Below, piece after piece: positions 1-64,000 of a stretch of DNA of 64,000 nt. A model generated the notes under the pieces. That model saw only the letters and a list, made by a program, of their open reading frames with translations. It did no database searches and was not told where the DNA came from. The position numbers and the translations under genes were made by a program. The DNA comes from Candidatus Eiseniibacteriota bacterium (GTDB lineage: Bacteria; Orphanbacterota; Orphanbacteria; Orphanbacterales; Orphanbacteraceae): positions 1-64,000 of the forward strand of contig JAFGGD010000041.1 in NCBI GenBank assembly GCA_016930695.1, written 5' to 3'. Positions within the stretch are counted from its first letter, which is position 1, and each line of letters opens with the position of its first letter.

Positions 1-195
1 GGTGGGTCGGCGAGCGAGAAGAGGGAGGATGCGGAAGCATCCGGACCGTGCCCCGAAGGGAGACCGGTGGGGGAAGGAAAGGCACCCCCACCCTCTCCCG
101 CAAGCGGGAGAGGGAGAAAACGATTTCGATTTGGATTTCGATCGCGCTTCGAGTACGGGGGCGCGTACGGAATGAAACGACGGCGAGTCGCCCGT

Positions 196-538
196 TCCGT
201 CGCGAGGACAATGTAAGTCAGGGTTATTCGTCCGCGCGGATCCGGAGGATTTTCGTGACGAGGCGGTGGGGGAAGAGGCGAAAGGCCGCCCATCCCCGAA
301 CGGTCCGCGACGGCGGGATCGTTCCGTCGCGAGGACAATGTAAATCAGGGTTACTCGTCCGCGCGGATCCGGAGGATTTTCGTGACGAGGCGGTGGGGGA
401 AGAGGCGAAAGGCCGCCTTGGACGAGGAGCCCCCGGAGTCGTAGCCCTTGCGCTACGATGAGGAGGCGACGAAGGAAAGGCGGCCTTGCAGCCCTTCCTC
501 CGTCGCCACAGTAGAAAATCCTCCGGATCCGCGCGGAC
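196..538. repeat. MITE-like element (family copy 1) with an internal ~125-bp tandem duplication; 25-bp terminal inverted repeats gtccgcgcggatccggaggattttc (230-254, repeated 357-381) and its reverse complement (514-538); preceded by a GAAATC-type minisatellite at 121-146
   Basis: Direct reading: two near-identical ~97-bp blocks (196-292 and 321-417) share ttcgtgacgagg...gaggcgaaaggccgcc. The inverted partial copy at 514-538 abuts the stop codon of the POT gene. The listed ORF 48..461 lies wholly in this repeat. Confidence 0.6.
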
Positions 539-2044
539 CTAGGCGTCCATATCCGACCACCGTTTCGCCATCTGACTGAAGATCACCAGCGCGGCGATCG
601 CCGCCACGCCGATGCAGGCGAAGGGGATCCATACATGAACATGCGGCCGGTAGGTGTCCCAGAGAAGTTGGGTCCCCTGCACCGCGTCCACCCCGGTCAG
701 CTCCTGGAAACGGGCCATCGCGTCCGTCCGTGCGATGCCGACCGCCTCCTCCAGCGTGGCGATTTCGCCGTTCCATTTCCCGGCGCCCGGCACCAGTCCT
801 TTCTCCGCGATGTATTTCAGAGCGAGCGTCGCCTTCTCGCCGTAGTTGCCGTACAGGTACCCCGCCATCTTGGAGCCTACGAACCCGCCGATCCCGACGG
901 GAATGTTCACATAACCCAGGTAGAGCGCCTTCTTCCCCGGAGGGGCGATCAGCCCCAGATACTCGTTCTTCTTCGGCCCGGTCATCATCTCGCCGGTGGA
1001 GAAAAAGACGATCCCGAGAAGAAGGATCCAGCCGTAACCGGTCAACCCGGCGACCAGGATGCCGATTGTCGCCACGGTCATTCCGATCACCATGCACTGG
1101 AGCACCCGCATCCGGCGCACCAACCAGGAGATGGGAACCATGAAGGCGATGATGAAGAGCGCGTTCAGGTTGAGCAGGATCTGCTGCGGCACCATCACGC
1201 CCCGCGCCGTTTCGATCCTCCATTGGTCGAAGGGGAGGATCCTCGCGATCGCCGCGCTGTCCACCCAGTCCTCGATGAAGTTGGGATGCAGGTCCCAAAG
1301 CTGGTACATCATCAGCCAGAAGCAGGACATGATGAGGAGCCAGGTGACGAGTCGCGGCTCCACGATGTTTTTCAGCGTTCGCGCCATTACCTGCGCCGCG
1401 TTCTCCGTCTTGTCCGCGCCGGAGGAGACGTCCTTGAAGGTGAAGAGCATGATGTAGTTCAGGGCGGTGATGATCGCCGATGCCGTGAAGAGATGGTTCC
1501 AGGACTTCGCGGTGTGCGGGTCGCCGAGTACCGCCGTCGCCATGAAGGGACCGATGGCGGCGCCGATGTTCACCACCCAGTAGAAGATCCCCCAACCGAC
1601 GGAAGAGTTCTTCTTCGTCAGATTCTGGGCGAGCGATCCCTGAAGGCTCGGTTTGAAGAACGCCGTCCCCGTCGCGAGCACGATCACTCCGGCGAAGAAC
1701 CCGGTGTAGGTGCGCAGGTTCGCCATCATCAGATAGCCGACGATGTTCAGCGTCACCGAGAAAAAGAGCGTCTTCTTGTAGCCGTAGCGGTCGGCGTAGC
1801 CGCCGGTGAAGGTCGGTAGAATGGATTGAAAGATAAACCACCAGGCGTAAATGGTCCCCTTCATCGCGGCGGTGAAGTGAAGGCCGCCGGGATCATCCGC
1901 CTGCATGATGTACACCGGCACCACCGCCCGAACACCGAAGTAGGCGAGACGCTCGAACATCTCGATCGTGTTCAGCATCCAATAGGTCCGGCCGAAGGTT
2001 TTTTTGTCTTCCTGCTCCCGGGGGTTCGTCGTCGCGTCGCTCAC
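539..2044 (-). CDS. Proton-dependent oligopeptide transporter (POT/PTR2 family di/tripeptide permease)
   Basis: 501-aa ORF with ~12-14 hydrophobic segments and the PTR2 signatures ERLAYFG and FTGGYADRYGYKKT. Confidence 0.9.
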   Translation of the reverse strand: MSDATTNPREQEDKKTFGRTYWMLNTIEMFERLAYFGVRAVVPVYIMQADDPGGLHFTAAMKGTIYAWWFIFQSILPTFTGGYADRYGYKKTLFFSVTLNIVGYLMMANLRTYTGFFAGVIVLATGTAFFKPSLQGSLAQNLTKKNSSVGWGIFYWVVNIGAAIGPFMATAVLGDPHTAKSWNHLFTASAIITALNYIMLFTFKDVSSGADKTENAAQVMARTLKNIVEPRLVTWLLIMSCFWLMMYQLWDLHPNFIEDWVDSAAIARILPFDQWRIETARGVMVPQQILLNLNALFIIAFMVPISWLVRRMRVLQCMVIGMTVATIGILVAGLTGYGWILLLGIVFFSTGEMMTGPKKNEYLGLIAPPGKKALYLGYVNIPVGIGGFVGSKMAGYLYGNYGEKATLALKYIAEKGLVPGAGKWNGEIATLEEAVGIARTDAMARFQELTGVDAVQGTQLLWDTYRPHVHVWIPFACIGVAAIAALVIFSQMAKRWSDMDA

Positions 2045-2950
2045 GGGCGCCCCTTTCCGTCGATCCCGGGCCGGGCCGGGGGTGTGCGTTCGGACCGGTT
2101 CGACGCGAGGCGTGGGTGAATCGAACCGGATGGGATGATCCCCGTCATTGTACCTGATGGGACGCGGAAAAGTCCCGCGCCCGCGAAAGGGACCCCATCC
2201 CAGGCCCCCCGCCGGCGCGCCCGGCGGAAAGACGCTCCGGGACGCCCGAATCGATCGTTCGCGCGGATCGCTCTTTTTCCTTAAGTCGCCGGGCCCTTCG
2301 CCGATACTCGGAACGACTTCGGGAAGCAGATCATCTGATTAACGCACGGCACCCAGCCCGACATCCCCCCCATACGCCACGAACGAAAAACCGGAAGAAT
2401 CCGGAAACGGAGCGGTCCGACCCCGAGAGAGTCCGGGGAGGGAACGAACCCGATGAAGACGGAGCGGAACGAGATAAAAGCAGGCGCCGCCCGAACCCCG
2501 GAGACGGGGGGGGCGCGCGGGGAACGCCCGGGCCGGGGGGAAGCAACGAGGGTAGCGGTGTCGGATGCCCGGGCGCCCGAACGCGCGCCCGCGGAGACGA
2601 TGCTGGAGCGCTCGAGGCGCGCCGGCGGCGGTGAGATCCGAGAGACGTTGAAGCTGATCCTGGGGTGCGCCGACCGAATCTCTCGCGCCGATTCCCTCGA
2701 TCAGGCGCGCGACTACGGACGGGCGATTCACGGGGAAACGGTCCGCGCCCTTCGGCGCGGAGACCGAACGAGGGCGGGAGAAAAGAAGAAAGAGATGGGG
2801 GCTCGGGAGGAAACCGGCCGAACGGTTCATGGGGGGACGTTCTCCGGACCGCCCTCCCCCCCCGTCTTTCTTTTCCAGGAAACCGCCCAAGCGGTCCCGG
2901 AGGAGATGGGCCGCGCTCCTCGGACGGATGAAGCGCCGGAGGGAACGCGC

Positions 2951-3244
2951 ATGGGCGATCTGGCCGATCGGATCAACCGGATCCGCGAAGCGCTCGCCGC
3001 GCGGGATGATGCGCTCGCGCGGACAGAGACGCTCGCCCTCCGCGAGGGGGCGCTCGGTCTGGCGGCGGGATCCCTCGCCGCCGAAGCGCTCCGCCTCGAG
3101 AGAGCGCTTCGAGAGAATGGAACGGCGGACGCGGAGGCGGCATTCGCCGGGATCGAGGTACGCTTCCATGAGCTGGACCGCGCCGCGCCGGCATGGACGC
3201 CCGCGCCTTCGGGCGGGGACGTGAAGATTCCATCCGGCCGGTGA
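2951..3244 (+). CDS. Hypothetical small Ala/Arg/Glu-rich helical protein
   Basis: ATG preceded by GGAGGG at a 7-nt spacer. The 3' two-thirds of the longer ORF 2453..3244 is where G/C dominates codon third positions. The competing minus ORF 2339..3307 has wrong-frame Arg/Pro/Gly composition. Confidence 0.25.
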   Translation: MGDLADRINRIREALAARDDALARTETLALREGALGLAAGSLAAEALRLERALRENGTADAEAAFAGIEVRFHELDRAAPAWTPAPSGGDVKIPSGR

Positions 3245-3343
3245 TCCCGGCGTCGTTCCGAAAGGAACGCCTCGCGCCGCCGATGTGAAAGGGCCGCGAC
3301 GGAACACGCCGCGGCCCCTCGCTTTTTCGTCTCCCCGAAGCGC

Positions 3344-5548
3344 TCAGATCCTCTCCAGATTCCCTCCCAGAAGACCGGTCATCCCTTCGTGGTCGAACGG
3401 TCCCATCCGCGCCAACTCCTCCAGATAGGCCGTGATCTCGTCCTCACCCCCGGTGGCGACCCACGGGACGAGATCGAGGAGCACCCTGTCGCGGCCGAGG
3501 CGGTGAATCAGACGAGCGTCACGCTCCGGATCGGACGGTCCCTCCATGCGGAGAACGAAAAGAACCCGTCCGCGGGGATAGAGGGCCGGTTCGCCGAGAC
3601 GCTCCCCGTCGTTCGGATCGACGCGGACGATCGCCCGCGCTCCCGCCGGAAGAAGACCGGGCCACTCCGGGTCCGCGTCGACGAGGAGGCAGGCGCCGGT
3701 TCCGGCGAGTGTTTCGAGCCTTTCCGCGGCGCCGCTGGCGGAGGCGGTGTCCGGCGGCGCCCCATCCCATCGAACGAGACCGAAGCCGAGCGGCCCGAGG
3801 AGCGCGGCGCGCTCGGGAGAGAGAGGGGCGTTCTCTTCGGAGCGGAGGCCGAGCATCAAGGCGCGGGCGCCGTGACGCGAGGCGGACCGCGCCGCGGCGG
3901 GGCCGGCGGCGAGGTCGATGGAATCGGCCTCCCCGGCGCGCAATGTGACCGCCCCGACGCTGTCGAGGAAAACGGGGGACGAGGCTTGTTCCCCATCGAA
4001 CCAACGGACCAGTCCCCTCACGTAACCGGGCGGGGCTCCCTCGACCCGCCCATCCCAATCGACCTGCGTCGACGCGTAGAGGAACGAGCGCCCCGCGCGA
4101 TGTTCGGCCCGAAGCGGCTCCGGCCAATCGGCGACGAAACGAATCCATCGCTCCGCCGTCCGCCCCGCGCCGCCCACGGCGATCGTGTCGATCCAATCGG
4201 CGTCGTCCTGCGGCGTGTGGTAGAAGCGGTGCCCTCCCTCGGTCCAGACGTTCCCCACGGGGATGCCGGCGCGCCGGAAATGCCCGTGGTCGCTCGACAT
4301 ACCGCCCCAGGCGAGCCCGATGGAGAGGGACTCGGCGGCCTCCGGATCGAGGCCCCTCCGGAAGGCGGCGAGGACCTCGGGGTAATACTCGCCCCCGCCG
4401 ATTCCGGACCGTCCGTTCCCCTGCCCCACCATGTCGAAGTTGATCATCAACACCGCGTCGTCCAAATCGACGGGCGGATCGTCGACGAAGGCGTGCGACC
4501 CGATCAGTCCCTGCTCCTCGCCGGCGAAGGTGACGAAGAGCAGGGTGCGCGCCGGGCGCTCTCCCGCCGCCGCGAAGGAACGGGCCAGCTCCATTACCGT
4601 CGCCGAGCCGGAAGCGTTGTCGTCGGCGCCGTTGTAGATCACCCCCTCGGCGTTGGCCCCCACGTGGTCCATGTGGCCGCCGATGATGACGATCTCTCTC
4701 GAGAGAATCGGATCGGCGCCGGGAACGAGCCCCGCCACGTTGCGCGCCTCTCCGCCGGGCAGGCGGCGGACCCTCGCCGAGAAACGGATCTTCTTCCCCG
4801 TCGCGAGGGGGACCGGCCCCTTTTTCAGTTCGTTCTCGTAACGCTGGTGATCGTACCCGGTGTTCTGCAGAAGCAGATCGACGACGCGATCCCCGACGTA
4901 GGCGAGGGGGAGCGCCGGATCGTACACGCCGATCGGTATGGTGGCGCCGAAGATCGGCAGCGCGCGCTGATACCAGAGGACGGCGGCGGCGCCCCGGCGG
5001 CGCGCCTCGGTGAGTGTGGAGTCCCGCCCCGAAGCGCGCTCCCAGTCGTAGCCGTTCTCCGGATGGCCCCGGTGGATCAGCACCATTTTGCCGCGCACGT
5101 CCGTGTCGGCGTAATCGTCCCACTCCCGCGCCGGATCGGAGAGGCCGTGGCCGACGAAGACCACCTCGGCGGTGACTTCGCCGCTCCCCGAGTTCTGGAT
5201 CACCGTGAAGTCGTGTCCCGGCAACAGGACGGACGGAACGCCGAAGGATCGGTCCAGGATCTCCATCGAAGCGGCTTCCTCCACGGTGACGAGCATGGGA
5301 TGGCGATGGAAGAAGGTCCCGTCGCCGCCGGCCGGCACGAGTCCCCACTCCTCGAAACGCGCGGCGACGAACTCCTCGATCCTTCGGCCGTCGGGCGTCC
5401 CGCTCTTTCGCCCGCGGAACTCGTCGGAGGAGATCCGGCCGATGATCGCCATCGCCCTCTCCTCGTCGAAGGAGGACGCGGCGATCGGAAAGAGGAGCGC
5501 CGCGAGAAGAAGAAAAGCGGCGCGGCGCGGTCTGTGGATTCGGTTCAC
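3344..5548 (-). CDS. Secreted M28 family aminopeptidase with PA domain
   Basis: M28 zinc-ligand block NGADDNASGSATVMELARSF plus HMDHVG and GEEQGLIGS. GTG start preceded by AAGGAG; signal peptide VNRIHRPRRAAFLLLAALLFPIAASS. The 937-aa ORF-track entry is over-extended upstream. Confidence 0.9.
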   Translation of the reverse strand: MNRIHRPRRAAFLLLAALLFPIAASSFDEERAMAIIGRISSDEFRGRKSGTPDGRRIEEFVAARFEEWGLVPAGGDGTFFHRHPMLVTVEEAASMEILDRSFGVPSVLLPGHDFTVIQNSGSGEVTAEVVFVGHGLSDPAREWDDYADTDVRGKMVLIHRGHPENGYDWERASGRDSTLTEARRRGAAAVLWYQRALPIFGATIPIGVYDPALPLAYVGDRVVDLLLQNTGYDHQRYENELKKGPVPLATGKKIRFSARVRRLPGGEARNVAGLVPGADPILSREIVIIGGHMDHVGANAEGVIYNGADDNASGSATVMELARSFAAAGERPARTLLFVTFAGEEQGLIGSHAFVDDPPVDLDDAVLMINFDMVGQGNGRSGIGGGEYYPEVLAAFRRGLDPEAAESLSIGLAWGGMSSDHGHFRRAGIPVGNVWTEGGHRFYHTPQDDADWIDTIAVGGAGRTAERWIRFVADWPEPLRAEHRAGRSFLYASTQVDWDGRVEGAPPGYVRGLVRWFDGEQASSPVFLDSVGAVTLRAGEADSIDLAAGPAAARSASRHGARALMLGLRSEENAPLSPERAALLGPLGFGLVRWDGAPPDTASASGAAERLETLAGTGACLLVDADPEWPGLLPAGARAIVRVDPNDGERLGEPALYPRGRVLFVLRMEGPSDPERDARLIHRLGRDRVLLDLVPWVATGGEDEITAYLEELARMGPFDHEGMTGLLGGNLERI

Positions 5549-5628
5549 GTCGTTCTCCTTGCACGGACGGCCGGCGCCGGGGAGACCGGTCCGCGGAACG
5601 CATCGGGGAGAGGGAGCGGCGGCGGGGT

Positions 5629-6192
5629 TCACGCCTCGACGATCCGGTCTCCCTCCACTTTGTAGAGCTTGCCGCAGCAGGAACAGGGTGTTCCCGGATC
5701 CATACGGACGCCGCACTCGCACACCCACCCCCGCACGCGGGCCGGGTTGCCGAAGGCGAGGCCGTGATCCGGCACGTCTCGGGTGACCACCGCGCCGGCG
5801 CCGATCATGGCGTTCCGCCCGATGGTGACGCCGCAGACGATGGTGGCGTTCGCCCCCACCGTGGCTCCCTCCCGGAGGAGCGTCGGCAGGAACCCCTCGG
5901 TTCCCTTCTTCACGCGGCAGCGGGGGAGCATGTCGTTGGTGAGCACCGCGTTCGGCCCGAGGAACACGTAGTCCTCGAGGGTGACTTTCTCCCACACCGA
6001 CACGCCGTTCTTGATGGTGCAGTGGTTCCCGATCACCGCGCCTCCCTCGACGAAGCTGCACTCGCCGATGTTGCAATGCTCGCCGACCACCGCCCCCTTC
6101 ATCACGTGCGCGAACGCCCAGACACGCGTCCCCTTGCCGACCCGGTCGCTCTCGCAAATTCCCTTTTCGTGGACGAAAACGTCTTCGCTCAT
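5629..6192 (-). CDS. Hexapeptide-repeat (left-handed beta-helix) acyl/acetyltransferase, WbbJ/NeuD-like
   Basis: Repeated [LIV]G-x4 hexapeptide motifs (GEHCNIGECSFVEGGAVIGNHCTIKNGVSV...). Start MSEDVFVHEKG has a GGAGAACAAGGA RBS. C-terminal Cys-rich CxCG..CSCCG zinc-ribbon tail. Confidence 0.85.
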   Translation of the reverse strand: MSEDVFVHEKGICESDRVGKGTRVWAFAHVMKGAVVGEHCNIGECSFVEGGAVIGNHCTIKNGVSVWEKVTLEDYVFLGPNAVLTNDMLPRCRVKKGTEGFLPTLLREGATVGANATIVCGVTIGRNAMIGAGAVVTRDVPDHGLAFGNPARVRGWVCECGVRMDPGTPCSCCGKLYKVEGDRIVEA

Positions 6193-6272
6193 TCCTTGTT
6201 CTCCCGGTTGATTATCGATGAACGCGACCAGTGTAGCGCGAACGGGGAGTTTGCGGAAGCCGATGCGTCTGA

Positions 6273-8174
6273 TTAGTCGACGTAGCCGAGTGCGCGAAGC
6301 TCTTCGAAGGTCTCCTCGTCGATGCCGGACCGGACGCTCTCCTCCCCGCGCGGGTGTTTCTCCATATACGCTTCCAGCTCGGTGAAGAGCGCCGCCGCCC
6401 GGTCCGTTTCCAAGCCGATGAGGTTGCGCGTCTCGCCGGGGTCGGCGTCGAGGTCGTAGAGAAGATGCGGCTCGTCGGGCGAGAAGACGTACTTGTAACC
6501 GTCCCGGATCACCGCCCTCCTGTCCGAGCCGAAAATGATCGCCTCCGCAAGCGCGGGCCGGTCCTCCCGCTCCCGTCCCTCCCACACCGGGAGGAGGCTT
6601 CGTCCCTCCACGCCCCGCGGCGCGCCCAGGCCGGCGATTTCGAAAAGAGTGGGCGCGAGATCGATGGCGCGCACCTGGTTGGGGATCACGCGGTTCACCG
6701 GGACGCCGGGACCGCGGATCAGGAGGAAGAGGCGGAGCTGTTCATCGAAGAGGGTGTGGCCGTGGCCGACGCCGTAGAAGCCGCGCGGGTCGTCGTACAC
6801 CTCTTTCTCGGCGCCGGCGTGCTCCCAGAACTCCTCGCCGTGGTCGCTGAGAACCACCACCACGGTTCGATCGGCGAGATCGCGCCTCTCCAGCCAATCC
6901 AGCACGCGGCCGATCTCGGCGTCGATGTAACGGATGCTTCCGTCGTAAAGGGCGGTCTTGTGTTCCCGGAAGGCGCGGAATGCCTCTCCCTCCAATTCCT
7001 CGCCGCCGGTGAAGAGCCAGCGCCACCTCTCGTCGCCGGTATGCTCCCTTTCGTCGCCGGTCGGGAAAAGCCGGTCGTATGGCTCGGGGGTGCGGCCCGG
7101 ACCATGGGCGTCGTTGAAATGGAGGAAGGCGAAGAAGGGGCGGCCGGCGTTGGCACCCAGCCAGTCGAGCATGGCGTCGGTCACCTCCCCGGCGCCGCGC
7201 AGTTCCACGCGGGCGTGATCGTAGCCCTGCTCCAGTCCGAAGCGAAGATAGGTGTTGGTCGCCTCGCAGGCGGTGGCGTAACCGCCGTTCTTGAAAACCT
7301 CCGCCGCCGTGGACGCGCGCTTCCCGAGGTAGGGGACGTGGTCCCGTGTGAGCAGTCTCCGTTCGGTGCCGATGTAAGCCCCGTGCGTGGAGGGGTAAAG
7401 ACCCGTGAGGATCGACGCGAAACTGCTGAGCGTCCAGGGCGCCTGGGAGAGCGTACGCGCGAAGAGGACGCCCTCTTTGCCGAGGCGGGCGAGATGGGGC
7501 GCCGTCTCTCGGGGATAGCCGCAGGAAGTAAGGTGATCCTGCCGCACCGTGTCCAGCGCGATGACGAGCACGTTCGGTCCCTCCGGGGAGGGGCGGAGGA
7601 AGCGCGCGCCGGCGAGGACGAGAAGGGGAATCGCGAGGGCGGCGGGGGCGACGCGGCGGACCCAGGGGGCGGGGCGGGGCGGCGAGGCGGCGAGAGCGAC
7701 GGCGCGGCGGGCGATCAGAAGGCCGTGAAAGAGAACGAGCGCCGCGAGCCCGGCGTTCGCGGCGAGCACGCGGAGCGTTTCCGTCGCGCCGGGGAGGGCG
7801 CCCGCGTTCCGGACACCTTTCCAAAACCCGACAAGAGTGAAACGGTTGAGACGGTAGCCGAAGACGAGTAGCGCGGCGAGAGTTGCCGCGGCGACGATCG
7901 CGATCAATACCGGGCGGCGGCGGCGCTCCGGGAGGAGGCGGGCGGCGAGGACGACGAGGGCGAGCGCGACGCCCGCGGCGCCGATCATCGGCAGAAGCCT
8001 CGCGTAAATCCGCGCGCCCGTCCAGATCGCCAGGTAGGAATGCCCGGCGGCGACGAAGCCTTGCCGGACCGTCTCGACCGCCCACACCCCCGCGCCCGCC
8101 GCCGCCCAACCGATCCCGGCGAGGAGGAGCGAGGAGAGGACCACCGTCCGGATCTGCGTTCGTGCTTCGATCAT
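6273..8174 (-). CDS. Membrane-anchored sulfatase-family (alkaline-phosphatase superfamily; LtaS/EptA-like) protein
   Basis: N-terminal ~200 aa with multiple TM helices, then a sulfatase-type core: LDTVRQDHLTSCGYPRETAPHL, SDHGEEF, GHGHT. Confidence 0.85.
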   Translation of the reverse strand: MIEARTQIRTVVLSSLLLAGIGWAAAGAGVWAVETVRQGFVAAGHSYLAIWTGARIYARLLPMIGAAGVALALVVLAARLLPERRRRPVLIAIVAAATLAALLVFGYRLNRFTLVGFWKGVRNAGALPGATETLRVLAANAGLAALVLFHGLLIARRAVALAASPPRPAPWVRRVAPAALAIPLLVLAGARFLRPSPEGPNVLVIALDTVRQDHLTSCGYPRETAPHLARLGKEGVLFARTLSQAPWTLSSFASILTGLYPSTHGAYIGTERRLLTRDHVPYLGKRASTAAEVFKNGGYATACEATNTYLRFGLEQGYDHARVELRGAGEVTDAMLDWLGANAGRPFFAFLHFNDAHGPGRTPEPYDRLFPTGDEREHTGDERWRWLFTGGEELEGEAFRAFREHKTALYDGSIRYIDAEIGRVLDWLERRDLADRTVVVVLSDHGEEFWEHAGAEKEVYDDPRGFYGVGHGHTLFDEQLRLFLLIRGPGVPVNRVIPNQVRAIDLAPTLFEIAGLGAPRGVEGRSLLPVWEGREREDRPALAEAIIFGSDRRAVIRDGYKYVFSPDEPHLLYDLDADPGETRNLIGLETDRAAALFTELEAYMEKHPRGEESVRSGIDEETFEELRALGYVD

Positions 8175-8280
8175 GATCCGAGTCTAGCAGCCGCCCCGCG
8201 AATGGAAAAGCGGGCGATGATGCGGGCCGGGATAACGCCGTCTCGAAAAGCCGCGGGCTTTTGCGCGGCGCGGAAGACGA

Positions 8281-10041
8281 TCAGCGAAGAAGCACGATGC
8301 GCCGCACCTCGGTCGGGTGACGGGCCGAACAGTAGCGGCAGAAATAGAGACCGGAGCAGGCCTGGTGACCGCATTGATCGCAACCGCACCACTCCAGATC
8401 TCGAACGCCCGCGGGAAGCGATCCATCGAAAAGCTCGATCACCGTCTCTCCACGGACATTCAGAATCGCGATCTGCGCCGGTCCGGGCTCGTCGGTGCGC
8501 ACACGGATCATGGTACGAGGATTGGCCGGATTGGGCAGAATCCGCAGATGGGGCGGAGCGGACAGGCCGGTGGAACTCCCCGAGGCGACGGAGACTATCG
8601 AGTCGTCCGTGGCGTAGAAAGTGACCTCGTTCGACCAGCCGCTTTCCGCGCCTCCCGACTCATAGGCCACGACCACCGCGGCGATGAAGGCGCCCCTCGG
8701 CAGCCCGCCGAGTACCGCGGACATAGAGGGCGAGGGCTTCCCTCCTTCCTCCGCCGGATTCTCCACCGTTACGTGATACCGCCGCACATACTCGGCCACT
8801 TCACCGAAGGGAGCCACCCAGACGCCGCCGTCGGCGACTATCTCGTCGAGAATCCAGTCGACGTGAACCGAGTCCAATTCTTCAAGGGTGTGGCAAAACC
8901 AGTTCGCCCACTCCCCGTCCCTCTTCCAAGAGGCGATTCTGGTTCTGACCTTGGCGCGGGTGGAATCCTCGTCCATATCGTTGTTGGGCCTTCCCCATGC
9001 AAGAGGCGCCTGGTAGACGCTGATGCCTCCCAGACGCGACGGATCGACGGGCGGCCCGCCCGGGTAGAAGCCGATGTTCCCGTCTCGCGCGCCGAGATAG
9101 CCCCCCTCCATGAGGGCGTTCATCTCGCGCTGATCATGCGCGAAATAGGGGTAGGCCAAAGTCCGGCAACGATAAGCGGTGTCGCAGATGACCCCTTCAT
9201 AGAAAGCCTTGGAGTCTTCGATCTGGGACCGCAGAGCGGCGGAGTCGCAGCCCTTCTTCGTGAGCGCCTGATAGGGGGTGCAGGCGATATCCTCTCCGCA
9301 GACCTCCTTTAAGTAACGGGACTCGCAGTAATTCGTCCGGGCGGCGTAGTGGTCGAGGACGCACGTGTACCCGGGGCGCACGGCGATGGAATCGACAAGC
9401 ATGTCTAAATAGGCGACGGAAGGATCGGTGAGATCAAAATCGAGATCGATCGTTCCTCCGGGACGGGTCTGCAACCTCTCCCCGGAGACCGCCAGGGTAC
9501 AGGACGGCTTGCCGCCGAGGTATTGGATCGTGAAAGCGGTGTTCCGGGTGAGGGGCGGATGGCTGACCGTATGGGAAGCGATCTCGTGCCCGCGACCGTG
9601 CAAGGAGTTCAGATCCGCGGCGCTCAGGCACTCCTCCCAGTCGATCCGATCGGCGATGGCGAATACGGTGAAAGCCCGGTCGTACCGATCGAAGAGTTCC
9701 GCGTAGACGAGGTTGTCCTTCCAGCCGTCGTCGGTGCTGAAGGTGAAAGCGGCGGAATAACCGTTCCAGTCCGTTTGAACCGGATGGGAGAAGGGAGTCA
9801 AAGACCAACGGATGCGATATCCCATGATCCGGGTGTCCGGCTCGGTGTCCCAACGGAGACGGACCCAACCGTCTCCCGTTTCGACGACCTCCAGGTTGGC
9901 GGGAGCGGGCGGGCAAGCATGAGCGACAGCGGTGAGAATCAGTACCGCACCAAACGACAAAACGGGGGAGCGCACGGAAACACCCTCTCTCCCGCCGGGG
10001 GGGACGAAGACAGGAAAGCGAACCGTTTTACTCAAGAACAT
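8281..10041 (-). CDS. Secreted polysaccharide deacetylase (NodB domain) with FN3-like domain and T9SS C-terminal sorting domain
   Basis: NodB motifs TFSTDDGWKDN and HEIASHTVSHP. The C-terminus ILPNPANPRTMIRV...IAILNVRGETV...SGLYF...RIVLLR matches the type-A T9SS CTD. Start MFLSKTVRFPVF is a signal peptide with an AT-rich upstream region; the upstream extension of the 656-aa ORF is non-coding-like. Confidence 0.85.
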   Translation of the reverse strand: MFLSKTVRFPVFVPPGGREGVSVRSPVLSFGAVLILTAVAHACPPAPANLEVVETGDGWVRLRWDTEPDTRIMGYRIRWSLTPFSHPVQTDWNGYSAAFTFSTDDGWKDNLVYAELFDRYDRAFTVFAIADRIDWEECLSAADLNSLHGRGHEIASHTVSHPPLTRNTAFTIQYLGGKPSCTLAVSGERLQTRPGGTIDLDFDLTDPSVAYLDMLVDSIAVRPGYTCVLDHYAARTNYCESRYLKEVCGEDIACTPYQALTKKGCDSAALRSQIEDSKAFYEGVICDTAYRCRTLAYPYFAHDQREMNALMEGGYLGARDGNIGFYPGGPPVDPSRLGGISVYQAPLAWGRPNNDMDEDSTRAKVRTRIASWKRDGEWANWFCHTLEELDSVHVDWILDEIVADGGVWVAPFGEVAEYVRRYHVTVENPAEEGGKPSPSMSAVLGGLPRGAFIAAVVVAYESGGAESGWSNEVTFYATDDSIVSVASGSSTGLSAPPHLRILPNPANPRTMIRVRTDEPGPAQIAILNVRGETVIELFDGSLPAGVRDLEWCGCDQCGHQACSGLYFCRYCSARHPTEVRRIVLLR

Positions 10042-10164
10042 CTTAGCATATATTTGTATTTCGTCAATTGTGGAATGGCCTCGATTTAAAAGCTCTTGCC
10101 ACGCCCCTCCATTCCCGGAATACTGGCGGCGGAGGGGCGTTCCGCCCCGAAAAGGGGGTTTACG

Positions 10165-10395
10165 ATGCGAATCCGGGTGATCCTGTTGCTCGTGCTTCTC
10201 GCCCTGGCTTTGGTCATTCTCCTGCAGAACACCGCCGTCTGCGCCTTTCACGTTCTCTTCTGGCAGCTGGAGATGTCGCTGATCGTTCTCGTCCTTTTGC
10301 TGCTCTGCATCGGTTTCCTGCTGGGGCTTCTCGTTCCCCCCATCGTCCGCCGCCGATCGCGGAAGGGAGCCCCCCCGAAGGATGCGCGGCCGTGA
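10165..10395 (+). CDS. Small two-TM membrane protein, LapA/DUF1049-like
   Basis: 76 aa, MRIRVILLLVLLALALVILLQNT...LVLLLLCIGFLLGLLVPPIVRRRSRK. RBS aaaggggg. Its TGA overlaps the GTG of corA (gtga). Confidence 0.5.
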   Translation: MRIRVILLLVLLALALVILLQNTAVCAFHVLFWQLEMSLIVLVLLLLCIGFLLGLLVPPIVRRRSRKGAPPKDARP

Positions 10396-11456
10396 GCCGC
10401 CTTTTCCGCCGGACCGCCGAGCGGGCCGCCCTCTCGCCGGGGACCGTCGCCTACCTCGGTGAGAAAAAAGTGGAACGCGTACGGATCCGTACGATCCGGT
10501 ACGACAAGGAGCGGTTCGACGAGAACGACGAGGCGACCCTCGAGGGCGCCCTCGCCGAAGCCGGCGGCGCCGGCATTCTCTGGATCGACGTGATCGGCCT
10601 CCACGACACGGCGGTGCTCGGGGCGATCGGCGAGCGCTACGGCATTCATCCCCTCGTTCTGGAGGACATCGTCAACACCGGGCAGCGCCCCAAAATGGAG
10701 GATCACGGCGACTATATCTACGCGGTTTTCCGCATGTTCTCTTTGGACGAGGGAGAGAGCCGCCTCGGCTCGGAACAGGTCAGCCTTCTGCTCGGGCCGA
10801 ACTGGGTGATCTCCTTTCAGGAACGGGAAGGGGACGTCTTCGGGCCCGTACGGGAGAGGCTCCGTCGCGGAAAGGGGCGTTCCCGCAGTCTGGGAGCCGA
10901 CTATCTCGCCTACGCCCTCCTCGACGCGGCCGTGGACGCCTACTTCGTGGTCCTCGAGGTTTTCGGCGAACGGATCGAGGAGATCGAGGAGAGGCTCGTG
11001 GAGAACCCCGACCCCGAAACGCTGCAGTCCATCCACGAGCTGAAGCGCGAGATGATCCTCCTCCGCCGGGCGACCTTCCCTCTCCGGGAACTCGCGTCGG
11101 CCATGGAGCGAACCGAAACGAAGCTGGTCCGCAAGACCACGGGGATCTTCCTGCGCGACCTCTACGACCACACCGTGCAGGTGGCGGACGGCGTCGAGTC
11201 GCTCCGGGACATCCTGTCGGGGCTGCAGGACCTCTACCTCTCCAGCATGAGCAACCGGATGAACGAAGTGATGAAGGTGTTGACCATTGCGGCGACGATC
11301 TTCGTCCCCCTCACTTTCGTGGCGGGCATCTACGGGATGAATTTCGAGCACATGCCGGAGCTGGGCTGGCGCTGGAGCTATCCGATCTTCTGGGTCGCCG
11401 TCATCCTTCTCGGCGGAGGCATGTTCGCCTGGTTCCGGCGGAAGAGGTGGATTTAG
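10392..11456 (+). CDS. corA: Magnesium/cobalt transporter CorA
   Basis: C-terminal two TM segments with the YGMNFEHMPEL (GMN) motif. 354 aa from the GTG at 10392; the N-terminal part of the 462-aa ORF is low complexity. Confidence 0.9.
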   Translation: MSRLFRRTAERAALSPGTVAYLGEKKVERVRIRTIRYDKERFDENDEATLEGALAEAGGAGILWIDVIGLHDTAVLGAIGERYGIHPLVLEDIVNTGQRPKMEDHGDYIYAVFRMFSLDEGESRLGSEQVSLLLGPNWVISFQEREGDVFGPVRERLRRGKGRSRSLGADYLAYALLDAAVDAYFVVLEVFGERIEEIEERLVENPDPETLQSIHELKREMILLRRATFPLRELASAMERTETKLVRKTTGIFLRDLYDHTVQVADGVESLRDILSGLQDLYLSSMSNRMNEVMKVLTIAATIFVPLTFVAGIYGMNFEHMPELGWRWSYPIFWVAVILLGGGMFAWFRRKRWI

Positions 11457-11545
11457 CCCGGAGCGCCGGTTGACCCGAGCCGTGGGCGACCATTAGGATC
11501 GCTTCGTCCCCCCACACGCCCCGAGACCCCACGGAGGAACGGACC

Positions 11546-13465
11546 GTGCCGCAGGAGACCTTCACACCCTTCGTCCCGCCGGAAAAGCGCATCCCCGAGG
11601 CGACCGCCGTCGCGATCGGGCTCGGCCTGCTCCTCGGGCTGGTGATGACCGCCGCCAACACCTACCTCGGCCTCTACGCCGGGATGACCGTCTCCGCGTC
11701 GATCCCCGCGGCGGTGATCAGCATGGGGATTCTCCGCGGCGTCCTCCGGCGCGGCACCATTCTGGAGAACAACATCGTCCAGACCATCGCCTCGGCGGGC
11801 GAATCGCTCGCGGCGGGGATCATCTTCACCGTTCCCGCGCTCGTGCTGACCGGCTCCTGGCACGGCTTCCGCTATTGGCCGGTGACGATGATCGCGGCGC
11901 TCGGCGGGCTCCTCGGCGTGCTCTTCATGATTCCCCTCCGGCGGGCGCTGATCGTGGAGGAGAAGGAGCTGATCTATCCGGAGGGACTCGCCTGCGCGGA
12001 GGTGCTCGAAGCGGGAGAACGCGGCGGCGGCGGGATGAAGACGGTCTTCGCCGCCATGGGGCTCGGCGTCTTCTTCAAGGTCCTCATCGACGGCGTCTCC
12101 TTCGTGAAGGGGACGGTGGAGGGGGCGCTCCGGATTCGGGATAATTTGGTTTACATGGGAAGTGATATGTCGCCGGCGCTACTCGGCGTCGGTTTCATCG
12201 TCGGCCCCAACGTGGCGGCGTTGGTGTTCCTGGGCGGCGCGGTCGCCTGGCTCGTCGCCATCCCGGTTTACGCGGCGATCCACGGCCTCCCGGCCGGAAT
12301 CGATCTCGTCGAATACGCCAACGACGTTTGGGACACGCAGATCCGCTATCTGGGCGTCGGCGCGATGATCGTCGGCGGCGTCTGGTCGATCGTGAACGTG
12401 CGCCACGGCATCCGGAAAGGGATCGCCGGAGGGCTGGGGGGCGTCGGGATCGGCGGCGGCGGCGTGGAGACGCGGACCGAAAAGAACATTCCCATGCGCG
12501 AGATCGGACTCCTCCTTCTTCTCGTCCTCCCCTTCCTCTTCGGGCTCTACGTGCGGCTCGCCGGAAGCTGGACGGTGGGGATTACGGCGGGGCTGGTGAT
12601 GACGGTCTCCGCCTTCTTCTTCGTCGCCGTGTCGAGCTACATCGTCGGTCTCGTCGGGAGTTCGAACAATCCGGTGTCGGGGATGACGATCTGCACGGTC
12701 CTCTTCGCCTGCGCGGTGATGCTTCTTTTCGGCATGAGCGGCGCCGCGGGGATCGTGGCGGTGCTCGGCATCGCGGGCGTGGTCTGCTGCGCCGTCTGCA
12801 CCGCCGGCGACGTAAGCCAGGATCTCAAGACCGGCTATCTGGTCGGCGCGACACCGTGGAAGCAGCAGTGGTGCCAGGTCGCCGGCGCGATCGTCCCGGC
12901 ATTCATCATCGCGCCCATTCTGACGGTGCTCCACACCGCCTACGGGATCGGCGATCAGCTGCGCGCGCCGCAGGCGACACTCTTCGCCAACCTGACGCAG
13001 ACCGTTTTCGGCGGCGGGCGCCTTCCCTGGGGGATGATCATGAGCGGCGCGGCGATCGGCGTCGTCATCATCGCCGTGGACCTGGCGCTCAAGGCGCGGG
13101 GCGCGCGTTTCCGCGCCCACATCATGCCGGTGGCGGTGGGGATCTATCTCCCCCTCTCCCTCTCCACGCCGATCCTCCTCGGCGGGCTGGTGAGCCTCGC
13201 CGTGGCGCGGCGCGCGGCCGCGCGCGGCGAAGGGGCGGCGGCGCGCGCCCAGAACCGCGGTCTCCTCTTCGCCTCCGGTCTCGTCGCCGGCGAGGCGGTA
13301 ACCGGCGTGCTGCTCGCGACGGCGATCTTCTTCCTCGGCCAGAACACGCTCCCGATCACCGTGGTCGAGTCGAACGCGCTCTCGATCCTTCTCTTTCTCG
13401 GCGTGGCGGCCTTGCTCGCCCGTATCGCCCTGTCGGCCGCGCGAAAAGACGCCGGGGAGGATTGA
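11546..13465 (+). CDS. OPT family oligopeptide transporter
   Basis: 639 aa, ~16 TM, with the OPT hallmark NPVSGM and TGYLVGATP. Confidence 0.9.
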   Translation: MPQETFTPFVPPEKRIPEATAVAIGLGLLLGLVMTAANTYLGLYAGMTVSASIPAAVISMGILRGVLRRGTILENNIVQTIASAGESLAAGIIFTVPALVLTGSWHGFRYWPVTMIAALGGLLGVLFMIPLRRALIVEEKELIYPEGLACAEVLEAGERGGGGMKTVFAAMGLGVFFKVLIDGVSFVKGTVEGALRIRDNLVYMGSDMSPALLGVGFIVGPNVAALVFLGGAVAWLVAIPVYAAIHGLPAGIDLVEYANDVWDTQIRYLGVGAMIVGGVWSIVNVRHGIRKGIAGGLGGVGIGGGGVETRTEKNIPMREIGLLLLLVLPFLFGLYVRLAGSWTVGITAGLVMTVSAFFFVAVSSYIVGLVGSSNNPVSGMTICTVLFACAVMLLFGMSGAAGIVAVLGIAGVVCCAVCTAGDVSQDLKTGYLVGATPWKQQWCQVAGAIVPAFIIAPILTVLHTAYGIGDQLRAPQATLFANLTQTVFGGGRLPWGMIMSGAAIGVVIIAVDLALKARGARFRAHIMPVAVGIYLPLSLSTPILLGGLVSLAVARRAAARGEGAAARAQNRGLLFASGLVAGEAVTGVLLATAIFFLGQNTLPITVVESNALSILLFLGVAALLARIALSAARKDAGED

Positions 13466-13591
13466 CGAAGGCGCCTTGCCCGCCGGGCTTTCTTTCCGTA
13501 TGCTCGGAGCGATCCGCGCCCTCCCGGCCGGCGCGGCCGGGAATGACGTATCCCATCGCCCCTATTCGACCCCACGGAGGGTTTTTCTTCT

Positions 13592-16348
13592 ATGCGGCTT
13601 CGTTTGCTGGCTTTTCTGTCGATCCTTATCGCCGCGCCCGCGTCGGGAGAGACGGGGCTCCTGAAAACCGTGCGGGATGCGCGGGAGGCGTTGGTCGCCC
13701 GAGCGGAAAGGGACTCCGCCGGGACGTGGGAGCGCGCCCGGTCGCTCATCGACGCGGGCCGAAGAGAAGAGGCCGCGACGTGGATCGCAGCCCACGCGCC
13801 GGCGACCCGGAAAGACGAGATGGAGAGAGCGCTTCTCCTCGCCCGGCTCGCCCTGGGGCGGCACGATTTCGGAGAGGCCCGCGCGCGGATCGAGGAAGCG
13901 GAAGGGATCGATCCGTCTTGGGGAGAGGCTTTCCTCCTCCGCCTGGAGATCCTGGAGGCGACCGAGGACTGGGAGGCGGTCGATTCTGCGACCACGGCCC
14001 GCCTGAAGAGGCTCCCCGGCGGCGCGGCGGCGCGGATCGGCCGGGGCGACCTCCGTCTCGCCCTTCATGAACTGAATCGAGCGGAGGAGGAGTACGAGGA
14101 GGCGCTCGCCGTAGCCCGCCGGCCGGAAGAAGGGGTCGCCGCTCTCGCCGGACTGATGCGGGTCGCCTACGGAAGAAACGACTTCGACGAAGCGCTCGAT
14201 CTGGCGAAACGGACGCTGGAGGCGGGCTCCCCGTCCCCCGCGTGCTTGGAGGAGGCGGTTCGCGTGCTCGTCCGTCTCGGCGAGACGGGCGAGGCGATCG
14301 CCCTCGCCGAGGAGACCCTTCTCTGGAATCCATGGAGCGAGAAGGCGCACTACTTCTTGGGCAACGGTTACGCGCGCCTGAACTACACCGACCTCGAAGC
14401 GTCGCGCCCGGAGGCGTTCCCCGACCCGGCGGCGCGCGCCTCCCTCGACTCGATCCGCGCGCAACTCGCCTCCGGCGAGAAGGACCGGGCGCGCGGGCGG
14501 CTGATCGCTTTCCGCGCGAACCACCCCGAGCTCGCCGAGCCGGAGATCCTCCTCGGCTCGCTCTTCTGGGAAGAGGGAGAGCCGGATTCGGCGATCGCCC
14601 GGTTCGCGGCGGCGCTGGAACGCTGCCCGGAGCACGGCCGCGCCCACAACGGCTTCGCCAAGGCGATGGAGTGGAAACGCCTCCGGGCGAATCCCGGGCG
14701 GGACGCCTACGAGAGAGAGTTCGCCGAGACGCCGGAGCCGGAGATTCCCGGCATCGATTCTTTTGTCGTGAATTATGAGTCCCTGTCGCCGCGGCACCGG
14801 AAGAGGGTCGCCCTGAGCGTCGCGCCCTGGGCGCGTTTCGTTCCCGTGCTCGCCGAGGCGGGGGCTACTTTTTACGTCAAGCCTCTCTATGAAAAGCTCT
14901 CCGAGGCGCCCCGGCAGGCGGTTCTCCGGGATCGCCGCATCGAGTACGACTCGCGCCTGTGGGACGACGTGCGGGGTTGCGGCGGGTTTCACACCGTCAC
15001 CGGGTTGGAGGACGTGGAAAGGAACGTCTTCGGAAAGTACAACACGGTGCTGCACGAGCTGACCCACCAGGTGCACCACGTGCTGACGCCGGAGGAGAAA
15101 CGGCGAATCGAGGAGGCCTACCGTCGGGCGAAGGAGCGCGAGGCGGCCGGGGAACGGGTCTTCGTGTCCCGCTATCAGGGATCGAGCGTGTGGGAGTATT
15201 TCGCCGAGGGGATGAACTCTCTCGCCAGCCCGCGGCGGGACCGTTACGACACGCGGGAGATTTTGCGGGAGCGTTTGGAGGAGATGGACCCGGAGCTGAC
15301 GGCGCTCATCGCGGGGATCGCGGCGGATACGGCGATCGCGCGTTACCGCGTCCCGGCGCTGACCGCCGCCGCCTACGACCGGCTGGAGTCGGGGCTCGCG
15401 GGTGAGGCGCTCCCCCTCCTCGAGAAGGCGCTCGCCCGCTCACCGAAGGACGAGACGGCGCTCTCGGCCCTCGCCTACACCCGCTCCGTGACCGGCGATC
15501 CGGAGGGGGCGGAAAAGGCGGCGATGGACGCGACACGCGCCCACGGCGGTTCGGCGGGTCCCTGGCTCGAGCAGGCGCGGGCCGTCTTTCTCAAGACCGG
15601 TTCCTGGTCGGAGAGGATCGCCGTGCTCCTCCGCGCCCGCGAAAAAGTGGATCGGGACCAAAAGGCGAGGATCGAATCGGCGCTCGGCCGGGCGTATCTC
15701 GGCCGGGGCGATCTCCGAAAAGCGCAGGAGTCGTTCCGGTGGGTGCTCGAATACCGGCGTGACGACCCGGAGGCTCTCTGGGGGGCGGGCGAGGCGCACG
15801 GTCTCGCCGGCGACGAGGAAGAGGCGGATCGTTTCTTCGGGCGCGCATTGCTCGGCCGCAACGGGATCGCGGAGCTGCGCGCCGATTACGCGCGCTTTCT
15901 CATTCGCGAGGGGCGCTTCGACGAGGCGGAGACGCAAATCGAAGAGGCGCGTCTTTTGGAGCCGACGAACTCCGACGCGGCGGCGGCGGCCGGGCTTCTG
16001 GCGATCTACCTCGGCGATTGGGAGGAGGCGCGCCGCCTTTTGGAGGAGGCGGCCGGCCGGAAACCGCAGGACGACCTGATCCGGATTCTTCTCGGCCACA
16101 CGCTGGTCGCCGAGGGGGAGGCCGTTCGTGCCGAGAGCCTGCTCGCGCCGATCCTCTCGGGAGTGGAGCGCTCCGTGCCGCCCCTTTACGTGTTCATCGA
16201 GGAACGCGGGGAATACGAAGAGACGCACACCTATCCGGCCGAGGAAAGGTGGCTTCTGTATCGCACCGCCGCCGAAATGGCCGAGGCGAGAGGGGACGGC
16301 GTCGCGGCCGCGGAATACAGGCGCGAGACGGAGCAGGTTTTCCGCTGA
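13592..16348 (+). CDS. Exported TPR-repeat protein with an embedded HExxH (LHELTHQVHH) zincin-like motif
   Basis: Signal peptide MRLRLLAFLSILIAAPASG with GGAGGG RBS. Multiple TPR-like helical repeats flank a central segment containing HELTHQVHH. Confidence 0.8.
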   Translation: MRLRLLAFLSILIAAPASGETGLLKTVRDAREALVARAERDSAGTWERARSLIDAGRREEAATWIAAHAPATRKDEMERALLLARLALGRHDFGEARARIEEAEGIDPSWGEAFLLRLEILEATEDWEAVDSATTARLKRLPGGAAARIGRGDLRLALHELNRAEEEYEEALAVARRPEEGVAALAGLMRVAYGRNDFDEALDLAKRTLEAGSPSPACLEEAVRVLVRLGETGEAIALAEETLLWNPWSEKAHYFLGNGYARLNYTDLEASRPEAFPDPAARASLDSIRAQLASGEKDRARGRLIAFRANHPELAEPEILLGSLFWEEGEPDSAIARFAAALERCPEHGRAHNGFAKAMEWKRLRANPGRDAYEREFAETPEPEIPGIDSFVVNYESLSPRHRKRVALSVAPWARFVPVLAEAGATFYVKPLYEKLSEAPRQAVLRDRRIEYDSRLWDDVRGCGGFHTVTGLEDVERNVFGKYNTVLHELTHQVHHVLTPEEKRRIEEAYRRAKEREAAGERVFVSRYQGSSVWEYFAEGMNSLASPRRDRYDTREILRERLEEMDPELTALIAGIAADTAIARYRVPALTAAAYDRLESGLAGEALPLLEKALARSPKDETALSALAYTRSVTGDPEGAEKAAMDATRAHGGSAGPWLEQARAVFLKTGSWSERIAVLLRAREKVDRDQKARIESALGRAYLGRGDLRKAQESFRWVLEYRRDDPEALWGAGEAHGLAGDEEEADRFFGRALLGRNGIAELRADYARFLIREGRFDEAETQIEEARLLEPTNSDAAAAAGLLAIYLGDWEEARRLLEEAAGRKPQDDLIRILLGHTLVAEGEAVRAESLLAPILSGVERSVPPLYVFIEERGEYEETHTYPAEERWLLYRTAAEMAEARGDGVAAAEYRRETEQVFR

Positions 16349-16420
16349 CGCCGCCCGACCGTGGTGGATGACCGCCGAGAGCCGCCGTGGGATAATCGGA
16401 GTTACGGGAGGACCGACGAT

Positions 16421-17116
16421 ATGCGATTGCGCGCGACGCTCGCCCTGCTGCTCATCGCCTCCACCGCATCGGCCCATAGCCTATGGATCGACCGGGAGGG
16501 GGATTTCCTCGTTCTCCGGAGCGGACACTTCCACTCCGGCGAAGAAGCGGATCTGCAAGAGTACGGCCCCGGTTTCGTGCGCGAGGCGCTCTGCTTGGAC
16601 GGCGACGGAGCGGCGGACACGCTGGAACTCACCGGCGAGACCCCCTTCCGGTCGCCCGGCTCCTGCGCGGCCGTGACGGTGTTCGCCTCCTCCGGATACT
16701 GGACCAAGACCCCTTACGGCACCAAGAACCTCCCCAAGGACGAGGTCGAGATGCCGATCCGGAGCGGGCTCTATTTTTCCTACGTGAAACGGATCGAGCG
16801 TTGGAGCCCGGCGATGGGCCGCCCCCTCACGAGATGGTTGGAGATCGTCCCCCTCGACGATCCGACCGCTCTCCGATCGGGAGACTCGCTCGGCGCACGG
16901 GTCGTCCTTGACGGGAAGCCGCTGGCGGGCCTGGAGGTTCGCTCCGGAGGAGAGAGGATCGGCGCGACCGACGCCGAGGGCCGGATCACGATCCCTCTGG
17001 CCTTTCCCGGCATATGCCTCATCGAAACGGAGCACGTCGAGCCGGTGGAGTCGGAGAAGACGGACAAGGTCGTGCGCGCCGCGACGCTCGTCGTCGTCGT
17101 CGGAGAGACGCCGTGA
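16421..17116 (+). CDS. Periplasmic Ni/Co uptake component, NikK/DUF4198-like
   Basis: Signal peptide ending ASAHSLWIDREGD, with His directly after the cleavage site as in DUF4198 proteins. Sits immediately upstream of cbiMQO. RBS gggagg. Confidence 0.6.
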   Translation: MRLRATLALLLIASTASAHSLWIDREGDFLVLRSGHFHSGEEADLQEYGPGFVREALCLDGDGAADTLELTGETPFRSPGSCAAVTVFASSGYWTKTPYGTKNLPKDEVEMPIRSGLYFSYVKRIERWSPAMGRPLTRWLEIVPLDDPTALRSGDSLGARVVLDGKPLAGLEVRSGGERIGATDAEGRITIPLAFPGICLIETEHVEPVESEKTDKVVRAATLVVVVGETP

Positions 17117-17550
17117 ACGCGCGGCATATCCTCGTCGCGCTCTTTCTCGCCGCCGCGTTTCCGGCGGCCGCCCACGAGGTCCTACACGAGGAGACCACCG
17201 GCGACGCCACGATCGTCCGTTTCCATTACGCCGATGGGACCCCCTTCTCCTACGAGAGCTACGAGGTTTATCGCGCCGGCGAGAGGATTCCCTATCAGAC
17301 CGGATTCACCGACGCGGAGGGAAGGGTCGTCTTTCTCCCCGATCGCGAGGGGGAGTGGCGCGTCCGCGTCTTTTCCGAGGACGGACACGGGGGAGAGATG
17401 ACGCTGACCGCCGGAGGAGGAGAGGCGCCGCGCGCCGGCCGGCCCGCCGTCGACCGCTACGCCCGGCTCCTGGCCGGTCTCGGTTTCCTCTTCGGACTTT
17501 TCGGTCTCATCTCCCTTTTCTACCGCGGACGGTCCGCCCGGAGAGGGTGA
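17113..17550 (+). CDS. Small membrane-anchored additional component (NikL-like) of the Ni/Co ECF transporter
   Basis: GTG overlapping the upstream stop (gtga). Signal peptide then AAAHEVLHEE and a C-terminal TM anchor LLAGLGFLFGLFGLISLFY. Confidence 0.45.
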   Translation: MNARHILVALFLAAAFPAAAHEVLHEETTGDATIVRFHYADGTPFSYESYEVYRAGERIPYQTGFTDAEGRVVFLPDREGEWRVRVFSEDGHGGEMTLTAGGGEAPRAGRPAVDRYARLLAGLGFLFGLFGLISLFYRGRSARRG

Positions 17551-17579
17551 CCCGGGCGCGGAGGCGAGGTTCCGACGCC

Positions 17580-18227
17580 ATGCACATCCCGGACGGTTTC
17601 ATCGCGCCGCAGATGTATCTGCCGGCCTACGCCGCCGCCGCCGGCCTTTGGACGGTCGGCCTCCGCCGCCTGAAGAGCCGCCTGCGCGAAGAGACCCTGC
17701 CGATTCTCGCCGCCATGACCGGTTTCGCCTTCGTTCTGATGACCATCGCCGTTCCCGTTCCGGGGGGCACCTCGGCCCACGCGTCCGGCGTCGCCCTCCT
17801 GGCGATCCTCTTCGGCGTCTGGACCTGCTTCCTCTCCGTCTCGCTGGTCCTCCTGCTGCAGGCGCTTCTCTTCGGCGCCGGCGGGATCACTTCGCTCCCG
17901 CTGAACGCGCTCGCCCTCGGCCTCGCCGGCGGCGGCGCGGCCTCCCTCCTCTTCCGCGCCCTCTCCCGGAGAAGCGAGAAGGCGGCCCTCATCGCCGCCG
18001 GATGGATCTCGGTGACCGTCCCCGCCCTGCTGCTCGCCATCGTTCTCGGCGCCCAGCCGCGGATCGCCCACGCCGCCGACGGCTCACCCCTCTTCTTCCC
18101 CTTCGGTTTCGCGATCACCATCCCCGCCCTCCTCATCCCCCACGCCCTCGTGGGAATCGGCGAAGGGGTGCTCACGCTTCTGGTCTATCGTCTCGTCGGG
18201 AGGCTTCGCCGCGGGAGAGAGAGATGA
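17580..18227 (+). CDS. cbiM: ECF transporter substrate-capture subunit CbiM/NikM
   Basis: Hallmark N-terminus MHIPDGF and ~6 TM helices. The 439-aa track ORF 16908..18227 is an upstream over-extension. Confidence 0.9.
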   Translation: MHIPDGFIAPQMYLPAYAAAAGLWTVGLRRLKSRLREETLPILAAMTGFAFVLMTIAVPVPGGTSAHASGVALLAILFGVWTCFLSVSLVLLLQALLFGAGGITSLPLNALALGLAGGGAASLLFRALSRRSEKAALIAAGWISVTVPALLLAIVLGAQPRIAHAADGSPLFFPFGFAITIPALLIPHALVGIGEGVLTLLVYRLVGRLRRGRER

Positions 18228-18778
18228 CGCGTGACGGGAGCCTTCTTCTTCTCTACGGGTGCGCCGTGATCGCCGCCACGGTCGTCCACGATCTCCGGGC
18301 GCTCGCGGCGATGCTCGCCCTCGCGGCGATTCTCGCCGGCCGGGACGCGCCCCGTGTCGCCCGCCGCGCTCTCCTCGCGATCCTCCTTTTCAACTCCGTC
18401 GTCACGATTTCCTACGCCTCGCTCTCCCTCTACCGGGGGGATTTCTCCGGACACTACGTGGCGCTCCTCAACCTGCGCGTCTTCCTCGTCACGTTCCTCA
18501 CCTTTTTGATGATCCGACGCGTCAATCCTTTCCGCGCGCTCGGTTTTTCGCGCACGCTGCAGGTACTGCTCACCCTCGCCACCAGCCAGATCATCGGTTT
18601 TCGACGCACCTACGAGGATTTCCGCCTCGCGCTCCGGAGCCGCATGCCGGGGCGGCCCGCCTTCCGCCATCTCGGCCGACACGGCGCCGCCGCCGCCGCT
18701 CATTTCCTCGACAAAGCGATCCACAACGCCGACGAGGTCGGCCTGGCGCTCCGGTCCAGGGGGTTTTTCGATGATTGA
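18224..18778 (+). CDS. cbiQ: ECF transporter T component CbiQ/EcfT
   Basis: 184-aa TM protein. Its ATG overlaps the cbiM stop (atga) and its end overlaps the cbiO start. Confidence 0.75.
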   Translation: MTRDGSLLLLYGCAVIAATVVHDLRALAAMLALAAILAGRDAPRVARRALLAILLFNSVVTISYASLSLYRGDFSGHYVALLNLRVFLVTFLTFLMIRRVNPFRALGFSRTLQVLLTLATSQIIGFRRTYEDFRLALRSRMPGRPAFRHLGRHGAAAAAHFLDKAIHNADEVGLALRSRGFFDD

Positions 18779-19547
18779 AGCGCGCGATTTGCGCTATCGC
18801 TACGACGAAGGCGGGGATGTTCTGGAAGGCGTCGGCTTCCGTATCGGCGCGGGGGAAAAGGTGGTTCTACTGGGCGCCAACTCCTCCGGAAAGAGCACGC
18901 TGTTGAAGATCCTGGACGGGCTGATCTTCCCCGCCGGCGGATCCTATTCGTATAAAGGGAAACCGGTGACGCGGAGCGCGCTCCGGCGGCGGGAGGCGGC
19001 GCGGGCTTTCCGGAAAGAGGTGGCGCTCCTTTTCCAGAACCCGGACGCCATGCTCTTTCACCCGACCGTGTACGACGAGATCGCCTTCGGGCCGCGGCAG
19101 TTCGGCTTGGAGGACGTGGACGGACGGGTCCGCCGGTGGGCGGAGATCCTGGGCGTCGCCGGCCGGCTCGACCGACCCCCCTTCCATCTCTCCGGCGGGG
19201 AAAAACAGAAGGTCTGCCTCGCCGCCATCCTCGCCGTCGATCCGGAGGTTCTCCTGCTCGACGAGCCCACCTCCCACATGGATCCGCGCAGCACCGGGTG
19301 GCTCGTCGACTTTCTCGGCGACTGGAGCGGGACCACCGTGACGACCACCCACAACCTGAGCCTCGCCGCCGAACTGGGCGACCGCACGCTCGTGCTCGGC
19401 GAAGACCACGGCCTGATCTACGACGGAAAGGTCGGCTCTCTTCTCGAGGACAAGGAAAAGCTGCTCGCGGCGAACCTCATGCACGCGCACGACCACCGGC
19501 ATGGGGGAATCTCGCACCGTCATTACCACACGCATGATTGGGACTAG
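18771..19547 (+). CDS. cbiO: ECF transporter ATPase CbiO with His-rich C-terminal tail
   Basis: Walker A GANSSGKST, ABC signature LSGGEKQK, Walker B LLLDEPTSHMD. C-terminus HAHDHRHGGISHRHYHTHDWD. Confidence 0.9.
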   Translation: MIEARDLRYRYDEGGDVLEGVGFRIGAGEKVVLLGANSSGKSTLLKILDGLIFPAGGSYSYKGKPVTRSALRRREAARAFRKEVALLFQNPDAMLFHPTVYDEIAFGPRQFGLEDVDGRVRRWAEILGVAGRLDRPPFHLSGGEKQKVCLAAILAVDPEVLLLDEPTSHMDPRSTGWLVDFLGDWSGTTVTTTHNLSLAAELGDRTLVLGEDHGLIYDGKVGSLLEDKEKLLAANLMHAHDHRHGGISHRHYHTHDWD

Positions 19548-19620
19548 CCCGGACTACGCCGGAAAACCGAAAGAGACGAGAGGTGTCCGGTACCGAAGAA
19601 CGGCCGGAGAGGAAGAGCAC

Positions 19621-19653
19621 AAAAAAAGCCGAGGTCCCGAAGGACCCCGGCGG
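19621..19653 (-). terminator. Rho-independent terminator of rbp (minus strand)
   Basis: On the minus strand, hairpin ccggggtccttcgggacctcgg followed by cttttttt, directly downstream of the rbp stop. Confidence 0.6.
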
Positions 19654-19672
19654 AAGTTCGACCGATGAAGGA

Positions 19673-19948
19673 TCAGTAGCCGCCGCCGCCGAACCCGCGG
19701 TCGCCGCGCGGCCGGGCGGCGCTCACTCGGAGATTCCGGCCGCCCATATCGGTGCCGTCCAAGGCCGCGATCGCCTTGTCCGCGTCCGCGTCGTCCATAT
19801 CCACGAACCCGAAGCCTCGGGGACGACCGGTCTCACGATCGGTAATCAGTTTGACCGACAGGACCGATCCGTGCTGTGAGAACAGGTCCCGGACCTCTTC
19901 TTCCGTGGCGCCGAAGGGAAGATTTCCGACATAGATCGTCTTGGCCAT
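19673..19948 (-). CDS. rbp: RRM-type RNA-binding protein with glycine-rich tail
   Basis: MAKTIYVGNLPF (RNP2) and RGFGFVDM (RNP1), with a C-terminal RGDRGFGGGGY. RBS GGAGACGG. Confidence 0.85.
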   Translation of the reverse strand: MAKTIYVGNLPFGATEEEVRDLFSQHGSVLSVKLITDRETGRPRGFGFVDMDDADADKAIAALDGTDMGGRNLRVSAARPRGDRGFGGGGY

Positions 19949-20507
19949 CTGCTTTTCCGTCTCCTCTTCGAGGCCCGCCGCCTTTCGGTGTCTCCGTCCC
20001 ACTCGGAGTGTGTGCCGAAATGCGTCATGCGGACCGGATCCAAACACGACAGTGGGTAACACGCGAGGACGGTCGAAAGACCGCCCGGTTGATCATGCGT
20101 CGCACCTCCTTGATCGCCGCCTTCCCGCGATCCCCCGGCTCCCCGGCGGACCCCGTCGATCGGAAAGGGCGGCAAAAGCCGGCGCCTTCGGGAGCGACAC
20201 CCGGAGGAACGGGCTTTTCAGCCATAAAGAACCGATCGGGAATCGAGCGCCGAGCGCGGAAAGCGTCATGGGCGGGCTGGAAGACGGCCGCGCCGGCGCG
20301 CGCCTTCCAGAAGCGGTTGAACCGATGATCCGTACTCCGTGTGCGCGGGTCTCTCGAACGCCCCCTCCGGAGCGATGTGCCGTCGACCCGCTCTCCTGAA
20401 ACTGAAGGACAGTGTACCCGATCCGGGTCGATTTTTCCATCGCTTTTCGGCCGATCGGAGGATGGGGCGGCCCCCCGATCGGCCGAACGCGACCGCCGGG
20501 AGAGTCG

Positions 20508-21401
20508 CTATCCCTCGCGTTTCCGCTCCGGCTGCTCCTCTCGGTCGCCGCGCCGGACGAGCGGCAGCACACCGGACATGTCGCCGATCACGTTGACCAG
20601 ATCCGTGTCGGAGGGGATCACGATCTTGGCGTTTTGCGCCAGAGAACGCTCCAGGGTTTCCAATCTCCGAAGAAGTTGGGCGTTCCCCACGAAGTAGGTG
20701 TTCGCCGCTTCGTTCACCAGACGAATCGCTTCCGCCTCGCCCTCCGCGGCGAGGATCTTCGCCTGCTTGATCCCCTCCGCCTTCTTGATCTCGGCGCGCT
20801 TGAAACCATCCGCTTCACGCTCATTGGCGTTGGCGAAATCGAGGGCGGCGATCTTCTCGTTCTCCGCCTTGACGACCTTGTTCATGGTTTCCTGCACGTC
20901 CGACGGCGGGTCGATCTCCTTCAGTTCGGTCCGGACGATCTCCATCCCCCAGCTCCGCGTCTCCTTGGCGAGAGTCGTCAGCAGTTCGCCATTGATCCTG
21001 TCCCGCTCGCTGTTCGCCGACTTGAGCGTGAGTGTGCCGATGATGTTTCGAAGCGTGGTCCGGGCGAGATTCACGATCTGCCATTCGTAGTTGTTCACGT
21101 TGTACTGGGAACTCTTGACGCTCTCCTCGTCCGGCTTGACCTTGAAATAGACCTGCGCGTCCACGCTGGCGTTCAGGTTGTCGTAGGTGATGATCTCCTG
21201 CGGCTGCGCGTCCACCATCTGCTCGGTGATGTTGATCTTGGTCATTCGGTCGATGATGGGAATGATCCAGTGGAATCCGGGCTGGGCGAAGCGCCTGTAC
21301 TTCCCGAGACGCTCGACGAGGCCCCGGGTGGTGGGCCGAATGATCCGGATCCCCGAGAAGAAGAGCACCAACAGAATCAAAGCGACGAATGCGAACGGCA
21401 T
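20508..21401 (-). CDS. SPFH/band-7 (stomatin/HflC-like) membrane protein
   Basis: N-terminal TM MPFAFVALILLVLFF, band-7 core and a coiled-coil tail. Strong RBS AAGGAGGAAAAG. Confidence 0.9.
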   Translation of the reverse strand: MPFAFVALILLVLFFSGIRIIRPTTRGLVERLGKYRRFAQPGFHWIIPIIDRMTKINITEQMVDAQPQEIITYDNLNASVDAQVYFKVKPDEESVKSSQYNVNNYEWQIVNLARTTLRNIIGTLTLKSANSERDRINGELLTTLAKETRSWGMEIVRTELKEIDPPSDVQETMNKVVKAENEKIAALDFANANEREADGFKRAEIKKAEGIKQAKILAAEGEAEAIRLVNEAANTYFVGNAQLLRRLETLERSLAQNAKIVIPSDTDLVNVIGDMSGVLPLVRRGDREEQPERKREG

Positions 21402-21789
21402 CTTTTCCTCCTTCGAACGTCGGGTCCGGATTTTCATCCGGCGCCCGCCCCCGAACATGTCCCGCAAGAATCTTCCATTCCTGAAGCATCGCGGCCCAAG
21501 GGATCCTATCAGGCGCCGATGGAGATCGCAAGCCTCGGCCCGCGCCGTCGACTCCTTTACGAGCCCGAGAAGCGGATTATTCAACTCCACGGGAAGGCGG
21601 CGCCGCATCCCGTTTATTCATATTGAGTTGGAAGATAAGCGGGCGCGCGACGGAGAACGCATTATCTTCAGAGGAAGTTTGATACGGTCTGGAAACGAGT
21701 CAAGCATCGCTGAATGGCGGAACGCGCCCCCCCCGGTCGGCCGCTCGGGGCCTGGGAACCGGGAACGGTCCGCAAGAAAGGATGGAACC

Positions 21790-23193
21790 ATGAAAAGTCG
21801 GATGGAAACGATCACGCAGCGCGGCTTCGGCCGCGTCACGGCGCTGGCCCTGGCGGCGCTCATCCTTCCCGGACTTCTCATCCTCGGATGCGGGGACGAC
21901 GACGACGACAACCCGATGGGGACCGTCGACAAGAGCAGCCTCCGGGCGATTCACCTCTCGCCGGACGCCCCCGCCGTCGACATCTTCCTGAATCAGGGAT
22001 CGAGCGCGGCGGTCAGCGCGCTCGCCTTCCGCGACGGAACGGTCTACCTCGAGGTGGACGCGGGAACCTACCGGATCGACATCGCGCCGAACGGCCAGAC
22101 GGCGAACGACGCAGTGCTGACGGTGGACAATCTCCCGCTGAGCAAAGCCTCTTTCTACACCGCCGTCGCCTACGGACCGCTCGCGAGCATCCAGGCGCTG
22201 GCGCTGGAGGATAACTTCACCGGTCTGGCGGACGGCAACATCCGGGTGCGGGCGATTCACACCGCCTCGGGCGTGGGCCAGGTGGATATCTGGAACGTCA
22301 CATCCGGAGCCACCCCGTCAGCTCTCTACACGGACGTGGATTACGGCGTCGCCGGCGCCTATCTCGACCTCCCCGCCGGCGCCTACTCCCTCGGCTTCGA
22401 CGTCGACGACGACGCGACGCCCGACCTGGTCTTCAATCTGCCGGCACTCACCGCGGGGACCGTGGCGAACGTTTTCGCCGTCGCCGAGGGGAGCGACGTC
22501 TACCTGGTCGCCCAGTTCGCGGACGGCACAACGGCGAAGATCGACGCGACGCCCGCCGCGGTGGACTCGGTCGACCTTCGCGCGATCCATCTCTCGCCCG
22601 ACGCGGGCACGGTGGACATCTTCGTGAACCAGGTCTCGCCGGCGACCATCACCGGACTCGCCTTCCAGAGCGGCACCGGCTATCTGACGGTACCCGCCGG
22701 CGCCTACCGTTTCGACATCGCCCCGGCGGGCGGCGCGATCGGGAGCGCGGTGGCCACCTTCTCCGGCATCGACCTGGAGTCGGACGGCGTCTACACCGTC
22801 GCCGCCTACAACGACGCGGCGATGCTCGGCGCCCTGGCGCTCTCGGACAGCCTGACGCCGACGCCCACGGGCATCCGGATCCGCCCGATCCATACCGCCG
22901 TCGGCGTGGGTGAAGTGGACATCTGGAACGTGACCATGGGAACCACGCCCACCGAGCTCTACTCGAACGTCGACTTCGGCGACGTGGGCGCCTATGCGGA
23001 CCTTCCCGCACAGGCGTACAGTCTCGGCTTCGACACCGACAACGACGGCATTCCGGAACTGACCTTCGACATCCCCGCCCTCCCGGCGGGCACCGTGGCG
23101 AACGTCTACGCCGTCGCCGAGTCGGGCGGAACGGTCTTCCTGCTCGCGCAGCTCCAGGACGGATCGGTCACGCGGATCGACATTCTTCTCTGA
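21790..23193 (+). CDS. Lipoprotein with two tandem DUF4397-like domains
   Basis: Lipobox LILGCGDDDDD. Two ~230-aa internal repeats, each LRAIHLSPDA..VDIF.NQ...RAIHTA.GVG.VDIWNVT...LPALxAGTVANVxAVAE. Confidence 0.8.
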   Translation: MKSRMETITQRGFGRVTALALAALILPGLLILGCGDDDDDNPMGTVDKSSLRAIHLSPDAPAVDIFLNQGSSAAVSALAFRDGTVYLEVDAGTYRIDIAPNGQTANDAVLTVDNLPLSKASFYTAVAYGPLASIQALALEDNFTGLADGNIRVRAIHTASGVGQVDIWNVTSGATPSALYTDVDYGVAGAYLDLPAGAYSLGFDVDDDATPDLVFNLPALTAGTVANVFAVAEGSDVYLVAQFADGTTAKIDATPAAVDSVDLRAIHLSPDAGTVDIFVNQVSPATITGLAFQSGTGYLTVPAGAYRFDIAPAGGAIGSAVATFSGIDLESDGVYTVAAYNDAAMLGALALSDSLTPTPTGIRIRPIHTAVGVGEVDIWNVTMGTTPTELYSNVDFGDVGAYADLPAQAYSLGFDTDNDGIPELTFDIPALPAGTVANVYAVAESGGTVFLLAQLQDGSVTRIDILL

Positions 23194-23221
23194 TCCGCGC
23201 CAGCAAGCGAGAAACGAGAGA

Positions 23222-23260
23222 GCCCCGGCCCGGGATCGTCCTGCGCCGGGGCTTCTTTTC
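23222..23260 (+). terminator. Rho-independent terminator after the DUF4397 lipoprotein gene
   Basis: agccccggcccgggatcgtcctgcgccggggc followed by ttcttttc. Confidence 0.5.
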
Positions 23261-23286
23261 GCCTTCGATCGAGACCGTCCCCTTCC

Positions 23287-23820
23287 CTACTCCCGCGCCC
23301 CCCGCTTCCGGAGAAGGGCGCGTCTCTGCAGCTCCCGGATGAGGGCTTCCTTGCCGGCCATATACGCCTCGATGTCGTGGGGGTGCCGCCGCGCCAGTTC
23401 GCGTTTGAGCGCGCCGTACGCTTTCGCTTCATCGGGGCGCGCGATCAGATAGTCCCGGAAAGCGAGATGGCGCTCCGCGTCGGGCGAGCCCTTGGCGAAG
23501 ACATGCACGTGGGCGGTCCTCTCTTCGTCCGGTCCCGGGCCATGCAGAAAGAAGCGGCGCCCCGGGATGCCGTACTCCCCCATGGGCGTGTATCCGGCGG
23601 CGCGCATGGCGGAATCGAGACGGTCCACGGCGGCGATCTCCCGCACCTCGATCAACACGTCGATGATCGGCTTGGCGGCGAGTCCGGGAACGGCGGTGCT
23701 CCCGATATGGTGGATGACCGGATCGAGATCGGCGAAGAGCGGTGCGAGGAGTTCCCTCTCGGCGGCGAAGGCGGCCTGCCAGGAAGGATCGTAGGGAACG
23801 ACGCGGATCGTACGAAGCAT
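23287..23820 (-). CDS. GrpB/UPF0157 family nucleotidyltransferase-fold protein
   Basis: 177 aa with HIGSTAVPGLAAKPIIDV and the HVHVF motif typical of GrpB. Confidence 0.8.
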   Translation of the reverse strand: MLRTIRVVPYDPSWQAAFAAERELLAPLFADLDPVIHHIGSTAVPGLAAKPIIDVLIEVREIAAVDRLDSAMRAAGYTPMGEYGIPGRRFFLHGPGPDEERTAHVHVFAKGSPDAERHLAFRDYLIARPDEAKAYGALKRELARRHPHDIEAYMAGKEALIRELQRRALLRKRGARE

Positions 23821-23947
23821 GCGGCGAGGATAGCTACAAATATGGGCACGGTCACCACTTTCCGAACAGGGGACCGTCCCTCTCTACCCGGGCCGTCCTC
23901 GCAGGCCTCGCAGCCCGCGAGCCGGATCCACAGTACTCCATTCCGGA

Positions 23948-24129
23948 TTAGCCCGGAAGAGACGGGAGGTTTCGTGACGAGGATCCGGATCGGGAGGCGA
24001 GAGGCCGACCTGGACAAGCCGCTCCCGGAGGCGGGGCCTTAGCCCCGTCGAGGAAGCGGTGCGGGAAGGGAGGTCTCGCAGCCCGCGAGCCGGATCCGCA
24101 GTAGAAACCTTCCGTCTCTTCCGGGCTAA
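23948..24129. repeat. MITE-like element (family copy 2), 182 bp, with 26-bp terminal inverted repeats ttagcccggaagagacgggaggtttc / gaaaccttccgtctcttccgggctaa
   Basis: Termini are inverted at 26/27 identity. The internal block ttcgtgacgagg...cgagaggccgacctggacaagccgctccc is shared with copies at 196-538 and 52905-53145. The right TIR supplies the TAG stop (24126-24128) of the zinc-ribbon gene. Confidence 0.6.
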
Positions 24130-24653
24130 AAAGCGCCCCAGGACTGCTTGCCCGGAATGTAGGTGCTTGGGCAGATGAAGCGGAAGAGCTTGGCGAAGGC
24201 GAGCGCCTTCGCGTGTTTCTCCTCGCTCTCGCGGCGCATCTGTTCGAGCTGCCCGCCGAAGATACGGTCGAAGTACTCCTCGCCGGCGCGCGCCCTCTCC
24301 TCCTCGGAACCGAAGAGCGAACGAATCGTCTGCAGCTCTCCCCGATCGAGCCAGAAGCCGCCGCAGGCGGGGCATTCATCGACCGCCACGGCGCGTTTCA
24401 CGCTGAAGAAGTGACGCATCATCACCGCGTCTTCGCAGTGGGGGCAACTTCTGCGCTTCGTGGGGTTCACCTGAAGCTCCGGGTCGTAGTCGATGTCGTA
24501 GAGCAGCTCGCCGGGCGCCTCGTCCGGCTCGTCGACCTTGTCCAGTTCGAAGCGGTCGAACCAGATCCCGCCGCAACCGCCCCGGCAGACATCGACCCGG
24601 ATCTCGCCCACGCTCATCTCCCGTAGTTCTTTTCCACAAGATGGACAGTTCAT
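24126..24653 (-). CDS. Tandem zinc-ribbon (zf-TFIIB-like) protein
   Basis: Two copies of CPxCG...C.GG.WFDRFEL / CPHC...CPACGGFWLDRGEL. Start MNCPSCGKEL with GGAGGAACG RBS. Confidence 0.75.
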   Translation of the reverse strand: MNCPSCGKELREMSVGEIRVDVCRGGCGGIWFDRFELDKVDEPDEAPGELLYDIDYDPELQVNPTKRRSCPHCEDAVMMRHFFSVKRAVAVDECPACGGFWLDRGELQTIRSLFGSEEERARAGEEYFDRIFGGQLEQMRRESEEKHAKALAFAKLFRFICPSTYIPGKQSWGAF

Positions 24654-24838
24654 CGTCGTTCGTTCCTCCGTTAAGGGGCGCGCGCCGGCGCCCCGCGGTT
24701 CACACGTGCTGGGTGTTTCTCTCTCCACGTATCGGCAAGGGCGGGGCGAGGCTTGGGGACGGAGAGAAGGAACGAAAGGCTCGAAACGTTATCTCGCTGT
24801 AATAAATAGCGTTAGAGAACCGGGCCGGTGTCCGGAGT

Positions 24839-26284
24839 TCAGCCCTCGTCGATCGGCGGAATCAACCCTCCGCCCGAACCGTGCGCTCCGACGGCCGTTA
24901 GGTCCTTCTCGATCCGATCGAAGTACCAGATCAAATCGGAGACCTCGCGGTCCGGATCCCGGCGTCGGTATTCTTCCACCGCCGGGTGGGAATCGATCCG
25001 GAGAGGAACGGGGAGCCAGCTTCCTTCCGGTGCGCGCGCGGCGACCGGGAACTCGACTCCTCGAATCCGCAGCGTGAAGCGATAGTCAAAAAACTCGACG
25101 TCCTCGGGCGAGGCGGGATCGATATCGACGGGTTCCGCGAGAAGGGGAAACAGTTCGGCGCGGCGGGATACCGATCGATGCAGATCCTTATCGACGTTTC
25201 CGGTCAGAGAGGACCGTTCGCGCACCCCATCCTTCCATATCGTCTTTTCATAGGCGACCGATCCTTCCCCCCACAAACGCATTTCCAGCGTGTCCGAAAC
25301 GCCGAATCTCTCCAGGCGAATCCACATCGCGTCCGCGGGGATTTCCTCGTAGCACTGAAGGTGTCGATTCCTATATTGGATGTGATCCCAAATGTCGCCG
25401 AGCATCAGATAGCTTTTCGGCAACGATTGGTCGAAGCGCCCTTTCTCCCCGTCGATTCCGTACCGCTCGCCGTCCCCCTCGAAGATGTACTGATACGGGC
25501 GACCATCCCTTTCCGGATAAAGCTCCTGGAGATAGGGAACCGCCGGCAAACAACTCACCAGTTCTTCACGAGTCGAATCGGGGAGGACGTAGGGAAACCG
25601 ATAATCCGGAGTCGAGCGGTCGCGCCAGGCGCAGACGTAGATTCCGTCGTGGATCCGAATGTACTCGATCGCCTCGCCGAGACAGAATGAAGGTAGGCGC
25701 GCGCGACTCACCTGTATCACCGACTCCTCCAGCGGGAAGGGTTGGTCCAGACCCCAGGGGACGGACATGCGGAGATCGCGGAGGAGGGCGGTCAGGCCGT
25801 CCGCCGCCGCGAGGAGGGAATCGATCTCCGGAGAAGGACCGCTGTCCTCGGGCGCCTCGAGGGGGACGCGGAGCGTGTCGGGGAGCCCCTCACCCCGGAG
25901 GACGGCGAGGGAAGGAACGTCCGGCGCGACTCCGGCCGAATCGATCGCTCCGCTCCACCGGTCCAGGCGGCCCAGGGAACGGGAGATCTCCCGCCGGTAC
26001 GAATCATCGAGGAGGGTGAAATCCAGACGATGGGTGATCCCCGTCGCGCCTTCCACGGTTCGGTAATATATCTCGGCGAATCCGTTCGGGTAGAGATCGA
26101 GGCAGAAGTCGAATTCTTCATCCCAGGGTTCCACGAAACGGACACGAATGGAATCGACCGGTTCCGGTTCGCCGGTCCCCGTCGGGCTTCCGTCTTCCCC
26201 GCAGGAGACGAGAACGAATGAGAGGAGAATCGTTGGAAGAAGCCTTGCGACGGCGGGAAGGAATCGCATGGAGGGCCTCCGCAT
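24839..26284 (-). CDS. Hypothetical lipoprotein
   Basis: Signal/lipobox LLSFVLVSCGED and GGAGG RBS; 481 aa with no recognisable catalytic motifs. Confidence 0.6.
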   Translation of the reverse strand: MRRPSMRFLPAVARLLPTILLSFVLVSCGEDGSPTGTGEPEPVDSIRVRFVEPWDEEFDFCLDLYPNGFAEIYYRTVEGATGITHRLDFTLLDDSYRREISRSLGRLDRWSGAIDSAGVAPDVPSLAVLRGEGLPDTLRVPLEAPEDSGPSPEIDSLLAAADGLTALLRDLRMSVPWGLDQPFPLEESVIQVSRARLPSFCLGEAIEYIRIHDGIYVCAWRDRSTPDYRFPYVLPDSTREELVSCLPAVPYLQELYPERDGRPYQYIFEGDGERYGIDGEKGRFDQSLPKSYLMLGDIWDHIQYRNRHLQCYEEIPADAMWIRLERFGVSDTLEMRLWGEGSVAYEKTIWKDGVRERSSLTGNVDKDLHRSVSRRAELFPLLAEPVDIDPASPEDVEFFDYRFTLRIRGVEFPVAARAPEGSWLPVPLRIDSHPAVEEYRRRDPDREVSDLIWYFDRIEKDLTAVGAHGSGGGLIPPIDEG

Positions 26285-26447
26285 CCGGCGCGGCGGACCG
26301 GACGGAACACCCGGGGACCGCGCGCCGGCGCATTTCTTTCAAGTATGGCCCTTTTTTTTTGTAATGTCAAGGAAGAGGGCGCGCCGAGGGGCGCTTCGGG
26401 CGGCGGCAGTGGCGTCGCGCCTCCCGATCCGTTCGTTTCGAAACGTG

Positions 26448-27209
26448 TTACCGCTTCTCCGCCTCGCCGGTCATGGGGACGAAACGGACCGGGATCACCA
26501 CGCGGCGGATGATCTCCCCCTTTTCCTTCCGGAGGAGGATGAGGTCCTGGTAGGTATCGCCGACGGGAATGACGAGACGTCCCCCCTCGGCGAGTTGCTC
26601 GATGAGCGGCGCCGGGACCTCCTCCGGCGCGGCGGTGACGATGATCCCGTCGAAGGGCGCCTCCTCCGGCCAGCCGCGGTAGCCGTCGCCGGCGCGCACA
26701 TTCACGCCGCGCACGCCCGCCGCGGCGAGGTCCGCCCGCGCCCGCTCCGCCAGCTCCGGCACGATCTCGATGGTGAAGACCGTGTCGGTCAACTCGGCGA
26801 GCACCGCCGCCTGGTATCCGGAGCCGGTGCCGATCTCGAGCGCCTTCTCGCCGGGCTCGAGGTCGAGAAGCTCCGTCATGAGCGCGACGATGTACGGCTG
26901 GGAGATGGTCTGGTCGTAGCCGATCGGCAACGGGTGGTCTTCGTAGGCGCGTGAGTGGAGATCTTCGGGGACGAAGAGATGGCGCGGCACGGCGCGCATC
27001 GCGGCGAGCACACGCGGATCACGGACGCCCCGCGCCTCGATCTGGGTCCGCACCATCGCCTCCCGGCGGTGCGCGTAGCGGTCCTCCTCCTTCATCGATC
27101 CTCCCACCTTCCCTTCCTCCTCGGTTTCGCAGGCGGCGAACGCCCACAGCAGGATCAGAGCGGCGCCGGCGAGAACCGCGACGGCGAGATCCCTTCGCCC
27201 ACCAACCAT
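26448..27209 (-). CDS. pcm: Protein-L-isoaspartate O-methyltransferase, lipid-anchored/exported form
   Basis: SAM motif LEIGTGSGYQAAVLAEL and DQTISQPYIVALM. N-terminal signal with lipobox LLWAFAAC. The upstream 131 aa of the track ORF are low complexity. Confidence 0.9.
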   Translation of the reverse strand: MVGGRRDLAVAVLAGAALILLWAFAACETEEEGKVGGSMKEEDRYAHRREAMVRTQIEARGVRDPRVLAAMRAVPRHLFVPEDLHSRAYEDHPLPIGYDQTISQPYIVALMTELLDLEPGEKALEIGTGSGYQAAVLAELTDTVFTIEIVPELAERARADLAAAGVRGVNVRAGDGYRGWPEEAPFDGIIVTAAPEEVPAPLIEQLAEGGRLVIPVGDTYQDLILLRKEKGEIIRRVVIPVRFVPMTGEAEKR

Positions 27210-27243
27210 TCCTCCCCTCCTTTCCGCTCGGACGGGTCGCCGG

Positions 27244-29940
27244 TCAGCGGCCCCCTTCACCCGGCGCGGCGAGTCGGATCGCCCCCCCGGCGATCGATTC
27301 CGGCAGAGACTCGGGCCGGCAGCTGAAGAGGAAAACCTGGCGGCGCGCGGCGATCTCCTCGAGGAGGGTGAATCCCCGGCCGGCGCGCTCCCCGTCCCAG
27401 TGGAGGAAGACCTCGTCCAGGAGGAGCGGGAGCGGTTCCCCTTCTCCCTCGATGTGGTCCACCAGGGCGAGCCGGAGCGCGAGGTAGATCTGGTCGAGCG
27501 TTCCGCGGCTGAGGGGGGGCTTCGCGTCGACCCATTCCCCTTTCTCGCGGGAGAAAAGGCGGAGTCCGTCGCTTCCGTCGGAATCGAGTTCCAGCTCGTC
27601 ATAGCGGCCGCCGGTGATCCTCGCGAAGTAGGCGGAGGCGCGCTTCACGATGTCCGGCGCGTGCTCTCTCCGGTAGCGACGATCCGACTCGCGGACGATC
27701 GCCGCGAGAAGGGCGAGACGGTCCCGGTCGCGCTTCAATTCCTCCTCTTCCTCGCGGAGCGCCTCCCTTTCCCCTTCGATCTCCCCCGCGCCGGGCTCGC
27801 CGGAGAGGTGTTCCTTCTCGGCCGCCGTCTCGGCCAAACGCTTACCGGCGGTGTGCCTCTCATCCTCGATCCGGTCCGCCTCCGCCTCGAGACGAACCGT
27901 CTCCTCCGGGGTGAACACCGCGCCAGCGGCGAGTTCCGCGGCGAGATTCATCTCCAACGCGTCCGGATCGTGACCGGCGTCGCTCAGATCCTCTTCGATC
28001 CGGCGCGCGTCCCGTGCCGCCTCCCTCCGTTCGGCGAGGGCGAGCGCACCGGCCTTCTCTTCGCCGCCGCCCAATCCACGGAGCGTCTCCGCGATTCTCT
28101 CCCGCTCCTCCCGCAGCTCTTCGAGGCGCGCCTCCCGCGTGGTGATCTCGGCGCGGAGCGCGGGGAGACGCTCCTCCGCCTCCTTCCCGACGCGCCCTCT
28201 CTCCTTCGCCTTCTCCAACCGCGCGGCGAGAAGAACGGCGGCCCTCTCCGGATCGTCCTCCTCCACGCCGCATTCCCGCGCCGGACCGAGAATCGCCCTC
28301 TCCCGCTCCTCGATACGCCCATCGATCTCCCGCCGCGAGCGTTCGAGACGGCGCCCCGTCTCGCGACGATCGAGAAGCTCCTTCACGTCCCAAAGAAGTG
28401 TTTCGCCCGGGTCGTGGAGACGATGGTCGAGAACGCCCCAATCGGCGAGATAGTCGCGGATCGCGGCGAGCCGATTCTCCTCCTCGGTGCGCGCTTCACG
28501 GAGCGCTTCCTCGCGGCGGGCCGCCTCCTCCGCGGCGCGGCGGTTCGCCCGTGCATCCGCCCCGCGCCGCGACCACAGAAAAACGGCAACGAATCCCGCG
28601 ACCGCCGCCGCGCCGAAGGCGGCGAGTCTCCCCGGAGAGGGAATAAGGATCCCCGCGATGGCCGCGGCGATCCCGATAAAAACGGAAAGGACGATCGACA
28701 TCGCCGAAGGAACCGGGACCCTTTCGAGGAGGAGCGCCGCCGACTCCAGACCGCTCCTTCCGCTCTCGGCGCGCCGCCAAGCGCGGATCCGGGACTCCAA
28801 CTCCGCCGGAGAGAGAACCGGAAGCTCCTCCGCCCTCTCCGGCTCCGCGATCAGGTCCCGCGCCTTCTCACGGAGCGCCCCGGCGTTCTCCTCGATCTCG
28901 CGTAGGCGCGACTTCCGATCCTCCCGGAACTGGGCGAGGAGCGCCGCGCCGCGGACCGCCGCGCCGATCCGGTCCTCCGCGGCGAGGATCCGATCGTCCC
29001 CGCTCGCGACAGCGCCCGCCGCCTTCTCCAACGACTCCCTCTCGGCCCCCTTCTCCCGAAGCGCCTCCTCCCCCTCGCGGACGCGGTCGTCCAGCTCGGC
29101 GAGACGGGCGAGAGGATCCTCCGGAACGTCCGCATAGGGCCCGATATCCCCCGCGTCGTCGATCCGCGCCCGCCGCCTCTCCAGTTTCCCCCGGAGATCG
29201 GCCCAAAAACGCGCCTTCTCGGCGCGCGCGCGGATCTCCACCCGTTTCCTCCCCAGCGCCTCGTCCCGCGCCGCGAGTTCCTCCGCCTCCTTCTCCAGCG
29301 CGCGCATCGACCGGTCCCGTTCCTTCGCGTCCCGGAGAGATACCCCCAGATCCTTCAGGCGGTCGGCGATTTCCTTCGCCCGGGGCTTTCCCCGCCGGTC
29401 GGGACGCCAGAGGGAATCGGCCTTCCCCTCCAACTCCTCCGCGACCTCGCGGGCCGGGCGGATCCTCTTCTCGCCCGCCGCCCCGAGAAGGCGATCCTTT
29501 ACGGCGTCCCAGGAATCCCGTGGAAAGTTCATATCTTCACGATCTAGATCGTAGATGCTCCGGAAGAGCGCGCGTGGAACGTGACGAGCTTCCTCGACCG
29601 GGTTGTTTCCGATCCGTTCTTTCTTCCCGTCGGTCCGGTCGCCGAGCGCGGTGCTTCGCAGGCGGCGACGAACGGAGAAGCCGCGCCCGTCTTCGCGCGC
29701 GAAATCCGCCTCGACGCCGGTGTCGGCGCCGTCCCAAGGGACGAAGGGGTGGCTCTCCCGGTTCGCCGGATCGAACCCGTAGATGAGGTCGGCGAGGAGG
29801 GCGCGGAACGTCGACTTCCCCGCCTCGTTGGGGCCGACGATGGGAACCACGCCGGGCGGGAGGTTCTCGAAGGAGCGCCCGCCGAGCGCGCCGTATCCCT
29901 CGATCCGGATCGCCCGCACCCTCACGGCTCGTCCCTCCAC
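27244..29940 (-). CDS. SbcC/YhaN(SbcE)-like AAA ATPase with central TM hairpin and long coiled coils
   Basis: Walker A GPNEAGKST near the N-terminus. TM pair IVLSVFIGIAAAIAGILI / AAFGAAAVAGFVAVFLW mid-protein. C-terminal Walker B/D-loop LLLDEVFLHWD. Overlaps or abuts the upstream sbcD-like gene. Confidence 0.8.
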   Translation of the reverse strand: MEGRAVRVRAIRIEGYGALGGRSFENLPPGVVPIVGPNEAGKSTFRALLADLIYGFDPANRESHPFVPWDGADTGVEADFAREDGRGFSVRRRLRSTALGDRTDGKKERIGNNPVEEARHVPRALFRSIYDLDREDMNFPRDSWDAVKDRLLGAAGEKRIRPAREVAEELEGKADSLWRPDRRGKPRAKEIADRLKDLGVSLRDAKERDRSMRALEKEAEELAARDEALGRKRVEIRARAEKARFWADLRGKLERRRARIDDAGDIGPYADVPEDPLARLAELDDRVREGEEALREKGAERESLEKAAGAVASGDDRILAAEDRIGAAVRGAALLAQFREDRKSRLREIEENAGALREKARDLIAEPERAEELPVLSPAELESRIRAWRRAESGRSGLESAALLLERVPVPSAMSIVLSVFIGIAAAIAGILIPSPGRLAAFGAAAVAGFVAVFLWSRRGADARANRRAAEEAARREEALREARTEEENRLAAIRDYLADWGVLDHRLHDPGETLLWDVKELLDRRETGRRLERSRREIDGRIEERERAILGPARECGVEEDDPERAAVLLAARLEKAKERGRVGKEAEERLPALRAEITTREARLEELREERERIAETLRGLGGGEEKAGALALAERREAARDARRIEEDLSDAGHDPDALEMNLAAELAAGAVFTPEETVRLEAEADRIEDERHTAGKRLAETAAEKEHLSGEPGAGEIEGEREALREEEEELKRDRDRLALLAAIVRESDRRYRREHAPDIVKRASAYFARITGGRYDELELDSDGSDGLRLFSREKGEWVDAKPPLSRGTLDQIYLALRLALVDHIEGEGEPLPLLLDEVFLHWDGERAGRGFTLLEEIAARRQVFLFSCRPESLPESIAGGAIRLAAPGEGGR

Positions 29941-31151
29941 ATCCGCCGGATCAGCTCCTCCTCCGCCCCATCGAGAAGGGAACGGAGATACTCCTCGCGC
30001 GCGGCGGCCTTGTCGGGCGCGGCGGCGAGCTTCTCCGGCGCGAGAGGGGCGATCGGTTCCCGCCCCTCCCGGAGGACGGCGACGAAATCGAGCAGCTCGC
30101 CGAGGGGCGGGAGGCGCATCTCCTCCTCATCGACGGGGGATCGAAGATTTCCCGTTTCCAGTTTCAAGAGATCAAGCCCGGCCTCCCCGGCGATCTCCTC
30201 TTCCATCGTCACGCGCGTCTCCCGATCCCGAAGGCGGGGCGCGGCGGGAGTCTCACCGAGAAGGCCCACGGTGACGAGGACGTCACCCGCGCCGCCGAAG
30301 CGTTCGCCGATCGCGGCGGCGATCCTCTCGCGCGCGGCGTCCACGTCCTCCGCGCCGCCGAGATTCACCTCGATCCTCTCCCAGAGAAGAGGCGCGGTCG
30401 CCTGGAAAACCACTTTGGGCGCGGCGCCCCTCTCCACCTCGACGAAGAGCGCTCCTTTGGGGCCGGTCTCGTTCCGATAGAGGCCGAGGACGCACCCGGA
30501 ATAGCGCGCCGCGACGCGCGCGTCGATCGCCTGACGGAGGTGGATGTGGCCGAGCGCCCAGTAGTCGTATCCCTTCCCCTCCAGATCGGCGGCGACACAC
30601 GGGGCGTATCGCTCGTGTTCCCCCGCCGTCTGTCCCCCCTCGACATTCGCATGGAGGAGGGCGACTTCGGGGAGCGGCCCGACGGCGGCGGGAAAACAGG
30701 CGGCGAGGTTCTCCCCTTCCGCCGAAGTCGCATGCCCGGCGCCGGTGATTCGGCCGACCGGGCGGCCGTCGGCGTCCTTCACTTCCACCGCGCGCGGCGT
30801 CCCGTCACGGAACACCTCCACTCCATCCGGCCAACGGATTCCTGCAAGCGGCGACGCCGCCCCGCCGGGGTCATGGTTCCCGTGGGCGTAGAAGACGGCG
30901 ATCCCCGCCCCGGCGAGCTTCTCGAACTCATTGATCAGGAAACGCTCGGTCCCGTAGGCAATCTCCGGCGTGTGGAAGAGATCGCCGGCGACGAGGAAGG
31001 CGTGGACCCCCTCCCGGAGGGCGAGCTCCACGGCGTTCGAGAAGGAATCGCGGAGCGCTCCGGCCAAGCGCTCCCGGAGGTGCTCGTCCCGGCTCTTGAA
31101 CCGCGCGTCCAGATGAACATCCGCGACATGAACGAATCGAAAGGCGGCCAT
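29922..31151 (-). CDS. Mre11/SbcD (YhaO/SbcF)-like metallophosphoesterase nuclease
   Basis: Calcineurin-like motifs FVHVADVHLD, GDLFH, GNHD and GHIH. Confidence 0.85.
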   Translation of the reverse strand: MAAFRFVHVADVHLDARFKSRDEHLRERLAGALRDSFSNAVELALREGVHAFLVAGDLFHTPEIAYGTERFLINEFEKLAGAGIAVFYAHGNHDPGGAASPLAGIRWPDGVEVFRDGTPRAVEVKDADGRPVGRITGAGHATSAEGENLAACFPAAVGPLPEVALLHANVEGGQTAGEHERYAPCVAADLEGKGYDYWALGHIHLRQAIDARVAARYSGCVLGLYRNETGPKGALFVEVERGAAPKVVFQATAPLLWERIEVNLGGAEDVDAARERIAAAIGERFGGAGDVLVTVGLLGETPAAPRLRDRETRVTMEEEIAGEAGLDLLKLETGNLRSPVDEEEMRLPPLGELLDFVAVLREGREPIAPLAPEKLAAAPDKAAAREEYLRSLLDGAEEELIRRMWRDEP

Positions 31152-31230
31152 CGTCGTCCCCCCCGCCGGGAGTATACGACATCAGGGGACGGACTCCCAG
31201 GGGGAGGAAGGGGATGAGGAGCGGGTGCGT

Positions 31231-31863
31231 CTACTCCAACAGCTCGGCGCTCAGGAATTCGGCGTAGAGATCGATGAAGGGGGAGTCGAAGCCGCAGGGA
31301 TCCTCGTCGATCTCGCGCATATGGACGAGAAACCTACCGGGACCGATGAGGGAGTCGGGAACGCCGGAAAGGGCGATACCCAGGTCCCCGGCATGAAACT
31401 GCACGCATCCCTCCCGGTCGCTGGAATATAGATTTCCGTGGGCGGCGATGCGCCTCACCGGGATCGAATCGGAGGGCGTGACTTCCAGGGTATCCCTCAC
31501 GACACCCGCGGAGAGAATGTATAACCCTTCCTCGAGTGAAGGGAGAGGTAGAGTAATATACTCATTGCAGATCACGCACGAGAACATTCCGTTTAATTGC
31601 CTTCCCTCCCCCGTAATCTGAATCGTGTTCCCCCGCAAATCGCAAGCCACCCACAGGATACGATCACCGGGATTCGATCGGGTGATACCGATTTCGACGC
31701 TGTCCGTCTCCGAACCCGCTAAAACGGGCGTCTGATAACGAAGAGAGTGATAAGAGAGCGGCCCGGGCGGTCCGGCCCACTGATCCGAATCGAATAAACA
31801 ACCGGCGGCCAGAGTAAGGAGAACGAGCGAAGCGAACACGGCGGGAATCGCGCGGCGGATCAT
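31231..31863 (-). CDS. Hypothetical lipoprotein
   Basis: Start MIRRAIPAVFASLVLLTLAAGC (lipobox) with GGGAGGGAGCC RBS; 210 aa. Confidence 0.5.
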   Translation of the reverse strand: MIRRAIPAVFASLVLLTLAAGCLFDSDQWAGPPGPLSYHSLRYQTPVLAGSETDSVEIGITRSNPGDRILWVACDLRGNTIQITGEGRQLNGMFSCVICNEYITLPLPSLEEGLYILSAGVVRDTLEVTPSDSIPVRRIAAHGNLYSSDREGCVQFHAGDLGIALSGVPDSLIGPGRFLVHMREIDEDPCGFDSPFIDLYAEFLSAELLE

Positions 31864-31986
31864 GGCTCCCTCCCGAAATAGCGGTTCATCGGAGCACCCG
31901 CTGACAGAATAACTCCAAACCATTCTTTTGCAAAGAGATCTTCGCAATGGGCGCGACAAACGATGATAATCCGTGACTATCCCCGT

Positions 31987-32385
31987 TTACTCCGCCACCA
32001 CCGTCTCGATCTCGGGAGGGCGCTCGAGGTAGCGCTTCACCGTGCAGGAGCGCACGGCGCGGGCGACGACGGGCCTGTACTTCTCCGGGAAATCTTCGGG
32101 GAGATGAATCTCCTGAATGATTTTAGCGACGCGTTTCTCTTCCGGATCTTTCTCGAAACGGAGAATCACCTGGAGGCCGTCGGTCGAGATCTTCCGGAGT
32201 TCACAGAAGGAAAGAACGCTGTGGGCGGCGCAGGTGCCGAGCCCGACGAAGAGATAGTCCACCGGCTCCGGCGCGGTCCATTCACCGCCGTCCTCGGGGG
32301 GTTGGTCGGTCTTATGGGTGAATCCCTTGAAATCGGCGTTCACTCGTTTGCCGCCGTGAAAGGTGATGGTCATCTCCGGATACAT
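31987..32385 (-). CDS. OsmC/Ohr family (YhfA-like) protein
   Basis: ~130 aa with VGLGTCAAHSVLSFCE. The alternative start at 32400 adds 5 aa. Confidence 0.75.
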   Translation of the reverse strand: MYPEMTITFHGGKRVNADFKGFTHKTDQPPEDGGEWTAPEPVDYLFVGLGTCAAHSVLSFCELRKISTDGLQVILRFEKDPEEKRVAKIIQEIHLPEDFPEKYRPVVARAVRSCTVKRYLERPPEIETVVAE

Positions 32386-32552
32386 GGCTCCTCCCGTCAC
32401 AATTTTATCTCGCGCAAACGGTTCCGGGCGAACACTCCACCCCTCCGCCCACCGTCGTTGACCCCATTCCCCCTTGTGATATGCTGTTCCCCGAGTTTTC
32501 GCAACCCGTCATCCCGAACCGGCCGAACCGCCGGCCCCCGGAGGTCCCCCCG

Positions 32553-33482
32553 ATGATCCGCGTTTCCGGCCTACGCAAGAGCTACGGAACACTCCTCGCC
32601 GTCGACAACATCTCCTTCGAGGCGGGCCCGGGCGAGATCTACGGCCTTCTCGGCCCGAACGGCGCCGGCAAGACAACAACACTATCGATGATCGCGGGCC
32701 TTCTCAAGCCGGACGCCGGATCGGTGGAGATCGCCGGCATCTCGATGGACGCCGACCCGCGCGCCGCCAAGCGCCTCCTCGGCGTGGTCCCCCAGGAGGT
32801 CACCCTCTATGAGGACCTCTCGGCGCGCGAGAACCTCCTCTTCTGGGGGCGCGTCTACGGCATGGGCGGCCGGGAGCTGGACCGGCGGATCGCCGCGCTC
32901 CTCGAGCGGGGCGGCCTCGCGGAGAAGGCGAAGAAAGCGGTGAAGACCTACTCCGGCGGGATGAAGCGCCGCCTCAACCTCCTCACCGGGCTCGTCCACG
33001 AGCCCAAGGTGCTCCTCCTCGACGAGGCGACCGTCGGTATCGACCCGCAGGGGAGGATCGCCATCCTCGACCTGGTGAGGGAGACGGCCGCCGCCGGAAC
33101 CACCGTGGTTTACACCACCCACTACCTGGAGGAGGCGGAAGACCTCTGCCGCCGCGTCGGCATCATCGACCACGGCCGCATGCTGGTCGAGGGGACCGCG
33201 CGGGAGTTGGTGGATCGACTGGGCGAGGGGGAACTCGTGGTCCTCTCCGGCGGGTTCGCCGCCGCCGAGATCCGAGCCGCCCTGGGCGGCGCGGACGAGG
33301 TGGAGGTGGTGAGCGCCGAGGAAGGGCGCGCCGCCCTCTCCGTCGCCCTCCCGGGACCGGAGGTGCTCCGCCTCCTGAATGAAAAGCTGGGACATCTCGA
33401 CACGGTGGAGGAGATTTCGGTGCGGCGCCCGTCGCTCCAATCCCTCTTCATCAAACTGACCGGCCGGGAGATCCGGGAATGA
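32553..33482 (+). CDS. ABC-2 type exporter ATP-binding protein
   Basis: Walker A GPNGAGKTT, signature YSGGMKRRL, Walker B LLLDEATVGID. RBS GGAGG. Confidence 0.9.
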   Translation: MIRVSGLRKSYGTLLAVDNISFEAGPGEIYGLLGPNGAGKTTTLSMIAGLLKPDAGSVEIAGISMDADPRAAKRLLGVVPQEVTLYEDLSARENLLFWGRVYGMGGRELDRRIAALLERGGLAEKAKKAVKTYSGGMKRRLNLLTGLVHEPKVLLLDEATVGIDPQGRIAILDLVRETAAAGTTVVYTTHYLEEAEDLCRRVGIIDHGRMLVEGTARELVDRLGEGELVVLSGGFAAAEIRAALGGADEVEVVSAEEGRAALSVALPGPEVLRLLNEKLGHLDTVEEISVRRPSLQSLFIKLTGREIRE

Positions 33483-34741
33483 CGGCGATCCGCGCCCTCG
33501 TACGAAAGGACCTCCGCAGCCGTTTCCACTCGCCGGTGGGGACGGTGGTGATGCTCCTCTTCCCGCTCGTGCTGGTCGGCGTGATCGGCGCCGCCTTCGG
33601 CCCGAGCGGCGGCGGGACGACGATCCCCCCCACCCGCCTTCTCGTGGAGAATCACGACGAAACCCAACTGGGGCGTTTCCTCGCCGGCGCCCTCCAAAAC
33701 GAGCAGGCCGCCGAGTACGTGCGGGCGGAACCGGTCGAGCCTGGGACGGGGGAGGCGATCGTCGCCGAGGGGGACGCCGCCGCGCTCCTCATCATCCCCG
33801 AAGGGTTCAGCGATGATCTCCTGGATGGTGTGCCGGCGGAACTCACACTGATCCGCGATCCCGGCAAGACGATCACACCGGAGATCGCCGAGACGTTCGC
33901 ACGGATCATCACCGGTTTTCTCGACACGGCGAGCCGCGTGCTCCGTGAGCCCCTCGCCGAGGTCGCCGATTTCATGGAAGGGGACGGCCCGCCCTCCGAC
34001 GCGGCGATCGCCGCCGTCTCGATCCTCATGAGCCATCGCCTTCAGGACGCGGAGCGCCTCCTCTATCCACCGGCGATCCGTGTCGTCGAAACGGTGATCG
34101 AAGAGGAAGAAGAGGACGGCCCGGGGGGAACGGTCAACATCTTCGCCTACATCTTCCCCGGCATGCTGGCGCTCGGCCTGCTCTTCGTGGGGCAGATCAG
34201 TATGCGGGAGCTGATCCGGGAGCGCGAGGCTGGGCATCTGGCGCGGCTTCTCTCGAGCCCCACGCCGATGCGATCGATCCTCCTCTCGAAATGGATCGGC
34301 ACCATCCTGCTTCTCGTCCTCTGTCACCTGTTGGTCGCCTTCGCCGGGCGCCTCATTTTCGGGATCCCGCTCGGCAAGATCGAAGCGGCGCTCCTGATGG
34401 TGTTGGCCGAGGGGGTCGCCATCACCGGCGTCATGGCGCTCCTCTTCTCCATCACGCGGACGGAGAGACAGGGGGACGCGCTCTCCTCGGTGGTCATCCT
34501 CGGCATGTCGATCCTCGGCGGGAGCATGATGCCTCTGGAAATGCTCCCCGAGGCGATGCAACGGATCGGCCGTTTGACCTTGAACTATTACGCGATTCAG
34601 GGATTCCAACAGGTGATCGTCTGGGGGGGCGGCGCGAGAGAGGTTCTCCCCTACGCGGCGGTCCTCGCCGCCATCGGCGTCGTCACCGGCGGAATCGGCA
34701 CGATCCTCTTCCCGCGGCAGCTCCGGAGGGGAATCCGATGA
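33479..34741 (+). CDS. ABC-2 family transporter permease
   Basis: N-terminal TM, large periplasmic loop, C-terminal ~5 TM. Start overlaps the ATPase stop. Confidence 0.8.
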   Translation: MTAIRALVRKDLRSRFHSPVGTVVMLLFPLVLVGVIGAAFGPSGGGTTIPPTRLLVENHDETQLGRFLAGALQNEQAAEYVRAEPVEPGTGEAIVAEGDAAALLIIPEGFSDDLLDGVPAELTLIRDPGKTITPEIAETFARIITGFLDTASRVLREPLAEVADFMEGDGPPSDAAIAAVSILMSHRLQDAERLLYPPAIRVVETVIEEEEEDGPGGTVNIFAYIFPGMLALGLLFVGQISMRELIREREAGHLARLLSSPTPMRSILLSKWIGTILLLVLCHLLVAFAGRLIFGIPLGKIEAALLMVLAEGVAITGVMALLFSITRTERQGDALSSVVILGMSILGGSMMPLEMLPEAMQRIGRLTLNYYAIQGFQQVIVWGGGAREVLPYAAVLAAIGVVTGGIGTILFPRQLRRGIR

Positions 34742-35892
34742 TGCGCGCCGTCTTCGCCGTCGCCCGTACCGACTGGACGATCACCCTACGGGACCGCCAG
34801 GCTCTCCTCTGGATGTTCCTGATGCCGGTGCTCTTCATCTTCGTCTTCGGGAACGCCTTCCGCGGAGGCGGGCGGGGGGGAAAACAGCCCCTTCCCGTGC
34901 TGAACGAGGACGATCGTTTTCTCGGGCGGGTGGTGGCCGCCGAGCTGGCGGACTCGACCTGGGCGCCTTACGCCGTGGCGCGCGAAAATTCGGCGTTCGC
35001 GGCGCTCTCCAACTGGATCGAGATCCCCGCGGGATTCACCGACAGCGTCCTCTCCGGCGAACGCTCCACGATCCGCGTAGCGCGGCGCGGCGGCGGCTCC
35101 CCCCTCCGCGAGAGGGGCCACCTGATGAATTCCACTCTGGCGGCGCTCCGCATTCTCTCTCATCTGTACGAGATTCCGGACTCGACCCTTCGAAGCGCGC
35201 CGGACACGGCCCTGGCGGCGCTCTATGATTCTCTCGCGGCGCGCCCGCCGCTGGTGACGCTCCGGAGCCGGCCCGCCTCGGGTATTCATGAGAGGCCCCG
35301 CGGCTTCCTTCTCTCCGTGCCGGGCAACCTGATCATGTTCGTGCTCATCGTCGCGCTCACGGGCGGCGCCGCGCAGATCGCCGTCGAGTCCGCGGGCGGC
35401 CACCTGCGGAGGCTCGGCGCGTCCCCTCTCTCCCGCTTCGAGGTGTTCCTCGGCAAGCTGCTGGGAAAAACGCTGATCGCCGTAACGCAGATCGCGCTTC
35501 TGGTGATCGTCTCCACGTTTCTCTTCGGCATGGAGTGGGGAAGGGATCCTCTGGGGCTCGCGCTTCTTCTTCTCCTCTACGCCGTGGTCGCGGCATCGAT
35601 CGGCTGCTTTCTGGGGCTCTACATACGGCGGCCGGAGACGGCGGCGTCCATCGGTGTGCTGGTCACCCTGGTGATGGCCTCCCTCGGCGGTTGCTGGTGG
35701 CCGCTCGAGATCGTGCCGGACACGATGAAAGCGGTGGGACACATCTTCCCCACCGCCTGGGCGATGGATGGACTGATGAAGCTGGTCGCCTACGACGGCA
35801 CGACCCTCACCATCCTGCCGATGCTCGGGATGCTCGCCGTCTACGCGCTCCTCTTCGCCTTCCTCGCCTCGCGGCTCTTGAAGTTCGATTAA
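34738..35892 (+). CDS. ABC-2 family transporter permease (second subunit)
   Basis: Same architecture as the first permease. ATG overlaps the previous stop (atga). The 533-aa track ORF is over-extended upstream. Confidence 0.8.
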   Translation: MMRAVFAVARTDWTITLRDRQALLWMFLMPVLFIFVFGNAFRGGGRGGKQPLPVLNEDDRFLGRVVAAELADSTWAPYAVARENSAFAALSNWIEIPAGFTDSVLSGERSTIRVARRGGGSPLRERGHLMNSTLAALRILSHLYEIPDSTLRSAPDTALAALYDSLAARPPLVTLRSRPASGIHERPRGFLLSVPGNLIMFVLIVALTGGAAQIAVESAGGHLRRLGASPLSRFEVFLGKLLGKTLIAVTQIALLVIVSTFLFGMEWGRDPLGLALLLLLYAVVAASIGCFLGLYIRRPETAASIGVLVTLVMASLGGCWWPLEIVPDTMKAVGHIFPTAWAMDGLMKLVAYDGTTLTILPMLGMLAVYALLFAFLASRLLKFD

Positions 35893-35940
35893 GGGGAGGA
35901 GCGCCGCTGCCTCTTCCGTGCACGTTCCCGTACTCGCCAA

Positions 35941-36000
35941 TCGCTCTCGCTATCGGGATCGCTATCGGGATCGAAATCGCAATCGAAATCGGCCCCGATA
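35941..36000. repeat. 12-bp periodic minisatellite (gctatcgggatc x2, gaaatcgcaatc, gaaatcggcccc)
   Basis: Read directly. The same GAAATC(N6) motif recurs at 37481-37516 and, reverse-complemented, at 121-146, each time at the border of a repeat element. Confidence 0.6.
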
Positions 36001-36094
36001 GCGATGATAAGCCGTAAACGAGAACGGGAACGCGGCCGGGTCCTGCCCTCCATCCGCCCGCGAAGGGCGCCTGCCATTCGCGCCTTCGCACTCG

Positions 36095-36156
36095 GCACCT
36101 TCGTAACCAGATACCTTTTCGCGAACGGGCGAGAGAAAAGGTATCTGGTTACGAGG
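36095..36156. repeat. 62-bp perfect-hairpin direct repeat, copy A (18-bp stem cgtaaccagatacctttt / aaaaggtatctggttacg, 16-nt loop)
   Basis: Identical to copy B at 37712-37773 in the same orientation. Together they bracket a low-GC cassette. Confidence 0.8.
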
Positions 36157-36229
36157 GCGAGGATTTCATTAGCTAAAAGTAAATTTTCATGCGATAATAA
36201 TTATTAGATTCACCGGACAGGAAAAGAAG

Positions 36230-37439
36230 ATGAATCACCCCCACTTCCATTCCCATGTATGCCGGTTATTTCTCGTCATCCCGCTCCTTTGCGTACTTTT
36301 CGCGGCAGTGACCGCGTCCGGAAGGACGTGGTATGTGCTCCCTGATTCGACAGGTGACGCGCCTGATATTCAGGCAGCGATCGACTCGAGCGGTGATGGA
36401 GACACGGTGCTCGTGGCGGCGGGCACGTACTATGTGAATCTTCAGATCACCGGGATTACCGACTTTACGCTGATCAGCGAATCAGGCCCCGAAGTAACCA
36501 TCCTGGACGGTAGTCCCTCGTTCAATCCGCAATATCGTCAAGTCGTTCGAGTTTTCCAATCCCCAGACGCACTCGTCGAGGGATTCACGATCCAGAATGC
36601 GAACCCAAGTACGATAGCTGGTTGGGGTGGGGGGATAAGGATCATAGGTGGGGGCCGCGTGACGATACGCGGAAACATCATCAGGGCGAACAACAGCAAG
36701 AGCCGTGGCGGTGGGCTGGCCTTTTCAAACCCTTGCGAAGGTTGCGGGGGCAGCGTGATCGAGGGCAACCAGTTTATTGAAAACACGTGCTCCAATAATG
36801 CCGCGGGTATTTGGATCTATGGGGTGGATGACGGGTGTGTTTTTATCAAAAACAACTTATTTCAAGGCAACGTTGGGGGCTATGGAGGGATAAGAGCCGA
36901 ATACTCAAACATTATATTGACCAACAACATATTTATGGCTAACGAGTCGACCTCATACTGTCTTGATATAGTGGGCACAGGTCGAGTGGAGGGAAATCTG
37001 GTTGTCCTGAATGAGGGGGGGGGGGATAGGTGTTGACGAAGGAGTGATCGCCTCGAATACAGTCGTAAGTAATAGCTGGGTTGGGATCAACGCGATGAGT
37101 TGTGAAACATATAATAATTTGTCGGTGGGGAACCAAATGGGCATCGGTACTTGCTACGTCGAGACAATCGTATGTAACAATTCGTGGGGCAATGTTGATT
37201 GGGATTATTATCCTGGTTGCGACTCCTGTGGAATGAATGGAAACATCTGTGTGAATCCCCTTTTCTGTGATCCGGAGAACGGCGACTACTCGATTGCGGA
37301 TGAATCGCCTTGTGCACCGGGGAACTCCGGAGGTTGCGGTCTGATAGGAGCGTTAGATGTGGGGTGCGTGTTCACGTCGGTCCCGATAGCCCGGCGGGAT
37401 ACGACCTCTTGGGGAACGATCAAGAAGATGTTCCGCTGA
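36230..37439 (+). pseudogene. Secreted right-handed parallel beta-helix repeat protein, interrupted or phase-switched by a +1/-1 frameshift at an 11-G homopolymer (37015-37025); frames 36230..37036 and 37011..37439
   Basis: Signal peptide MNHPHFHSHVCRLFLVIPLLCVLFAAVTASG. Beta-helix repeats (GNIIRANNS..GGGL, IEGNQFIENT, IKNNLFQGN, LTNNIFMANES) continue across the frame boundary into the second ORF (NTVVSNSWVGIN...NPLFCDPENGDYSIADESPCAPG). GC content is visibly ~50% against ~70% background, with an AT-rich promoter-like stretch at 36171-36229. Confidence 0.7.
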
Positions 37440-37480
37440 TCCTGCGCACCCCCACACCCTCACTCGATCCCCAATCGCGA

Positions 37481-37590
<110 letters not shown>

Positions 37591-37711
37591 CCGGTATCAC
37601 GGGCATGCATGCATCCCGATCGTCTGGCTGTCCTTGGGGAATCACCCCAGGTCACACGAGAAGGAAGCCCCGACGAAACGGTGAATTCCGTATTGTGTCC
37701 CCGGAATTCAC

Positions 37712-37773
37712 GCACCTTCGTAACCAGATACCTTTTCGCGAACGGGCGAGAGAAAAGGTATCTGGTTACGAGG
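37712..37773. repeat. 62-bp perfect-hairpin direct repeat, copy B
   Basis: Identical to 36095-36156. Lies ~50 bp downstream of the S9 peptidase stop on the minus strand. Confidence 0.8.
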
Positions 37774-37821
37774 AATCCTTCTTGATCTTCGTGTTCTTCG
37801 TGGTGAGATTTTCGCTCCTGA

Positions 37822-39738
37822 TCAAGGAACGTCCTTCCCCATGTGCCGGGCGAGGAAGTCCTCGATCTTCTCCATCAGTTCGATGGTTTTTTTCTCGTCC
37901 GAGAGAGCGTGCCCTTCGCCGGGAATGAGGACATACTCCACGTCCTTGCCCGCCTCCCGGAGGGCGTTCACCATCTCTTCGGATTGACTCATTTTCACAC
38001 GGGGGTCGTTCTCCCCCTGGACGATCAGGATCGGCGCGCGGAACTTGTCGGCGTGGAGGGCTGGCGACGTCTCCGCCATTTGCAGGCTATCCTCGACCGG
38101 GTCCCCCCAGCGTACGCGAATCTCGTCAAGGTAAGGGCCCCAGTAAGCGGGAAAAGATCCGAAGAACGTGAAGTAATTGGAGATCCCCCACATGTCCACG
38201 CCGCAGGCGTAGATCTCGGGCGTGAACGCCATCCCCGCGAGCGCCGCATAGCCGCCGAAACTCCACCCCAGAATGGCGATCCGGTCGGGATCGGCGATCC
38301 CTTGATCGATGAGCCAATGCACGCCGTCGGTGATATCGTCCTGCATCGCCAAGCCCCACTGCTTGAATCCGGCCCGCATGAACGCTTTGCCGTACCCCTC
38401 GGACCCGCGAAAGTTCGGCTGAAAGACGGCGTAGCCCCGGTTGGCGAGAAACTGTGTCTTCGCGTCGAAACCCCAGGAGTTCCGCCACTGCGGCCCGGCG
38501 TGGGGGTGGACGATGAGCGGCAGGTTCTTCGGCTCCGCGCCGGCGGGGATCGTCAGGTAACCGTGGATGAGGAGCCCGTCCCGCGCCTCGTAGCGGATCA
38601 GCCGGGTCTCCGCCATCCGAGCCTCCTCCAACCAGGGAGCGGCGTCCCGCAGGAATTGCAGGTCGTCCGCATTCGCGTCGTAGAGGTAGTACCGCCCCGG
38701 AAGGCGGTCCGAGGTGACGAGCAGGACGAAGCGGTCGGCGTCGTCGTTCCGGGACTCGATCGCGATCTCGTAGTCGCCGAGCCGCTCCCGAAGCCGCCAG
38801 TGCCACGCGGCCATCTCCGGATCGAAGAAGTGGTAGGTCCGCCTCTCTCCCGTGTAGAGCGCGTAGAGGAGCTTCTCCTTCTTCGCGCAATAGTCGAAGA
38901 GATCCCTTTCGTCGTCGCCGAAGGTATCGTACTCGGGATGCTCGAAGAGCACCCGGACCTCGCGCCCCTTCGCCATGTCGTATTCGACGATGGCGATCTT
39001 ATCCCGCCCGACATTGGAGTAGGCGTAAACGTGGTCTTCCTCGGGGGCGAAGAACCAGGGATCGAAGATGTCGTCCGGATCGGTGGTGAGCGTTTCGATG
39101 AACTCCTCCTCCGCGTTCCGCCTGTACATCATGCTCGTTCCGTCGATGATCCGGATCACACCCTCCTCATCCGCCATCCAGGAACGAATATCACCGGGGT
39201 TCTCGAACACCATCTCCATCGCACCGGACCGGGTGTTCAGGCGGTAGAGATCGAAGATCCGCGGATCGCGTTTATTCAGGCCGATCAACATCTCGTCGGG
39301 GCGTTTTTTCAGCCGGCTGACGAGGCGGGTCTTCACGCCGTCGAAGTCGGTGAGGCAGCGGACGGCGCCTTCCTCGATATCCACGGAGTAGAGTTTGTAG
39401 TTCTCGTCCCCCCCGTCGTCCTGGATGTAGAGGAGAAGCTCGTCGTTTCCCCAGGTGAAACGGTTCACGTCCCTCTCGGTGTCGCCGGTCACACGGCGCG
39501 ACTCGCCGGTTCGGATGTCCCTCACGAACAGATTGTCCCGTCCCTGATACACACCGACGAAAGCCAGATGCCGGCCGGAGGGAGAGAGCTTGTATTCCGT
39601 CTCTTCCGGGTGGCGGAAGAAGTCCCGGATCGGGATTTTTCGCGCGGCGGCGACTCTCGGGGCGTCGGAGGCGCAGGCGGCGATAAAGAGAAAAAGGAGA
39701 GCGAGAACGATCGGCGGAATGCTGCCCGTGCGGCGCAT
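37822..39738 (-). CDS. S9 family prolyl oligopeptidase/dipeptidyl-peptidase lipoprotein (beta-propeller + alpha/beta hydrolase)
   Basis: Catalytic Ser motif GWSFGGY, with downstream D and H (PGEGHAL). Lipobox LFLFIAACAS, RBS GGAGGGAC. The 112-aa upstream part of the track ORF is non-coding. Confidence 0.9.
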   Translation of the reverse strand: MRRTGSIPPIVLALLFLFIAACASDAPRVAAARKIPIRDFFRHPEETEYKLSPSGRHLAFVGVYQGRDNLFVRDIRTGESRRVTGDTERDVNRFTWGNDELLLYIQDDGGDENYKLYSVDIEEGAVRCLTDFDGVKTRLVSRLKKRPDEMLIGLNKRDPRIFDLYRLNTRSGAMEMVFENPGDIRSWMADEEGVIRIIDGTSMMYRRNAEEEFIETLTTDPDDIFDPWFFAPEEDHVYAYSNVGRDKIAIVEYDMAKGREVRVLFEHPEYDTFGDDERDLFDYCAKKEKLLYALYTGERRTYHFFDPEMAAWHWRLRERLGDYEIAIESRNDDADRFVLLVTSDRLPGRYYLYDANADDLQFLRDAAPWLEEARMAETRLIRYEARDGLLIHGYLTIPAGAEPKNLPLIVHPHAGPQWRNSWGFDAKTQFLANRGYAVFQPNFRGSEGYGKAFMRAGFKQWGLAMQDDITDGVHWLIDQGIADPDRIAILGWSFGGYAALAGMAFTPEIYACGVDMWGISNYFTFFGSFPAYWGPYLDEIRVRWGDPVEDSLQMAETSPALHADKFRAPILIVQGENDPRVKMSQSEEMVNALREAGKDVEYVLIPGEGHALSDEKKTIELMEKIEDFLARHMGKDVP

Positions 39739-40288
39739 CGTTTTGTCCCTCCATTTGTAGCGGCACCCACTGCCGAAGCGCGACCCGATCCTTCCATCGG
39801 TCTCTTCCAACGAACGCGGGTCGCGTTTCCTTCCGTCGCGGAGTCGGCCCCGAGGGACGAATCGTGATCCACCTCCACGGTCCAAGAGAGAGACGAAGAG
39901 TAAGCTCGGTCGGTTCAAACGAATCGGCGTCGGCGGTCCGGCACGCCCGCGTGAAAATGTTTTTCCGAAAATGAAAGTATTTTTCGCCGCACCCTCCCCC
40001 CCGCGCGCGCAAACTCTTGTCTCCTCGGAGGTGAGAGCGTTCTCGGCGACGGCACGCCTCTTGCCCTTCCTCATTCAGGGGGCGGGCTCCTCGGTCCACG
40101 ACGACGGCGCCCGCATGGACTCCCACGGCGCAATCCCGTCCCGGTTCGGCCGAGAATACCGGGACGCTTTCCCGCTCCGCCCCCGCGCGCGGTGCCGGGC
40201 GCCCCGCGGGGCGAAGAGCGGAAGCGGGCGGAGGCGGCCCGGCCGAAAGGTCCGATAACGTGCTGCGGCACGGGAGAGGTGGAAGAAC

Positions 40289-41029
40289 TTGAGGAAGTAT
40301 TGGCTAACGGTCACGGGCGCGTGTTTCGCGGCCCTTTTCGCTTTCCTTTTCGTCGTCGGCTGCGACCTGGACGGCTCCTCCGTCGGCGGACCCACCGCCG
40401 CGGACGATCCGAGCCCGAGCGCCGGCGAGCTTCACAACCGGGTTCTGGAGAAGATCCACGCGGTATGCGATGAGCCGTCGCTTTCCAAAACGGAGAAACT
40501 CACCCGGACCACGGCGGCGGTCGGCGCATTCGCCCTCGAACACGGCATGGAGCCTCCGACGGCGGACGATGTGAATCTTTACATCGAAAGGGGCCGCAAG
40601 ATTGCTCTTCAAGCTCTCGAAGATCCGTCGATTCTCGCCGCCACGGCCTTCACGGGGGAAGATCTCCTCTGGTGGGAGCGTTTCACAGAGGAGGCGTGCT
40701 CCCCGGACGCCCGCGCCGTCTATGAAGAGCACTGCGCGCTCTACGGCGCCCCGCGGAAAGGATCGGTTCTGGATTACGCCGCCGACATCTGGGTCCACTC
40801 CGCCGAATACTGGATCGCGAGACACGCCGACGAGTGGGTATCGGGAGGTATGACGAAGCTGCAGGATGAGCAATCCCGACTTCTTCGATTCGTCGTCATG
40901 GTGGCGGTAGACGGGATCGCCGGAGGAATCAGCGGCGCAAGCGCAGGCCCCGTCGTCGGCGGCATCATCGGGGGCTTGGCGTCCAACGGAGCGGACGACA
41001 TTCTCTTCGGAGACGACGACGAGGTATAG
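40289..41029 (+). CDS. Hypothetical lipoprotein
   Basis: Lipobox FLFVVGCDLDG; 246 aa with a Gly-rich C-terminus. Confidence 0.55.
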   Translation: MRKYWLTVTGACFAALFAFLFVVGCDLDGSSVGGPTAADDPSPSAGELHNRVLEKIHAVCDEPSLSKTEKLTRTTAAVGAFALEHGMEPPTADDVNLYIERGRKIALQALEDPSILAATAFTGEDLLWWERFTEEACSPDARAVYEEHCALYGAPRKGSVLDYAADIWVHSAEYWIARHADEWVSGGMTKLQDEQSRLLRFVVMVAVDGIAGGISGASAGPVVGGIIGGLASNGADDILFGDDDEV

Positions 41030-41038
41030 GAGAGAACG

Positions 41039-41260
41039 ATGACTCAGTTCTTGGTCAACGTGGCGGCGTGTCTGACCGGGCTTCTCCTCGCTCGTTGGAT
41101 GACCGGCCGCAAGGAGGACATCTGGTCCGGCTTTTGGGGGATCTGCGCGGTGATGATGGTGAGCGCGCTCTACACGATGCGGACCTTCTGGCTCCTCCCC
41201 GCCGTCCCGCTCTTTCTCTACCTGTTGTACAGGCGGAGGGGGAACACGGCCGCGGGCTGA
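41039..41260 (+). CDS. Small two-TM membrane protein
   Basis: 73 aa, RBS ggagagaacg, two hydrophobic helices. Confidence 0.35.
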   Translation: MTQFLVNVAACLTGLLLARWMTGRKEDIWSGFWGICAVMMVSALYTMRTFWLLPAVPLFLYLLYRRRGNTAAG

Positions 41261-41302
41261 GGGGGCGCCTTCGGTTCACGCGGCCTTACGCGCCGTAACA
41301 AG

Positions 41303-41345
41303 GGAACCGGATCCCCATGCGATGCGTCGCGGGATCCGGTTCCCT
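41303..41345. terminator. Perfect 14-bp-stem hairpin (gggaaccggatccc ... gggatccggttccc) between convergent genes; candidate bidirectional terminator without a U-tract
   Basis: Read directly; lies between the stop at 41260 (+) and the stop at 41351 (-). Confidence 0.4.
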
Positions 41346-41350
41346 CATCC

Positions 41351-42916
41351 TCAGCGCAGATAGGGGAGCGCCTCGAGGTTCTCGCGCGCCTCGGCGACCG
41401 CGTCGGCGGGAATGTCGCGGGTGATGGAACGCCCGGTGACGCGGAGAGGTGCGCGCTCGTCGATCCCCGGCTCGAAGGGACCCTCCATCGGCCGGCCGTC
41501 CATCTCTTCCGGAATCGGCTCGCCGAGGAGGCGGAGCACCGTCGGCACGAGATCGATCAGCTTCATCCCGCCGGCGACGCCTCCTCTCTTCACGAAAGGA
41601 CCCTGGGCGAGGAAGATCCCCCGCGGCTCGTGGTAAGCGGAAAAGGTGTAGGAAGGCTCGCGAAAGATCCCCTCCCCTTCTTCATAGGGGGATCCGCGGC
41701 CGAAGAAGTAGCCTCTCTCCGGCAGGAAGATCAGATCCGGCGCGTCGTCCATGAGCGGCCCGTTGTAAATCTCTTCCTTCTTGTAGGCGGCTCGCACGAC
41801 CTTCGCGCCGTTCTCCGGGTCCTCGAGGGCGAGCAGTTTGTCGCGGATCTCGTGTAGGAGCGCGTTCCGCGCTTCCGGTTCCACCACGCCCATCGGGAAG
41901 CGTTTCTTGTCGTTCACCGTCATCCGTCCGCCGAGGTGGGTGAAATAGAGCACCCGCGAGCGGACAGGGTTGGGGTCGCAGTACCCCTCTCCCCAGAGCC
42001 ATCGGAGAACCTGCAGCTCCCGGGTCACCGGTCCGAAGCCGTGGTCGGAGATGACGAAGAGAACGGTCCGGTCGTCCATGGCGTCCAGGAACGTTCCGAC
42101 GATCTCGTCCGTGCGGATCCAGAAATCGCGGATCGCCGAGCCGTAACGCTCGCGCAGCTCCGGGTCCACCTCGCGCCCCTCCGGGTCCATGAACTTCCAG
42201 AAGAAGTGCTGCACCTTGTCGGTCCCCATAAAGACGAGCCAGAAGAGCTCCCAATCCTCGTTTTGGAAGAGGTCGAGGGCGATCCGGGCGCGCGCTTCGC
42301 GGGTGGCGTTCAGGTTGACGAGGAATGCGTCTTCGCCGCCGGGGGGGAGATATTCGCCGTAACGGTCGAGCCGCCAACCGAGCAGTTCCGATTCGAGTTC
42401 CGGCGGCCACGTGTAGCCGCTCTGATCCAGATGGGGGAAACCGGAGATCATGATCCCGTCGACCGAATCGGGCGGCGAAGTGACCGGCACGCTGATCACA
42501 ACCGAGCGCCGGCCGCTCTCGGTCATGTATTCCCAGGCCGCTTTCGCCCGCCGGTCGAGAGAGGTCGCGGGCACGGGCAGGAATTTCCGCCGGTCCACCA
42601 ATTCAAAGTCGAAGATGCCGTGCTTGGCGGGGTTCACGCCGGTGATCGCCGACGTCCAGGCGGGAGCGGAAAGGGGCGGAAGCACCGATTCCAAATCGCC
42701 GCGGCATCCCTCGGCGCGGAGACGGGCGAGGTTGGGGAGGATCCCCTCCTCGATCCAAGGATCGAGGATGTCCCATGTGGCGCCGTCCAGCCCGATCACC
42801 GCCACGCGGAGACCGGTGGGGCGGGAGTCGCTCCCGCCGCCGCAACCGGCGAGGAATACCGCGGTGATCGCCGTCGCGATGATCCGAACCGAAAACCGAA
42901 GGGCGGTATGTGGCAT
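41351..42916 (-). CDS. Type I phosphodiesterase/nucleotide pyrophosphatase family (PF01663, alkaline phosphatase superfamily) lipoprotein
   Basis: RVAVIGLDGATWDIL, nucleophile block PLSAPAWTSAITGVNPAKHGIFDF, FVISDHGF. Lipobox AVFLAGCGG. Confidence 0.85.
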   Translation of the reverse strand: MPHTALRFSVRIIATAITAVFLAGCGGGSDSRPTGLRVAVIGLDGATWDILDPWIEEGILPNLARLRAEGCRGDLESVLPPLSAPAWTSAITGVNPAKHGIFDFELVDRRKFLPVPATSLDRRAKAAWEYMTESGRRSVVISVPVTSPPDSVDGIMISGFPHLDQSGYTWPPELESELLGWRLDRYGEYLPPGGEDAFLVNLNATREARARIALDLFQNEDWELFWLVFMGTDKVQHFFWKFMDPEGREVDPELRERYGSAIRDFWIRTDEIVGTFLDAMDDRTVLFVISDHGFGPVTRELQVLRWLWGEGYCDPNPVRSRVLYFTHLGGRMTVNDKKRFPMGVVEPEARNALLHEIRDKLLALEDPENGAKVVRAAYKKEEIYNGPLMDDAPDLIFLPERGYFFGRGSPYEEGEGIFREPSYTFSAYHEPRGIFLAQGPFVKRGGVAGGMKLIDLVPTVLRLLGEPIPEEMDGRPMEGPFEPGIDERAPLRVTGRSITRDIPADAVAEARENLEALPYLR

Positions 42917-43036
42917 GCGGTTCTTTTCCCTTTCGCTCGGAGGGCGCGATCGCCCGCGGTTTGGCGCGCCTATCTTTTGGAAAGATAGTCCATTCCGCTC
43001 CTCCGGTCGAGAGGCGGCATGGCTCATCCCGGATCC

Positions 43037-45190
43037 CTAACGGCCGACGGCCAGGCGTTGCCGGAGGGGAGAAACACCGGACGGCCATTCCCCCTTCCCC
43101 ACGTTGGTCTCCCCCTCGAAGACGAGGTAACCGTAACGGCCGTAGTGGGGCGTCTTCCTCCCCACCGCCTGGATCGACCCCGCATCGCCCGGGAGGAAAA
43201 GGGACCAGGTGAGATCCCGGTTCTCCGGGTGGACCAGGGTGAGGACGAAGCCGCGTCCCTCCCGCCCGAAGCGCCCGCCGGGGAGTACGATCGAGTCGGC
43301 CGAGACGGCGCACCCCTCGGGGAGTCCCCCCAGAAAGCGGTCCGTGTACGCCGTCTCCCCGAGCAGCCAGACCGTCCGCCGCGCCAGGAGGTCCGCCGGA
43401 GCCTCGCCCCGCACGATCCGGGCGCCGCTCCTCTCCGCCCAGCCGCGCGCAAGATCCTCCAACGCCTCGCCCGACTCCGAACCGCCCTCCGCCGGGAGAA
43501 CGATCAGGGTCGAGTCGCCTCCCAGGGTGCCGGAAAGGGCGGGCGGGATCTCCTCCCGGTGAAGCCTCCGGAAGATATCGAAGCCGGGATCCACGGCGAC
43601 CACCGCCGGCCGTCCGCGCCCCTTCCACTCGAATGATTTCTCGCGGTCCTCCAGATAAACGATCACCGTGTCCTGTCCGGCGTCCGTCTCGATCACCACC
43701 GGAACATCGATCCGCCAGGGCGTTCCCTCCTGAACCAACCGTCCCTTCACCTCGAAACGGTCGTCCCCCGCCGACCCGGCCTTCACCTTCTCCATGCGGA
43801 GGGAGGGCGCGCCGGTCCGCGTGGTCCACTGACGGAAAAAGCCCTCCAGATCCTCACCGCTCGCCGCCTCGAAGGCGGCGCGAAGATGCCCCCAATCGGA
43901 AAAGAGGAACTTCCGTTCCGCGTAGAAACGGCGGAGTCCCGTCCGAAACGCCTCGTCGCCGATCTCCTTCCGGAGCATGTGAAAGACCATGGTCGCCTTG
44001 GAGTAGCCCACCGCCTGAGTGGAAGCATTGTGGCGCCCGCGGAAATCGACGAGGGGGAAGTCCTCGGCGCCGCTCACGTAATCCTGAAACTTCTGCAGCT
44101 CGCCGCGCCGGTAGGCGGCCGCTTCTTCCGGCCCCTTGTCTTCCTGATAGGCGTAGTCGGCGCCGTAGGCGGTGAGCCCCTCGCACCAGTTGCCCTTCTC
44201 CCAATCCACCCAGACGCCGTTCCCCCACCAGTTGTGAAGGATCTCGTGTCCATAAGACGTGAATGGGATATGGGGGAGGCGGATCACCCGGTCGCCGAGA
44301 AGCGTGAAAGAGGGCATCCCATACCCGGTCTGCCAGAAATTCTCCACCAGCGCGAACTTGGGATAGGCGTAGGGGCCGTATTGGCGGCTGTAGCGTTCGA
44401 GATAATTCCGGGTCGCGGCGGTGTAGGTTTGGTGGAGTCGTTCCGCGTCCTCGGCGTCGTAGAGAAAGGTTTGGATCTTTATGTTTTCGAAATCGGACTC
44501 GCGGAGATGGTAGGGGCCGGCGACGAGGTAGGCTTCCTCCATCGGGACATCGCTCGACCATCGGGAGACAAGGCGACTTCCCCGCTCGAAACGCCCATCC
44601 AGCTTCCCTTGGGACACCGTCTCCCAACCCCGAGGCACCGTCGTCTCGAGCCGGAATGTGAAGCGGTCCCCCGGCACCGTCGGCAGCCAGACCGTGGAGC
44701 CGCCGAGGAAGGCGCCCCGCGTCTCGATGATGCCGCTGGTGGTCGCGAAGGAGCGGGCGTAGGCGTCCCCGGGCGCTTGCAGCGAGTCGAGGATACGACC
44801 GGAGTAGACGACGGTCAGGTCCGCCGTTCCTCCGCCCGATCGAGGGACGTTCACCTCGACCACCCGCGCGTTCTCCCAGGTCTCCCCCTCCGAGCCCTCG
44901 GCCACCTCCCAAAAAGAAGGATCGTTCTCACTCCGCCGCCATTGCAGTTCCCGCTCGCCGAGAGCGATTCGGTCGATCTTGAGATTCTCGTTGAGAAGAA
45001 AACGAAACACGCTCGTTTCGATCTCCACGACGCTGATCCGATCGGTCACGCGGATCGTCGACGCGCCCGGTTCGAGCTCGGCGCGGATCACGTGTTCGGT
45101 GATGTGGGGCACGGCGGCCGCGGCGAGGGGAGGACGCGCCGCGAGGAGCGTGAGAAAGGCGAGGGACGCGAGAAAAGCGCGTGCGCGCAT
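43037..45190 (-). CDS. Secreted M1 family aminopeptidase (aminopeptidase N-like)
   Basis: HEILHNWWGNGV (HExxH) with a downstream Glu, GAMEN-like region, and signal peptide MRARAFLASLAFLTLLAA. Confidence 0.9.
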   Translation of the reverse strand: MRARAFLASLAFLTLLAARPPLAAAAVPHITEHVIRAELEPGASTIRVTDRISVVEIETSVFRFLLNENLKIDRIALGERELQWRRSENDPSFWEVAEGSEGETWENARVVEVNVPRSGGGTADLTVVYSGRILDSLQAPGDAYARSFATTSGIIETRGAFLGGSTVWLPTVPGDRFTFRLETTVPRGWETVSQGKLDGRFERGSRLVSRWSSDVPMEEAYLVAGPYHLRESDFENIKIQTFLYDAEDAERLHQTYTAATRNYLERYSRQYGPYAYPKFALVENFWQTGYGMPSFTLLGDRVIRLPHIPFTSYGHEILHNWWGNGVWVDWEKGNWCEGLTAYGADYAYQEDKGPEEAAAYRRGELQKFQDYVSGAEDFPLVDFRGRHNASTQAVGYSKATMVFHMLRKEIGDEAFRTGLRRFYAERKFLFSDWGHLRAAFEAASGEDLEGFFRQWTTRTGAPSLRMEKVKAGSAGDDRFEVKGRLVQEGTPWRIDVPVVIETDAGQDTVIVYLEDREKSFEWKGRGRPAVVAVDPGFDIFRRLHREEIPPALSGTLGGDSTLIVLPAEGGSESGEALEDLARGWAERSGARIVRGEAPADLLARRTVWLLGETAYTDRFLGGLPEGCAVSADSIVLPGGRFGREGRGFVLTLVHPENRDLTWSLFLPGDAGSIQAVGRKTPHYGRYGYLVFEGETNVGKGEWPSGVSPLRQRLAVGR

Positions 45191-45205
45191 GAAACCGGTC
45201 TCCTT

Positions 45206-46111
45206 TCAGAGGTCGGGTGTTTCGCCGGCGGCGTGGGCGTTTCCGAGCCACGAAGCCCAGGCGCAATCAAACCAACAGGCGAGCGTTTTCCAACGCCCCC
45301 AGGGAGCGTAGCGTCGCTCGATCGCCCGGTCGGTGACGGGGCGGGAACGAAAATGAACGTCCGAAACGGTCTTTCGGATCCAGGAATCCAGAATGAGGCG
45401 ATCGTACCGGCCGAGCGAGACGAGAAGAGTGCTCACCGCGTAAGGCCCGAAACCGCGGATCGAGGCGAGCGACGCCGCGAGTTCCTCAGTGCCCCGGGGC
45501 GGATCGGCGAACCCGTCGAGATCGAGATCGCCGCCGCGCACCGCCGCGGCGAGGGCGTACAGATAGGGAGCCCGGTAACCGAGCCCGCATTGTTCACGGA
45601 GACCTTTTTCGCCGAGACGAACGACGGCGCTCGGGTTCGGGAAGAGGCGAGGCGCCGCCGAGCCCCCTCGCCAGGGGCGCACCGGGGCGCCCGCCCGATC
45701 GATCAGGTTCCGGACCATCCTCTTCGTTCCGGACCAGCTGACGTTCGTCGTCAGAAGCACCTTGGCGAACTCCTCGAAGAGGGTCGGCGCGCGGAGGAAC
45801 GGGCCGAGCCCCTCACGGACCACGAAATCCAGCTCACCCCTCTCGGCGGCGAGGCGGTGAAAGGGAGCGAAGTCGTCGTCGAGACGGAACACCCATCGGA
45901 GAATCGCCCGCGCCTCGCGTCTCGCCGCCGGGCCGACCGGCGCGCCGCCGATCTGCGCCGCCCGCAGGGCCTGCCCTTCGCTCCGGTCGCGCCGGCTGGT
46001 TACGCGGAAGGCGACCGGCTCCCCTTCGGCGCGGAAGGCGACATCCAGCGCGCGACGCCCGTCGTCCCAGCGGAAAGGGGGGAGCGCGTACCAGCCGTGG
46101 GAGAGCACCAT
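45206..46111 (-). CDS. HhH-GPD DNA glycosylase (AlkA/3-methyladenine glycosylase II-like)
   Basis: HhH element IRGFGPYAVSTLLV followed by a catalytic Asp (LILDSW). Start chosen at MVLSHGWYALPPF; the exact start is uncertain. Confidence 0.7.
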   Translation of the reverse strand: MVLSHGWYALPPFRWDDGRRALDVAFRAEGEPVAFRVTSRRDRSEGQALRAAQIGGAPVGPAARREARAILRWVFRLDDDFAPFHRLAAERGELDFVVREGLGPFLRAPTLFEEFAKVLLTTNVSWSGTKRMVRNLIDRAGAPVRPWRGGSAAPRLFPNPSAVVRLGEKGLREQCGLGYRAPYLYALAAAVRGGDLDLDGFADPPRGTEELAASLASIRGFGPYAVSTLLVSLGRYDRLILDSWIRKTVSDVHFRSRPVTDRAIERRYAPWGRWKTLACWFDCAWASWLGNAHAAGETPDL

Positions 46112-46413
46112 CAGCCGGAAACGAAAGGGACGACGAACGGCGAGCGCGATCTCCGCCGCCGGCGCACCCCGCCTTCCCTCCGATCCGCCCAATTCACTCT
46201 CTTTCTCAACGGGAATCGACAATCCGTTTTCCCCGGGTGGAATATCGGGAGGACTTTTTGCCCATTTCTCACACCGGCCCGGCGGACCGGGGTCCCGTCG
46301 GATTATAGGAAGGGGAGCGGAAGGCGGCAAGGAGGGTGAGAGGCTCGCGCGCGGGGCGGCCGTCGTGTACCATGAACGCGCACGAGCGGCGGCATGACGC
46401 GGGCGGAGGAGCG

Positions 46414-47463
46414 ATGCGGATCCAAACCTTCCTTCTTTTGTCGGCGGCGCTCCTCGCGTCGCCCGCGAGCGGCGGCGAAGGCGCGCTCCTTTACGACCGC
46501 GCGGAGGGGGGCGCGCAGGGATGGGCCACCCCGACCGGCCGTCTCCTCCCCGGCCCGGCGGGGCTCGAACTCCGAATCGCGGACCCGGTTTCCTCCTTCC
46601 TCAGCCCGGGCGGCCTCGCGGTCGACGCCGGCCGCGTCGATCGCGTCGAGATCGACCTCCGCGTCGAACCGCCCGGAACCGGCGCGTTCCTCTACTGGAC
46701 GGACGACGCGGAGAACGGTTTCGTCCCCCAATGGCGCGTCCCGATCCCCGAAGGCCGTTCCGTGACCCGCCTCTCCGGCAGTCCCTTCTGGCGCGGAAGC
46801 ATCGACCGTTTCCTCCTCGCGCCGGAGCCGGGGGCGACCCGGGTGGTCCTCTCGCGCTTCGAAACGCGCGGCCCGCGCGGCGCCGGAGAACGATCCGCCC
46901 GGCTCTGGCGCCGATTTTGGGAGACGGAACTGCGCGCGCAATACTCCGTGAACGGGATCCTCGGGGCGCGCGTCGGGCCCCTCCCTTTCCCTCTTCTCGT
47001 CGGCGTCCTCTCCCTTCTCATCCCGCTCCTCCTCGGCATGCGCGGCGGGAAAAAGGGACGTGGGGAACGGATCCGCCGCGGGGTTCGCGCCGGTCTTTTC
47101 GCGGGCGCCTTCCTTCTGGCGCTCCGGAGCGGCGCGGACATGATTCAGACGTGGCGCGTGGACGACGCTTTCTACGCCGGGAAGAGCCTGAGCCGAAAAA
47201 TGGAGGCGGCGAATCCGCCCGGTTTCTGGCGGCTCCTCCGAGAGAGCAAGGACTGGATCCCTCCCGGCGAGAGGGTGGAGGTGCGCGCCGAGCGCCCCTA
47301 CCCGTATGAGAAGGCCGCCTTCTATCTCTACCCGCGCCGCACGGCGGACGGCGCCCGCTATGTCGTTTCCTACCGCGCGCCGGCGCCGCCCGACTCCAAT
47401 GCCTGTGAGGAGATCCTGCGCATCGAGGGGACGGGAACGCTCTACCGGAGGATGGAGAGATGA
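46414..47463 (+). CDS. Hypothetical exported/membrane protein
   Basis: Signal peptide MRIQTFLLLSAALLASPASG, GGAGGA RBS, an internal TM stretch. Its stop overlaps the next start (atga). Confidence 0.55.
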   Translation: MRIQTFLLLSAALLASPASGGEGALLYDRAEGGAQGWATPTGRLLPGPAGLELRIADPVSSFLSPGGLAVDAGRVDRVEIDLRVEPPGTGAFLYWTDDAENGFVPQWRVPIPEGRSVTRLSGSPFWRGSIDRFLLAPEPGATRVVLSRFETRGPRGAGERSARLWRRFWETELRAQYSVNGILGARVGPLPFPLLVGVLSLLIPLLLGMRGGKKGRGERIRRGVRAGLFAGAFLLALRSGADMIQTWRVDDAFYAGKSLSRKMEAANPPGFWRLLRESKDWIPPGERVEVRAERPYPYEKAAFYLYPRRTADGARYVVSYRAPAPPDSNACEEILRIEGTGTLYRRMER

Positions 47464-48797
47464 AGGGGGGGCTCGCCGCGGCGATTACGATCGTGCTGAT
47501 GCTCGCCTCCGGCGAGGGGCTCCTCCTGCTCGTGGGCGGAAGGCGCGCCGCCGGAGGGATCGCCGCCCGCCTCGCCGCGGCATTCGGGCTCGGCGTCGCC
47601 CTCATCGCCACATGGTCTCTCCTCCTCGCCATCGCGGGCGCGCACGCCTCTTCCCTCCTCCTCGCCGCGCCGGTCCTTCTCTATCCCGCCGGCCGCCTCC
47701 GCGCCGGAGGCTCCGGCGCCGCGCTTCGGATCGCCGTCCCCCGCATCCGCCCCGGAGCCGCCGCCGCGGCCGCCTACGCCCTGGTCGCCGTCCACGTGGT
47801 CTACGTCTTCCGCCACGCCCTCCTCCGGCCGATCCACGGCTGGGACGCCTGGAGGATCTGGTCCTTTCGGGCTAAAGTGATCGCCGCGGAAGGAGGATTT
47901 CCGGCCGACTTCTTCGCCGGCGACTGGGCCGGCTTCCCCGGCTACCCGCTCGGCATCCCCTTCGTCGAGGCGTTCATCGCCCGTGCGATCGGCTACTGGC
48001 ACGAACCGATGATCAAGTCGATCTTTCCCCTCTTCTACGTCGGCGTGGTCGCTCTCGCGGCGGTCCTCCTACGCGCATCCGCCGGGCGCCGCGCCGTCCC
48101 GGCCGGCATCGCGGTGATCGCATCCATGCCCCTTCTGGTTCATCACGGCACCGTGGCGTACATGGACCTTCCCCTCGCCTTCTTCCTTCTCGCCGCCGCG
48201 ACCCATCTGGTCCTCTGGGAGAAAGAGGGGCGCGAGGCGAACCTGCTCATCGCGGCGGCGCACGCCGGCTTCCTGGCGCAGGTGAAAAACGAAGGGCTTC
48301 CCCTCCTCCTCCTCGTCACGGCGGTCTACCTGTGGCGGGCGCGGCGCGCGGGAACGCTCCGCCGGACCTGGCCGCGCTGGTTCGCGCCGCTTCTTTTCTT
48401 CTCCCTCCCCTGGCTCCTCTTCAAGTACGGCGCCGGCGTCCCCGAATCGCCTTACCATCTCTTCGCGCCCCCCGGCCCGGCGGCGCTCGCCGGCCGGCTC
48501 CTCGACTTCATCCGTCTCACCCTCGCGGGCCTCTTCTTGAACGGGAGCTGGGGGATAGCCCCCTTCGCCCTCCTTCCGCTCCTCGTGCCCGGCGCGCGGG
48601 GGCGGGCGGGGACGCCGGCACTCCTCTTCGGCGGCGGACTCCTCCTCTTCGGCGCCGCCTATTGTCTCACCGGCAGCCACGACTTTCTGATGAACGGCAC
48701 CGCCCTCGGGCGCAACCTCCTCGTCCTGATGCCCCTCGGCGCGGCCGCGGGGGTCGCCTCTCTTTTCCCGGAACCCTCCGGCGGGCCGCGAGTCTGA
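47460..48797 (+). CDS. Polytopic membrane protein (~10-12 TM), possibly a GT-C type glycosyl/arabinosyltransferase
   Basis: Hydrophobicity pattern only; no definitive motif. Confidence 0.55.
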   Translation: MKGGLAAAITIVLMLASGEGLLLLVGGRRAAGGIAARLAAAFGLGVALIATWSLLLAIAGAHASSLLLAAPVLLYPAGRLRAGGSGAALRIAVPRIRPGAAAAAAYALVAVHVVYVFRHALLRPIHGWDAWRIWSFRAKVIAAEGGFPADFFAGDWAGFPGYPLGIPFVEAFIARAIGYWHEPMIKSIFPLFYVGVVALAAVLLRASAGRRAVPAGIAVIASMPLLVHHGTVAYMDLPLAFFLLAAATHLVLWEKEGREANLLIAAAHAGFLAQVKNEGLPLLLLVTAVYLWRARRAGTLRRTWPRWFAPLLFFSLPWLLFKYGAGVPESPYHLFAPPGPAALAGRLLDFIRLTLAGLFLNGSWGIAPFALLPLLVPGARGRAGTPALLFGGGLLLFGAAYCLTGSHDFLMNGTALGRNLLVLMPLGAAAGVASLFPEPSGGPRV

Positions 48798-48927
48798 TCG
48801 GGCCATACCCTTCCTGGTCCCCTCCGCGCGGGTCTGTTAAAATGGATTTTCCCCGCCCGAGGAGAGGGGTTTTTCCTATGTTTTCCACACGAGCGGCGAA
48901 CCATAGAAACGACGACCGGGAGTGAAC

Positions 48928-50520
48928 ATGAAACCGAAGGACGAAGCGAAATACCGTTCCCCGATGGCCGAAGCCGTATTCGAGGCGTACCGGCGCGGGG
49001 AAGAGGACGAAACGATGAACCCCCTCGTCCTGGTCGGCCGGGACGGAAAACCGGTCGGCGCGCCCGACCCGGGGGATTCGCTCATCTTCTACGACATCCG
49101 CGGCGAGAGGGAGGTGGAGATTTCCGAGGCCTTCGTCGAAAAGGACTTCCCCCACTTCCCGGTGCGGGAGTGGCTCGACCTCCGCTACGTCACCATGATC
49201 CGCTATCACGAGAAGCTGAACGCGCGGGTCGCCTTCCCGCCGATCGGCGCGGTGGCGGGGACGCTGAGCGAAACGGTCGGCCGCGCCGGTCTCCGCCAGG
49301 CGAAGGTGGTGGAGACCGAGAAGCTGATCCACCTCACCTACTTCCTGAACGGCAAGAACCGCGACCCCTTCCCCAGCGAGGAGCATCACGGCATTCCCTC
49401 CCCCACGGTGCCGGACTACACCGCCGTGCCCGAGCTGGAGGCGGAGAAGGTGGCGGACACCATCATCGACCGCCTCGGCGATCCCGGCATCGCCCTCATC
49501 ACGGCCAACTTCGCCAACATGGACGTGCTCGGCCACCTGGAGGACGACGACGCGGCGATCCGCGCGGTGGAGACGGTGGACCGCTGCGTGGGGCGCGTGG
49601 TGGAGGCGGCGCGCGCGGCCGGCGCGGACGTGCTGATCACGGCGGACCACGGGACGGTGGAGAAGCGCCTCTACCCGGAGGGGACGAAGGACACCGGTCA
49701 CACCGACAGCCCGGTCCCTCTCGTCTACATCTCCGCGGGCGGCGTGGACGGCGTCACCTGCCGGGAGAAGGGCGCGCTCACCGACGTGGCCCCCACGGCT
49801 CTCGCGCTCCTCGGCTTGAAGCGACCGAAGGAGATGACCGGCGAGAACCTCCTCGGGGGCGTGCCGGAGAGGAAGGGACGGCGGCTCCTCCTCCTGATCG
49901 CCGACGGCTGGGGCTACCGCGAGGAGACCCACGGCAACCTGGTGGCGACGGCGAACACGCCGAAAATGGACCGTTATCTCGCCGAATGTCCCCACGGACT
50001 TCTCGCCGCCGCCGGCGAGGCGGTCGGCCTGCCGGAAGGGACCGTGGGGAACAGCGAGGCGGGACACCTCCACATCGGCGCCGGCCGGGTGATCTATTCG
50101 GACCGTCTCCGCATCGACAAGGCGATCGCGGACGGCTCCTTTCGCAAAAACGAAGCCTTCCTCTGGGCGATGGATGAGGCGGCGCAACGCGATAAAACCC
50201 TCCACCTCCTCGGCATCGTCTCCTTCTTCAGCAGCCACGGCTCGCTGGACCACTTGATGGAGCTTCTCGAGACGGCGAAGGAGCGTGGGGTGCAGCGCCT
50301 TCGCGTCCACAGCCTTCTCGGCCGCCGCGGTGAGAGGCCCGAGGCGGGCGCCGCGTACATCGAGGCGGTGGACGACAAGTGCCGTGAACTGGGACTCGGG
50401 GTGGTTTGCACGGTGACCGGCCGGTACTGGGCGCTGGACCGTGAGGAGAACTGGGATCGTGTGGAGAAAGCGTACCGGGCGATCGCATTCGGCGACGGGA
50501 GGACCGTCCCGCAAGCGTAG
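48928..50520 (+). CDS. gpmI: 2,3-bisphosphoglycerate-independent phosphoglycerate mutase, circularly permuted form
   Basis: Canonical C-terminal iPGM blocks (ETEKLIHLTYFLNG, NFANMDVLGH, LITADHGT, HTDSPVPLVYI, EMTGENLL) occupy residues 1-~300. Canonical N-terminal blocks (LLLLIADGWG, TPKMD, GLPEGTVGNSEAGHLHIGAGRVIYSDRLRID) and the transferase domain (GRYWALDREENWDRVEKAY) follow. RBS GGGAG before ATG 48928. Confidence 0.85.
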   Translation: MKPKDEAKYRSPMAEAVFEAYRRGEEDETMNPLVLVGRDGKPVGAPDPGDSLIFYDIRGEREVEISEAFVEKDFPHFPVREWLDLRYVTMIRYHEKLNARVAFPPIGAVAGTLSETVGRAGLRQAKVVETEKLIHLTYFLNGKNRDPFPSEEHHGIPSPTVPDYTAVPELEAEKVADTIIDRLGDPGIALITANFANMDVLGHLEDDDAAIRAVETVDRCVGRVVEAARAAGADVLITADHGTVEKRLYPEGTKDTGHTDSPVPLVYISAGGVDGVTCREKGALTDVAPTALALLGLKRPKEMTGENLLGGVPERKGRRLLLLIADGWGYREETHGNLVATANTPKMDRYLAECPHGLLAAAGEAVGLPEGTVGNSEAGHLHIGAGRVIYSDRLRIDKAIADGSFRKNEAFLWAMDEAAQRDKTLHLLGIVSFFSSHGSLDHLMELLETAKERGVQRLRVHSLLGRRGERPEAGAAYIEAVDDKCRELGLGVVCTVTGRYWALDREENWDRVEKAYRAIAFGDGRTVPQA

Positions 50521-52708
50521 GGCGATATTCGCGGCGACCCTTCTGCTCGCCCTCTTTCCCGCGGGCGCGATGGGCGGCGGCGGGGCCGATCCGCCGTTGC
50601 CCGCCGGAGGGCCGCCCGGCCGGGAGGAGTGGATCCGCGCGCTCCGCTCCGCGCCGAAAAGGAGCATCACGCCCTCCCGCCGCGCTCCCGCCCCGGGCGA
50701 CACGCTTCTCGCGTCCATCGCCGGCGAGATCCACGCCGACTCGCTCCGCCGGACCGTGGCGGATCTGGTCGCCTTCGGCACCCGCTACGAGTACGCCGCC
50801 GAACAGGAAAGCGCGGCGGCCTATCTGTACGACCGCTTCCGCGCCCTCGGCCTCGATCCCTACTACGAACCGTACGAACTCTCCGAGTGGGACGCCGTCG
50901 ACGCGGACTGGCTCTCCGGCGGGAGCGTAGGGTGGATGATCTGGTCCGACTCGCGGCAGGGGGATCGGAGCGTGATCCTCGCGACGGGAAACGGCGGCGC
51001 GAGCTGGACCGCCGAAGCGACGGTGCCCGCGCTCCTCCGGTCGATCGCCGCGACGCCCGGCGAGACATGGGCGGTGGGGGACTCGGGGATCGTGCTCCGG
51101 CGCGGCTCCTCCGCCTGGACCGTGGCGGACACCCTCGGCGACGCCCCGCTCGTCTCCGTCGACTTCGCCGACGACCGGCACGGCGTCGCGGTGAACGGCG
51201 AGGGATGGGTCTGGCTGACCGACGACGGCGGCTCCGTCTGGAGCGGCGAGCGAATCACCACTTCACTCCTCAAGGGCGCCGTCCGGGTCGACTCGGCGCA
51301 CACCTGGGTCTACGGCGGGATGGGCAAGATCTGGAGGCTCCGGCCGGAAGGGTGGGTCCTCGATGCGCTGCCGATCCGGAAAACGATCTACGACCTCGCA
51401 TTCGCCGACACCTCCTTCGCCGTGGGCGCCGTATCCGGCCCCTGGCTGCTCCTTTGGGACGGCGCGGCCTGGGACACCCTCTCCACCGGCGTCCCCTACG
51501 GCTTCTCCGTCGGCGTAAAGGGGGACTCCACGGTCTGGCTCGGCGGTCTCGATTCGCCGGTCCGCCTCACCCGGGTGATCCGCTCCTCCGACCGGGGCCG
51601 CACCTGGGAGGAGGTCCTCTTCCCGATCGGCGTGCTCTGGCGGAGCGTGAACCACATCCACTTCGGGCCGGAAGACACGGTTCTCCTCGCCGGCTACGAC
51701 GGCCTCTCCCTCCGCAGCGAAGACGGCGGCGACTCGTGGGTCTTCCCTCCGCTCGCCCCCTCCATCGCCCACCCCTCGCGCAACGTGGCGGCACAAATCC
51801 CCGGACGGGTCCGTCCCGACAGCGTGGTGATCCTCTCCGGCCACTACGATTCGATCGTGTACGACACCTCTTTCGACCCCTACGCGTCGGCGCCCGGCGC
51901 GGACGACGACGCCACCGGCGTCGCGGCGGTGCTCGAGGCGGCGCGCGCCTTCGCCGGGCGCGACTTCGCCTACACGGTCCGTTTCGTCCTTTTCAGCGGC
52001 GAGGAGCTGGGCCTTCTGGGGAGCACCGCCTACGCCTCGGCCCTCGCCGAGGCGGACGAAGCGATCCGCGCGGCGGTGCAGATCGACATGATCGGCATCC
52101 CCGGCCGTCCCTCCCACCTCTACGCGAACGAAGCCTCCGCGTGGATCCTGGACGAGGGGGCGGCGGCGGCAAGCGTCGCGGCGCCCGACCTGGATCTCTC
52201 CTACGACATCTCCCCCTGCATGGTCTACAGCGACCACGCCTCCTTCTGGCAAAGAGGCTACCCGGCGGCGATGCTGGGTGAGACGATCGAGGAGGACAAT
52301 CCCCTCCACACGCCGGGGGACACCCTCGGCAACTTGGACTTCGCCTTCACCGAAGAGAACGCCCGCTTCGCGGCGGCCCTGACGGCGCGACTCGCCGGCG
52401 TTTACACGCCGCCCGATCCCGATCTCGTCGATGCCCTTCCGGTCCGTCCCAACCCCGCCGGCGGCGCGGTGACGATCCCCTTCGCGCGCCCCGCCGGCGG
52501 CGGCACGGTCTCCGTGGCGATCTACGACGTGTCGGGACGGTTGGTGCGGGCGCTCGGCGCGGGGGAGATCGCGGCGCGGGGGGACATATTGGAGGCGGTC
52601 TGGGACGGGCGCGGCGCCTCCGGCCGCGAAACCGCGGCGGGGGTGTACTTCGCCCGGATCGAGGCGGGAGGCCGGAAGACCAGCAAGAAAATCGTCCGGC
52701 TGAGGTGA
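50459..52708 (+). CDS. M28 family peptidase with inserted BNR/Ycf48-like beta-propeller and T9SS C-terminal sorting domain
   Basis: M28 blocks (HYDSIVYD...APGADDDATGVAAVLEAARAF, SGEELGLLGS, DHASF). Middle sialidase/BNR-like repeats (SxDxGxSW-like: TDDGGSVWS, SSDRGRTWE, SEDGGDSWV). C-terminal VRPNPAGG...VAIYDVSGRLV...GVYFARIE...KIVRLR. The start is uncertain: GTG 50459 or 50441 give a signal peptide, and both overlap the gpmI 3' end. Confidence 0.8.
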   Translation: MWRKRTGRSHSATGGPSRKRRAIFAATLLLALFPAGAMGGGGADPPLPAGGPPGREEWIRALRSAPKRSITPSRRAPAPGDTLLASIAGEIHADSLRRTVADLVAFGTRYEYAAEQESAAAYLYDRFRALGLDPYYEPYELSEWDAVDADWLSGGSVGWMIWSDSRQGDRSVILATGNGGASWTAEATVPALLRSIAATPGETWAVGDSGIVLRRGSSAWTVADTLGDAPLVSVDFADDRHGVAVNGEGWVWLTDDGGSVWSGERITTSLLKGAVRVDSAHTWVYGGMGKIWRLRPEGWVLDALPIRKTIYDLAFADTSFAVGAVSGPWLLLWDGAAWDTLSTGVPYGFSVGVKGDSTVWLGGLDSPVRLTRVIRSSDRGRTWEEVLFPIGVLWRSVNHIHFGPEDTVLLAGYDGLSLRSEDGGDSWVFPPLAPSIAHPSRNVAAQIPGRVRPDSVVILSGHYDSIVYDTSFDPYASAPGADDDATGVAAVLEAARAFAGRDFAYTVRFVLFSGEELGLLGSTAYASALAEADEAIRAAVQIDMIGIPGRPSHLYANEASAWILDEGAAAASVAAPDLDLSYDISPCMVYSDHASFWQRGYPAAMLGETIEEDNPLHTPGDTLGNLDFAFTEENARFAAALTARLAGVYTPPDPDLVDALPVRPNPAGGAVTIPFARPAGGGTVSVAIYDVSGRLVRALGAGEIAARGDILEAVWDGRGASGRETAAGVYFARIEAGGRKTSKKIVRLR

Positions 52709-52904
52709 AAAACCGGTCGCGACAAGACGCGAAGTATCCAACTGCTCCGGAAAAGAAGCCTCACGCAGAGACGCGGGGAAAGCAGAGGGAAAACGGGAAA
52801 ATGAACAGGTAAACGAATCCCCTCTCCCGTCCGGAGGGAAAGGGGATTCCGGCTTTGCCTTTATTCTGCGATCCCCGCGTCTCCGCGGGATCTCCTCTCC
52901 TAAC

Positions 52905-53145
52905 CCGGATTATGCACGAACCTTCGTGGCGAGGAACCGGATCGCGTGCCGAGAGGCCGGCTTGGACAAGCCGCTCCCAGGGACCCTTCGGGCACTCGGG
53001 CTTATCGCGACCGCTAGGAGCGATAAGCTTTAGCGCCCGATGGGGGGAGGCGTAGCCCCTGAGTTACGTCGAGGAAACGGCGCCGGAAAGCCGGTCTCGC
53101 AGGCCGAGAACCGGTTCCGCAGCAGGAAGTTTGTGCATAATCCAG
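52905..53145. repeat. MITE-like element (family copy 3), ~240 bp, with ~20-bp terminal inverted repeats ccggattatgcacgaacc / gtttgtgcataatcc
   Basis: TIRs read directly. The internal ttcgtggcgaggaaccggatcgcg..cgagaggccggcttggacaagccgctccc matches the copy at 23948-24129. Confidence 0.55.
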
Positions 53146-53146
53146 G

Positions 53147-53965
53147 TTACACTTCGACCCCGACCCACCCCTTGATGGCGAAGCCGAAGACGACGCTCAC
53201 CACGAAGAAGACCAGGAGCCAGTGCAGGTTCACGCCCCAGAGCGCCATGTTCCTCTCGGGATAGGCGATCTCGATGGAACGGATTCGGGCGTCCTTGGGG
53301 AGGGGAGGCTCCGCCGGGTGGGTCCAGAGCGCGAGCGCTCCATCGACGTAGCGGCCCTGGGCGAGCTTGATCAGCCCTCCGCCGGCGATCACCCGCTTCA
53401 TGGCGGTCTCCCCGCCCAGGTCGAAGGACAGTTCGTGCGTTCCCTCTTTCTCCACGCGAATCCGCCAATCCACCTCCCTCTCTCCGGCGATCCGGAGAGG
53501 GGGCGTCTCGGCGACCAGGCCGTCGGGGACACGCATGGTGAGCGCCGACGGGTCGGCGTTCTCGTCCAGGCGGACCTTGACGATGGTCTTCTCGCCCGGA
53601 TGGAAGGGGCGGTGCGCGTAGCGCACGTCCAGTTGGATCAGGATGATCAACACCGGGACGAGCATGACGAGCATCGGCGTCAGGGCATGCCGCATATAGT
53701 TCATGTTGGTGGCCAGGATCCGGCGCTGCGCCGCCATCTGCAGCCCCAGGTCGTCCTGGAAGAGCCGCACCTCCAGGATGTAGGCCTTGATGCGGCCCTT
53801 CGCACGGGCGATCGCTTCCTGGTTCGACGTGTATCGAAAGATAACCAGCATGATCCCACCGGTCAGGACGGAAACCACCGTCAAACCGACCAACGGGTTC
53901 ATGCCGCCGAACAAGCCGATCAAGCCGTCGAAGAATGCCGTAACCGCGCTCACCAGGGGCCACAT
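53147..53965 (-). CDS. Hypothetical membrane protein (N-terminal and C-terminal TM segments, large central soluble domain)
   Basis: 272-aa ORF; last gene of the minus-strand sat/cysC/PDE cluster. Confidence 0.6.
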   Translation of the reverse strand: MWPLVSAVTAFFDGLIGLFGGMNPLVGLTVVSVLTGGIMLVIFRYTSNQEAIARAKGRIKAYILEVRLFQDDLGLQMAAQRRILATNMNYMRHALTPMLVMLVPVLIILIQLDVRYAHRPFHPGEKTIVKVRLDENADPSALTMRVPDGLVAETPPLRIAGEREVDWRIRVEKEGTHELSFDLGGETAMKRVIAGGGLIKLAQGRYVDGALALWTHPAEPPLPKDARIRSIEIAYPERNMALWGVNLHWLLVFFVVSVVFGFAIKGWVGVEV

Positions 53966-53986
53966 ACGCCGAATCCTCTCTCGTCT

Positions 53987-54178
53987 CTAGGAAATGTAAC
54001 CGAGTCCCTTCAGTTTCTTTTTGATTTCCTCGTCCGAGTCCGCCTCCTCGATCTTGGCGATCTCCTTCTCGAGGGCGTGGGTGATGAACTCGTCCGCCGA
54101 GGAGTAGCCGGCCACTTCGGCGTACTTCCGAATCTTCATCAGCAAATCCTTCGAGATCTTTACTTTCGGTCCGAACAT
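53987..54178 (-). CDS. Small ribbon-helix-helix-like protein with C-terminal EE..KKKLKGLGYI motif
   Basis: 63 aa. Homologous to the 63000..63221 protein (VKISKDLLMKIRKYAEVAGYSSADEFITHAL vs VTIKIPRPLYRRVSQVVQGSGFSSPTDFIVFVL). Beta-strand plus two helices pattern. Confidence 0.5.
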   Translation of the reverse strand: MFGPKVKISKDLLMKIRKYAEVAGYSSADEFITHALEKEIAKIEEADSDEEIKKKLKGLGYIS

Positions 54179-54195
54179 CGGTCCTCCTCCCGGGG

Positions 54196-56235
54196 TCAGA
54201 AGATCGGGCGGCCCACCATGTGCTCGCCCTTCTCGATCCCGAATTCGTTCAACAACGTGACCGTCAAATCATACAACATCGGATCGGCGATGCGGACTTC
54301 CCGGCTCGACACCAGGATCCCCGGCACCTCCCGCGCGTCGATGCAGTGGTCGCCGCTCCATTTCCCCGTGTTGTCCGCGAACCACTCCATCGGGAACTCG
54401 CCGAGCGCCGATTCGTTCGATCCCCGGTACTCCCGCGCGTAACCGACGCTCATGTCCGGCGCCTCCGCCGCGTAGGGGCCGTGGTACACCTCGTCGTTGC
54501 GGTACAGCGCGAGGATCGGCTGTTTGCCCGTCTTCGGGTCCCGCAGCTCCGTGAGCCGCGTCGTCAGTTCCTCGATCAGCGCGTCTTTCTCCCGGCCCGG
54601 CGAGACGACGCCGTACTTCTCCCGCCCCCGCGTGTTGATGTAGAGGCCGTTGATGCCGAGGGCGTAAACCCGGGTGCGGCGCCAGTCCACGTTGAGGAAG
54701 AAGTCGCTCTTCTCCCGCGTTTCCTTCGACGGATCCTTCAAAGTCAAATAACCGTTGTCGGCGAGCCAGGAGTTCAGGTGCACCTCCCGATACCAGGGCG
54801 CGAAACCGTGATCCGACATGGCGAGGACGAGCACGTCCTCCGGGAGACGGTCCAACGCCATCCCCACCGCCTGATCGAAGCGCTTCATGATGTCGTAGAT
54901 GATGTCCGGATGCTCCCGCGCCTCCGCGTCCGACGCGGGGTGGTGGGGGTCCATGGCGCGCCACATCACGTGGGTCTGCTGGTCCAGGCTGGAGAAGTAA
55001 TAGTAGAGGAGTCCCCATTCCTGGCCGACGAACTCGTTCAACAGGCTGTCGTAGACGCGCATCCTCTCGTCGAGCACGTAACCCGCCTGCTGGAGGAACT
55101 CCGTGTCCGTCAGGATCCCCGCCTCGAGCGCCTTGGTGTCCTCCGGCATCCCCTGCGTGTAGAAGCGGCCCGTCTTTTCGGCGATCTTCGCGGCCCAATC
55201 GTCGGGCGTGGAGATCGGCTGGGCCGGCGCGAGGGGATCGATGTTGATCGGCGAGACATAGAGGCCGAACTCGGGGGCCACCGACTTGAGGTAGAGCCGG
55301 GCGATGCCGGTCAGCCCCATGCCGGCGGGATCCAGCGCCGGACGAACGGCGCCCCAGAAGCCGTGATCGGGGAGAAAGTAATACTTCACCGGGACCCAAT
55401 CGCTCCACTCCCCCTCCCGGAGAAGCACCTCTTCCTCGCCGATGACGATCTTCGCGATCCTGTTTTCCACGTCCCTGTGGATCCGCACCGGACAGCCGCT
55501 CTTCTCGTGTCCCTCGCGCATCGGGTTCGGCGGACCGGGAATCGCCGTCTCCGCGGTCCCGCCGTCGAAGTACACGTCCACCACCTTGCCGCCGGAGATG
55601 TCGTCGGCGTTCTCCGGGCGGTGGGTCGTGAGATAGGTAAAGGTCCCCGGCGTGCCGAGGATGTCCGGCGTGCCGAGGCCGGAGAGGGTCTTCGCCCCCT
55701 CGCTCACCGGCGGGTAGTTGGCGGGGATCTTGAAGATCGCCGTGGGCACGCCGTGGGCGGTCAGGATGTCCCAGAAAGGCACCCCCCGCCGGAGGTTCAG
55801 CACTTCGCCGCCGCCGGTGGGAATTCGCCACTCCCCCCACAGCCCGATCCCGTCGTCGCTGCTCACCGCCTGCGAGGTGGACATGAAGGGGAGATAGGTT
55901 TTGGGGTCACGATGAATGAAGTCGAAAATGTCGTGCCCGCCCGGGTCCATTCCGGTGATGAAGTTGGACCACGCCACCGGGCTCTGGGGCGGGATGCTCG
56001 TGCCGAGGCTGGTGAAGGTCCCGCGGTCGATCAAGCGCTGAAAGTTGGGGAGATCCCCCCGATCCAGGAGGAGCCGGAGAAGCCCCGGATCCATCCCGTC
56101 GAAACCGAGAACGAGCACCTTCCCCCTCTTCGGCGCCGGGGCTTCCGCCCCGCCCATCTCCGCGATCGCCACGCCGACGACGAGCAGAAGGAGTGCGAAA
56201 AACGCTATGTATCGACGCCGCATCCGTCCGGTCAT
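54196..56235 (-). CDS. Exported PF01663 phosphodiesterase/nucleotide pyrophosphatase family protein (paralog 1)
   Basis: Signal/TM MRRRYIAFFALLLLVVGVAIA, VLVLGFDGMDPGL, PPQSPVAWSNFITGMDPGGHDIFDF, LAMSDHGF. Confidence 0.85.
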   Translation of the reverse strand: MTGRMRRRYIAFFALLLLVVGVAIAEMGGAEAPAPKRGKVLVLGFDGMDPGLLRLLLDRGDLPNFQRLIDRGTFTSLGTSIPPQSPVAWSNFITGMDPGGHDIFDFIHRDPKTYLPFMSTSQAVSSDDGIGLWGEWRIPTGGGEVLNLRRGVPFWDILTAHGVPTAIFKIPANYPPVSEGAKTLSGLGTPDILGTPGTFTYLTTHRPENADDISGGKVVDVYFDGGTAETAIPGPPNPMREGHEKSGCPVRIHRDVENRIAKIVIGEEEVLLREGEWSDWVPVKYYFLPDHGFWGAVRPALDPAGMGLTGIARLYLKSVAPEFGLYVSPINIDPLAPAQPISTPDDWAAKIAEKTGRFYTQGMPEDTKALEAGILTDTEFLQQAGYVLDERMRVYDSLLNEFVGQEWGLLYYYFSSLDQQTHVMWRAMDPHHPASDAEAREHPDIIYDIMKRFDQAVGMALDRLPEDVLVLAMSDHGFAPWYREVHLNSWLADNGYLTLKDPSKETREKSDFFLNVDWRRTRVYALGINGLYINTRGREKYGVVSPGREKDALIEELTTRLTELRDPKTGKQPILALYRNDEVYHGPYAAEAPDMSVGYAREYRGSNESALGEFPMEWFADNTGKWSGDHCIDAREVPGILVSSREVRIADPMLYDLTVTLLNEFGIEKGEHMVGRPIF

Positions 56236-56240
56236 GACTC

Positions 56241-58391
56241 TCAGTCCTCCCGCCGGCTCCGTCCGCCGTCCCGCTCTTCCGGGCGAGCGCGGTAGAAAGA
56301 CCGGCCTTTCATATAACGGGGGGTGTCGATTCCGAAAAGGTCGAGCACCGACGGTCCCACGTCCATGATCGCGGGATCGGCGGCGGCGAGGCGGCGGCTG
56401 CTGAAGAGAACGCCCGGGACCTCCCGCGCGTCGATGCAGTGGTCGCCGCTCCAGTTCTTCACGTTATCCAGGAACACCGATTCCGTCGCCTGGCCCACCG
56501 CGGCCTCCCAGCTCTGCCGGTAGCCCTTGGCGAACCCGACGATCACGTCCGGCGCGTTGTCCTTGTAGGGACCGTCGAAGAGGTCCTCCATGGGGATGGC
56601 CTTGTTGACGGCGACGATTCCTTTCTCCTCGTCCATCAGGCCGGTCATCCGATCGGCGATCTCCCGGCGGAGCGCTCCCGCTTCCTTCGGCTCCACGATC
56701 CCCTGCCCCTCGCGGTCCTTGATGTTGAGGTAGAGGCCGGCGAGGCCGAAGGAGTAGGCGCGGGTCTTGGACCAGTCCACGCCCTGGAACCACTCGCCCG
56801 ATGTCTTGTCGCCGTTCTTCAGCGCCATGTAGCCGTTCTCGATCAGCCAGGTGTTCAGGTTCATGCCGCGGCTGAAGTGGGTGAAGCCGTGGTCGGACAT
56901 GACCAGGAGCACCGTGCGGGTGTCGTCGCATTTCGCCAACGTCCGGCCGAGAAGCTCGTCCATCCGCACGTAGAGGTCCCGGATCGTGTGCCGGTATTTC
57001 TCCACGTCGTCACGGCCCCGGTTGGCGGGATGGCCGTCGGTCATGTACCGGAAGAACATATGCTGGATCCGGTCGGTGGCGTCGAACACGCAGGCGACCA
57101 TTCCCCGTTTGGCGCGGCTCAGGGCGTGGAAGAACTGCTTCTCCCGCTCCTCGTGGATCAGCCAGGTCTGCTCCAGGAACGCCTCCTCGTCGATCACCTT
57201 CTCGTTCAGCGCCCAGGTGTCCTCGGCGAGGCCGAGGGTGGCGTACGGTCCGAACAGCTTGGCGAGATAGACCGAGTAGAAAAGGGGCTGGGAGATCGGC
57301 ATGGCCGGGCTCTCGGGATCGATGTTGGTCGGCGTGAGGTAGATGTCCACGTACGGTTTCAGCGACTGGACGCGGAAACGGACCATGCCGCGCACCTTCA
57401 CGCCGAGCCCCGGCTTGAAGGTGAGGCGGATCCACTCGGAGTACGAGCCGACCTTCAGGCGGAAGTCTTGGTCCGGCAGATGGAAATGGACCTCCCCCTT
57501 CGCGTCATCGATCACGGCGCGCCAGGGAACGCGCATCTCGCCGCCGCCCGCGGTCATGCTGTTCTCGGGGCCGGGCACGAAACCGCGGACCTCGTTCCCC
57601 TTCCTCTCCATCAGATGCCTCTCGCCGCTGATCGCCTTCCCCACCTTCGAGGGGTCGGTGGTGAAGAAGCAGAACGATCCCTGCGTCCCCTTCAGGTCGG
57701 GGACGCACATCGCCGAGAGCACGGCGCCGTTGAACTTGACCGGCGGGAAGGTGATGGGCACCCGGAGAATGTGCGAGAAGATGCCGTGATCGCCGAGGAC
57801 CTTCCAGAAGGTGCTCGACTTCTGCATCAGCCGGATCACCGGCTTGCCGAGAGGAATGCGGTACTTGCCGATCTTGATATGCCGATCCGGGTTGGTGATC
57901 TTCACCGACGAGAGATCGACCAGGTAGTTTTTGGCGTCCCGGCCGAGGAAGTCGAAAACGTTGTGCCGCGACGCGTCGTTGCCGGTGGCGAAACTGGACC
58001 AGGCCACCGGCGACATGCTCGGCCAGGAGGACTGCAGCGGGCGGAAACTCCCCCTCTCGGCGAGACGGGAAAAGTTGGGGAGAAGCCCCTCGTCCATCCA
58101 TCTCTTCGCCAGCCCCGGATCGAGGCCGTCGAGGCCGAGGATCACCACGCGGTCCACGTCGGTCTTGGCGATGGAACGGCCGCGCCGGCGGATCACGCGG
58201 ATCACGAGACGGATCGGCCAGATCAGGATCGACAGGATCGCCAGCAGGAAGGTGACGAAAACGACCGCGAAGGAGGAGAGGAAAGCGAACCCCGCTCCGG
58301 GGCCGATGTAGGCGTGCGCCGGCGCGGCCGCGGCGAGCGCCGCCAGCGCCCAGAGGAACGATGTCGATAGGAACCGGGGTCTGCGTTTCAC
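56241..58391 (-). CDS. Membrane-anchored PF01663 phosphodiesterase family protein (paralog 2)
   Basis: Signal plus TM, VVILGLDGLDPGL, PSMSPVAWSSFATGNDASRHNVFDF, LVMSDHGF. The C-terminal SGDHCIDAREVPG block is shared with paralog 1. Confidence 0.85.
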   Translation of the reverse strand: MKRRPRFLSTSFLWALAALAAAAPAHAYIGPGAGFAFLSSFAVVFVTFLLAILSILIWPIRLVIRVIRRRGRSIAKTDVDRVVILGLDGLDPGLAKRWMDEGLLPNFSRLAERGSFRPLQSSWPSMSPVAWSSFATGNDASRHNVFDFLGRDAKNYLVDLSSVKITNPDRHIKIGKYRIPLGKPVIRLMQKSSTFWKVLGDHGIFSHILRVPITFPPVKFNGAVLSAMCVPDLKGTQGSFCFFTTDPSKVGKAISGERHLMERKGNEVRGFVPGPENSMTAGGGEMRVPWRAVIDDAKGEVHFHLPDQDFRLKVGSYSEWIRLTFKPGLGVKVRGMVRFRVQSLKPYVDIYLTPTNIDPESPAMPISQPLFYSVYLAKLFGPYATLGLAEDTWALNEKVIDEEAFLEQTWLIHEEREKQFFHALSRAKRGMVACVFDATDRIQHMFFRYMTDGHPANRGRDDVEKYRHTIRDLYVRMDELLGRTLAKCDDTRTVLLVMSDHGFTHFSRGMNLNTWLIENGYMALKNGDKTSGEWFQGVDWSKTRAYSFGLAGLYLNIKDREGQGIVEPKEAGALRREIADRMTGLMDEEKGIVAVNKAIPMEDLFDGPYKDNAPDVIVGFAKGYRQSWEAAVGQATESVFLDNVKNWSGDHCIDAREVPGVLFSSRRLAAADPAIMDVGPSVLDLFGIDTPRYMKGRSFYRARPEERDGGRSRRED

Positions 58392-58394
58392 TAC

Positions 58395-59714
58395 TTAGTC
58401 GCCTCCTCCCGTCAGCCTTCTCTCGATCACGCCGGCGACCGAGGTGATGTCGAACCCCTCGGGCATGGTCTCGGTGGTCCAGAGAAAGGCGTCGTCCCAG
58501 TTGTGCATGCCGGTGAAATGGGAGCGGCCGAACACGTCTCCGGTCCGCATCCATCCTTTTACGTCATAACCGTCGTTGGCGAGGAGGACCAGGTCCGGCG
58601 CGTGCGCCGTCTGGGGGCCCGAGTAGATCTCTTCGGGACGGAAGGCGCCCTGAAACACCTTCTCCCCCTCGAACTCGAGGGCCATCGCCTTCGATCGGAT
58701 CTCCTCGCAGATCGCCGGGATTTCCGCCGGATCGACGCACCCCTTCGGAAAACGGTCCTTCCGGTGCAGGTAGATCCGTGTCGGGTCGAGCCCGAAGGCG
58801 CGCGACGAGGGAGCGGCGTCGGCGAAAGACTCGGGCCGCTCCTTGGCGAAGGAGAGATACCCCTCCCGCGCCAGCCAGGCATTGAGATAGAACTCGCGAC
58901 GGATCAGGGTGAATCCGTGGTCCGAGAGGGCGATGAATCCCTCGGGACCGCCGGTCGTTTCCGCGTAGCGGTCGAACACTTTCCCGAGGAAGGCGTCCAC
59001 CTTGCCGTAGTACTCCATGGCGCGGCCGTGATGGGGATGGCCCGGATCCTCGACCGCCGCGTACTGGAAATGCTGAAGCCTGTCCGTGCCGGTGACCACG
59101 ATCTCGAAAAGGTCCCACTCCTCCCGGTCCCAGAGATAGTCCAATACCCGCTCCCTCCCCCGGAGGGTGCTCGTGAGTTCCCGAAAGAGGAAGTCCGGAT
59201 CCTTCCCGCCGCGCTGGGAGTCGACGTCGATCTCGTAGTCGAGCTGCTCCAGCTTTTTCGCCAGGAACGCCGGGTACACCGCCTTCCGCATATCGATCGC
59301 CACGAAACCGGCGATCAACACGCCCGGGATCTCCCGTGCCGGATAGGTGGAGGGTTGGTTCACCACCACCGAGCGGAGCCCTTTCTCACCGAGCCGATCC
59401 CAGAGGGTGGACGTCTTCATGCTCGGGAAGCTGGGGAACCGGACGCCGTATCCGCCCGGTTCGAACTCGGTGAAGCCGTAGATGCCGTGGGTGCCCGGGT
59501 CCGCGCCGGCCATGAAGCTGGGCCAGCTCACGGCGGATACCTCCGGCAGGGTGACCCGCATTTTCCGCAGGTTCCCGTCGCCGAAGATTTCCTTCGCCCG
59601 GGGCATCACGTCGCCGTCCATCAGCCTCGCGAGCAACGTCTGAGGCAGCCCGTCGATGCCGAAAACGCACGCCTTCGGCCCCGAACGCTTCTTTTTCCAG
59701 AAAGCGAGAGCCAA
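58395..59714 (-). CDS. Cytoplasmic PF01663 phosphodiesterase family protein (paralog 3)
   Basis: No signal peptide. VFGIDGLPQTLL, PEVSAVSWPSFMAGADPGTHGIYGF, IALSDHGF. Confidence 0.85.
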   Translation of the reverse strand: MALAFWKKKRSGPKACVFGIDGLPQTLLARLMDGDVMPRAKEIFGDGNLRKMRVTLPEVSAVSWPSFMAGADPGTHGIYGFTEFEPGGYGVRFPSFPSMKTSTLWDRLGEKGLRSVVVNQPSTYPAREIPGVLIAGFVAIDMRKAVYPAFLAKKLEQLDYEIDVDSQRGGKDPDFLFRELTSTLRGRERVLDYLWDREEWDLFEIVVTGTDRLQHFQYAAVEDPGHPHHGRAMEYYGKVDAFLGKVFDRYAETTGGPEGFIALSDHGFTLIRREFYLNAWLAREGYLSFAKERPESFADAAPSSRAFGLDPTRIYLHRKDRFPKGCVDPAEIPAICEEIRSKAMALEFEGEKVFQGAFRPEEIYSGPQTAHAPDLVLLANDGYDVKGWMRTGDVFGRSHFTGMHNWDDAFLWTTETMPEGFDITSVAGVIERRLTGGGD

Positions 59715-59736
59715 GAGGGTGATCCTCCTCTATTCC

Positions 59737-60348
59737 CTAGATATAGCCGAGATCGCGGAGGCGCTGCTTGATTTTTTCCTCCTCCTCGGCGGAGTACTCC
59801 TCCGAGGCGTCGGCGCCGGGAATGTAGCCCATCAGTTCGAGCGTTCGGATCACCTTTTGCACGCTCTCCTCAAGGTCCTCTTTGTCGGTCTCCACCAGGA
59901 CCTCCGGCTTGAGGGGCTCCTCGTAGGGGTCATCTACACCCGTAAATCCTTTGATTTCACCGGCTCGGGCCTTCTTGTAGAGGCCCTTCACGTCCCGCTC
60001 CTCGAGCACGTCGAGGGGGCACTTCGCGTAGACCTCGACGAAACGGCCGATCATCTCCCGGTTGTAGTCGCGGATGTCGCGATAGGGGCTGATGGCCGAG
60101 GCGATGGCGACCACGCCGTTGCGGCTGAGCAGGTTGCAAACGAAGCCGATTCGTTTGATGTTCTCGTCCCGGTCCTCCTTGGAGAACCCCAGACCCTTGC
60201 AGAGGTTCGTGCGGATCACGTCTCCGTCGAGCACTTCCACGTTCAGGCCGCGCTCGAGGAGGATCTCCTCCACCGCGCGGGCGATCGTCGTCTTTCCCGA
60301 CCCGGAAAGGCCGGTAAACCAAAGAGTGAAGCCTTTTTGCGAACTCAT
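59737..60348 (-). CDS. cysC: Adenylylsulfate (APS) kinase with ~25-aa acidic/basic C-terminal extension ending RLRDLGYI
   Basis: P-loop [11 protein letters not shown] and the canonical APS kinase core ([23 protein letters not shown]). Confidence 0.95.
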
Positions 60349-60420
60349 GCGTGCGTTCCTCCTCCGTGCGATCGAATGGGTCCCTCCCCAGGGACCACGG
60401 ATCGGCAGGAATCCCCGGTT

Positions 60421-61800
60421 CTAAAAGAGAGGTTCTCCGATCATGTGCTCCGGGATGTCCACGTTGAAAAACCGGAGAATCGTCGGCGCGATGTCGTAAA
60501 TCGAATAGGGATCCTTCTTCTTCACGTCCACCTTGGCGGGATGGTCCCAGATGAAGATCCCGTCCCAGTCGTGATTCGCGTCGTCCGGTCCGGTGTCGTT
60601 CTCGAAAATGTGCACCGCGCCGGTCCCCACCGAGCCGGCGGACCGCCAGGCGAGATCGCCGAAGAAGACGATCAGGTCGGGCGCGATGCCGTTCACCACG
60701 CGGTAGATGTCCTCCGGCTTGTAGACGGTGGTGCCGATCGGGTTCCCCTTCTCGTCGGGGATCGCCTCGATCTTCGCCTTCAGCTCGTCGCGGAAGGCGT
60801 CGTAGTCGGCCGAGGGGATCTTCCCCTTCGGCTCGCGCCCCTCCACGTTCAGGAAGATGCGCGAATAGTATCCGCCCTCGCCCCAGGCCTTCGTCTTGGA
60901 CCAGTTCACCATGTCCGGCGTGAGGCGGGTCGGCTCCGTGGGCGTTTCTTTGAGAGTCAAAAGACCCTCGCGGATCAGCCACTCGTTGACGCAGATCGCG
61001 CCGTCCATCCTGCGGGCGCCGTGGTCGGAGGTGACCATCACCGACGTGTCCCGCGGAAGGTCGTCCAGAAGAAGGCCGATCTCCTCGTCCACGAGCTTGT
61101 AGTAGTCGCGGATGGCGTGCTCGTACTTGTGGCCTGGCTCGTAGAGACGGTGCTCCTCGTCGAAGTAGCGCCAGAAGCCGTGATGCATCCGGTCGATCCC
61201 CATCTCCACCATCGCCATGAAATCGAACTCTTTTTTGCGGACGAAGTGACGGAACGCGGAGAAACGGCGCCGGGTCATCTCGTGGATCTGATCGAGGAGC
61301 CAGTCCTTGTCGTCGGTGCGGAAGTCCTTCACGTCGATCATGTAATCGCCGCCCGCCGCCTGGTCGACCTCGGAGGCCGCCTCGCGCGGGTGGGTCCACT
61401 GAACTTCCTTGCTCGGCGTGAGGAAGCTGGAGACCATCACCCCCTTGAGCGGCTTGGGCGGATAGGTCTGGGGGACGCCGAAAACGAGCGAGTTCAGGCG
61501 TTGCCGGGAAAGGTAGTTCCAGACCGTTTTCGCCTTCACGTACTTGGCGTTGGCGAAGAACAGATCCTTGTAATCGTAGCTCGCCCGATTCCGGAAACCG
61601 TAGAAACCGAGCTGGCCCGGATCCTGCGAGGTCATCATCGAGGTCCAGGCGGGCACGGTGATGGGCGGGATGGTGGAGCGCAGCTTGCCGTACACGCCGT
61701 CGTCCATCAACGAGCGCAGGTTCGGCAAATCGTCCCGCCAACGTTCGAACACGAGCTGGGGCGCCGCGCAGTCCAAACCGATCATGGCCAAACGACTCAT
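60421..61800 (-). CDS. Cytoplasmic PF01663 phosphodiesterase family protein (paralog 4)
   Basis: MIGLDCAAPQL, PPITVPAWTSMMTSQDPGQLGFYGF (Thr nucleophile), MVTSDHGA. Its start overlaps the sat stop (atga). Confidence 0.85.
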   Translation of the reverse strand: MSRLAMIGLDCAAPQLVFERWRDDLPNLRSLMDDGVYGKLRSTIPPITVPAWTSMMTSQDPGQLGFYGFRNRASYDYKDLFFANAKYVKAKTVWNYLSRQRLNSLVFGVPQTYPPKPLKGVMVSSFLTPSKEVQWTHPREAASEVDQAAGGDYMIDVKDFRTDDKDWLLDQIHEMTRRRFSAFRHFVRKKEFDFMAMVEMGIDRMHHGFWRYFDEEHRLYEPGHKYEHAIRDYYKLVDEEIGLLLDDLPRDTSVMVTSDHGARRMDGAICVNEWLIREGLLTLKETPTEPTRLTPDMVNWSKTKAWGEGGYYSRIFLNVEGREPKGKIPSADYDAFRDELKAKIEAIPDEKGNPIGTTVYKPEDIYRVVNGIAPDLIVFFGDLAWRSAGSVGTGAVHIFENDTGPDDANHDWDGIFIWDHPAKVDVKKKDPYSIYDIAPTILRFFNVDIPEHMIGEPLF

Positions 61801-62972
61801 GCGTTCTGCTCCTTGTCGCGATTCTGGTAGTGGTTCATCAGGATCTCGGCGACTTCGGGACGGGTGAACTCCACCGGCGGCCTCTCGCCGCGGCCGAGCA
61901 TCTCCCGCACTTTCGTGCCGCTCAGGAAGACGTGGTCTTCGCTGCCGTGGGGGCAGGTCTTGGACGACGCCATGTTACCGCACTTTTTGCAGAAGAAGGC
62001 GTGGTCGAAGAACATCGGGGTGATGTCGATCTCGTAGCGATCGAAATCCCGGAAGATGTAATGGGCGTCGTACGTTCCATAGAAGGAGCCCACCCCGGCG
62101 TGGTCCCGGCCGACGATGAAATGGGAGCAGCCGTAGTTCTTGCGGACCAAGGCGTGGAAGACCGCTTCCCTCGGACCGGCGTAACGCATCGCCGCCGGGA
62201 AGATGGAAAGGGCGGTCCGGGTGGAGGGGTAGTAGTTCTCGAAGAGCGCCTGGTAGCAATCCATGCGCACCTCCGCCGGAATGTCCTCGCTGCGCGTCGC
62301 GCCGACGAGGGGGTGGACCAAGAGGCCGTCCACGATCTCGAGGGCGCATTTCTGTAGATATTCGTGGGCGCGGTGGATCGGGTTCCGCGTCTGGAAGGCG
62401 ACCACCGTCTCCCAACCTTTCGCCTTGAAGAGCACCCGCGTCTCGATCGGATCGAGGCGGAAATTTTCGAAGCGTTTATGCTTGGGCCGCTGAAGCAGGG
62501 TGATCGGCCCTCCGAGGTAGGTGTCCGTGATCGACTGGAGGTACTGCACGCCGGGATGCGACTCATCGCTCGTGAGGAGGATCTTCTCCGCCTCCTGTAG
62601 TTTGTCGACGCGGTACTTCTCCTCCAGGTCGAGGACGCCGAGCACCTCGCCCCCCGTGCCGACGAGGGCGATCTTCTCCCCCTCCCGGTATGCGTCGCCG
62701 TCCCCCTCTTTCACCGCTAAAACCACCGGGATGGTCCAGGGGAGACCCTTCGCGAATCGTTTCAGGTCGAGCACGGAGATGTAGTCTTCGCGGGTCATGA
62801 AACCCTCGAGGGGGCTCATCGCCCCGATGGCGATCATCTCCAGGTCCGAGACCTCCCGTTCGTTCAGCTGGATTCGCGGAAGGGAACCGACCTTCTCCAG
62901 GAGGGACTCCCGTTCTTTCCCCTCGGCGATCCGATTGACCAATCTGCCTCCGTGCGCGCGTATCTGTGCCAT
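61797..62972 (-). CDS. sat: Sulfate adenylyltransferase (ATP sulfurylase)
   Basis: QTRNPIHRAHE and GRDHAG motifs; 391 aa. Confidence 0.95.
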   Translation of the reverse strand: MAQIRAHGGRLVNRIAEGKERESLLEKVGSLPRIQLNEREVSDLEMIAIGAMSPLEGFMTREDYISVLDLKRFAKGLPWTIPVVLAVKEGDGDAYREGEKIALVGTGGEVLGVLDLEEKYRVDKLQEAEKILLTSDESHPGVQYLQSITDTYLGGPITLLQRPKHKRFENFRLDPIETRVLFKAKGWETVVAFQTRNPIHRAHEYLQKCALEIVDGLLVHPLVGATRSEDIPAEVRMDCYQALFENYYPSTRTALSIFPAAMRYAGPREAVFHALVRKNYGCSHFIVGRDHAGVGSFYGTYDAHYIFRDFDRYEIDITPMFFDHAFFCKKCGNMASSKTCPHGSEDHVFLSGTKVREMLGRGERPPVEFTRPEVAEILMNHYQNRDKEQNA

Positions 62973-62999
62973 ATCCTCGTTCCTCGATTGTCCGGGGGG

Positions 63000-63221
63000 C
63001 TAATCCAAATAACCCAGGTTCTTGAGTTTTCTGCGGATGCTGCGCAACTCCTCCGGGGAGAATTCCTCCGGTTCTTCAAACACTCCCTTCTCTCCCAAAA
63101 GGTCCCGCAGCACGAAAACGATGAAGTCCGTCGGCGAACTGAAACCCGATCCCTGCACCACCTGGCTGACCCTGCGGTAAAGCGGACGCGGAATCTTAAT
63201 GGTGACTCGGTTCTCTTTCAT
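63000..63221 (-). CDS. Small ribbon-helix-helix-like protein with C-terminal EE..RRKLKNLGYL motif
   Basis: 73 aa, homologous to the 53987..54178 product; sits immediately upstream of sat. Confidence 0.5.
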   Translation of the reverse strand: MKENRVTIKIPRPLYRRVSQVVQGSGFSSPTDFIVFVLRDLLGEKGVFEEPEEFSPEELRSIRRKLKNLGYLD

Positions 63222-63357
63222 TCCCCTCTGGCTCCAATCGTATACCTAATCACACTCCAAAGAGAGCCTGATGATAGCCCAACCGCGGGAAAAAGTCAAC
63301 CGGACACAAGGAGGAAGTCAATCTTTAATTCCTTGTCTTACAATACATTATCACATT

Positions 63358-64000
63358 CTATCTTGTGCCGGGGGTCTCGGTCGCCCCGGAAAGTGAGGAC
63401 GGGGCGGGAGGATCCGCATCGGGCGGCCGGACCCACACCTCGACGGGAGTGGGGCCGTCGATCCGCAGGGTCTGCGCCCAGGTCGACCGGATCAACGCTT
63501 CGAGGCCGGGGGCGCGGAAATAGGTCTTCTCGGTCTGCCCGTCGATCACCACCACCGCGGGAGGTTTCCTGCGGAAGATCTCGAACACCTCGAGGTGCCG
63601 CTCATTGTACGGTTCCTGGCTCTGCAGGGAGAGGGGATGATCGATGCCGTGGAAGGGACGCCTGTCGGCGAGATACTCCCAGATCACCGCGCCGGAGAGA
63701 ACCGTCTCGCCCCAGTCGGAATGATCCGCCACTTCCCGCCCGACCCGCTCGACCACGGCCGGAGACCACTCGGCGTGGAACCGGACGCCTCCTCTGTTCC
63801 GCGCATAGACCGCCGAGTAAACCAGTCCGAAGAGGGCGAGGGCGAGGAGCAGCCGAGCGCCCACCCGCCGGACATCGAGGGTGCGCGCGACGATCCATGC
63901 GCCGCCGAGGAAGAGGAGACCGGTAAGAAGCCCCGCGTACGGCCCGATTCGGAGCGCCCCATCCGGCGGGCGACGAAGGAGAAAGAAGAGAAAGAGGATG
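63358..64000 (-). CDS. Hypothetical membrane protein, N-terminus beyond the window (partial)
   Basis: The reading frame stays open upstream of the GTG at 63864 through to the window edge (..ILFLFFLLRRPPDGALRIGPYAGLLTGLLFLGGAWIVARTLDVRRVGARLLLALALFGLVY..), with several hydrophobic helices. Confidence 0.5.
   Translation of the reverse strand, partial: ILFLFFLLRRPPDGALRIGPYAGLLTGLLFLGGAWIVARTLDVRRVGARLLLALALFGLVYSAVYARNRGGVRFHAEWSPAVVERVGREVADHSDWGETVLSGAVIWEYLADRRPFHGIDHPLSLQSQEPYNERHLEVFEIFRRKPPAVVVIDGQTEKTYFRAPGLEALIRSTWAQTLRIDGPTPVEVWVRPPDADPPAPSSLSGATETPGTR

Follow-up and report, generated by a model that had tools for sequence, protein, structure and literature searches.

A probable poly-G frameshift allele in a beta-helix family gene from uncultured Eisenbacteria

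The longest homopolymer in the 64 kb window (the whole stretch of DNA analysed here) is an uninterrupted run of eleven guanines at positions 37015-37025 of the forward strand, inside a coding sequence. The only broken gene of the window breaks exactly at this run, which is not a matter of chance. The gene is best explained as coding for a ~400-aa secreted right-handed parallel beta-helix protein, a family that is common in Eisenbacteria and in neighbouring candidate phyla. In our assessment, with a probability of roughly 0.6, the G11 allele is a real, incidental, recent and mutationally reversible slippage frameshift, i.e., a young pseudogene or OFF allele, and not a switch that selection has shaped. 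The allele fits best among homopolymer frameshifts open to mutational reversion, here in a member of the beta-helix family, and is one more case of a well-known phenomenon.

The G11 tract and the two reading frames

Two ORFs on the forward strand overlap across the tract, one at 36230..37036 (268 aa) and one at 37011..37439 (142 aa), the latter in the +1 frame. The sequence-only reading had described a beta-helix gene encoded in two frames that meet at G11, and both the coordinates and the overlap were confirmed. The next longest runs in the window are T9 (26352-26360), G8 (2506-2513) and two C8 runs (2856-2863 and 21727-21734). When the tract was replaced in silico, G10 gave a single ORF of 402 aa and G13 a single ORF of 403 aa, whereas G11 as found gives 268 aa, G12 a 266-aa truncation and G9 265 aa. 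The in-frame lengths are therefore G7, G10, G13 and so on, such that one third of all tract lengths are ON. As in a contingency locus, repeat number toggles the product between full-length (G10 and G13) and truncated (G11 and G12; 268 and 266 aa), and G11 lies within the range of such tracts (~7-8 or more for G or C). It had been proposed that either G10 or G12 would fuse the two frames. This holds for G10 and fails for G12, the longer fusing length being G13. The one-base change from G11 to G10 yields a full-length 402-aa protein with a signal-peptide-like N-terminus, in agreement with the ~400-aa secreted fusion protein that had been put forward.

The position of the frame break at 37015..37025 follows from the coordinates, the frame simulation, the codons and the alignment to the nearest homologue, P0002. 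In the G10 state the tract is read as GAG GGG GGG GGG, the E-G-G-G of a rung motif N-E-G-G-G-I, and the junction-spanning peptide of the fused product is NEGGGIGVDEGVIASNTVVSNSWVGINAMSCETYNNLSVGNQ…; the truncated product has the C-terminus …NEGGGDRC. The 268-aa product of the upstream ORF is identical to the GenBank protein MBN1826574.1, a 'right-handed parallel beta-helix repeat-containing protein' from a Candidatus Eisenbacteria metagenome-assembled genome (MAG), on an 87-kb contig. According to the structure model, it takes in some two thirds of the beta-helix after an N-terminus that resembles a signal peptide, and it ends with an out-of-frame D-R-C followed by TGA. The downstream ORF, delimited by the ORF list, the frame simulation, the alignment and exact look-up, encodes from 37026 onward the last beta-helix rungs, a Cys-rich C-terminal region and the tail. 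No Shine-Dalgarno-like sequence precedes its ATG at 37011 and its product would be without a signal peptide, so independent translation of the 142-aa ORF seems unlikely.

Ten full-length homologues (393-411 aa, 43-53% identity) from Eisenbacteria MAGs and from metagenome contigs without a stated taxon cover 92-98% of the fused sequence and align without a gap across the junction. The nearest relative in the collections searched has ~52-53% identity. The G10 reading NEGGGIGV aligns gaplessly to NEGGGIAV of P0002 (in the wider context, …NLVVLNEGGGIGVDEG… and …NLLYGNEGGGIAVDNG…, respectively), which shows G10 (GAG GGG GGG GGG) to be the ancestral in-frame length, the present sequence being G10 plus one G.

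Family, predicted fold and surroundings of the gene

The N-terminus of the protein (residues 1-31; 36230..36322, forward strand) resembles a Sec signal peptide, as judged by reading the sequence and from an alignment of the family (A1). A basic, His-rich beginning is followed by the hydrophobic core LFLVIPLLCVLFAAV and by T-A-S ahead of the putative mature start RTWYVLPDSTGDAP, which is invariant in A1. AlphaFold2 places a helix at residues 12-25 with low pLDDT. With the homologue alignment as input, it predicts a right-handed beta-helix with regular short strands and pLDDT >90 over most of residues 50-300, a single helix of ~300 residues. The tract, at residues 263-265, falls in the middle of this predicted helix and is followed by ~65 well-modelled residues and then by the Cys-rich C-terminal region, modelled with low confidence, and the tail.

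The best matches of the model to the PDB, obtained with Foldseek, are PL6 chondroitinase B and alginate lyases, Vibrio RbmB, phage tailspikes, and AlgE and AlgG epimerases. The probability is 1.00 for PL6 lyases, RbmB, tailspikes and AlgE, with TM-scores of 0.4-0.5. The protein differs from these PL6/RbmB/tailspike/AlgE-type proteins in that identity is just 11-17% and the catalytic residues were not identified. Thus, the predicted fold is closest to that of glycan-active beta-helix enzymes, not to that of an adhesin. In searches with hmmscan against Pfam (E up to 1), the fused protein has no Beta_helix match and only a weak match to DUF5123, and against the NCBIfam profiles it has sub-threshold matches to NosD and para_beta_helix; precomputed annotation assigns PF13229 to the 268-aa product and to most homologues. 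Compared with the right-handed parallel beta-helix proteins that act on glycans (pectate-lyase-like or CASH; PF13229, NosD PF05048), the predicted fold is alike, with a signal-peptide-like N-terminus here.

The gene had also been called adhesin-like, a description that the fused protein does not bear out. Neither Pfam nor NCBIfam detects an autotransporter, two-partner-secretion, haemagglutinin or adhesin domain in it, no adhesin passenger is among the 50 best PDB fold matches listed by Foldseek, and the nearest folds are polysaccharide lyases, epimerases and phage tailspikes. We therefore rejected an autotransporter or two-partner-secretion adhesin, for which the protein is moreover short, at only 402 aa. 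The features that bear on a surface or secreted location are the signal-peptide-like N-terminus, the predicted glycan-enzyme-like fold and a conserved C-terminal tail.

This tail, S-W-G-T-I-K-K-M-F-R at 37407..37436 on the forward strand, was recognised from the alignment and from the termini of relatives, 73 of the 121 retrieved relatives ending in the motif. Owing to the frameshift, the SWGxIKxxFR tail is missing from the 268-aa product. Together with the Cys-rich C-terminal region it sets the family apart from known glycan-active beta-helices. Neither of the two matches a Pfam or NCBIfam model, and a literature search for a C-terminal WGxIK motif returned irrelevant matches only.

The gene is a compositional outlier, with a GC content of 52% and a GC3 of 0.59 compared with 0.66-0.91 for the other ORFs, and it is the sole gene in the 1.9 kb that separate an ABC transporter operon from a convergent peptidase S9 gene. 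Its AT-rich 5' leader or promoter region, identified from the sequence (36157..36229, forward strand), contains no match to a consensus sigma-70 promoter. Two identical 62-nt palindromes bracket the low-GC gene. The left one (36095..36156), a perfect palindrome with a 23-bp stem and a predicted RNA fold of -45 kcal/mol (z = -10), lies 203 nt past the stop of the ABC-2 permease gene; the right one (37712..37773), 100% identical to the left and with a predicted RNA hairpin of -35 kcal/mol, lies 48 nt beyond the stop of the convergent peptidase S9 gene. Repeat analysis further revealed tandem 6/12-nt 'ATCGNN' repeats on the left flank (35935..36003) and on the right flank (37463..37519), whose order with respect to the 62-nt element is the same on both sides. 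At 37518..37709, a 37-nt tandem duplication (37518-37591) is accompanied by a 25-nt inverted copy (37685-37709), and the duplicated unit with its inverted copy resembles a MITE or the remnant of a repeat element. No further copy of the 62-nt palindrome was found in the window, in 93 other loci or in JGI contigs. With only two copies in the window and no integrase nearby, the palindromes were rejected both as a pervasive REP element and as an integron attC site. Homologues in other genomes likewise have a GC content below that of their flanks and occur in differing genomic contexts, and two of the four homologue loci examined adjoin repeat arrays or inverted repeats. The low GC relative to the flanks, the repeats and the differing contexts suggest an accessory, possibly mobile gene family.

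Authenticity of G11 and state of the broken gene

A 1390-bp contig in the Logan assembly of run SRR13394437, an assembly made separately from that of the MAG, is identical to window positions 36127-37516, G11 included. The contig terminates within the flanking repeats, as expected of a short-read de Bruijn assembly. The run probably represents the MAG's own reads, in which case both assemblies derive from one read set, and their agreement establishes G11 as the majority call, which is less than the true template. The ~55 other genes of the window (long, high-GC3 ORFs with full-length domain matches) are all unbroken, none of the remaining coding runs of 8 disrupts a frame, the T9 run lies between genes, and there is therefore no general homopolymer-error problem in this sequence.

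The two parts of the gene are equally well conserved. The ratio of C-terminal to N-terminal identity to the homologues is 1.08, compared with 1.13 +/- 0.12 for intact pairs, and no second lesion was seen in either half. The break must therefore be recent, reversible, bypassed or artefactual. Taken together, the same G11 in the Logan assembly, the ~55 intact genes and the equal conservation of the downstream half suggest that the break is probably real and recent.

The strongest competing explanation is an artefact, in which the template is truly G10 (or G13), the gene is intact, and an extra G introduced by PCR-library stutter or base-calling was carried into the consensus. We regard this as unlikely, though the most probable of the alternatives. 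It would account for a break located at the longest homopolymer of the window and for two halves that are perfectly intact and equally conserved, just as an artefact predicts. Illumina reads are more prone to indel errors where homopolymers are long and where the sequence is GC-rich (PMC4719071), and MAGs of the same accession-series prefix (JAFG, Zod_Metabat) were obtained from Nextera XT libraries, which involve PCR, with HiSeq 2500 sequencing and MEGAHIT assembly (PMC8248873). Judging only by the similarity of the accession series, the present MAG would be part of this Zodletone HiSeq/MEGAHIT project; a literature search for SRR13394437 returned no matches.

Several observations argue against an artefact: (i) Two different assemblers give G11, which means that most reads must carry it. 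(ii) Errors at homopolymers in short reads and stutter in vitro usually affect a minority of reads and are biased to contraction, and here an expansion would be required. (iii) There is no further homopolymer-linked break among the ~55 genes and 20 runs of 7-9. (iv) Genuine frameshifts occur in the same family, even at a T6 run, where the break is reproduced in three assemblies. The signs that would mark an artefact, i.e., assemblies that disagree or several homopolymer-linked breaks, were thus not found. The simple sequencing error that the sequence-only reading had offered as its alternative is weakened accordingly by the identical separate assembly and the lack of other broken genes, although it keeps a small share of the probability.

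The T6 case is the homologue P0013, which is split into 303 and 118 aa, the second part in the +1 frame, identically in three separate assemblies. P0013 also has an in-frame G9 run ~8 codons from the position of the G11 tract. A further homologue, P0012, has an internal deletion with a change of frame. With these two members damaged, the beta-helix family appears to be dispensable and prone to decay. Multi-frame tblastn matches at three more loci (L066, L076 and L091) were rejected as additional frameshifts, being ambiguous (masked bases or divergent sequence, with no homopolymer). The present gene is like a homopolymer frameshift pseudogene such as P0013 in that a one-base change splits an otherwise intact gene into overlapping ORFs, within a multi-copy accessory family that has other broken members. 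It differs in that reversion at G11 would be orders of magnitude likelier than at a T6 run, so that inactivation would be effectively reversible at the scale of the population.

Slippage, selection and recoding

The slippage frameshift that we favour could have arisen as follows. The Gly-Gly-Gly rung motif happens to be written GAG GGG GGG GGG, which would have created a G10 run by chance. Slipped-strand mispairing at replication would then have added one G, converting G10 to G11, and this allele would have become the dominant genotype of the sampled population, with the frame left after residue 265 and a stop three codons later. The resulting 268-aa product, which lacks the last ~3 helix rungs, the Cys-rich C-terminal region and the SWGxIKxxFR tail, is most likely non-functional. 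The tract would still be prone to slippage, and a minority of cells should return to G10 (ON). Leaky expression is conceivable as well, in that slippage of RNA polymerase or the ribosome on the run may yield a trace of full-length protein.

Poly-G tracts of similar length offer an analogy for the expected rates. In C. jejuni, the rate per division is 3.7e-4 for the change from G10 to G11 and 3.9e-3 for the reverse, and in mismatch-repair-proficient meningococci the phase-variation frequency at G10 and G12 tracts is 1-3e-5 (PMC3401435). By this comparison G10 and G11 are long enough for high rates where such rates have been measured, which lends support to the earlier view of the tract as slip-prone and makes reversion plausible at the scale of the population. 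If the bias were like that of C. jejuni, with deletions at G11 far exceeding insertions, a population evolving neutrally would be expected to return to G10. Under such a bias, a majority of G11 would hint at a recent sweep, at selection for the OFF state, or at low slippage with active mismatch repair. No mutS, mutL or other mismatch-repair gene was found among the neighbours and the largest ORFs scanned in the window.

A run of this length requires no special explanation at the present composition. Dinucleotide-preserving shuffles of the window, which has a GC content of 65.7%, contained at least one G11 or C11 in 23 of 100 cases (mean 0.38). Synonymous resampling of the codons of the protein, with the codon usage of either the gene or the host, generated G-runs of at least 10 in ~14% of trials, because the protein holds four Gly-Gly-Gly motifs; its commonest Gly codon is GGG (17 of 56). 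In the nearest homologue, P0002, the same E-G-G-G is encoded as GAA GGT GGA GGG, and P0002, P0003, P0006 and P0007 have no run above 6 anywhere in the gene. Across 80 related loci from GTDB representative genomes, comprising 115 kb of family coding DNA, there are just seven runs of 8 or more. On the coding strand all seven are G-runs, and each specifies the GGG rung motif with I, A or V as the next residue, which identifies long G-runs as a side effect of writing a Gly-rich structural motif in GC-rich DNA. One intact family gene, L034, carries both a G9 and a G10 run in frame.

These results bear on the proposal that the tract is an evolved contingency locus, in which selection keeps the run so that ON (G10 or G13) and OFF (G11 or G12) cells coexist and the assembly happened to catch the OFF state. 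The target would be a secreted or surface glycan-active protein, and the benefit could be, for example, escape from phages or predators, or a saving of cost. Several points are compatible with this proposal: the tract length is within the range of proven switches, such as the intragenic G11 of C. jejuni capA, which switches at ~1.6e-3 per division (PMC3401435); the product is putatively exported and the gene lies in an accessory island of low GC with flanking repeats; both halves have stayed intact in spite of the OFF state; and P0013, with its nearby G9, and L034, with G9 and G10, have long runs of their own. However, the tract is not conserved in P0002 or the other close homologues, the family is not enriched in long runs, and chance suffices to produce one. 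In addition, the run sits at two thirds of the gene's length and not near the 5' end, and other family members are broken by lesions that are not reversible, which fits a dispensable and decaying family.

Nor was length polymorphism found in the collections searched. An exact look-up in a 15-billion-protein collection, which included the G12 and G9 truncations and alternative downstream starts, recovered the 268-aa and 142-aa products only, with the fused 402-aa and 403-aa proteins absent. An exact-flank search of JGI metagenome contigs for tract-length variants returned no matches. In a scan of the GTDB species representatives, the source species was absent and no relative exceeded 48% identity. 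The tract therefore neither exceeds the expectation from composition and codon usage nor is conserved in orthologues, and the candidate contingency locus of the sequence-only reading receives no support from conservation, family enrichment or length variants in these collections.

Comparison with the intragenic poly-G genes of C. jejuni, such as capA, makes the same point. The likeness lies in a G tract of 10-11 inside a gene for an exported protein and in toggling by a single base. In C. jejuni, tract polymorphism and rates have been measured, ~29 tracts per genome recur across strains, and MutS and MutL are absent. The C. jejuni tracts are far from chance expectation in an AT-rich genome, whereas here, at 66% GC, the run is expected by chance and is absent from the homologues. 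The locus thus has the structural features of phase-variable genes, namely tract length and frame toggling, but not their non-random, conserved tract. We consider selective maintenance of the tract doubtful, less probable than an artefact. Similarly improbable is its boldest form, namely a selected poly-G switch of a secreted glycan-active beta-helix protein with a previously undescribed SWGxIKxxFR tag in free-living uncultured Eisenbacteria, where the GGG-rung motif would have been recruited repeatedly (as in P0013 with G9, and L034 with G9 and G10).

Programmed recoding, whereby full-length protein would be made from G11 DNA by +1 ribosomal frameshifting (re-pairing of tRNA-Gly on GGG) or by transcriptional slippage to a G10 mRNA, is very improbable and was rejected as the main explanation. 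In its favour, the second ORF is in the +1 frame, the run permits perfect re-pairing after a one-base slip, P0013 is likewise split into the +1 frame at a homopolymer (T6), and the downstream half is free of decay. Against it, homologues do not share the break: ten close ones have a single ORF, and P0013 is broken elsewhere and at another base. No RNA structure that could stimulate frameshifting is predicted at the tract or after it (z = +0.6), the region 35500-38300 contains no Rfam family, and the slip site has neither an in-frame stop of the prfB type nor a Shine-Dalgarno-like stimulator upstream. In principle, RNA polymerase could make transcripts one base shorter, and so restore the frame, on a run that fills the RNA-DNA hybrid. 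Transcriptional slippage that rescues homopolymer frameshifts is known from poly-A tracts in insect endosymbionts, and from dnaX and IS elements; these documented cases, like productive bacterial transcriptional slippage in general, mainly use A/T runs, G/C hybrids being more stable, which counts against recoding here.

The deposited record annotates the 268-aa fragment as a normal protein and leaves the 142-aa remainder without a separate protein record; a single frameshifted gene is the better description of the locus. Of wider use is the conserved tail at the extreme C-terminus of this large family, a possible sorting signal that has so far gone unrecognised. If the G11 allele is real, as we favour, it provides a small, clean example of how GC-rich genomes make slippage-prone runs via Gly-Gly-Gly motifs, through which accessory genes for exported proteins can flicker or decay. 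If read data were to show structured heterogeneity of tract length, phase variation by simple sequence repeats, described so far mostly in host-associated pathogens, would extend to an uncultured sediment lineage.

Intact and damaged members of the family

An intact family gene from an Eiseniibacteriota MAG (L034) contains two long G-runs, G9 at L034 2840-2848 and G10 at L034 2920-2929, both of which are in frame and encode the GGG-I rung motif. Because this gene carries in-frame runs of these lengths and remains intact, it shows that G10, the in-frame (ON) length of the tract that splits the beta-helix gene, is tolerated.

Two other family members are damaged. P0013 (L011 2501-3722; also L012 and L013) is split into parts of 303 and 118 aa by a +1 frame change at a T6 run (L011 3369-3374), and the split is identical across three separate ENA assemblies. 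The same gene has an in-frame G9 (L011 3316-3324), which encodes V-G-G-G-D; G11 in the beta-helix gene occupies a position about 8 codons away from it. In P0012 (L014 183-1308), about 55 codons are lost between …GIGTC and …SIAAESPCAP… and the frame is changed, a form of decay in the beta-helix family distinct from the split of P0013.

A shared C-terminal tail

The beta-helix gene ends in a tail motif (window 37407-37436), [S/T]-W-[G/S]-x-[I/L/V]-K-x-x-[F/Y]-[R/K]-COOH, that also stands at the C-termini of P0002-P0011 and many other relatives. The motif forms the exact C-terminal end in 73 of the 121 retrieved relatives, the source of those ending in it being MAGs of Eisenbacteria, Krumholzibacteria and Latescibacteria. 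Within the relatives' loci, the same ending is found on at least three ORFs outside the family match: L014 1309-1878, L064 917-1579 (- strand) and L069 115-1002. The motif matched no Pfam or NCBIfam model, and a literature search on it returned nothing relevant. One possibility is that the tail acts as a C-terminal tag for sorting or anchoring that has so far gone unrecognised.

Repeats around the gene and its homologues

Two 62-nt palindromes, 100% identical and with a stem of 23 bp, lie on either side of the low-GC beta-helix gene (window 36095-36156 and 37712-37773), each a short way downstream of the stop of a flanking gene. Their RNA folding z-scores are -10 and -6. No further copies were found in the window, the other 93 loci or the JGI metagenome contigs. 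The palindromes may serve as terminators or insulators; alternatively, they could represent the two ends of a cassette that was inserted.

The gene also has tandem 'ATCGNN' repeats of 6/12 nt to its left and right (window 35935-36003 and 37463-37519), and their order with respect to the palindrome is the same on each flank. A 37-nt unit is present as a perfect tandem duplicate (window 37518-37591), with a 25-nt inverted copy about 100 nt downstream (window 37685-37709), an arrangement that resembles a MITE.

Repeats also accompany two homologues elsewhere. The L009 homologue, from another Eisenbacteria MAG, lies between 38-nt inverted repeats that are 92% complementary (2618-2655 and 4415-4452), and a repeated element upstream of it contains a C10 run (L009 2964-2975). 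Downstream of another homologue lie six copies of a repeat with a spacing of 53 nt (L003 5193-5788); the copies overlap and are imperfect (61-92%).

Base composition and genomic context

In GC content the beta-helix gene stands apart as an outlier, at 52% versus 66% (window 36001-38000 compared with the rest of the window), and its GC3 is 0.59 versus 0.66-0.91 for the other ORFs. The homologues at L002, L003, L009 and L010, which come from four other genomes or contigs, likewise have a lower GC content than the sequence on either side of them, and their genomic contexts differ. Together, the low GC of the gene and its homologues and these differing contexts suggest that the beta-helix family is accessory and horizontally moving.

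Follow-up and report, generated by a model that had tools for sequence, protein, structure and literature searches.

A circularly permuted member of the cofactor-independent phosphoglycerate mutase family in Candidatus Eiseniibacteriota and other uncultured phyla

The gene and its surroundings

The window analysed here, a stretch of 64,000 nucleotides from a Candidatus Eiseniibacteriota bacterium, holds an uninterrupted + strand reading frame which, according to the ORF list, starts at 48922 (GTG) or 48928 (ATG) and ends at 50520. A Shine-Dalgarno sequence precedes the ATG, and this start is also consistent with the N-termini of homologues in the alignment, giving a product of 530 aa. The protein is identical to a database entry (P0001) named by NCBI [quoted passage not shown] Pfam detects Metalloenzyme (E 7e-53) and iPGM_N (E 5e-50) in it, each in two stretches; TIGR01307, the equivalog model for cofactor-independent phosphoglycerate mutase (iPGM), is matched at 467.4 against a cutoff of 330.65 as the sum of two stretches. 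Scores below threshold were obtained with NCBI’s stricter equivalog model NF003897 (406.6; cutoff 862) and with TIGR00306, the model for the archaeal-type iPGM, ApgM (29.7 bits; cutoff 320). ApgM and the phosphopentomutase DeoB carry a different inserted or cap domain; the window protein scores far under the cutoffs of both families, and neither has its domain order.

The features of the gene are given below. Canonical positions are those of the Bacillus stearothermophilus enzyme (Bst; 1ejj, 511 aa), for which we take the domain limits to be 1-76 plus 311-511 (phosphatase) and 77-310 (transferase).

48918..48922, + strand: Shine-Dalgarno sequence GGGAG, 5 nt before the ATG at 48928 (sequence reading)
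48928..50520, + strand: whole coding sequence, permuted iPGM, 530 aa plus stop (ORF list; TIGR01307 467 bits, two stretches)
48928..48951, + strand: new N-terminal tail, aa 1-8 (variable in the alignment; pLDDT <50 at residues 1-5)
48952..49245, + strand: transferase C-terminal part, aa 9-106, canonical ~213-310, with R58 and R61 (canonical R261, R264) in the motif IFYDIRGERE (phmmer against 1ejj, residue map)
49246..49854, + strand: second segment of the phosphatase (alkaline-phosphatase-like) domain, aa 107-309, canonical ~311-509, with K132, D199, H203, D240, H241 and H258 (canonical K336, D403, H407, D444, H445, H462) (best Pfam Metalloenzyme stretch; phmmer)
49855..49884, + strand: linker GGVPERKGRR, aa 310-319, from the old C-terminus to the old N-terminus (unaligned to 1ejj)
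49885..50097, + strand: first segment of the phosphatase domain, aa 320-390, canonical 6-76, with D326 (D12), the nucleophile S376 (S62) and H380 (H66) (phmmer, tblastn, residue map)
50098..50517, + strand: transferase N-terminal part and new C-terminus, aa 391-530, canonical 77-212, with H437 (H123), R467 (R153), G468 (in place of D154), R499 (R185) and R505 (R191) (Pfam iPGM_N profile positions 1-130; phmmer)

The gene upstream (47460-48797, +) encodes a 445-aa polytopic membrane protein with a sub-threshold match to PMT-type glycosyltransferases. Downstream (50441-52708, +) lies a gene for an M28 peptidase that carries BNR-like repeats and, at its C-terminus, a Por/T9SS sorting domain; its longest reading frame overlaps the iPGM stop by ~80 nt, and in the gene call of an independent Logan assembly the overlap is ~62 nt (L081, 11532 against an iPGM end at 11593). 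Elsewhere in the window, the segment 36230-37439 (+) has a GC content of 52.5% against ~66% for the window and holds two adjoining reading frames of 268 aa (signal-like N-terminus, right-handed beta-helix PF13229) and 142 aa (without a Pfam match), which have the look of a single secreted beta-helix protein interrupted by a frame change; the DNA may be foreign. No matches came from Rfam and tRNA scans of the window.

Domain order, predicted fold and active site

The ORF product is a clean circular permutant of iPGM. Searched with phmmer, it matches 1ejj at E 2e-125 in two stretches of swapped order (E ~1e-61 each), residues 9-309 corresponding to canonical 213-509 and residues 320-526 to canonical 6-212 (11-311 and 322-528 in the 532-aa numbering from the GTG start), and the break at 212/213 is exact, with neither overlap nor gap. 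Comparison with E. coli GpmM by tblastn gives the same picture, residues 226-511 falling on window positions 48985-49854 and residues 8-212 on 49885-50499. Across all PDB sequences, phmmer matched iPGMs only: all 11 need two swapped stretches, none aligns collinearly over its full length, and no solved structure with the permuted order was found. In an independent assembly the precomputed Pfam order is iPGM_N, Metalloenzyme, Metalloenzyme, iPGM_N. The chain thus begins with the transferase C-part, passes through phosphatase 2, the linker and phosphatase 1, and ends with the transferase N-part, which is not the canonical iPGM order. That the permutation is real we regard as virtually certain.

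The first-pass annotation of this DNA had proposed that every iPGM signature block is present in swapped order and that the halves follow one another without a stop. All the motifs it listed were found in the two-block alignment to 1ejj, within the single frame 48928-50520, and the comparisons it had suggested, with the B. stearothermophilus and E. coli enzymes and of Pfam domain order, agree with it. It had placed canonical ~310-510 ahead of 1-~300; this order is right, but the breakpoint lies at 212/213 and not near 300/310, as the first block also includes the last ~100 transferase residues and the second stops at canonical 212. Its structural rationale needs the same amendment: the old termini are joined inside the phosphatase domain, as supposed, whereas the new termini lie inside the transferase domain, which is now the split one.

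The cut is inside the transferase domain, in a loop between two helices, and hence the phosphatase domain runs unbroken (aa ~107-390) and it is the transferase domain that is divided, which reverses the domain nesting of canonical GpmI/GpmM (1EJJ/1O98, E. coli b3612; TIGR01307, EC 5.4.2.12). The two domains of iPGM are connected by two hinge peptides (PMC5382265). Despite the permutation, both crossings of the chain between domains are retained, as in the canonical enzyme. From its start at canonical ~213 the chain would pass hinge 2 and the second phosphatase part to the old C-terminus; the ~10-residue linker would then lead to the old N-terminus, the first phosphatase part and hinge 1, up to the end at canonical ~212. 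The two crossings would permit the opening and closing motion that builds the active site. The linker is 20-50% identical even to those of the closest homologues and varies in length across the family; its 10 residues come to about three more than the two canonical tails left unaligned (2 + 5). The AlphaFold2 model, another check suggested in the first-pass annotation, is confident (pLDDT 86, pTM 0.80; pLDDT 84-95 in the linker).

For a residue map, “un-permuted” sequences were aligned with 132 canonical iPGMs and the 1ejj sequence; 25 of them belong to the clade of the window protein, group A below. Over both blocks the window protein is 36-40% identical to canonical GpmI/GpmM, and it shares with them the metal ligands, the Ser nucleophile, the Lys336 and His123 equivalents and five Arg. 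The metal ligands including the nucleophile (D326, S376, D199, H203, D240, H241 and H258, equivalent to Bst D12, S62, D403, H407, D444, H445 and H462) are invariant in all 25 group-A sequences, the phospho-acceptor serine motif being present as GNSEAGH, with S376 invariant; H380 (Bst H66) is likewise kept in all 25. Of the residues H123, R153, D154, R185, R191, R261, R264 and K336, which we take to be the phosphoglycerate-binding residues of Bst iPGM, seven are invariant in group A (as H437, R467, R499, R505, R58, R61 and K132), so that 15 of 16 catalytic and substrate residues are kept in every member. The exception is Asp154, which is Gly468 throughout group A, within an invariant GRRGE loop replacing the canonical DGRD. 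An invariant Glu two residues after Gly468 may take the place of the lost Asp154. More broadly, 85 positions reach at least 90% conservation among canonical iPGMs; group A retains 68 of them, and its fixed differences are D151G, G152R, D154G, V122S, N259D, D263E, M189L, G409E and N447T.

Distribution, phylogeny and gene order

The permuted order is not the usual bacterial architecture, as the first-pass annotation had remarked, yet it is common in several uncultured phyla; the relatives, to which it had pointed as a check, share the order in at least 120 protein clusters and 80 species genomes spanning about ten phyla. The best 120 clusters in a collection of 5.8 billion proteins align collinearly with the query over 95-100% of its length at 53-75% identity (one is a fragment), and BLAST of the two halves finds all 120 to be permuted; named sources include Eisenbacteria, Latescibacterota, Armatimonadetes, Anaerolineae and Planctomycetota. 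Among GTDB species-representative genomes more than 600 stretches were matched, and in each of the best 80 loci, which were analysed, query residues ~1-527 are matched in one piece. These loci come from Eisenbacteria, Gemmatimonadetes, Anaerolineae/Chloroflexota, Aminicenantes, Zixibacteria, Thermodesulfobacteriota/Syntrophaceae/Smithellaceae, Phycisphaerales/Planctomycetaceae, Armatimonadota, Neomarinimicrobiota, Thermoanaerobaculaceae and unclassified MAGs. A scan of 1.84 billion 50%-identity representatives gave, among the best 150, 15 permuted proteins, one partial and 134 canonical ones, permuted and canonical being interleaved at similar identity (35-44%).

Termini and linker position are identical in all permuted proteins, which are of three kinds. 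Group A, with the window protein, has the motifs GRRGE, RGERE and SSHGS; group B (for example P0123) has DGRS, RRGERE and SSHG; and group C (P0127/P0287, P0131, P0143 and a module in P0247) has the fully canonical motifs DGRD, FRxDRAR, GVHS and ADHGN and is ~50% identical to canonical enzymes. The P0247 module occupies residues 3859-4375 of a predicted 5027-aa protein. In neighbour-joining trees of “un-permuted” sequences, group A forms a clan in all 200 bootstraps and A+B does so in 198 of them, whereas group C is scattered among canonical sequences and A+B+C is recovered only once in 200. The lineage of P0127 is tiny, comprising four full-length clusters (83-100% identity) and two fragments (75-76%); the nearest sequences beyond these are canonical enzymes, with ~50% identity. 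Group A is a large, monophyletic and derived clade, widespread in uncultured phyla; the distribution as a whole may reflect one ancient permutation, or several at the same permissive loop.

Gene order was compared by ORF clustering of the 80 loci and by tblastn with E. coli FbaA, Pgk, Epd, Eno, TpiA, GapA and GpmA together with a PGI. No glycolytic gene was found within ±8 kb in the window or in the best 80 group-A loci; the recurrent neighbours of group A are lineage-specific, namely ABC transporter genes, an M23/EnvC-like peptidase (15 loci) and His_Phos_1 (six). In loci from Syntrophaceae/Deltaproteobacteria and Aminicenantes (e.g. L055:5687-6055, L030:7468-7833) the M23/EnvC-like gene and the permuted iPGM gene are no more than ~2 kb apart. 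The similarity to gpmM-envC-yibQ in E. coli hints weakly at positional orthology between the permuted gene and canonical gpmI. In six Anaerolineae/Chloroflexota genomes (L003, L005, L006, L008, L010, L011) a 208-aa histidine-phosphatase gene (for example L006:9590-10213; His_Phos_1 E 3e-50) starts 4 nt before the permuted iPGM stop, and by this overlap the two genes appear translationally coupled; the His_Phos_1 superfamily includes the cofactor-dependent PGM. A different association is seen for P0287 and P0289, which belong to the P0127 lineage with canonical motifs: in two assemblies there is an 8-nt overlap between the end of pgi and the permuted gene (L082:6620-9626 and L084:6554-9638), which indicates that the permuted topology is used in a glycolytic context. 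Behind these genes stand an M50 peptidase gene, an aminoacyl-tRNA synthetase gene (Pfam tRNA-synt_1b) and scpA/scpB.

Origin, function and significance

In natural circular permutants generally, the model is duplication, fusion and truncation. The window protein resembles them in its intact fold, swapped order, linker of about two old tails and new termini in a surface loop. The likely route here too would be a tandem duplication whose copies fused in frame and then lost their outer segments, because the linker is about as long as both old terminal tails combined. Fused double-length intermediates were absent among matches of at least 575 aa, and no trace of a tandem duplication was found as internal DNA repeats in the region.

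The window comes from a metagenome-assembled genome, in which chimeras are possible in principle, and the ORF could be imagined as two gene copies joined into a chimera, or as a tandem duplicate that the assembler had collapsed. The explanation fails, since order, termini and linker position are common to 120 clusters or more and to at least 80 species genomes, taken from many studies. Moreover, an independent Logan assembly of run SRR13394437 contains the identical protein with the same neighbours; internal DNA repeats are absent across the region; the two halves are alike in composition (GC 0.68 and 0.67; GC3, the G+C share of third codon positions, 0.93 and 0.84), and their identities to close homologues vary in step; and the flanking genes are unrelated, tblastn finding no second iPGM or iPGM fragment, and no dPGM, within the 64-kb window. 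We consider an assembly or binning artefact extremely improbable. Nearly as improbable is a decaying or inactive relic, a scrambled pseudogene with a chance open frame: nothing but the unusual order speaks for it, and it is opposed by 134 invariant columns over 26 sequences which are 53-75% identical to the window protein, by the retention of all metal ligands and the nucleophile, and by the confident fold prediction.

A more substantial alternative accepts the permutation and takes group A to be a neofunctionalised paralogue, a phosphomutase or phosphatase that would apply the same Ser/di-metal chemistry to a different substrate from phosphoglycerate. It draws on the invariant, group-specific changes at the substrate loop and near the metal site (GRRGE for DGRD with loss of Asp154, SSHGS for GVHSH, G409E, N447T), the long branch separating A+B from the canonical enzymes (mean permuted-canonical distance 1.21, against 0.85 and 0.99 within the classes), the absence of glycolytic neighbours, the coupling to a histidine-phosphatase gene in the six Anaerolineae/Chloroflexota loci, and the variation of even Arg153 in the sister group B. 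The fixed changes in the substrate-facing transferase loop also count against an ordinary mutase, as do the sub-threshold NF003897 score, the PGAP name, which says only “alkaline phosphatase family protein,” and the lack of glycolytic genes within ±8 kb in the window and 80 group-A loci. Against a new substrate stand the invariance in group A of H123, R153, R185, R191, R261, R264 and K336, which presumably bind the carboxylate and phosphate of phosphoglycerate, the score above the TIGR01307 cutoff, and the invariant Glu that could replace Asp154. On balance we hold neofunctionalisation to be rather unlikely.

We therefore favour, as quite probable, the reading that the gene encodes a genuine, functional and naturally circularly permuted iPGM. 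Since the ligands and phosphoglycerate-binding residues are kept, the TIGR01307 cutoff is passed and a permuted lineage is linked to pgi, the window protein is, judged from its sequence, probably an ordinary Mn-dependent 2-PG/3-PG mutase working through phospho-Ser376. With two metal ions (Mn2+) bound, the phosphate of 3-PG or 2-PG would pass to Ser376; the glycerate would be re-oriented while held by the conserved transferase Arg and His residues, and the phosphate would then be returned to it. More tentative, and in our view rather unlikely, is a wider proposal in which permutation occurred repeatedly at the one transferase loop, in group C independently of A+B, with group A serving either as the sole glycolytic mutase of many uncultured phyla or as an enzyme for a new substrate.

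Permuted sequences are already in the databases, and no paper describing the permutation was found. Our literature search likewise turned up nothing on the roles of Asp154 or other residues, and in metagenome papers no statement on a missing PGM; two surveys of PGM evolution make no mention of a permuted iPGM (PMC2964296, PMC12525153). The labels given to permuted proteins differ between databases: JGI calls them iPGM, NCBI “alkaline phosphatase family protein” or “PglZ domain-containing protein.” Given the NCBI naming, metabolic reconstructions for Eisenbacteria, Aminicenantes, Anaerolineae, Syntrophaceae and others may show a false phosphoglycerate mutase gap, and recognising the permuted family helps to put annotations right in uncultured phyla.

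With its two domains, iPGM is a textbook enzyme of central carbon metabolism, and in nematodes and trypanosomatids it serves as a drug target. A natural and widespread permutant with inverted domain insertion offers a ready-made test of the hinge-closure mechanism against chain connectivity, and the permuted iPGM is a clear example on which to study the origin and fixation of circular permutations. If both the recurrent permutation and the proposed role of group A are true, a step of central metabolism in these phyla would be carried by, or would run beside, an undescribed form of the enzyme.

Follow-up and report, generated by a model that had tools for sequence, protein, structure and literature searches.

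A conserved operon joining PAPS-synthesis genes to four PF01663 phosphodiesterase paralogs in Candidatus Eiseniibacteriota

Layout of the locus and comparison with known systems

Known sulfate-activation gene sets and fusions, built on ATP sulfurylase (Sat) and APS kinase (CysC), include sat-cysC operons, bifunctional PAPS synthases and ATP sulfurylase-pyrophosphatase fusions. The fusions of ATP sulfurylase with inorganic pyrophosphatase found in stramenopiles and haptophytes provide a precedent and a rationale for a third enzyme that pulls APS formation (PMC2275785). The locus described here lies in a window of 64,000 nucleotides (positions 1 to 64,000 of contig JAFGGD010000041.1). Its Sat and CysC are likewise canonical, with a third enzyme placed between them or, in other genomes, fused to them, and a similar thermodynamic logic may apply. 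However, this third enzyme, PDE4, is of the NPP type of the AP superfamily and does not belong to pyrophosphatase families I, II or III, and its role is a candidate one. Compared with known sulfate-activation sets, the operon adds three PDE4 paralogs, an Oxa1-like protein and two ribbon-helix-helix (RHH) proteins.

The nine ORFs form one tight minus-strand operon at 53147-63221, and all of them were present where the sequence-only reading had placed them. In operon order they are:

63000..63221, minus strand: small73, predicted RHH repressor with the C-terminal tail ...EELRSIRRKLKNLGYLD
61797..62972, minus strand: sat, ATP sulfurylase with PUA_2 and ATP-sulfurylase domains (Pfam PF01747)
60421..61800, minus strand: PDE4, soluble NPP-type AP-superfamily enzyme with Thr48 as the nucleophile (PPITVPAW) and a GFRNR loop
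59737..60348, minus strand: cysC, APS kinase (Pfam PF01583) with a C-terminal extension made of a linker and a tail
58395..59714, minus strand: PDE3, soluble PF01663 paralog with a Ser nucleophile
56241..58391, minus strand: PDE2, PF01663 paralog with an inserted domain of ~220 aa
54196..56235, minus strand: PDE1, exported PF01663 paralog
53987..54178, minus strand: small63, second RHH protein with the tail ...EEIKKKLKGLGYIS
53147..53965, minus strand: membrane protein, predicted to be of the Oxa1/YidC/TMCO1 (DUF106) kind

Successive genes are separated by 27, -4, 72, 22, 3, 5, 17 and 21 bp; sat and PDE4 overlap at their stop and start codons, respectively, and the 72-bp gap is the one from PDE4 to cysC. 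Sat scored 561.8 bits against NCBIfam NF003166 (cutoff 387) and 436 bits, also above cutoff, against TIGR00339, and CysC scored 250.5 bits against TIGR00455 (cutoff 138.7). Since Sat and CysC are, by their families, predicted bona fide enzymes, the operon should make PAPS.

All four operon PDEs (PDE4, 158.7 bits; PDE3, 115; PDE2, 105.7; PDE1, 113.9) and a fifth paralog elsewhere in the window (PDE5, 147.6) pass the PF01663 gathering threshold, in agreement with the family assignment made before. The cluster PDEs share with the NPPs (Xanthomonas NPP, ENPP1-7, PhnA, PafA/SPAP) the fold, the Thr/Ser nucleophile and the two-metal site motifs GxD, DxxxH, SDHG and C-terminal His, and PDE4 also has the Asn ~23 residues past the nucleophile. 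The best PDB matches of the PDE4 model are NPPs and PhnA, but identity to any solved structure is 12-16%, with no PDB match by sequence. The pLDDT of the model falls below 50 at the active-site loops (residues 48-90 and 382-408), which makes substrate modelling impossible. Unlike the NPPs, PDE4 has an invariant GFRNR loop (82/82 orthologues), PDE1 and PDE2, 36% identical to each other, both carry a ~220-residue insertion, and the PDE genes are dedicated neighbours of sat and cysC. The nucleophile block previously described as common to the paralogs is shared only approximately, as PDE4 reads PPITVPAWTSMMTSQDPGQLGFYGF and departs from that pattern.

In contrast with secreted NPPs, most cluster copies are predicted to be cytoplasmic or to face the cytoplasm. 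The N-terminus of PDE2 comprises a signal-like segment, a conserved YIGPGAGFA, a TM helix and an Arg/Lys cluster (poly-Arg stretch), and based on the positive-inside rule it is probably membrane-anchored with its catalytic domain on the cytoplasmic side. PDE1 is likely periplasmic because its orthologues bear lipoprotein or Tat signals. Thus, instead of two cytoplasmic and two exported paralogs as first thought, there are probably three on the cytoplasmic side and one in the periplasm.

Conservation of the gene set across phyla

We find the same gene set in 20 or more loci, spread over more than 10 phyla. Among 81 independent PDE4 loci, the adjoining gene is cysC in 56, sat in 39 and PDE3 in 38, and the full PDE4-cysC-PDE3-PDE2-PDE1-small63-membrane protein set occurs in 18 of them and again in L083. 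Such an arrangement is far beyond chance, and it shows that the four PF01663 paralogs, the two RHH proteins and the Oxa1-like protein are conserved partners in many phyla. All-vs-all clustering of the ORFs of 83 loci, from which the neighbour families were defined, gave no further conserved family. We found no literature on this cluster. Far from being absent in relatives, the association of sat and cysC with PF01663 genes is thus kept across phyla, and the uncharacterized module tying these enzymes to PAPS synthesis, as proposed in the sequence-only reading, is real. The other part of that proposal, that AP-type enzymes replace classical sulfotransferases, is retained below as a rival explanation.

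It is very improbable that the PDEs are generic phosphate scavengers of a Pho-like response, co-regulated with sulfate activation and not acting on sulfonucleotides, for instance where sulfated envelope polymers are substituted for phosphate-rich ones. PF01663 enzymes are typical phosphate scavengers, one operon paralog is periplasmic, and the following unrelated protein of the window resembles such an enzyme:

41351..42916, minus strand: PDE5, fifth PF01663 paralog, a lipoprotein with the tail-like end ...ENLEALPYLR

Nevertheless, three of the four operon paralogs are predicted to be on the cytoplasmic side, the genes overlap or nearly abut in an order that is fixed across phyla, some genomes encode PDE4 fused to Sat or to CysC, and neither Pho-box nor phosphate-transport genes were seen as conserved neighbours. 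As for PDE5, it is a PF01663 lipoprotein, but a gene like it was found near just 1 of 82 loci; it does not accompany the cluster in other genomes and is outside the conserved module.

PDE4 as a partner of sulfate activation

The conservation of PDE4, with 60-68% identity across phyla, matches that of Sat and CysC (median identities of 62, 63 and 70%, respectively, versus 46-50% for PDE1-3), and its relatives occur in at least 592 species genomes. Natural fusions join it to Sat (P0193), to CysC with the tail (P0196), to pyruvate kinase (PK) and Sat (PDE4-PK-Sat, P0242), to PK with the tail (P0328), to an NTP_transferase domain (P0291) and to GT2 (P0252). Both Sat and NTP_transferase release PPi, and the fusion partners are those to be expected of a putative activation helper. 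Because of these fusions and of its Sat- and CysC-like conservation, PDE4 appears to be a core partner of sulfate activation; the Sat, CysC and PK-Sat fusions show that, at the least, it should work directly with sulfonucleotide synthesis.

We tentatively propose a self-contained, repressor-controlled sulfate-activation and sulfation operon, in which PDE4 would pull activation and a membrane arm would lead to the envelope. As a third activation component alongside Sat and CysC, PDE4 would be a metal-dependent, NPP-type phosphohydrolase that clears pyrophosphate or else recycles a nucleotide by-product, and would in this way pull forward the very unfavourable adenylylation of sulfate. This would parallel the stramenopile ATP sulfurylase-pyrophosphatase fusions as well as the in vitro PAPS mix of Sat, APS kinase, PPase and pyruvate kinase.

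The contexts of PDE4 include some that fit a pyrophosphatase role less well. Its gene is beside cysC more often than beside sat (56/81 versus 39/81), in Thermosipho (L086) it remains beside CysDN, a GTP-driven sulfurylase, it is the partner of GT2 in P0252, and the Poribacteria have it as a solitary copy within a catabolic carbohydrate/sulfatase cluster.

Another view, which we consider improbable, is that PDE4 (or PDE3) stands in for CysQ as a non-orthologous 3'-phosphatase that removes the toxic by-product PAP (or trims PAPS), and that the cluster performs ordinary PAPS housekeeping, with sulfotransferases or a PAPS reductase encoded elsewhere. A PAP phosphatase is present in PAPS-use operons of other organisms, AP-superfamily enzymes are good monoesterases, and PDE4 is tightly paired with cysC. 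Moreover, the position of PDE3 after the activation genes (following cysC in 38/81 loci) is that of a PHP-domain gene directly following the sulfate-activation genes in L075, in L085 and, at a contig end, in L072; cysC and PDE3 were not detected at this site in these three loci. PHP proteins include a 3',5'-bisphosphate nucleotidase. However, sat-PDE4 pairs (L072, L075) and the Sat-PDE4 fusion exist without cysC, PDE4 occurs together with PHP candidates in L075, L085 and L086, and PDE2, PDE1, the Oxa1-like protein and the PK and NTP_transferase fusions are left unexplained. Within the activation operon that we propose, the soluble PDE3 would be a candidate PAP remover, as its position weakly hints.

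The question of the PAPS consumer leads to the third alternative. As consumers of PAPS, classical PAPS-dependent sulfotransferases such as NodH, Stf0, RaxST and LpsS (Sulfotransfer_1/2/3) would have their expected place beside sat and cysC. In contrast, and as claimed before for the cluster, no Pfam sulfotransferase domain was found in the nine operon proteins, nor in ~35 other ORFs of the window, and no classical sulfotransferase family emerged as a conserved neighbour from the ORF clustering of 83 loci or from the Pfam domains tabulated for loci with called genes and scanned for in additional loci. The AP-superfamily paralogs themselves might therefore catalyse sulfuryl transfer, which we regard as rather unlikely but as a serious rival: PDE4 would take PAPS (or APS) from CysC or Sat and transfer sulfate to a universal acceptor, for example polyprenyl phosphate or a nucleotide sugar, and PDE2, the Oxa1-like protein and PDE1 would carry the sulfate to periplasmic acceptors. 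Consistent with this, PDE4 is the sole non-activation enzyme found in all contexts, is located within glycan-biosynthesis clusters (L049, L085, L086) and beside sulfatases in Poribacteria, and has NTP_transferase and GT2 fusions that suit a nucleotide-sugar acceptor; its high conservation suits a universal donor and a universal acceptor. Yet Thr/Ser two-metal AP/NPP sites inherently catalyse phosphoryl transfer much better than sulfuryl transfer, fusions to Sat alone and to pyruvate kinase are unexpected for a PAPS consumer, FGly-type sulfatase motifs are absent from the paralogs, and the window operon has no acceptor-specific genes. If PDE4 is a mere helper, the sulfotransferase would be another AP-type paralog or would be encoded elsewhere.

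RHH proteins, the shared tail and the membrane arm

A profile of the small73 family hits the NikR RHH domain in the PDB (E=0.0028), and small73 homologues are labelled CopG/Arc/MetJ by NCBI and JGI, with PF01402 in a few; small73 of the window itself has no Pfam match. Like CopG, NikR, Mnt, RHH antitoxins and PutA, the RHH proteins have a predicted N-terminal beta-alpha-alpha DNA-binding domain, a palindromic putative operator overlapping the promoter and a C-terminal extension that likely binds a partner. The upstream signals are:

63271..63299, minus strand: promoter-like site, -35 TTGACT, 17-nt spacer, -10 TATCAT
63231..63267, minus strand: putative operator with the palindrome GCTCT-CTTT-GGAGT (63254-63267) immediately past the -10
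63231-63235, minus strand: extra GGAGC half-site of the putative operator

The promoter-like site, upstream of the operon, is the sole sigma-70-like match within 52500-64000 (10 of 12 positions fit), and TTGACA is found at the equivalent place in orthologous loci. The putative operator conserved at the promoter is GCTCC-N4-GGAGT; the window copy has one mismatch with the strict pattern, and the same palindrome is present in L084, L086 (Thermosipho) and L087. Across 1.35 Mb of loci there are 22 matches to the consensus ACTCC-N3-7-GGAGT, nine of them 33-58 nt upstream of small73 orthologues. Through this operator, small73 would repress the operon.

Both RHH proteins, the second of which is flanked in 20 loci by PDE1 and the membrane protein, share with CysC or PDE4 a portable C-terminal helix, ...EExxΦ+x+L+xLGYΦ. 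It is a capped helix of 16-20 residues that resembles the native last helix of APS kinase; in the window the 20-residue tail of CysC corresponds to codons 59740-59799, and the kinase core also finishes in a helix resembling it. The tail is carried by CysC orthologues in 47 loci and by PDE4 in seven, none of which (0/7) has an adjacent tailed CysC. Nevertheless, a rule of one tail per pair is not universal, since both CysC and PDE4 of L086 are tail-free. The tail is also found on PDE4-PK, on an SDR dehydratase and on a sulfatase-family protein, and as a free 38-residue peptide in L085. Its presence on enzymes (CysC, PDE4, PDE4-PK) sets these RHH proteins apart from known RHH repressors. We propose that the capped helix of the RHH proteins and of CysC (of PDE4 in other lineages) docks onto a common partner, which would link regulation to enzyme assembly.

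In the membrane protein, for which only 65 homologues were retrieved by a word-indexed homologue search (E<1e-5), TM1 is followed by a conserved coiled-coil hairpin with a TSNQ motif and by TM2; a beta-rich domain of predicted periplasmic location (~residues 120-247) then precedes TM3. Its Pfam match is below threshold. Unlike YidC, TMCO1, EMC3, Get1 and archaeal DUF106/Ylp1 of the Oxa1 superfamily, it is a bacterial DUF106-like protein dedicated to one operon, with a ~130-residue beta domain inserted between TM2 and TM3. The proposed membrane arm would consist of PDE2 at the inner face, this protein as an insertase or scramblase and the periplasmic lipoprotein PDE1, and would deliver to the cell envelope either the activated group itself or a derivative linked to a lipid or glycan.

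EptA/MCR-1, LtaS, OpgB and BcsG (PF00884), which modify envelope polymers in the periplasm or at the membrane, have the same Ser/Thr-nucleophile AP fold as the PDEs, but their donors are phospholipids and their Pfam family is another one. Membrane-anchored PF00884 proteins adjoin the PDE clusters in L080, L064 and L048; such a gene is absent from the window operon, and the closest PF00884 gene is at 6273-8174. Envelope or glycan contexts surround the relatives in L049, L064, L080, L085 and L086. Because the operon recurs near-unchanged in many uncultured phyla without a described function, it probably represents a way of handling sulfate or of sulfating the envelope that has gone unstudied.

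A sulfate-activation operon and its occurrence in other genomes

Nine closely packed ORFs lie on the minus strand of the window:

63000-63221 (-), small73, a small RHH-like protein
61797-62972 (-), sat
60421-61800 (-), PDE4, a PF01663 paralog
59737-60348 (-), cysC
58395-59714 (-), PDE3, a PF01663 paralog
56241-58391 (-), PDE2, a PF01663 paralog
54196-56235 (-), PDE1, a PF01663 paralog
53987-54178 (-), small63, a second small RHH-like protein
53147-53965 (-), an Oxa1/YidC/TMCO1 (DUF106)-like membrane protein

From small73 to the membrane protein gene, the intergenic gaps are 27, -4, 72, 22, 3, 5, 17 and 21 bp. The operon of sat, cysC and four PF01663 genes proposed in the sequence-only reading was thus borne out, with the ORFs in place and their family assignments above cutoffs. 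Sat, composed of PUA_2 and ATP-sulfurylase domains, is an ATP sulfurylase by curated family cutoffs (NF003166, 561.8 vs a cutoff of 387; TIGR00339, 436.2 vs 322.95; PF01747, E=2e-98). CysC is by the same standard an APS kinase (TIGR00455, 250.5 vs 138.7; NF002059, 278.9 vs 244); it contains the P-loop GLSGSGKTT that membership requires, and its closest PDB match is 5cb6 (E=2e-67). Sulfate activation by such enzymes is textbook biochemistry. A reversal of CysC and Sat to conserve energy from sulfate esters was rejected as thermodynamically implausible, the phosphosulfate bond being far higher in energy than these esters. Neither CysH nor CysQ domains were detected in the nine operon proteins or in ~35 further ORFs of the window.

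The contig is bacterial and of high GC content (~65%), with a fall to 0.525 between 36001 and 38000 vs ~0.65 in the rest of the window. Rfam and tRNA scans gave no match in the operon or the whole window, and thus the operon has no riboswitch leader. Its far end is bounded by a convergent M28 peptidase gene. Two large M28 peptidases are encoded in the window, at 50441-52708 (+) and 3344-6157 (-), the former with a T9SS C-terminal sorting domain (Por_Secre_tail / FlgD_ig), consistent with an organism of the FCB group. Upstream of the operon, a gene that continues past the window end (63358-64000, -) codes for a hydrophobic N-terminal part followed by a soluble part, suggesting a large, possibly GT-C-like membrane protein; Pfam gave no match, and the gene is not kept beside the cluster in other loci. 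The ORF at 48922-50520 (+), passed over by GC3-based gene picking, has strong matches to cofactor-independent phosphoglycerate mutase domains in an unusual order (Metalloenzyme at residues 108-300 ahead of iPGM_N at 398-527); a frameshift, a permutation or a mis-called gene might account for this. Lastly, a membrane-anchored PF00884 'sulfatase-family' protein and an adjoining polysaccharide-deacetylase-like gene are found at 6273-8174 (-) and 8281-10251 (-). The PF00884 protein comprises a ~200-residue N-terminal transmembrane region, the sulfatase domain and SGSH_C, and it is ~30% identical to PF00884 neighbours of PDE clusters in loci L003, L004, L048-L050, L080 and L085.

With one genome per GTDB species, relatives of PDE4 were found to be encoded in at least 592 species. 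Querying the 80 best loci and two others by tblastn with the window proteins yielded 81 independent loci.

Genes found near PDE4 in the surveyed loci
cysC: 56/81 loci (52/73 with sufficient flank)
sat: 39/81 loci
PDE3: 38/81 loci
PDE2: 24/81 loci
PDE1: 21/81 loci
small63: 20/81 loci
small73: 19/81 loci
membrane protein: 18/81 loci

The association of sat and cysC with PF01663 genes, which had called for a check in other genomes, is therefore conserved, the full PDE4-cysC-PDE3-PDE2-PDE1-small63-membrane protein set being present in 18 of the 81 loci and also in the Schekmanbacteria contig L083. In seven loci, the set is divided into block A (small73-sat-PDE4-cysC-PDE3) and block B (PDE2-PDE1-small63-membrane protein). 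Pairs of sat and PDE4 without cysC (L072, L075) and of PDE4 and cysC without sat (L002-L004) also occur. According to the record titles, the loci include members of Eisenbacteria, Latescibacterota, Krumholzibacteriia, Hydrogenedentota, Poribacteria, Armatimonadota, Omnitrophota, Planctomycetota, Thermodesulfobacteriota, Acidobacteriota, Actinomycetota and Anaerolineae. Median identities to the window proteins in the 18 full loci are 70% for CysC, 63% for Sat and 62% for PDE4, followed by PDE2 (50%), PDE3 (48%), PDE1 (46%) and the membrane protein (37%). All-vs-all clustering of every ORF of the surveyed loci revealed no additional family common to several lineages. The module is therefore self-contained and is not accompanied by a classical sulfotransferase.

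Some PDE4 genes have other surroundings. Poribacteria (L062-L082, e.g. L082 64-12273) harbour a stand-alone orthologue of 54-56% identity in a conserved, carbohydrate-catabolic neighbourhood that includes oligogalacturonate-lyase-like, GFO/IDH/MocA, UxuA-like and GNAT/FemAB genes as well as an SGSH-like sulfatase, PhyH and an S58 peptidase. In a Thermosipho sp. MAG (GCA_017656345.1, L086 9184-16958), whose lineage has cultured relatives, a single operon within a glycan cluster codes for a PHP protein, an RHH protein, APS kinase, a Na/sulfate symporter, CysD, CysN-CysC, a second RHH protein and a PDE4 orthologue, showing that PDE4 accompanies the GTP-driven CysDN type of sulfurylase too.

The PDE4 family and its fusion partners

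The window PDE4 is 100% identical to a Candidatus Eisenbacteria MAG protein at NCBI annotated merely as 'alkaline phosphatase family protein'; looking up its exact sequence in assemblies returned no record. All five paralogs, including PDE5 encoded outside the operon, match PF01663 with 105.7-158.7 bits (gathering threshold 23). They contain the two-metal ligand motifs and the Ser/Thr nucleophile of the NPP / type I phosphodiesterase family, with GxD, S/T-x-x-(A/S)W, D...H, SDHG and a C-terminal His as invariant columns of their alignment. SDHG is kept in 100% of PDE1-4 orthologues, and all 82 PDE4 orthologues share a PPITVPAW nucleophile block and, ~20 residues downstream, a GFRNR loop; the latter is intact in the Poribacteria proteins.

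A PDB sequence search with PDE4 returned no relative. Its AlphaFold2 model is of moderate quality (pLDDT 72), with low confidence in the active-site loops; Foldseek placed ENPP7, ENPP5, ENPP1, Xac NPP and the phosphonoacetate hydrolase PhnA at the top (probability 1.0, TM ~0.5, 12-16% identity). The modelled fold is thus nearest solved NPPs, and the four operon enzymes are only distantly related to characterised NPPs. PF01663 is the sole Pfam family above threshold in PDE4. PF00884, matched by no other paralog, stays below it (24.3 bits vs 25), and no match was found in PF00719, DHH/DHHA2 or HAD-type PPase families. That PDE4 works like a PPase is therefore a functional hypothesis, not a family membership. 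The formylglycine sulfatase motif C/S-x-P-x-R is absent from the nucleophile blocks ITVPAW, VSAVSW, MSPVAW and QSPVAW.

An exhaustive HMMER search of 1.84 billion representative proteins identified 12,697 PDE4-family matches. Among the best 150 of them, PDE4 is fused to Sat (P0193), CysC (P0196), a pyruvate kinase barrel followed by Sat (P0242), pyruvate kinase (P0328), a MobA-like NTP_transferase that precedes it (P0291) and GT2 (P0252). PDE4 is a core partner of sulfate activation.

Predicted envelope proteins, RHH-like regulators and a shared C-terminal tail

The N-termini of PDE2 orthologues consist of a signal-like segment ending in AxA, a strictly conserved Y(I/V)GPGAGFA motif, a transmembrane helix and a run of Arg and Lys residues ahead of the catalytic domain, which is predicted to face the cytoplasm based on the positive-inside rule. 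PDE1 shares 36% identity and a ~220-residue insertion with PDE2, and lipoprotein (LxxC) or Tat (RRxFLK) signals of its orthologues indicate a periplasmic location. PDE5 (41351-42916, -), with the signal ...AVFLAGC, is a lipoprotein encoded beside a gene for an M1-family peptidase (43037-45190).

The membrane protein has no significant Pfam match: neither PF01956 nor PF02096 exceeds its threshold, PF01956 (EMC3/TMCO1) matching weakly (15.1 bits vs 27.1, E=0.021). Its relatives are labelled 'DUF106 family' by JGI. The confident model (pLDDT 89) shows a transmembrane segment, a coiled-coil hairpin, a second transmembrane segment, a beta domain and a third transmembrane segment, which we read as a probable Oxa1-superfamily member whose beta domain is periplasmic, with possible roles as an insertase of PDE2 or as a scramblase. 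In variant loci with an incomplete set, envelope enzymes are encoded beside the PDE genes: two membrane-anchored PF00884 proteins flank PDE2-PDE1-small63 in L080, a methyltransferase-GT2-NTP_transferase-4,6-dehydratase operon adjoins a PDE2-like gene and PDE4 in L064, and PDE4 lies amid PMT_2, GT4, Wzz and WecA-like genes in L049. These associations give the system an envelope or glycan flavour.

The proteins small73 and small63 align as a single family. Neither has a Pfam or NCBIfam match, and the family profile matches the NikR RHH domain (E=0.0028). Of its >7,000 database relatives, those named by NCBI or JGI are called CopG/Arc/MetJ regulators, and a few carry PF01402. The single match to a sigma-70-like promoter between 52500 and 64000 is immediately upstream of small73. 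Upstream of small73 orthologues, a TTGACA -35 box is followed by a palindrome that overlaps the -10 box or directly follows it, such as TACACTCC-N3-5-GGAGTGTA or GCTCCAATTGGAGT, with additional GGAG(T/C) half-sites at ~10-11 nt spacing. Of 22 occurrences of the strict pattern ACTC[CT]N3-7[GA]GAGT in 1.35 Mb, nine lie 33-58 nt ahead of a small73 start. Further copies are found in L084, in the Thermosipho MAG (directly past the -10 box) and in L087 (WOR-3, ahead of a TauE gene); the window copy of the palindrome is GCTCT-CTTT-GGAGT at 63254-63267. A search upstream of the separately encoded block B (PDE2) did not find the operator. Given the predicted operator at its promoters, small73 is very likely the autorepressor of a broadly conserved sulfate-activation regulon.

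The promoter-operator region at 63231-63299 (-), with TTGAC(A/T), a -10 box and the palindrome (A/G)CTCC-N3-5-GGAGT, has counterparts in L013, L014, L016, L018, L019, L021, L027, L043, L044, L084, L086 and L087. The arrangement spans Eisenbacteria to the 30%-GC Thermosipho MAG and appears to mark a wide sulfate-related RHH regulon.

Both RHH proteins and a C-terminal extension of CysC end, 0-2 residues from the stop, in a short capped helix of consensus (Y/F/L)(S/T)xEE..Φ(K/R)x(K/R)L(K/R)xLGY(I/L), hereafter the tail. Its codons in the window are as follows:

63003-63060 (-), tail of small73
59740-59799 (-), tail of CysC
53990-54040 (-), tail of small63

In a census of 87 loci (L001-L087), the tail is carried by CysC and not by PDE4 in 47. 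PDE4 carries it in seven others, where the adjacent CysC has none (3/7) or there is no adjacent CysC (4/7). It ends the CysC-PDE4 and PDE4-pyruvate kinase fusions and is internal in PDE4-pyruvate kinase-Sat, directly ahead of the Sat domain. Further carriers are an SDR 4,6-dehydratase (L064 3210-4298), a sulfatase-family protein (L048 1707-3707) and one PDE1 orthologue, and a free 38-residue peptide is encoded in L085 (5478-5594). The Thermosipho operon has it on both RHH proteins alone, and the stand-alone Poribacteria PDE4 lacks it. The PDE5 C-terminus, ...ARENLEALPYLR, is a variant with Pro replacing Gly.

APS kinases natively end in a helix of this form, as in the window CysC core and in M. 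thermolithotrophicus 8a8h (end ...VIRTAQKLGYL), and the tail may for this reason be a copy or mimic of that helix. We interpret it as a portable docking element that binds enzymes and repressors to a common partner, perhaps Sat, PDE4 or the coiled-coil hairpin of the Oxa1-like protein. It might instead be a MinD-like membrane-targeting helix, to which it is comparable in amphipathicity, but the tail is also found on periplasmic and DNA-binding proteins. Other explanations were rejected. No locus has shell genes that would go with an encapsulin or microcompartment targeting peptide, and a proteasome HbYX-type motif was set aside because of the variable distance to the C-terminus and the preceding Gly. 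Tyrosine sulfation of the upstream residue was discarded since the Tyr of CysC tails is replaced by Phe or Leu in small73; this position appears to serve as a structural hydrophobic staple. Sulfation of the LGY tyrosine is conceivable.

Possible functions of the module

Pfam scans of the nine operon proteins upheld the absence of a classical sulfotransferase from the cluster: no Sulfotransfer_1/2/3 domain (5'-PSB, 3'-PB) was detected in them, in ~35 further window ORFs or among annotated neighbouring genes in L001, L002 and L083-L087. The proposal of a sulfonucleotide pathway built on AP-superfamily proteins holds in part: the system is real, conserved and uncharacterised, and sulfate transfer by those proteins is one possible function. 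A literature search found no paper describing the cluster or its accessory set.

PDE4 might be a helper of activation, consuming PPi or recycling nucleotide. Phosphoanhydride hydrolysis is natural chemistry for its fold, and PPi is released both by Sat and by the NTP_transferases found among its fusion partners. Sat, APS kinase, PPase and pyruvate kinase make up a classical set for PAPS synthesis and ATP regeneration. A precedent for coupling is found in stramenopiles and haptophytes, in which ATP sulfurylase is fused to an inorganic pyrophosphatase that pulls the unfavourable reaction (PMC2275785). As a PAP phosphatase, PDE4 would be expected to pair with cysC as it does, but the sat-only pairs and its coexistence with PHP-domain candidates speak against this role, which, like the helper role, fits part of the data. 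The data also agree in part with PDE4 as a sulfotransferase with a universal acceptor: it is the sole non-activation enzyme found in every context, is present in glycan clusters without classical sulfotransferases (L049, L085, L086), is fused to NTP_transferase and GT2, and lies beside sulfatases in Poribacteria. Nevertheless, Thr/two-metal AP sites are poor at sulfuryl transfer. Because of this, of the fusions to pyruvate kinase and Sat, and of a conservation at the level of Sat and CysC, we rank the helper role slightly above that of a sulfotransferase. Even a helper role for PDE4 would leave the missing sulfotransferase to be sought among other AP-type proteins or in genes elsewhere.

A more elaborate and rather unlikely scheme is sulfation without classical sulfotransferases, with NPP-type AP enzymes as the catalysts that transfer the sulfuryl group of PAPS or APS. 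The target of PDE4 would be a universal carrier, for example polyprenyl phosphate or a nucleotide sugar; PDE2, the Oxa1-like protein as a scramblase and periplasmic PDE1 would take activated sulfate across the inner membrane, so that envelope glycans or lipids are sulfated outside, and the docking helix common to enzymes and RHH repressors would link and regulate all. Such sulfation, possibly trans-membrane, would parallel the Und-P-sugar and phosphoethanolamine routes.

The module is of the same kind as known sulfate-activation operons but differs in its accessory set, of which the literature search returned no description: four NPP-type enzymes, a bacterial DUF106/Oxa1-like protein, and putative RHH repressors that have a proposed docking tail in common with the enzymes. 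Tests for known PPase, FGly-sulfatase and classical sulfotransferase families placed it in none of them. The feature is real and strongly conserved, with several new, directly testable traits.

These analyses tie >12,000 representative PDE4-family sequences without assigned function to sulfate activation. The conserved putative repressor and its predicted operator provide a genomic marker of the regulon, and the short, portable helix is a directly testable candidate docking element. If PDE4 is a PPi- or nucleotide-recycling helper, it would represent a new kind of accessory enzyme, and explain APS/PAPS synthesis in PPi-rich anaerobes, and enzymatic PAPS production would gain a useful component. 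Should the paralogs prove to be sulfotransferases, they would embody a new catalytic solution for sulfation and the first route to envelope sulfation outside the cytoplasm. In either case, the module opens a path to sulfated surface polymers in Poribacteria, Latescibacterota, Eisenbacteria, Hydrogenedentota, Armatimonadota, Desulfobacterota and Thermotogota.
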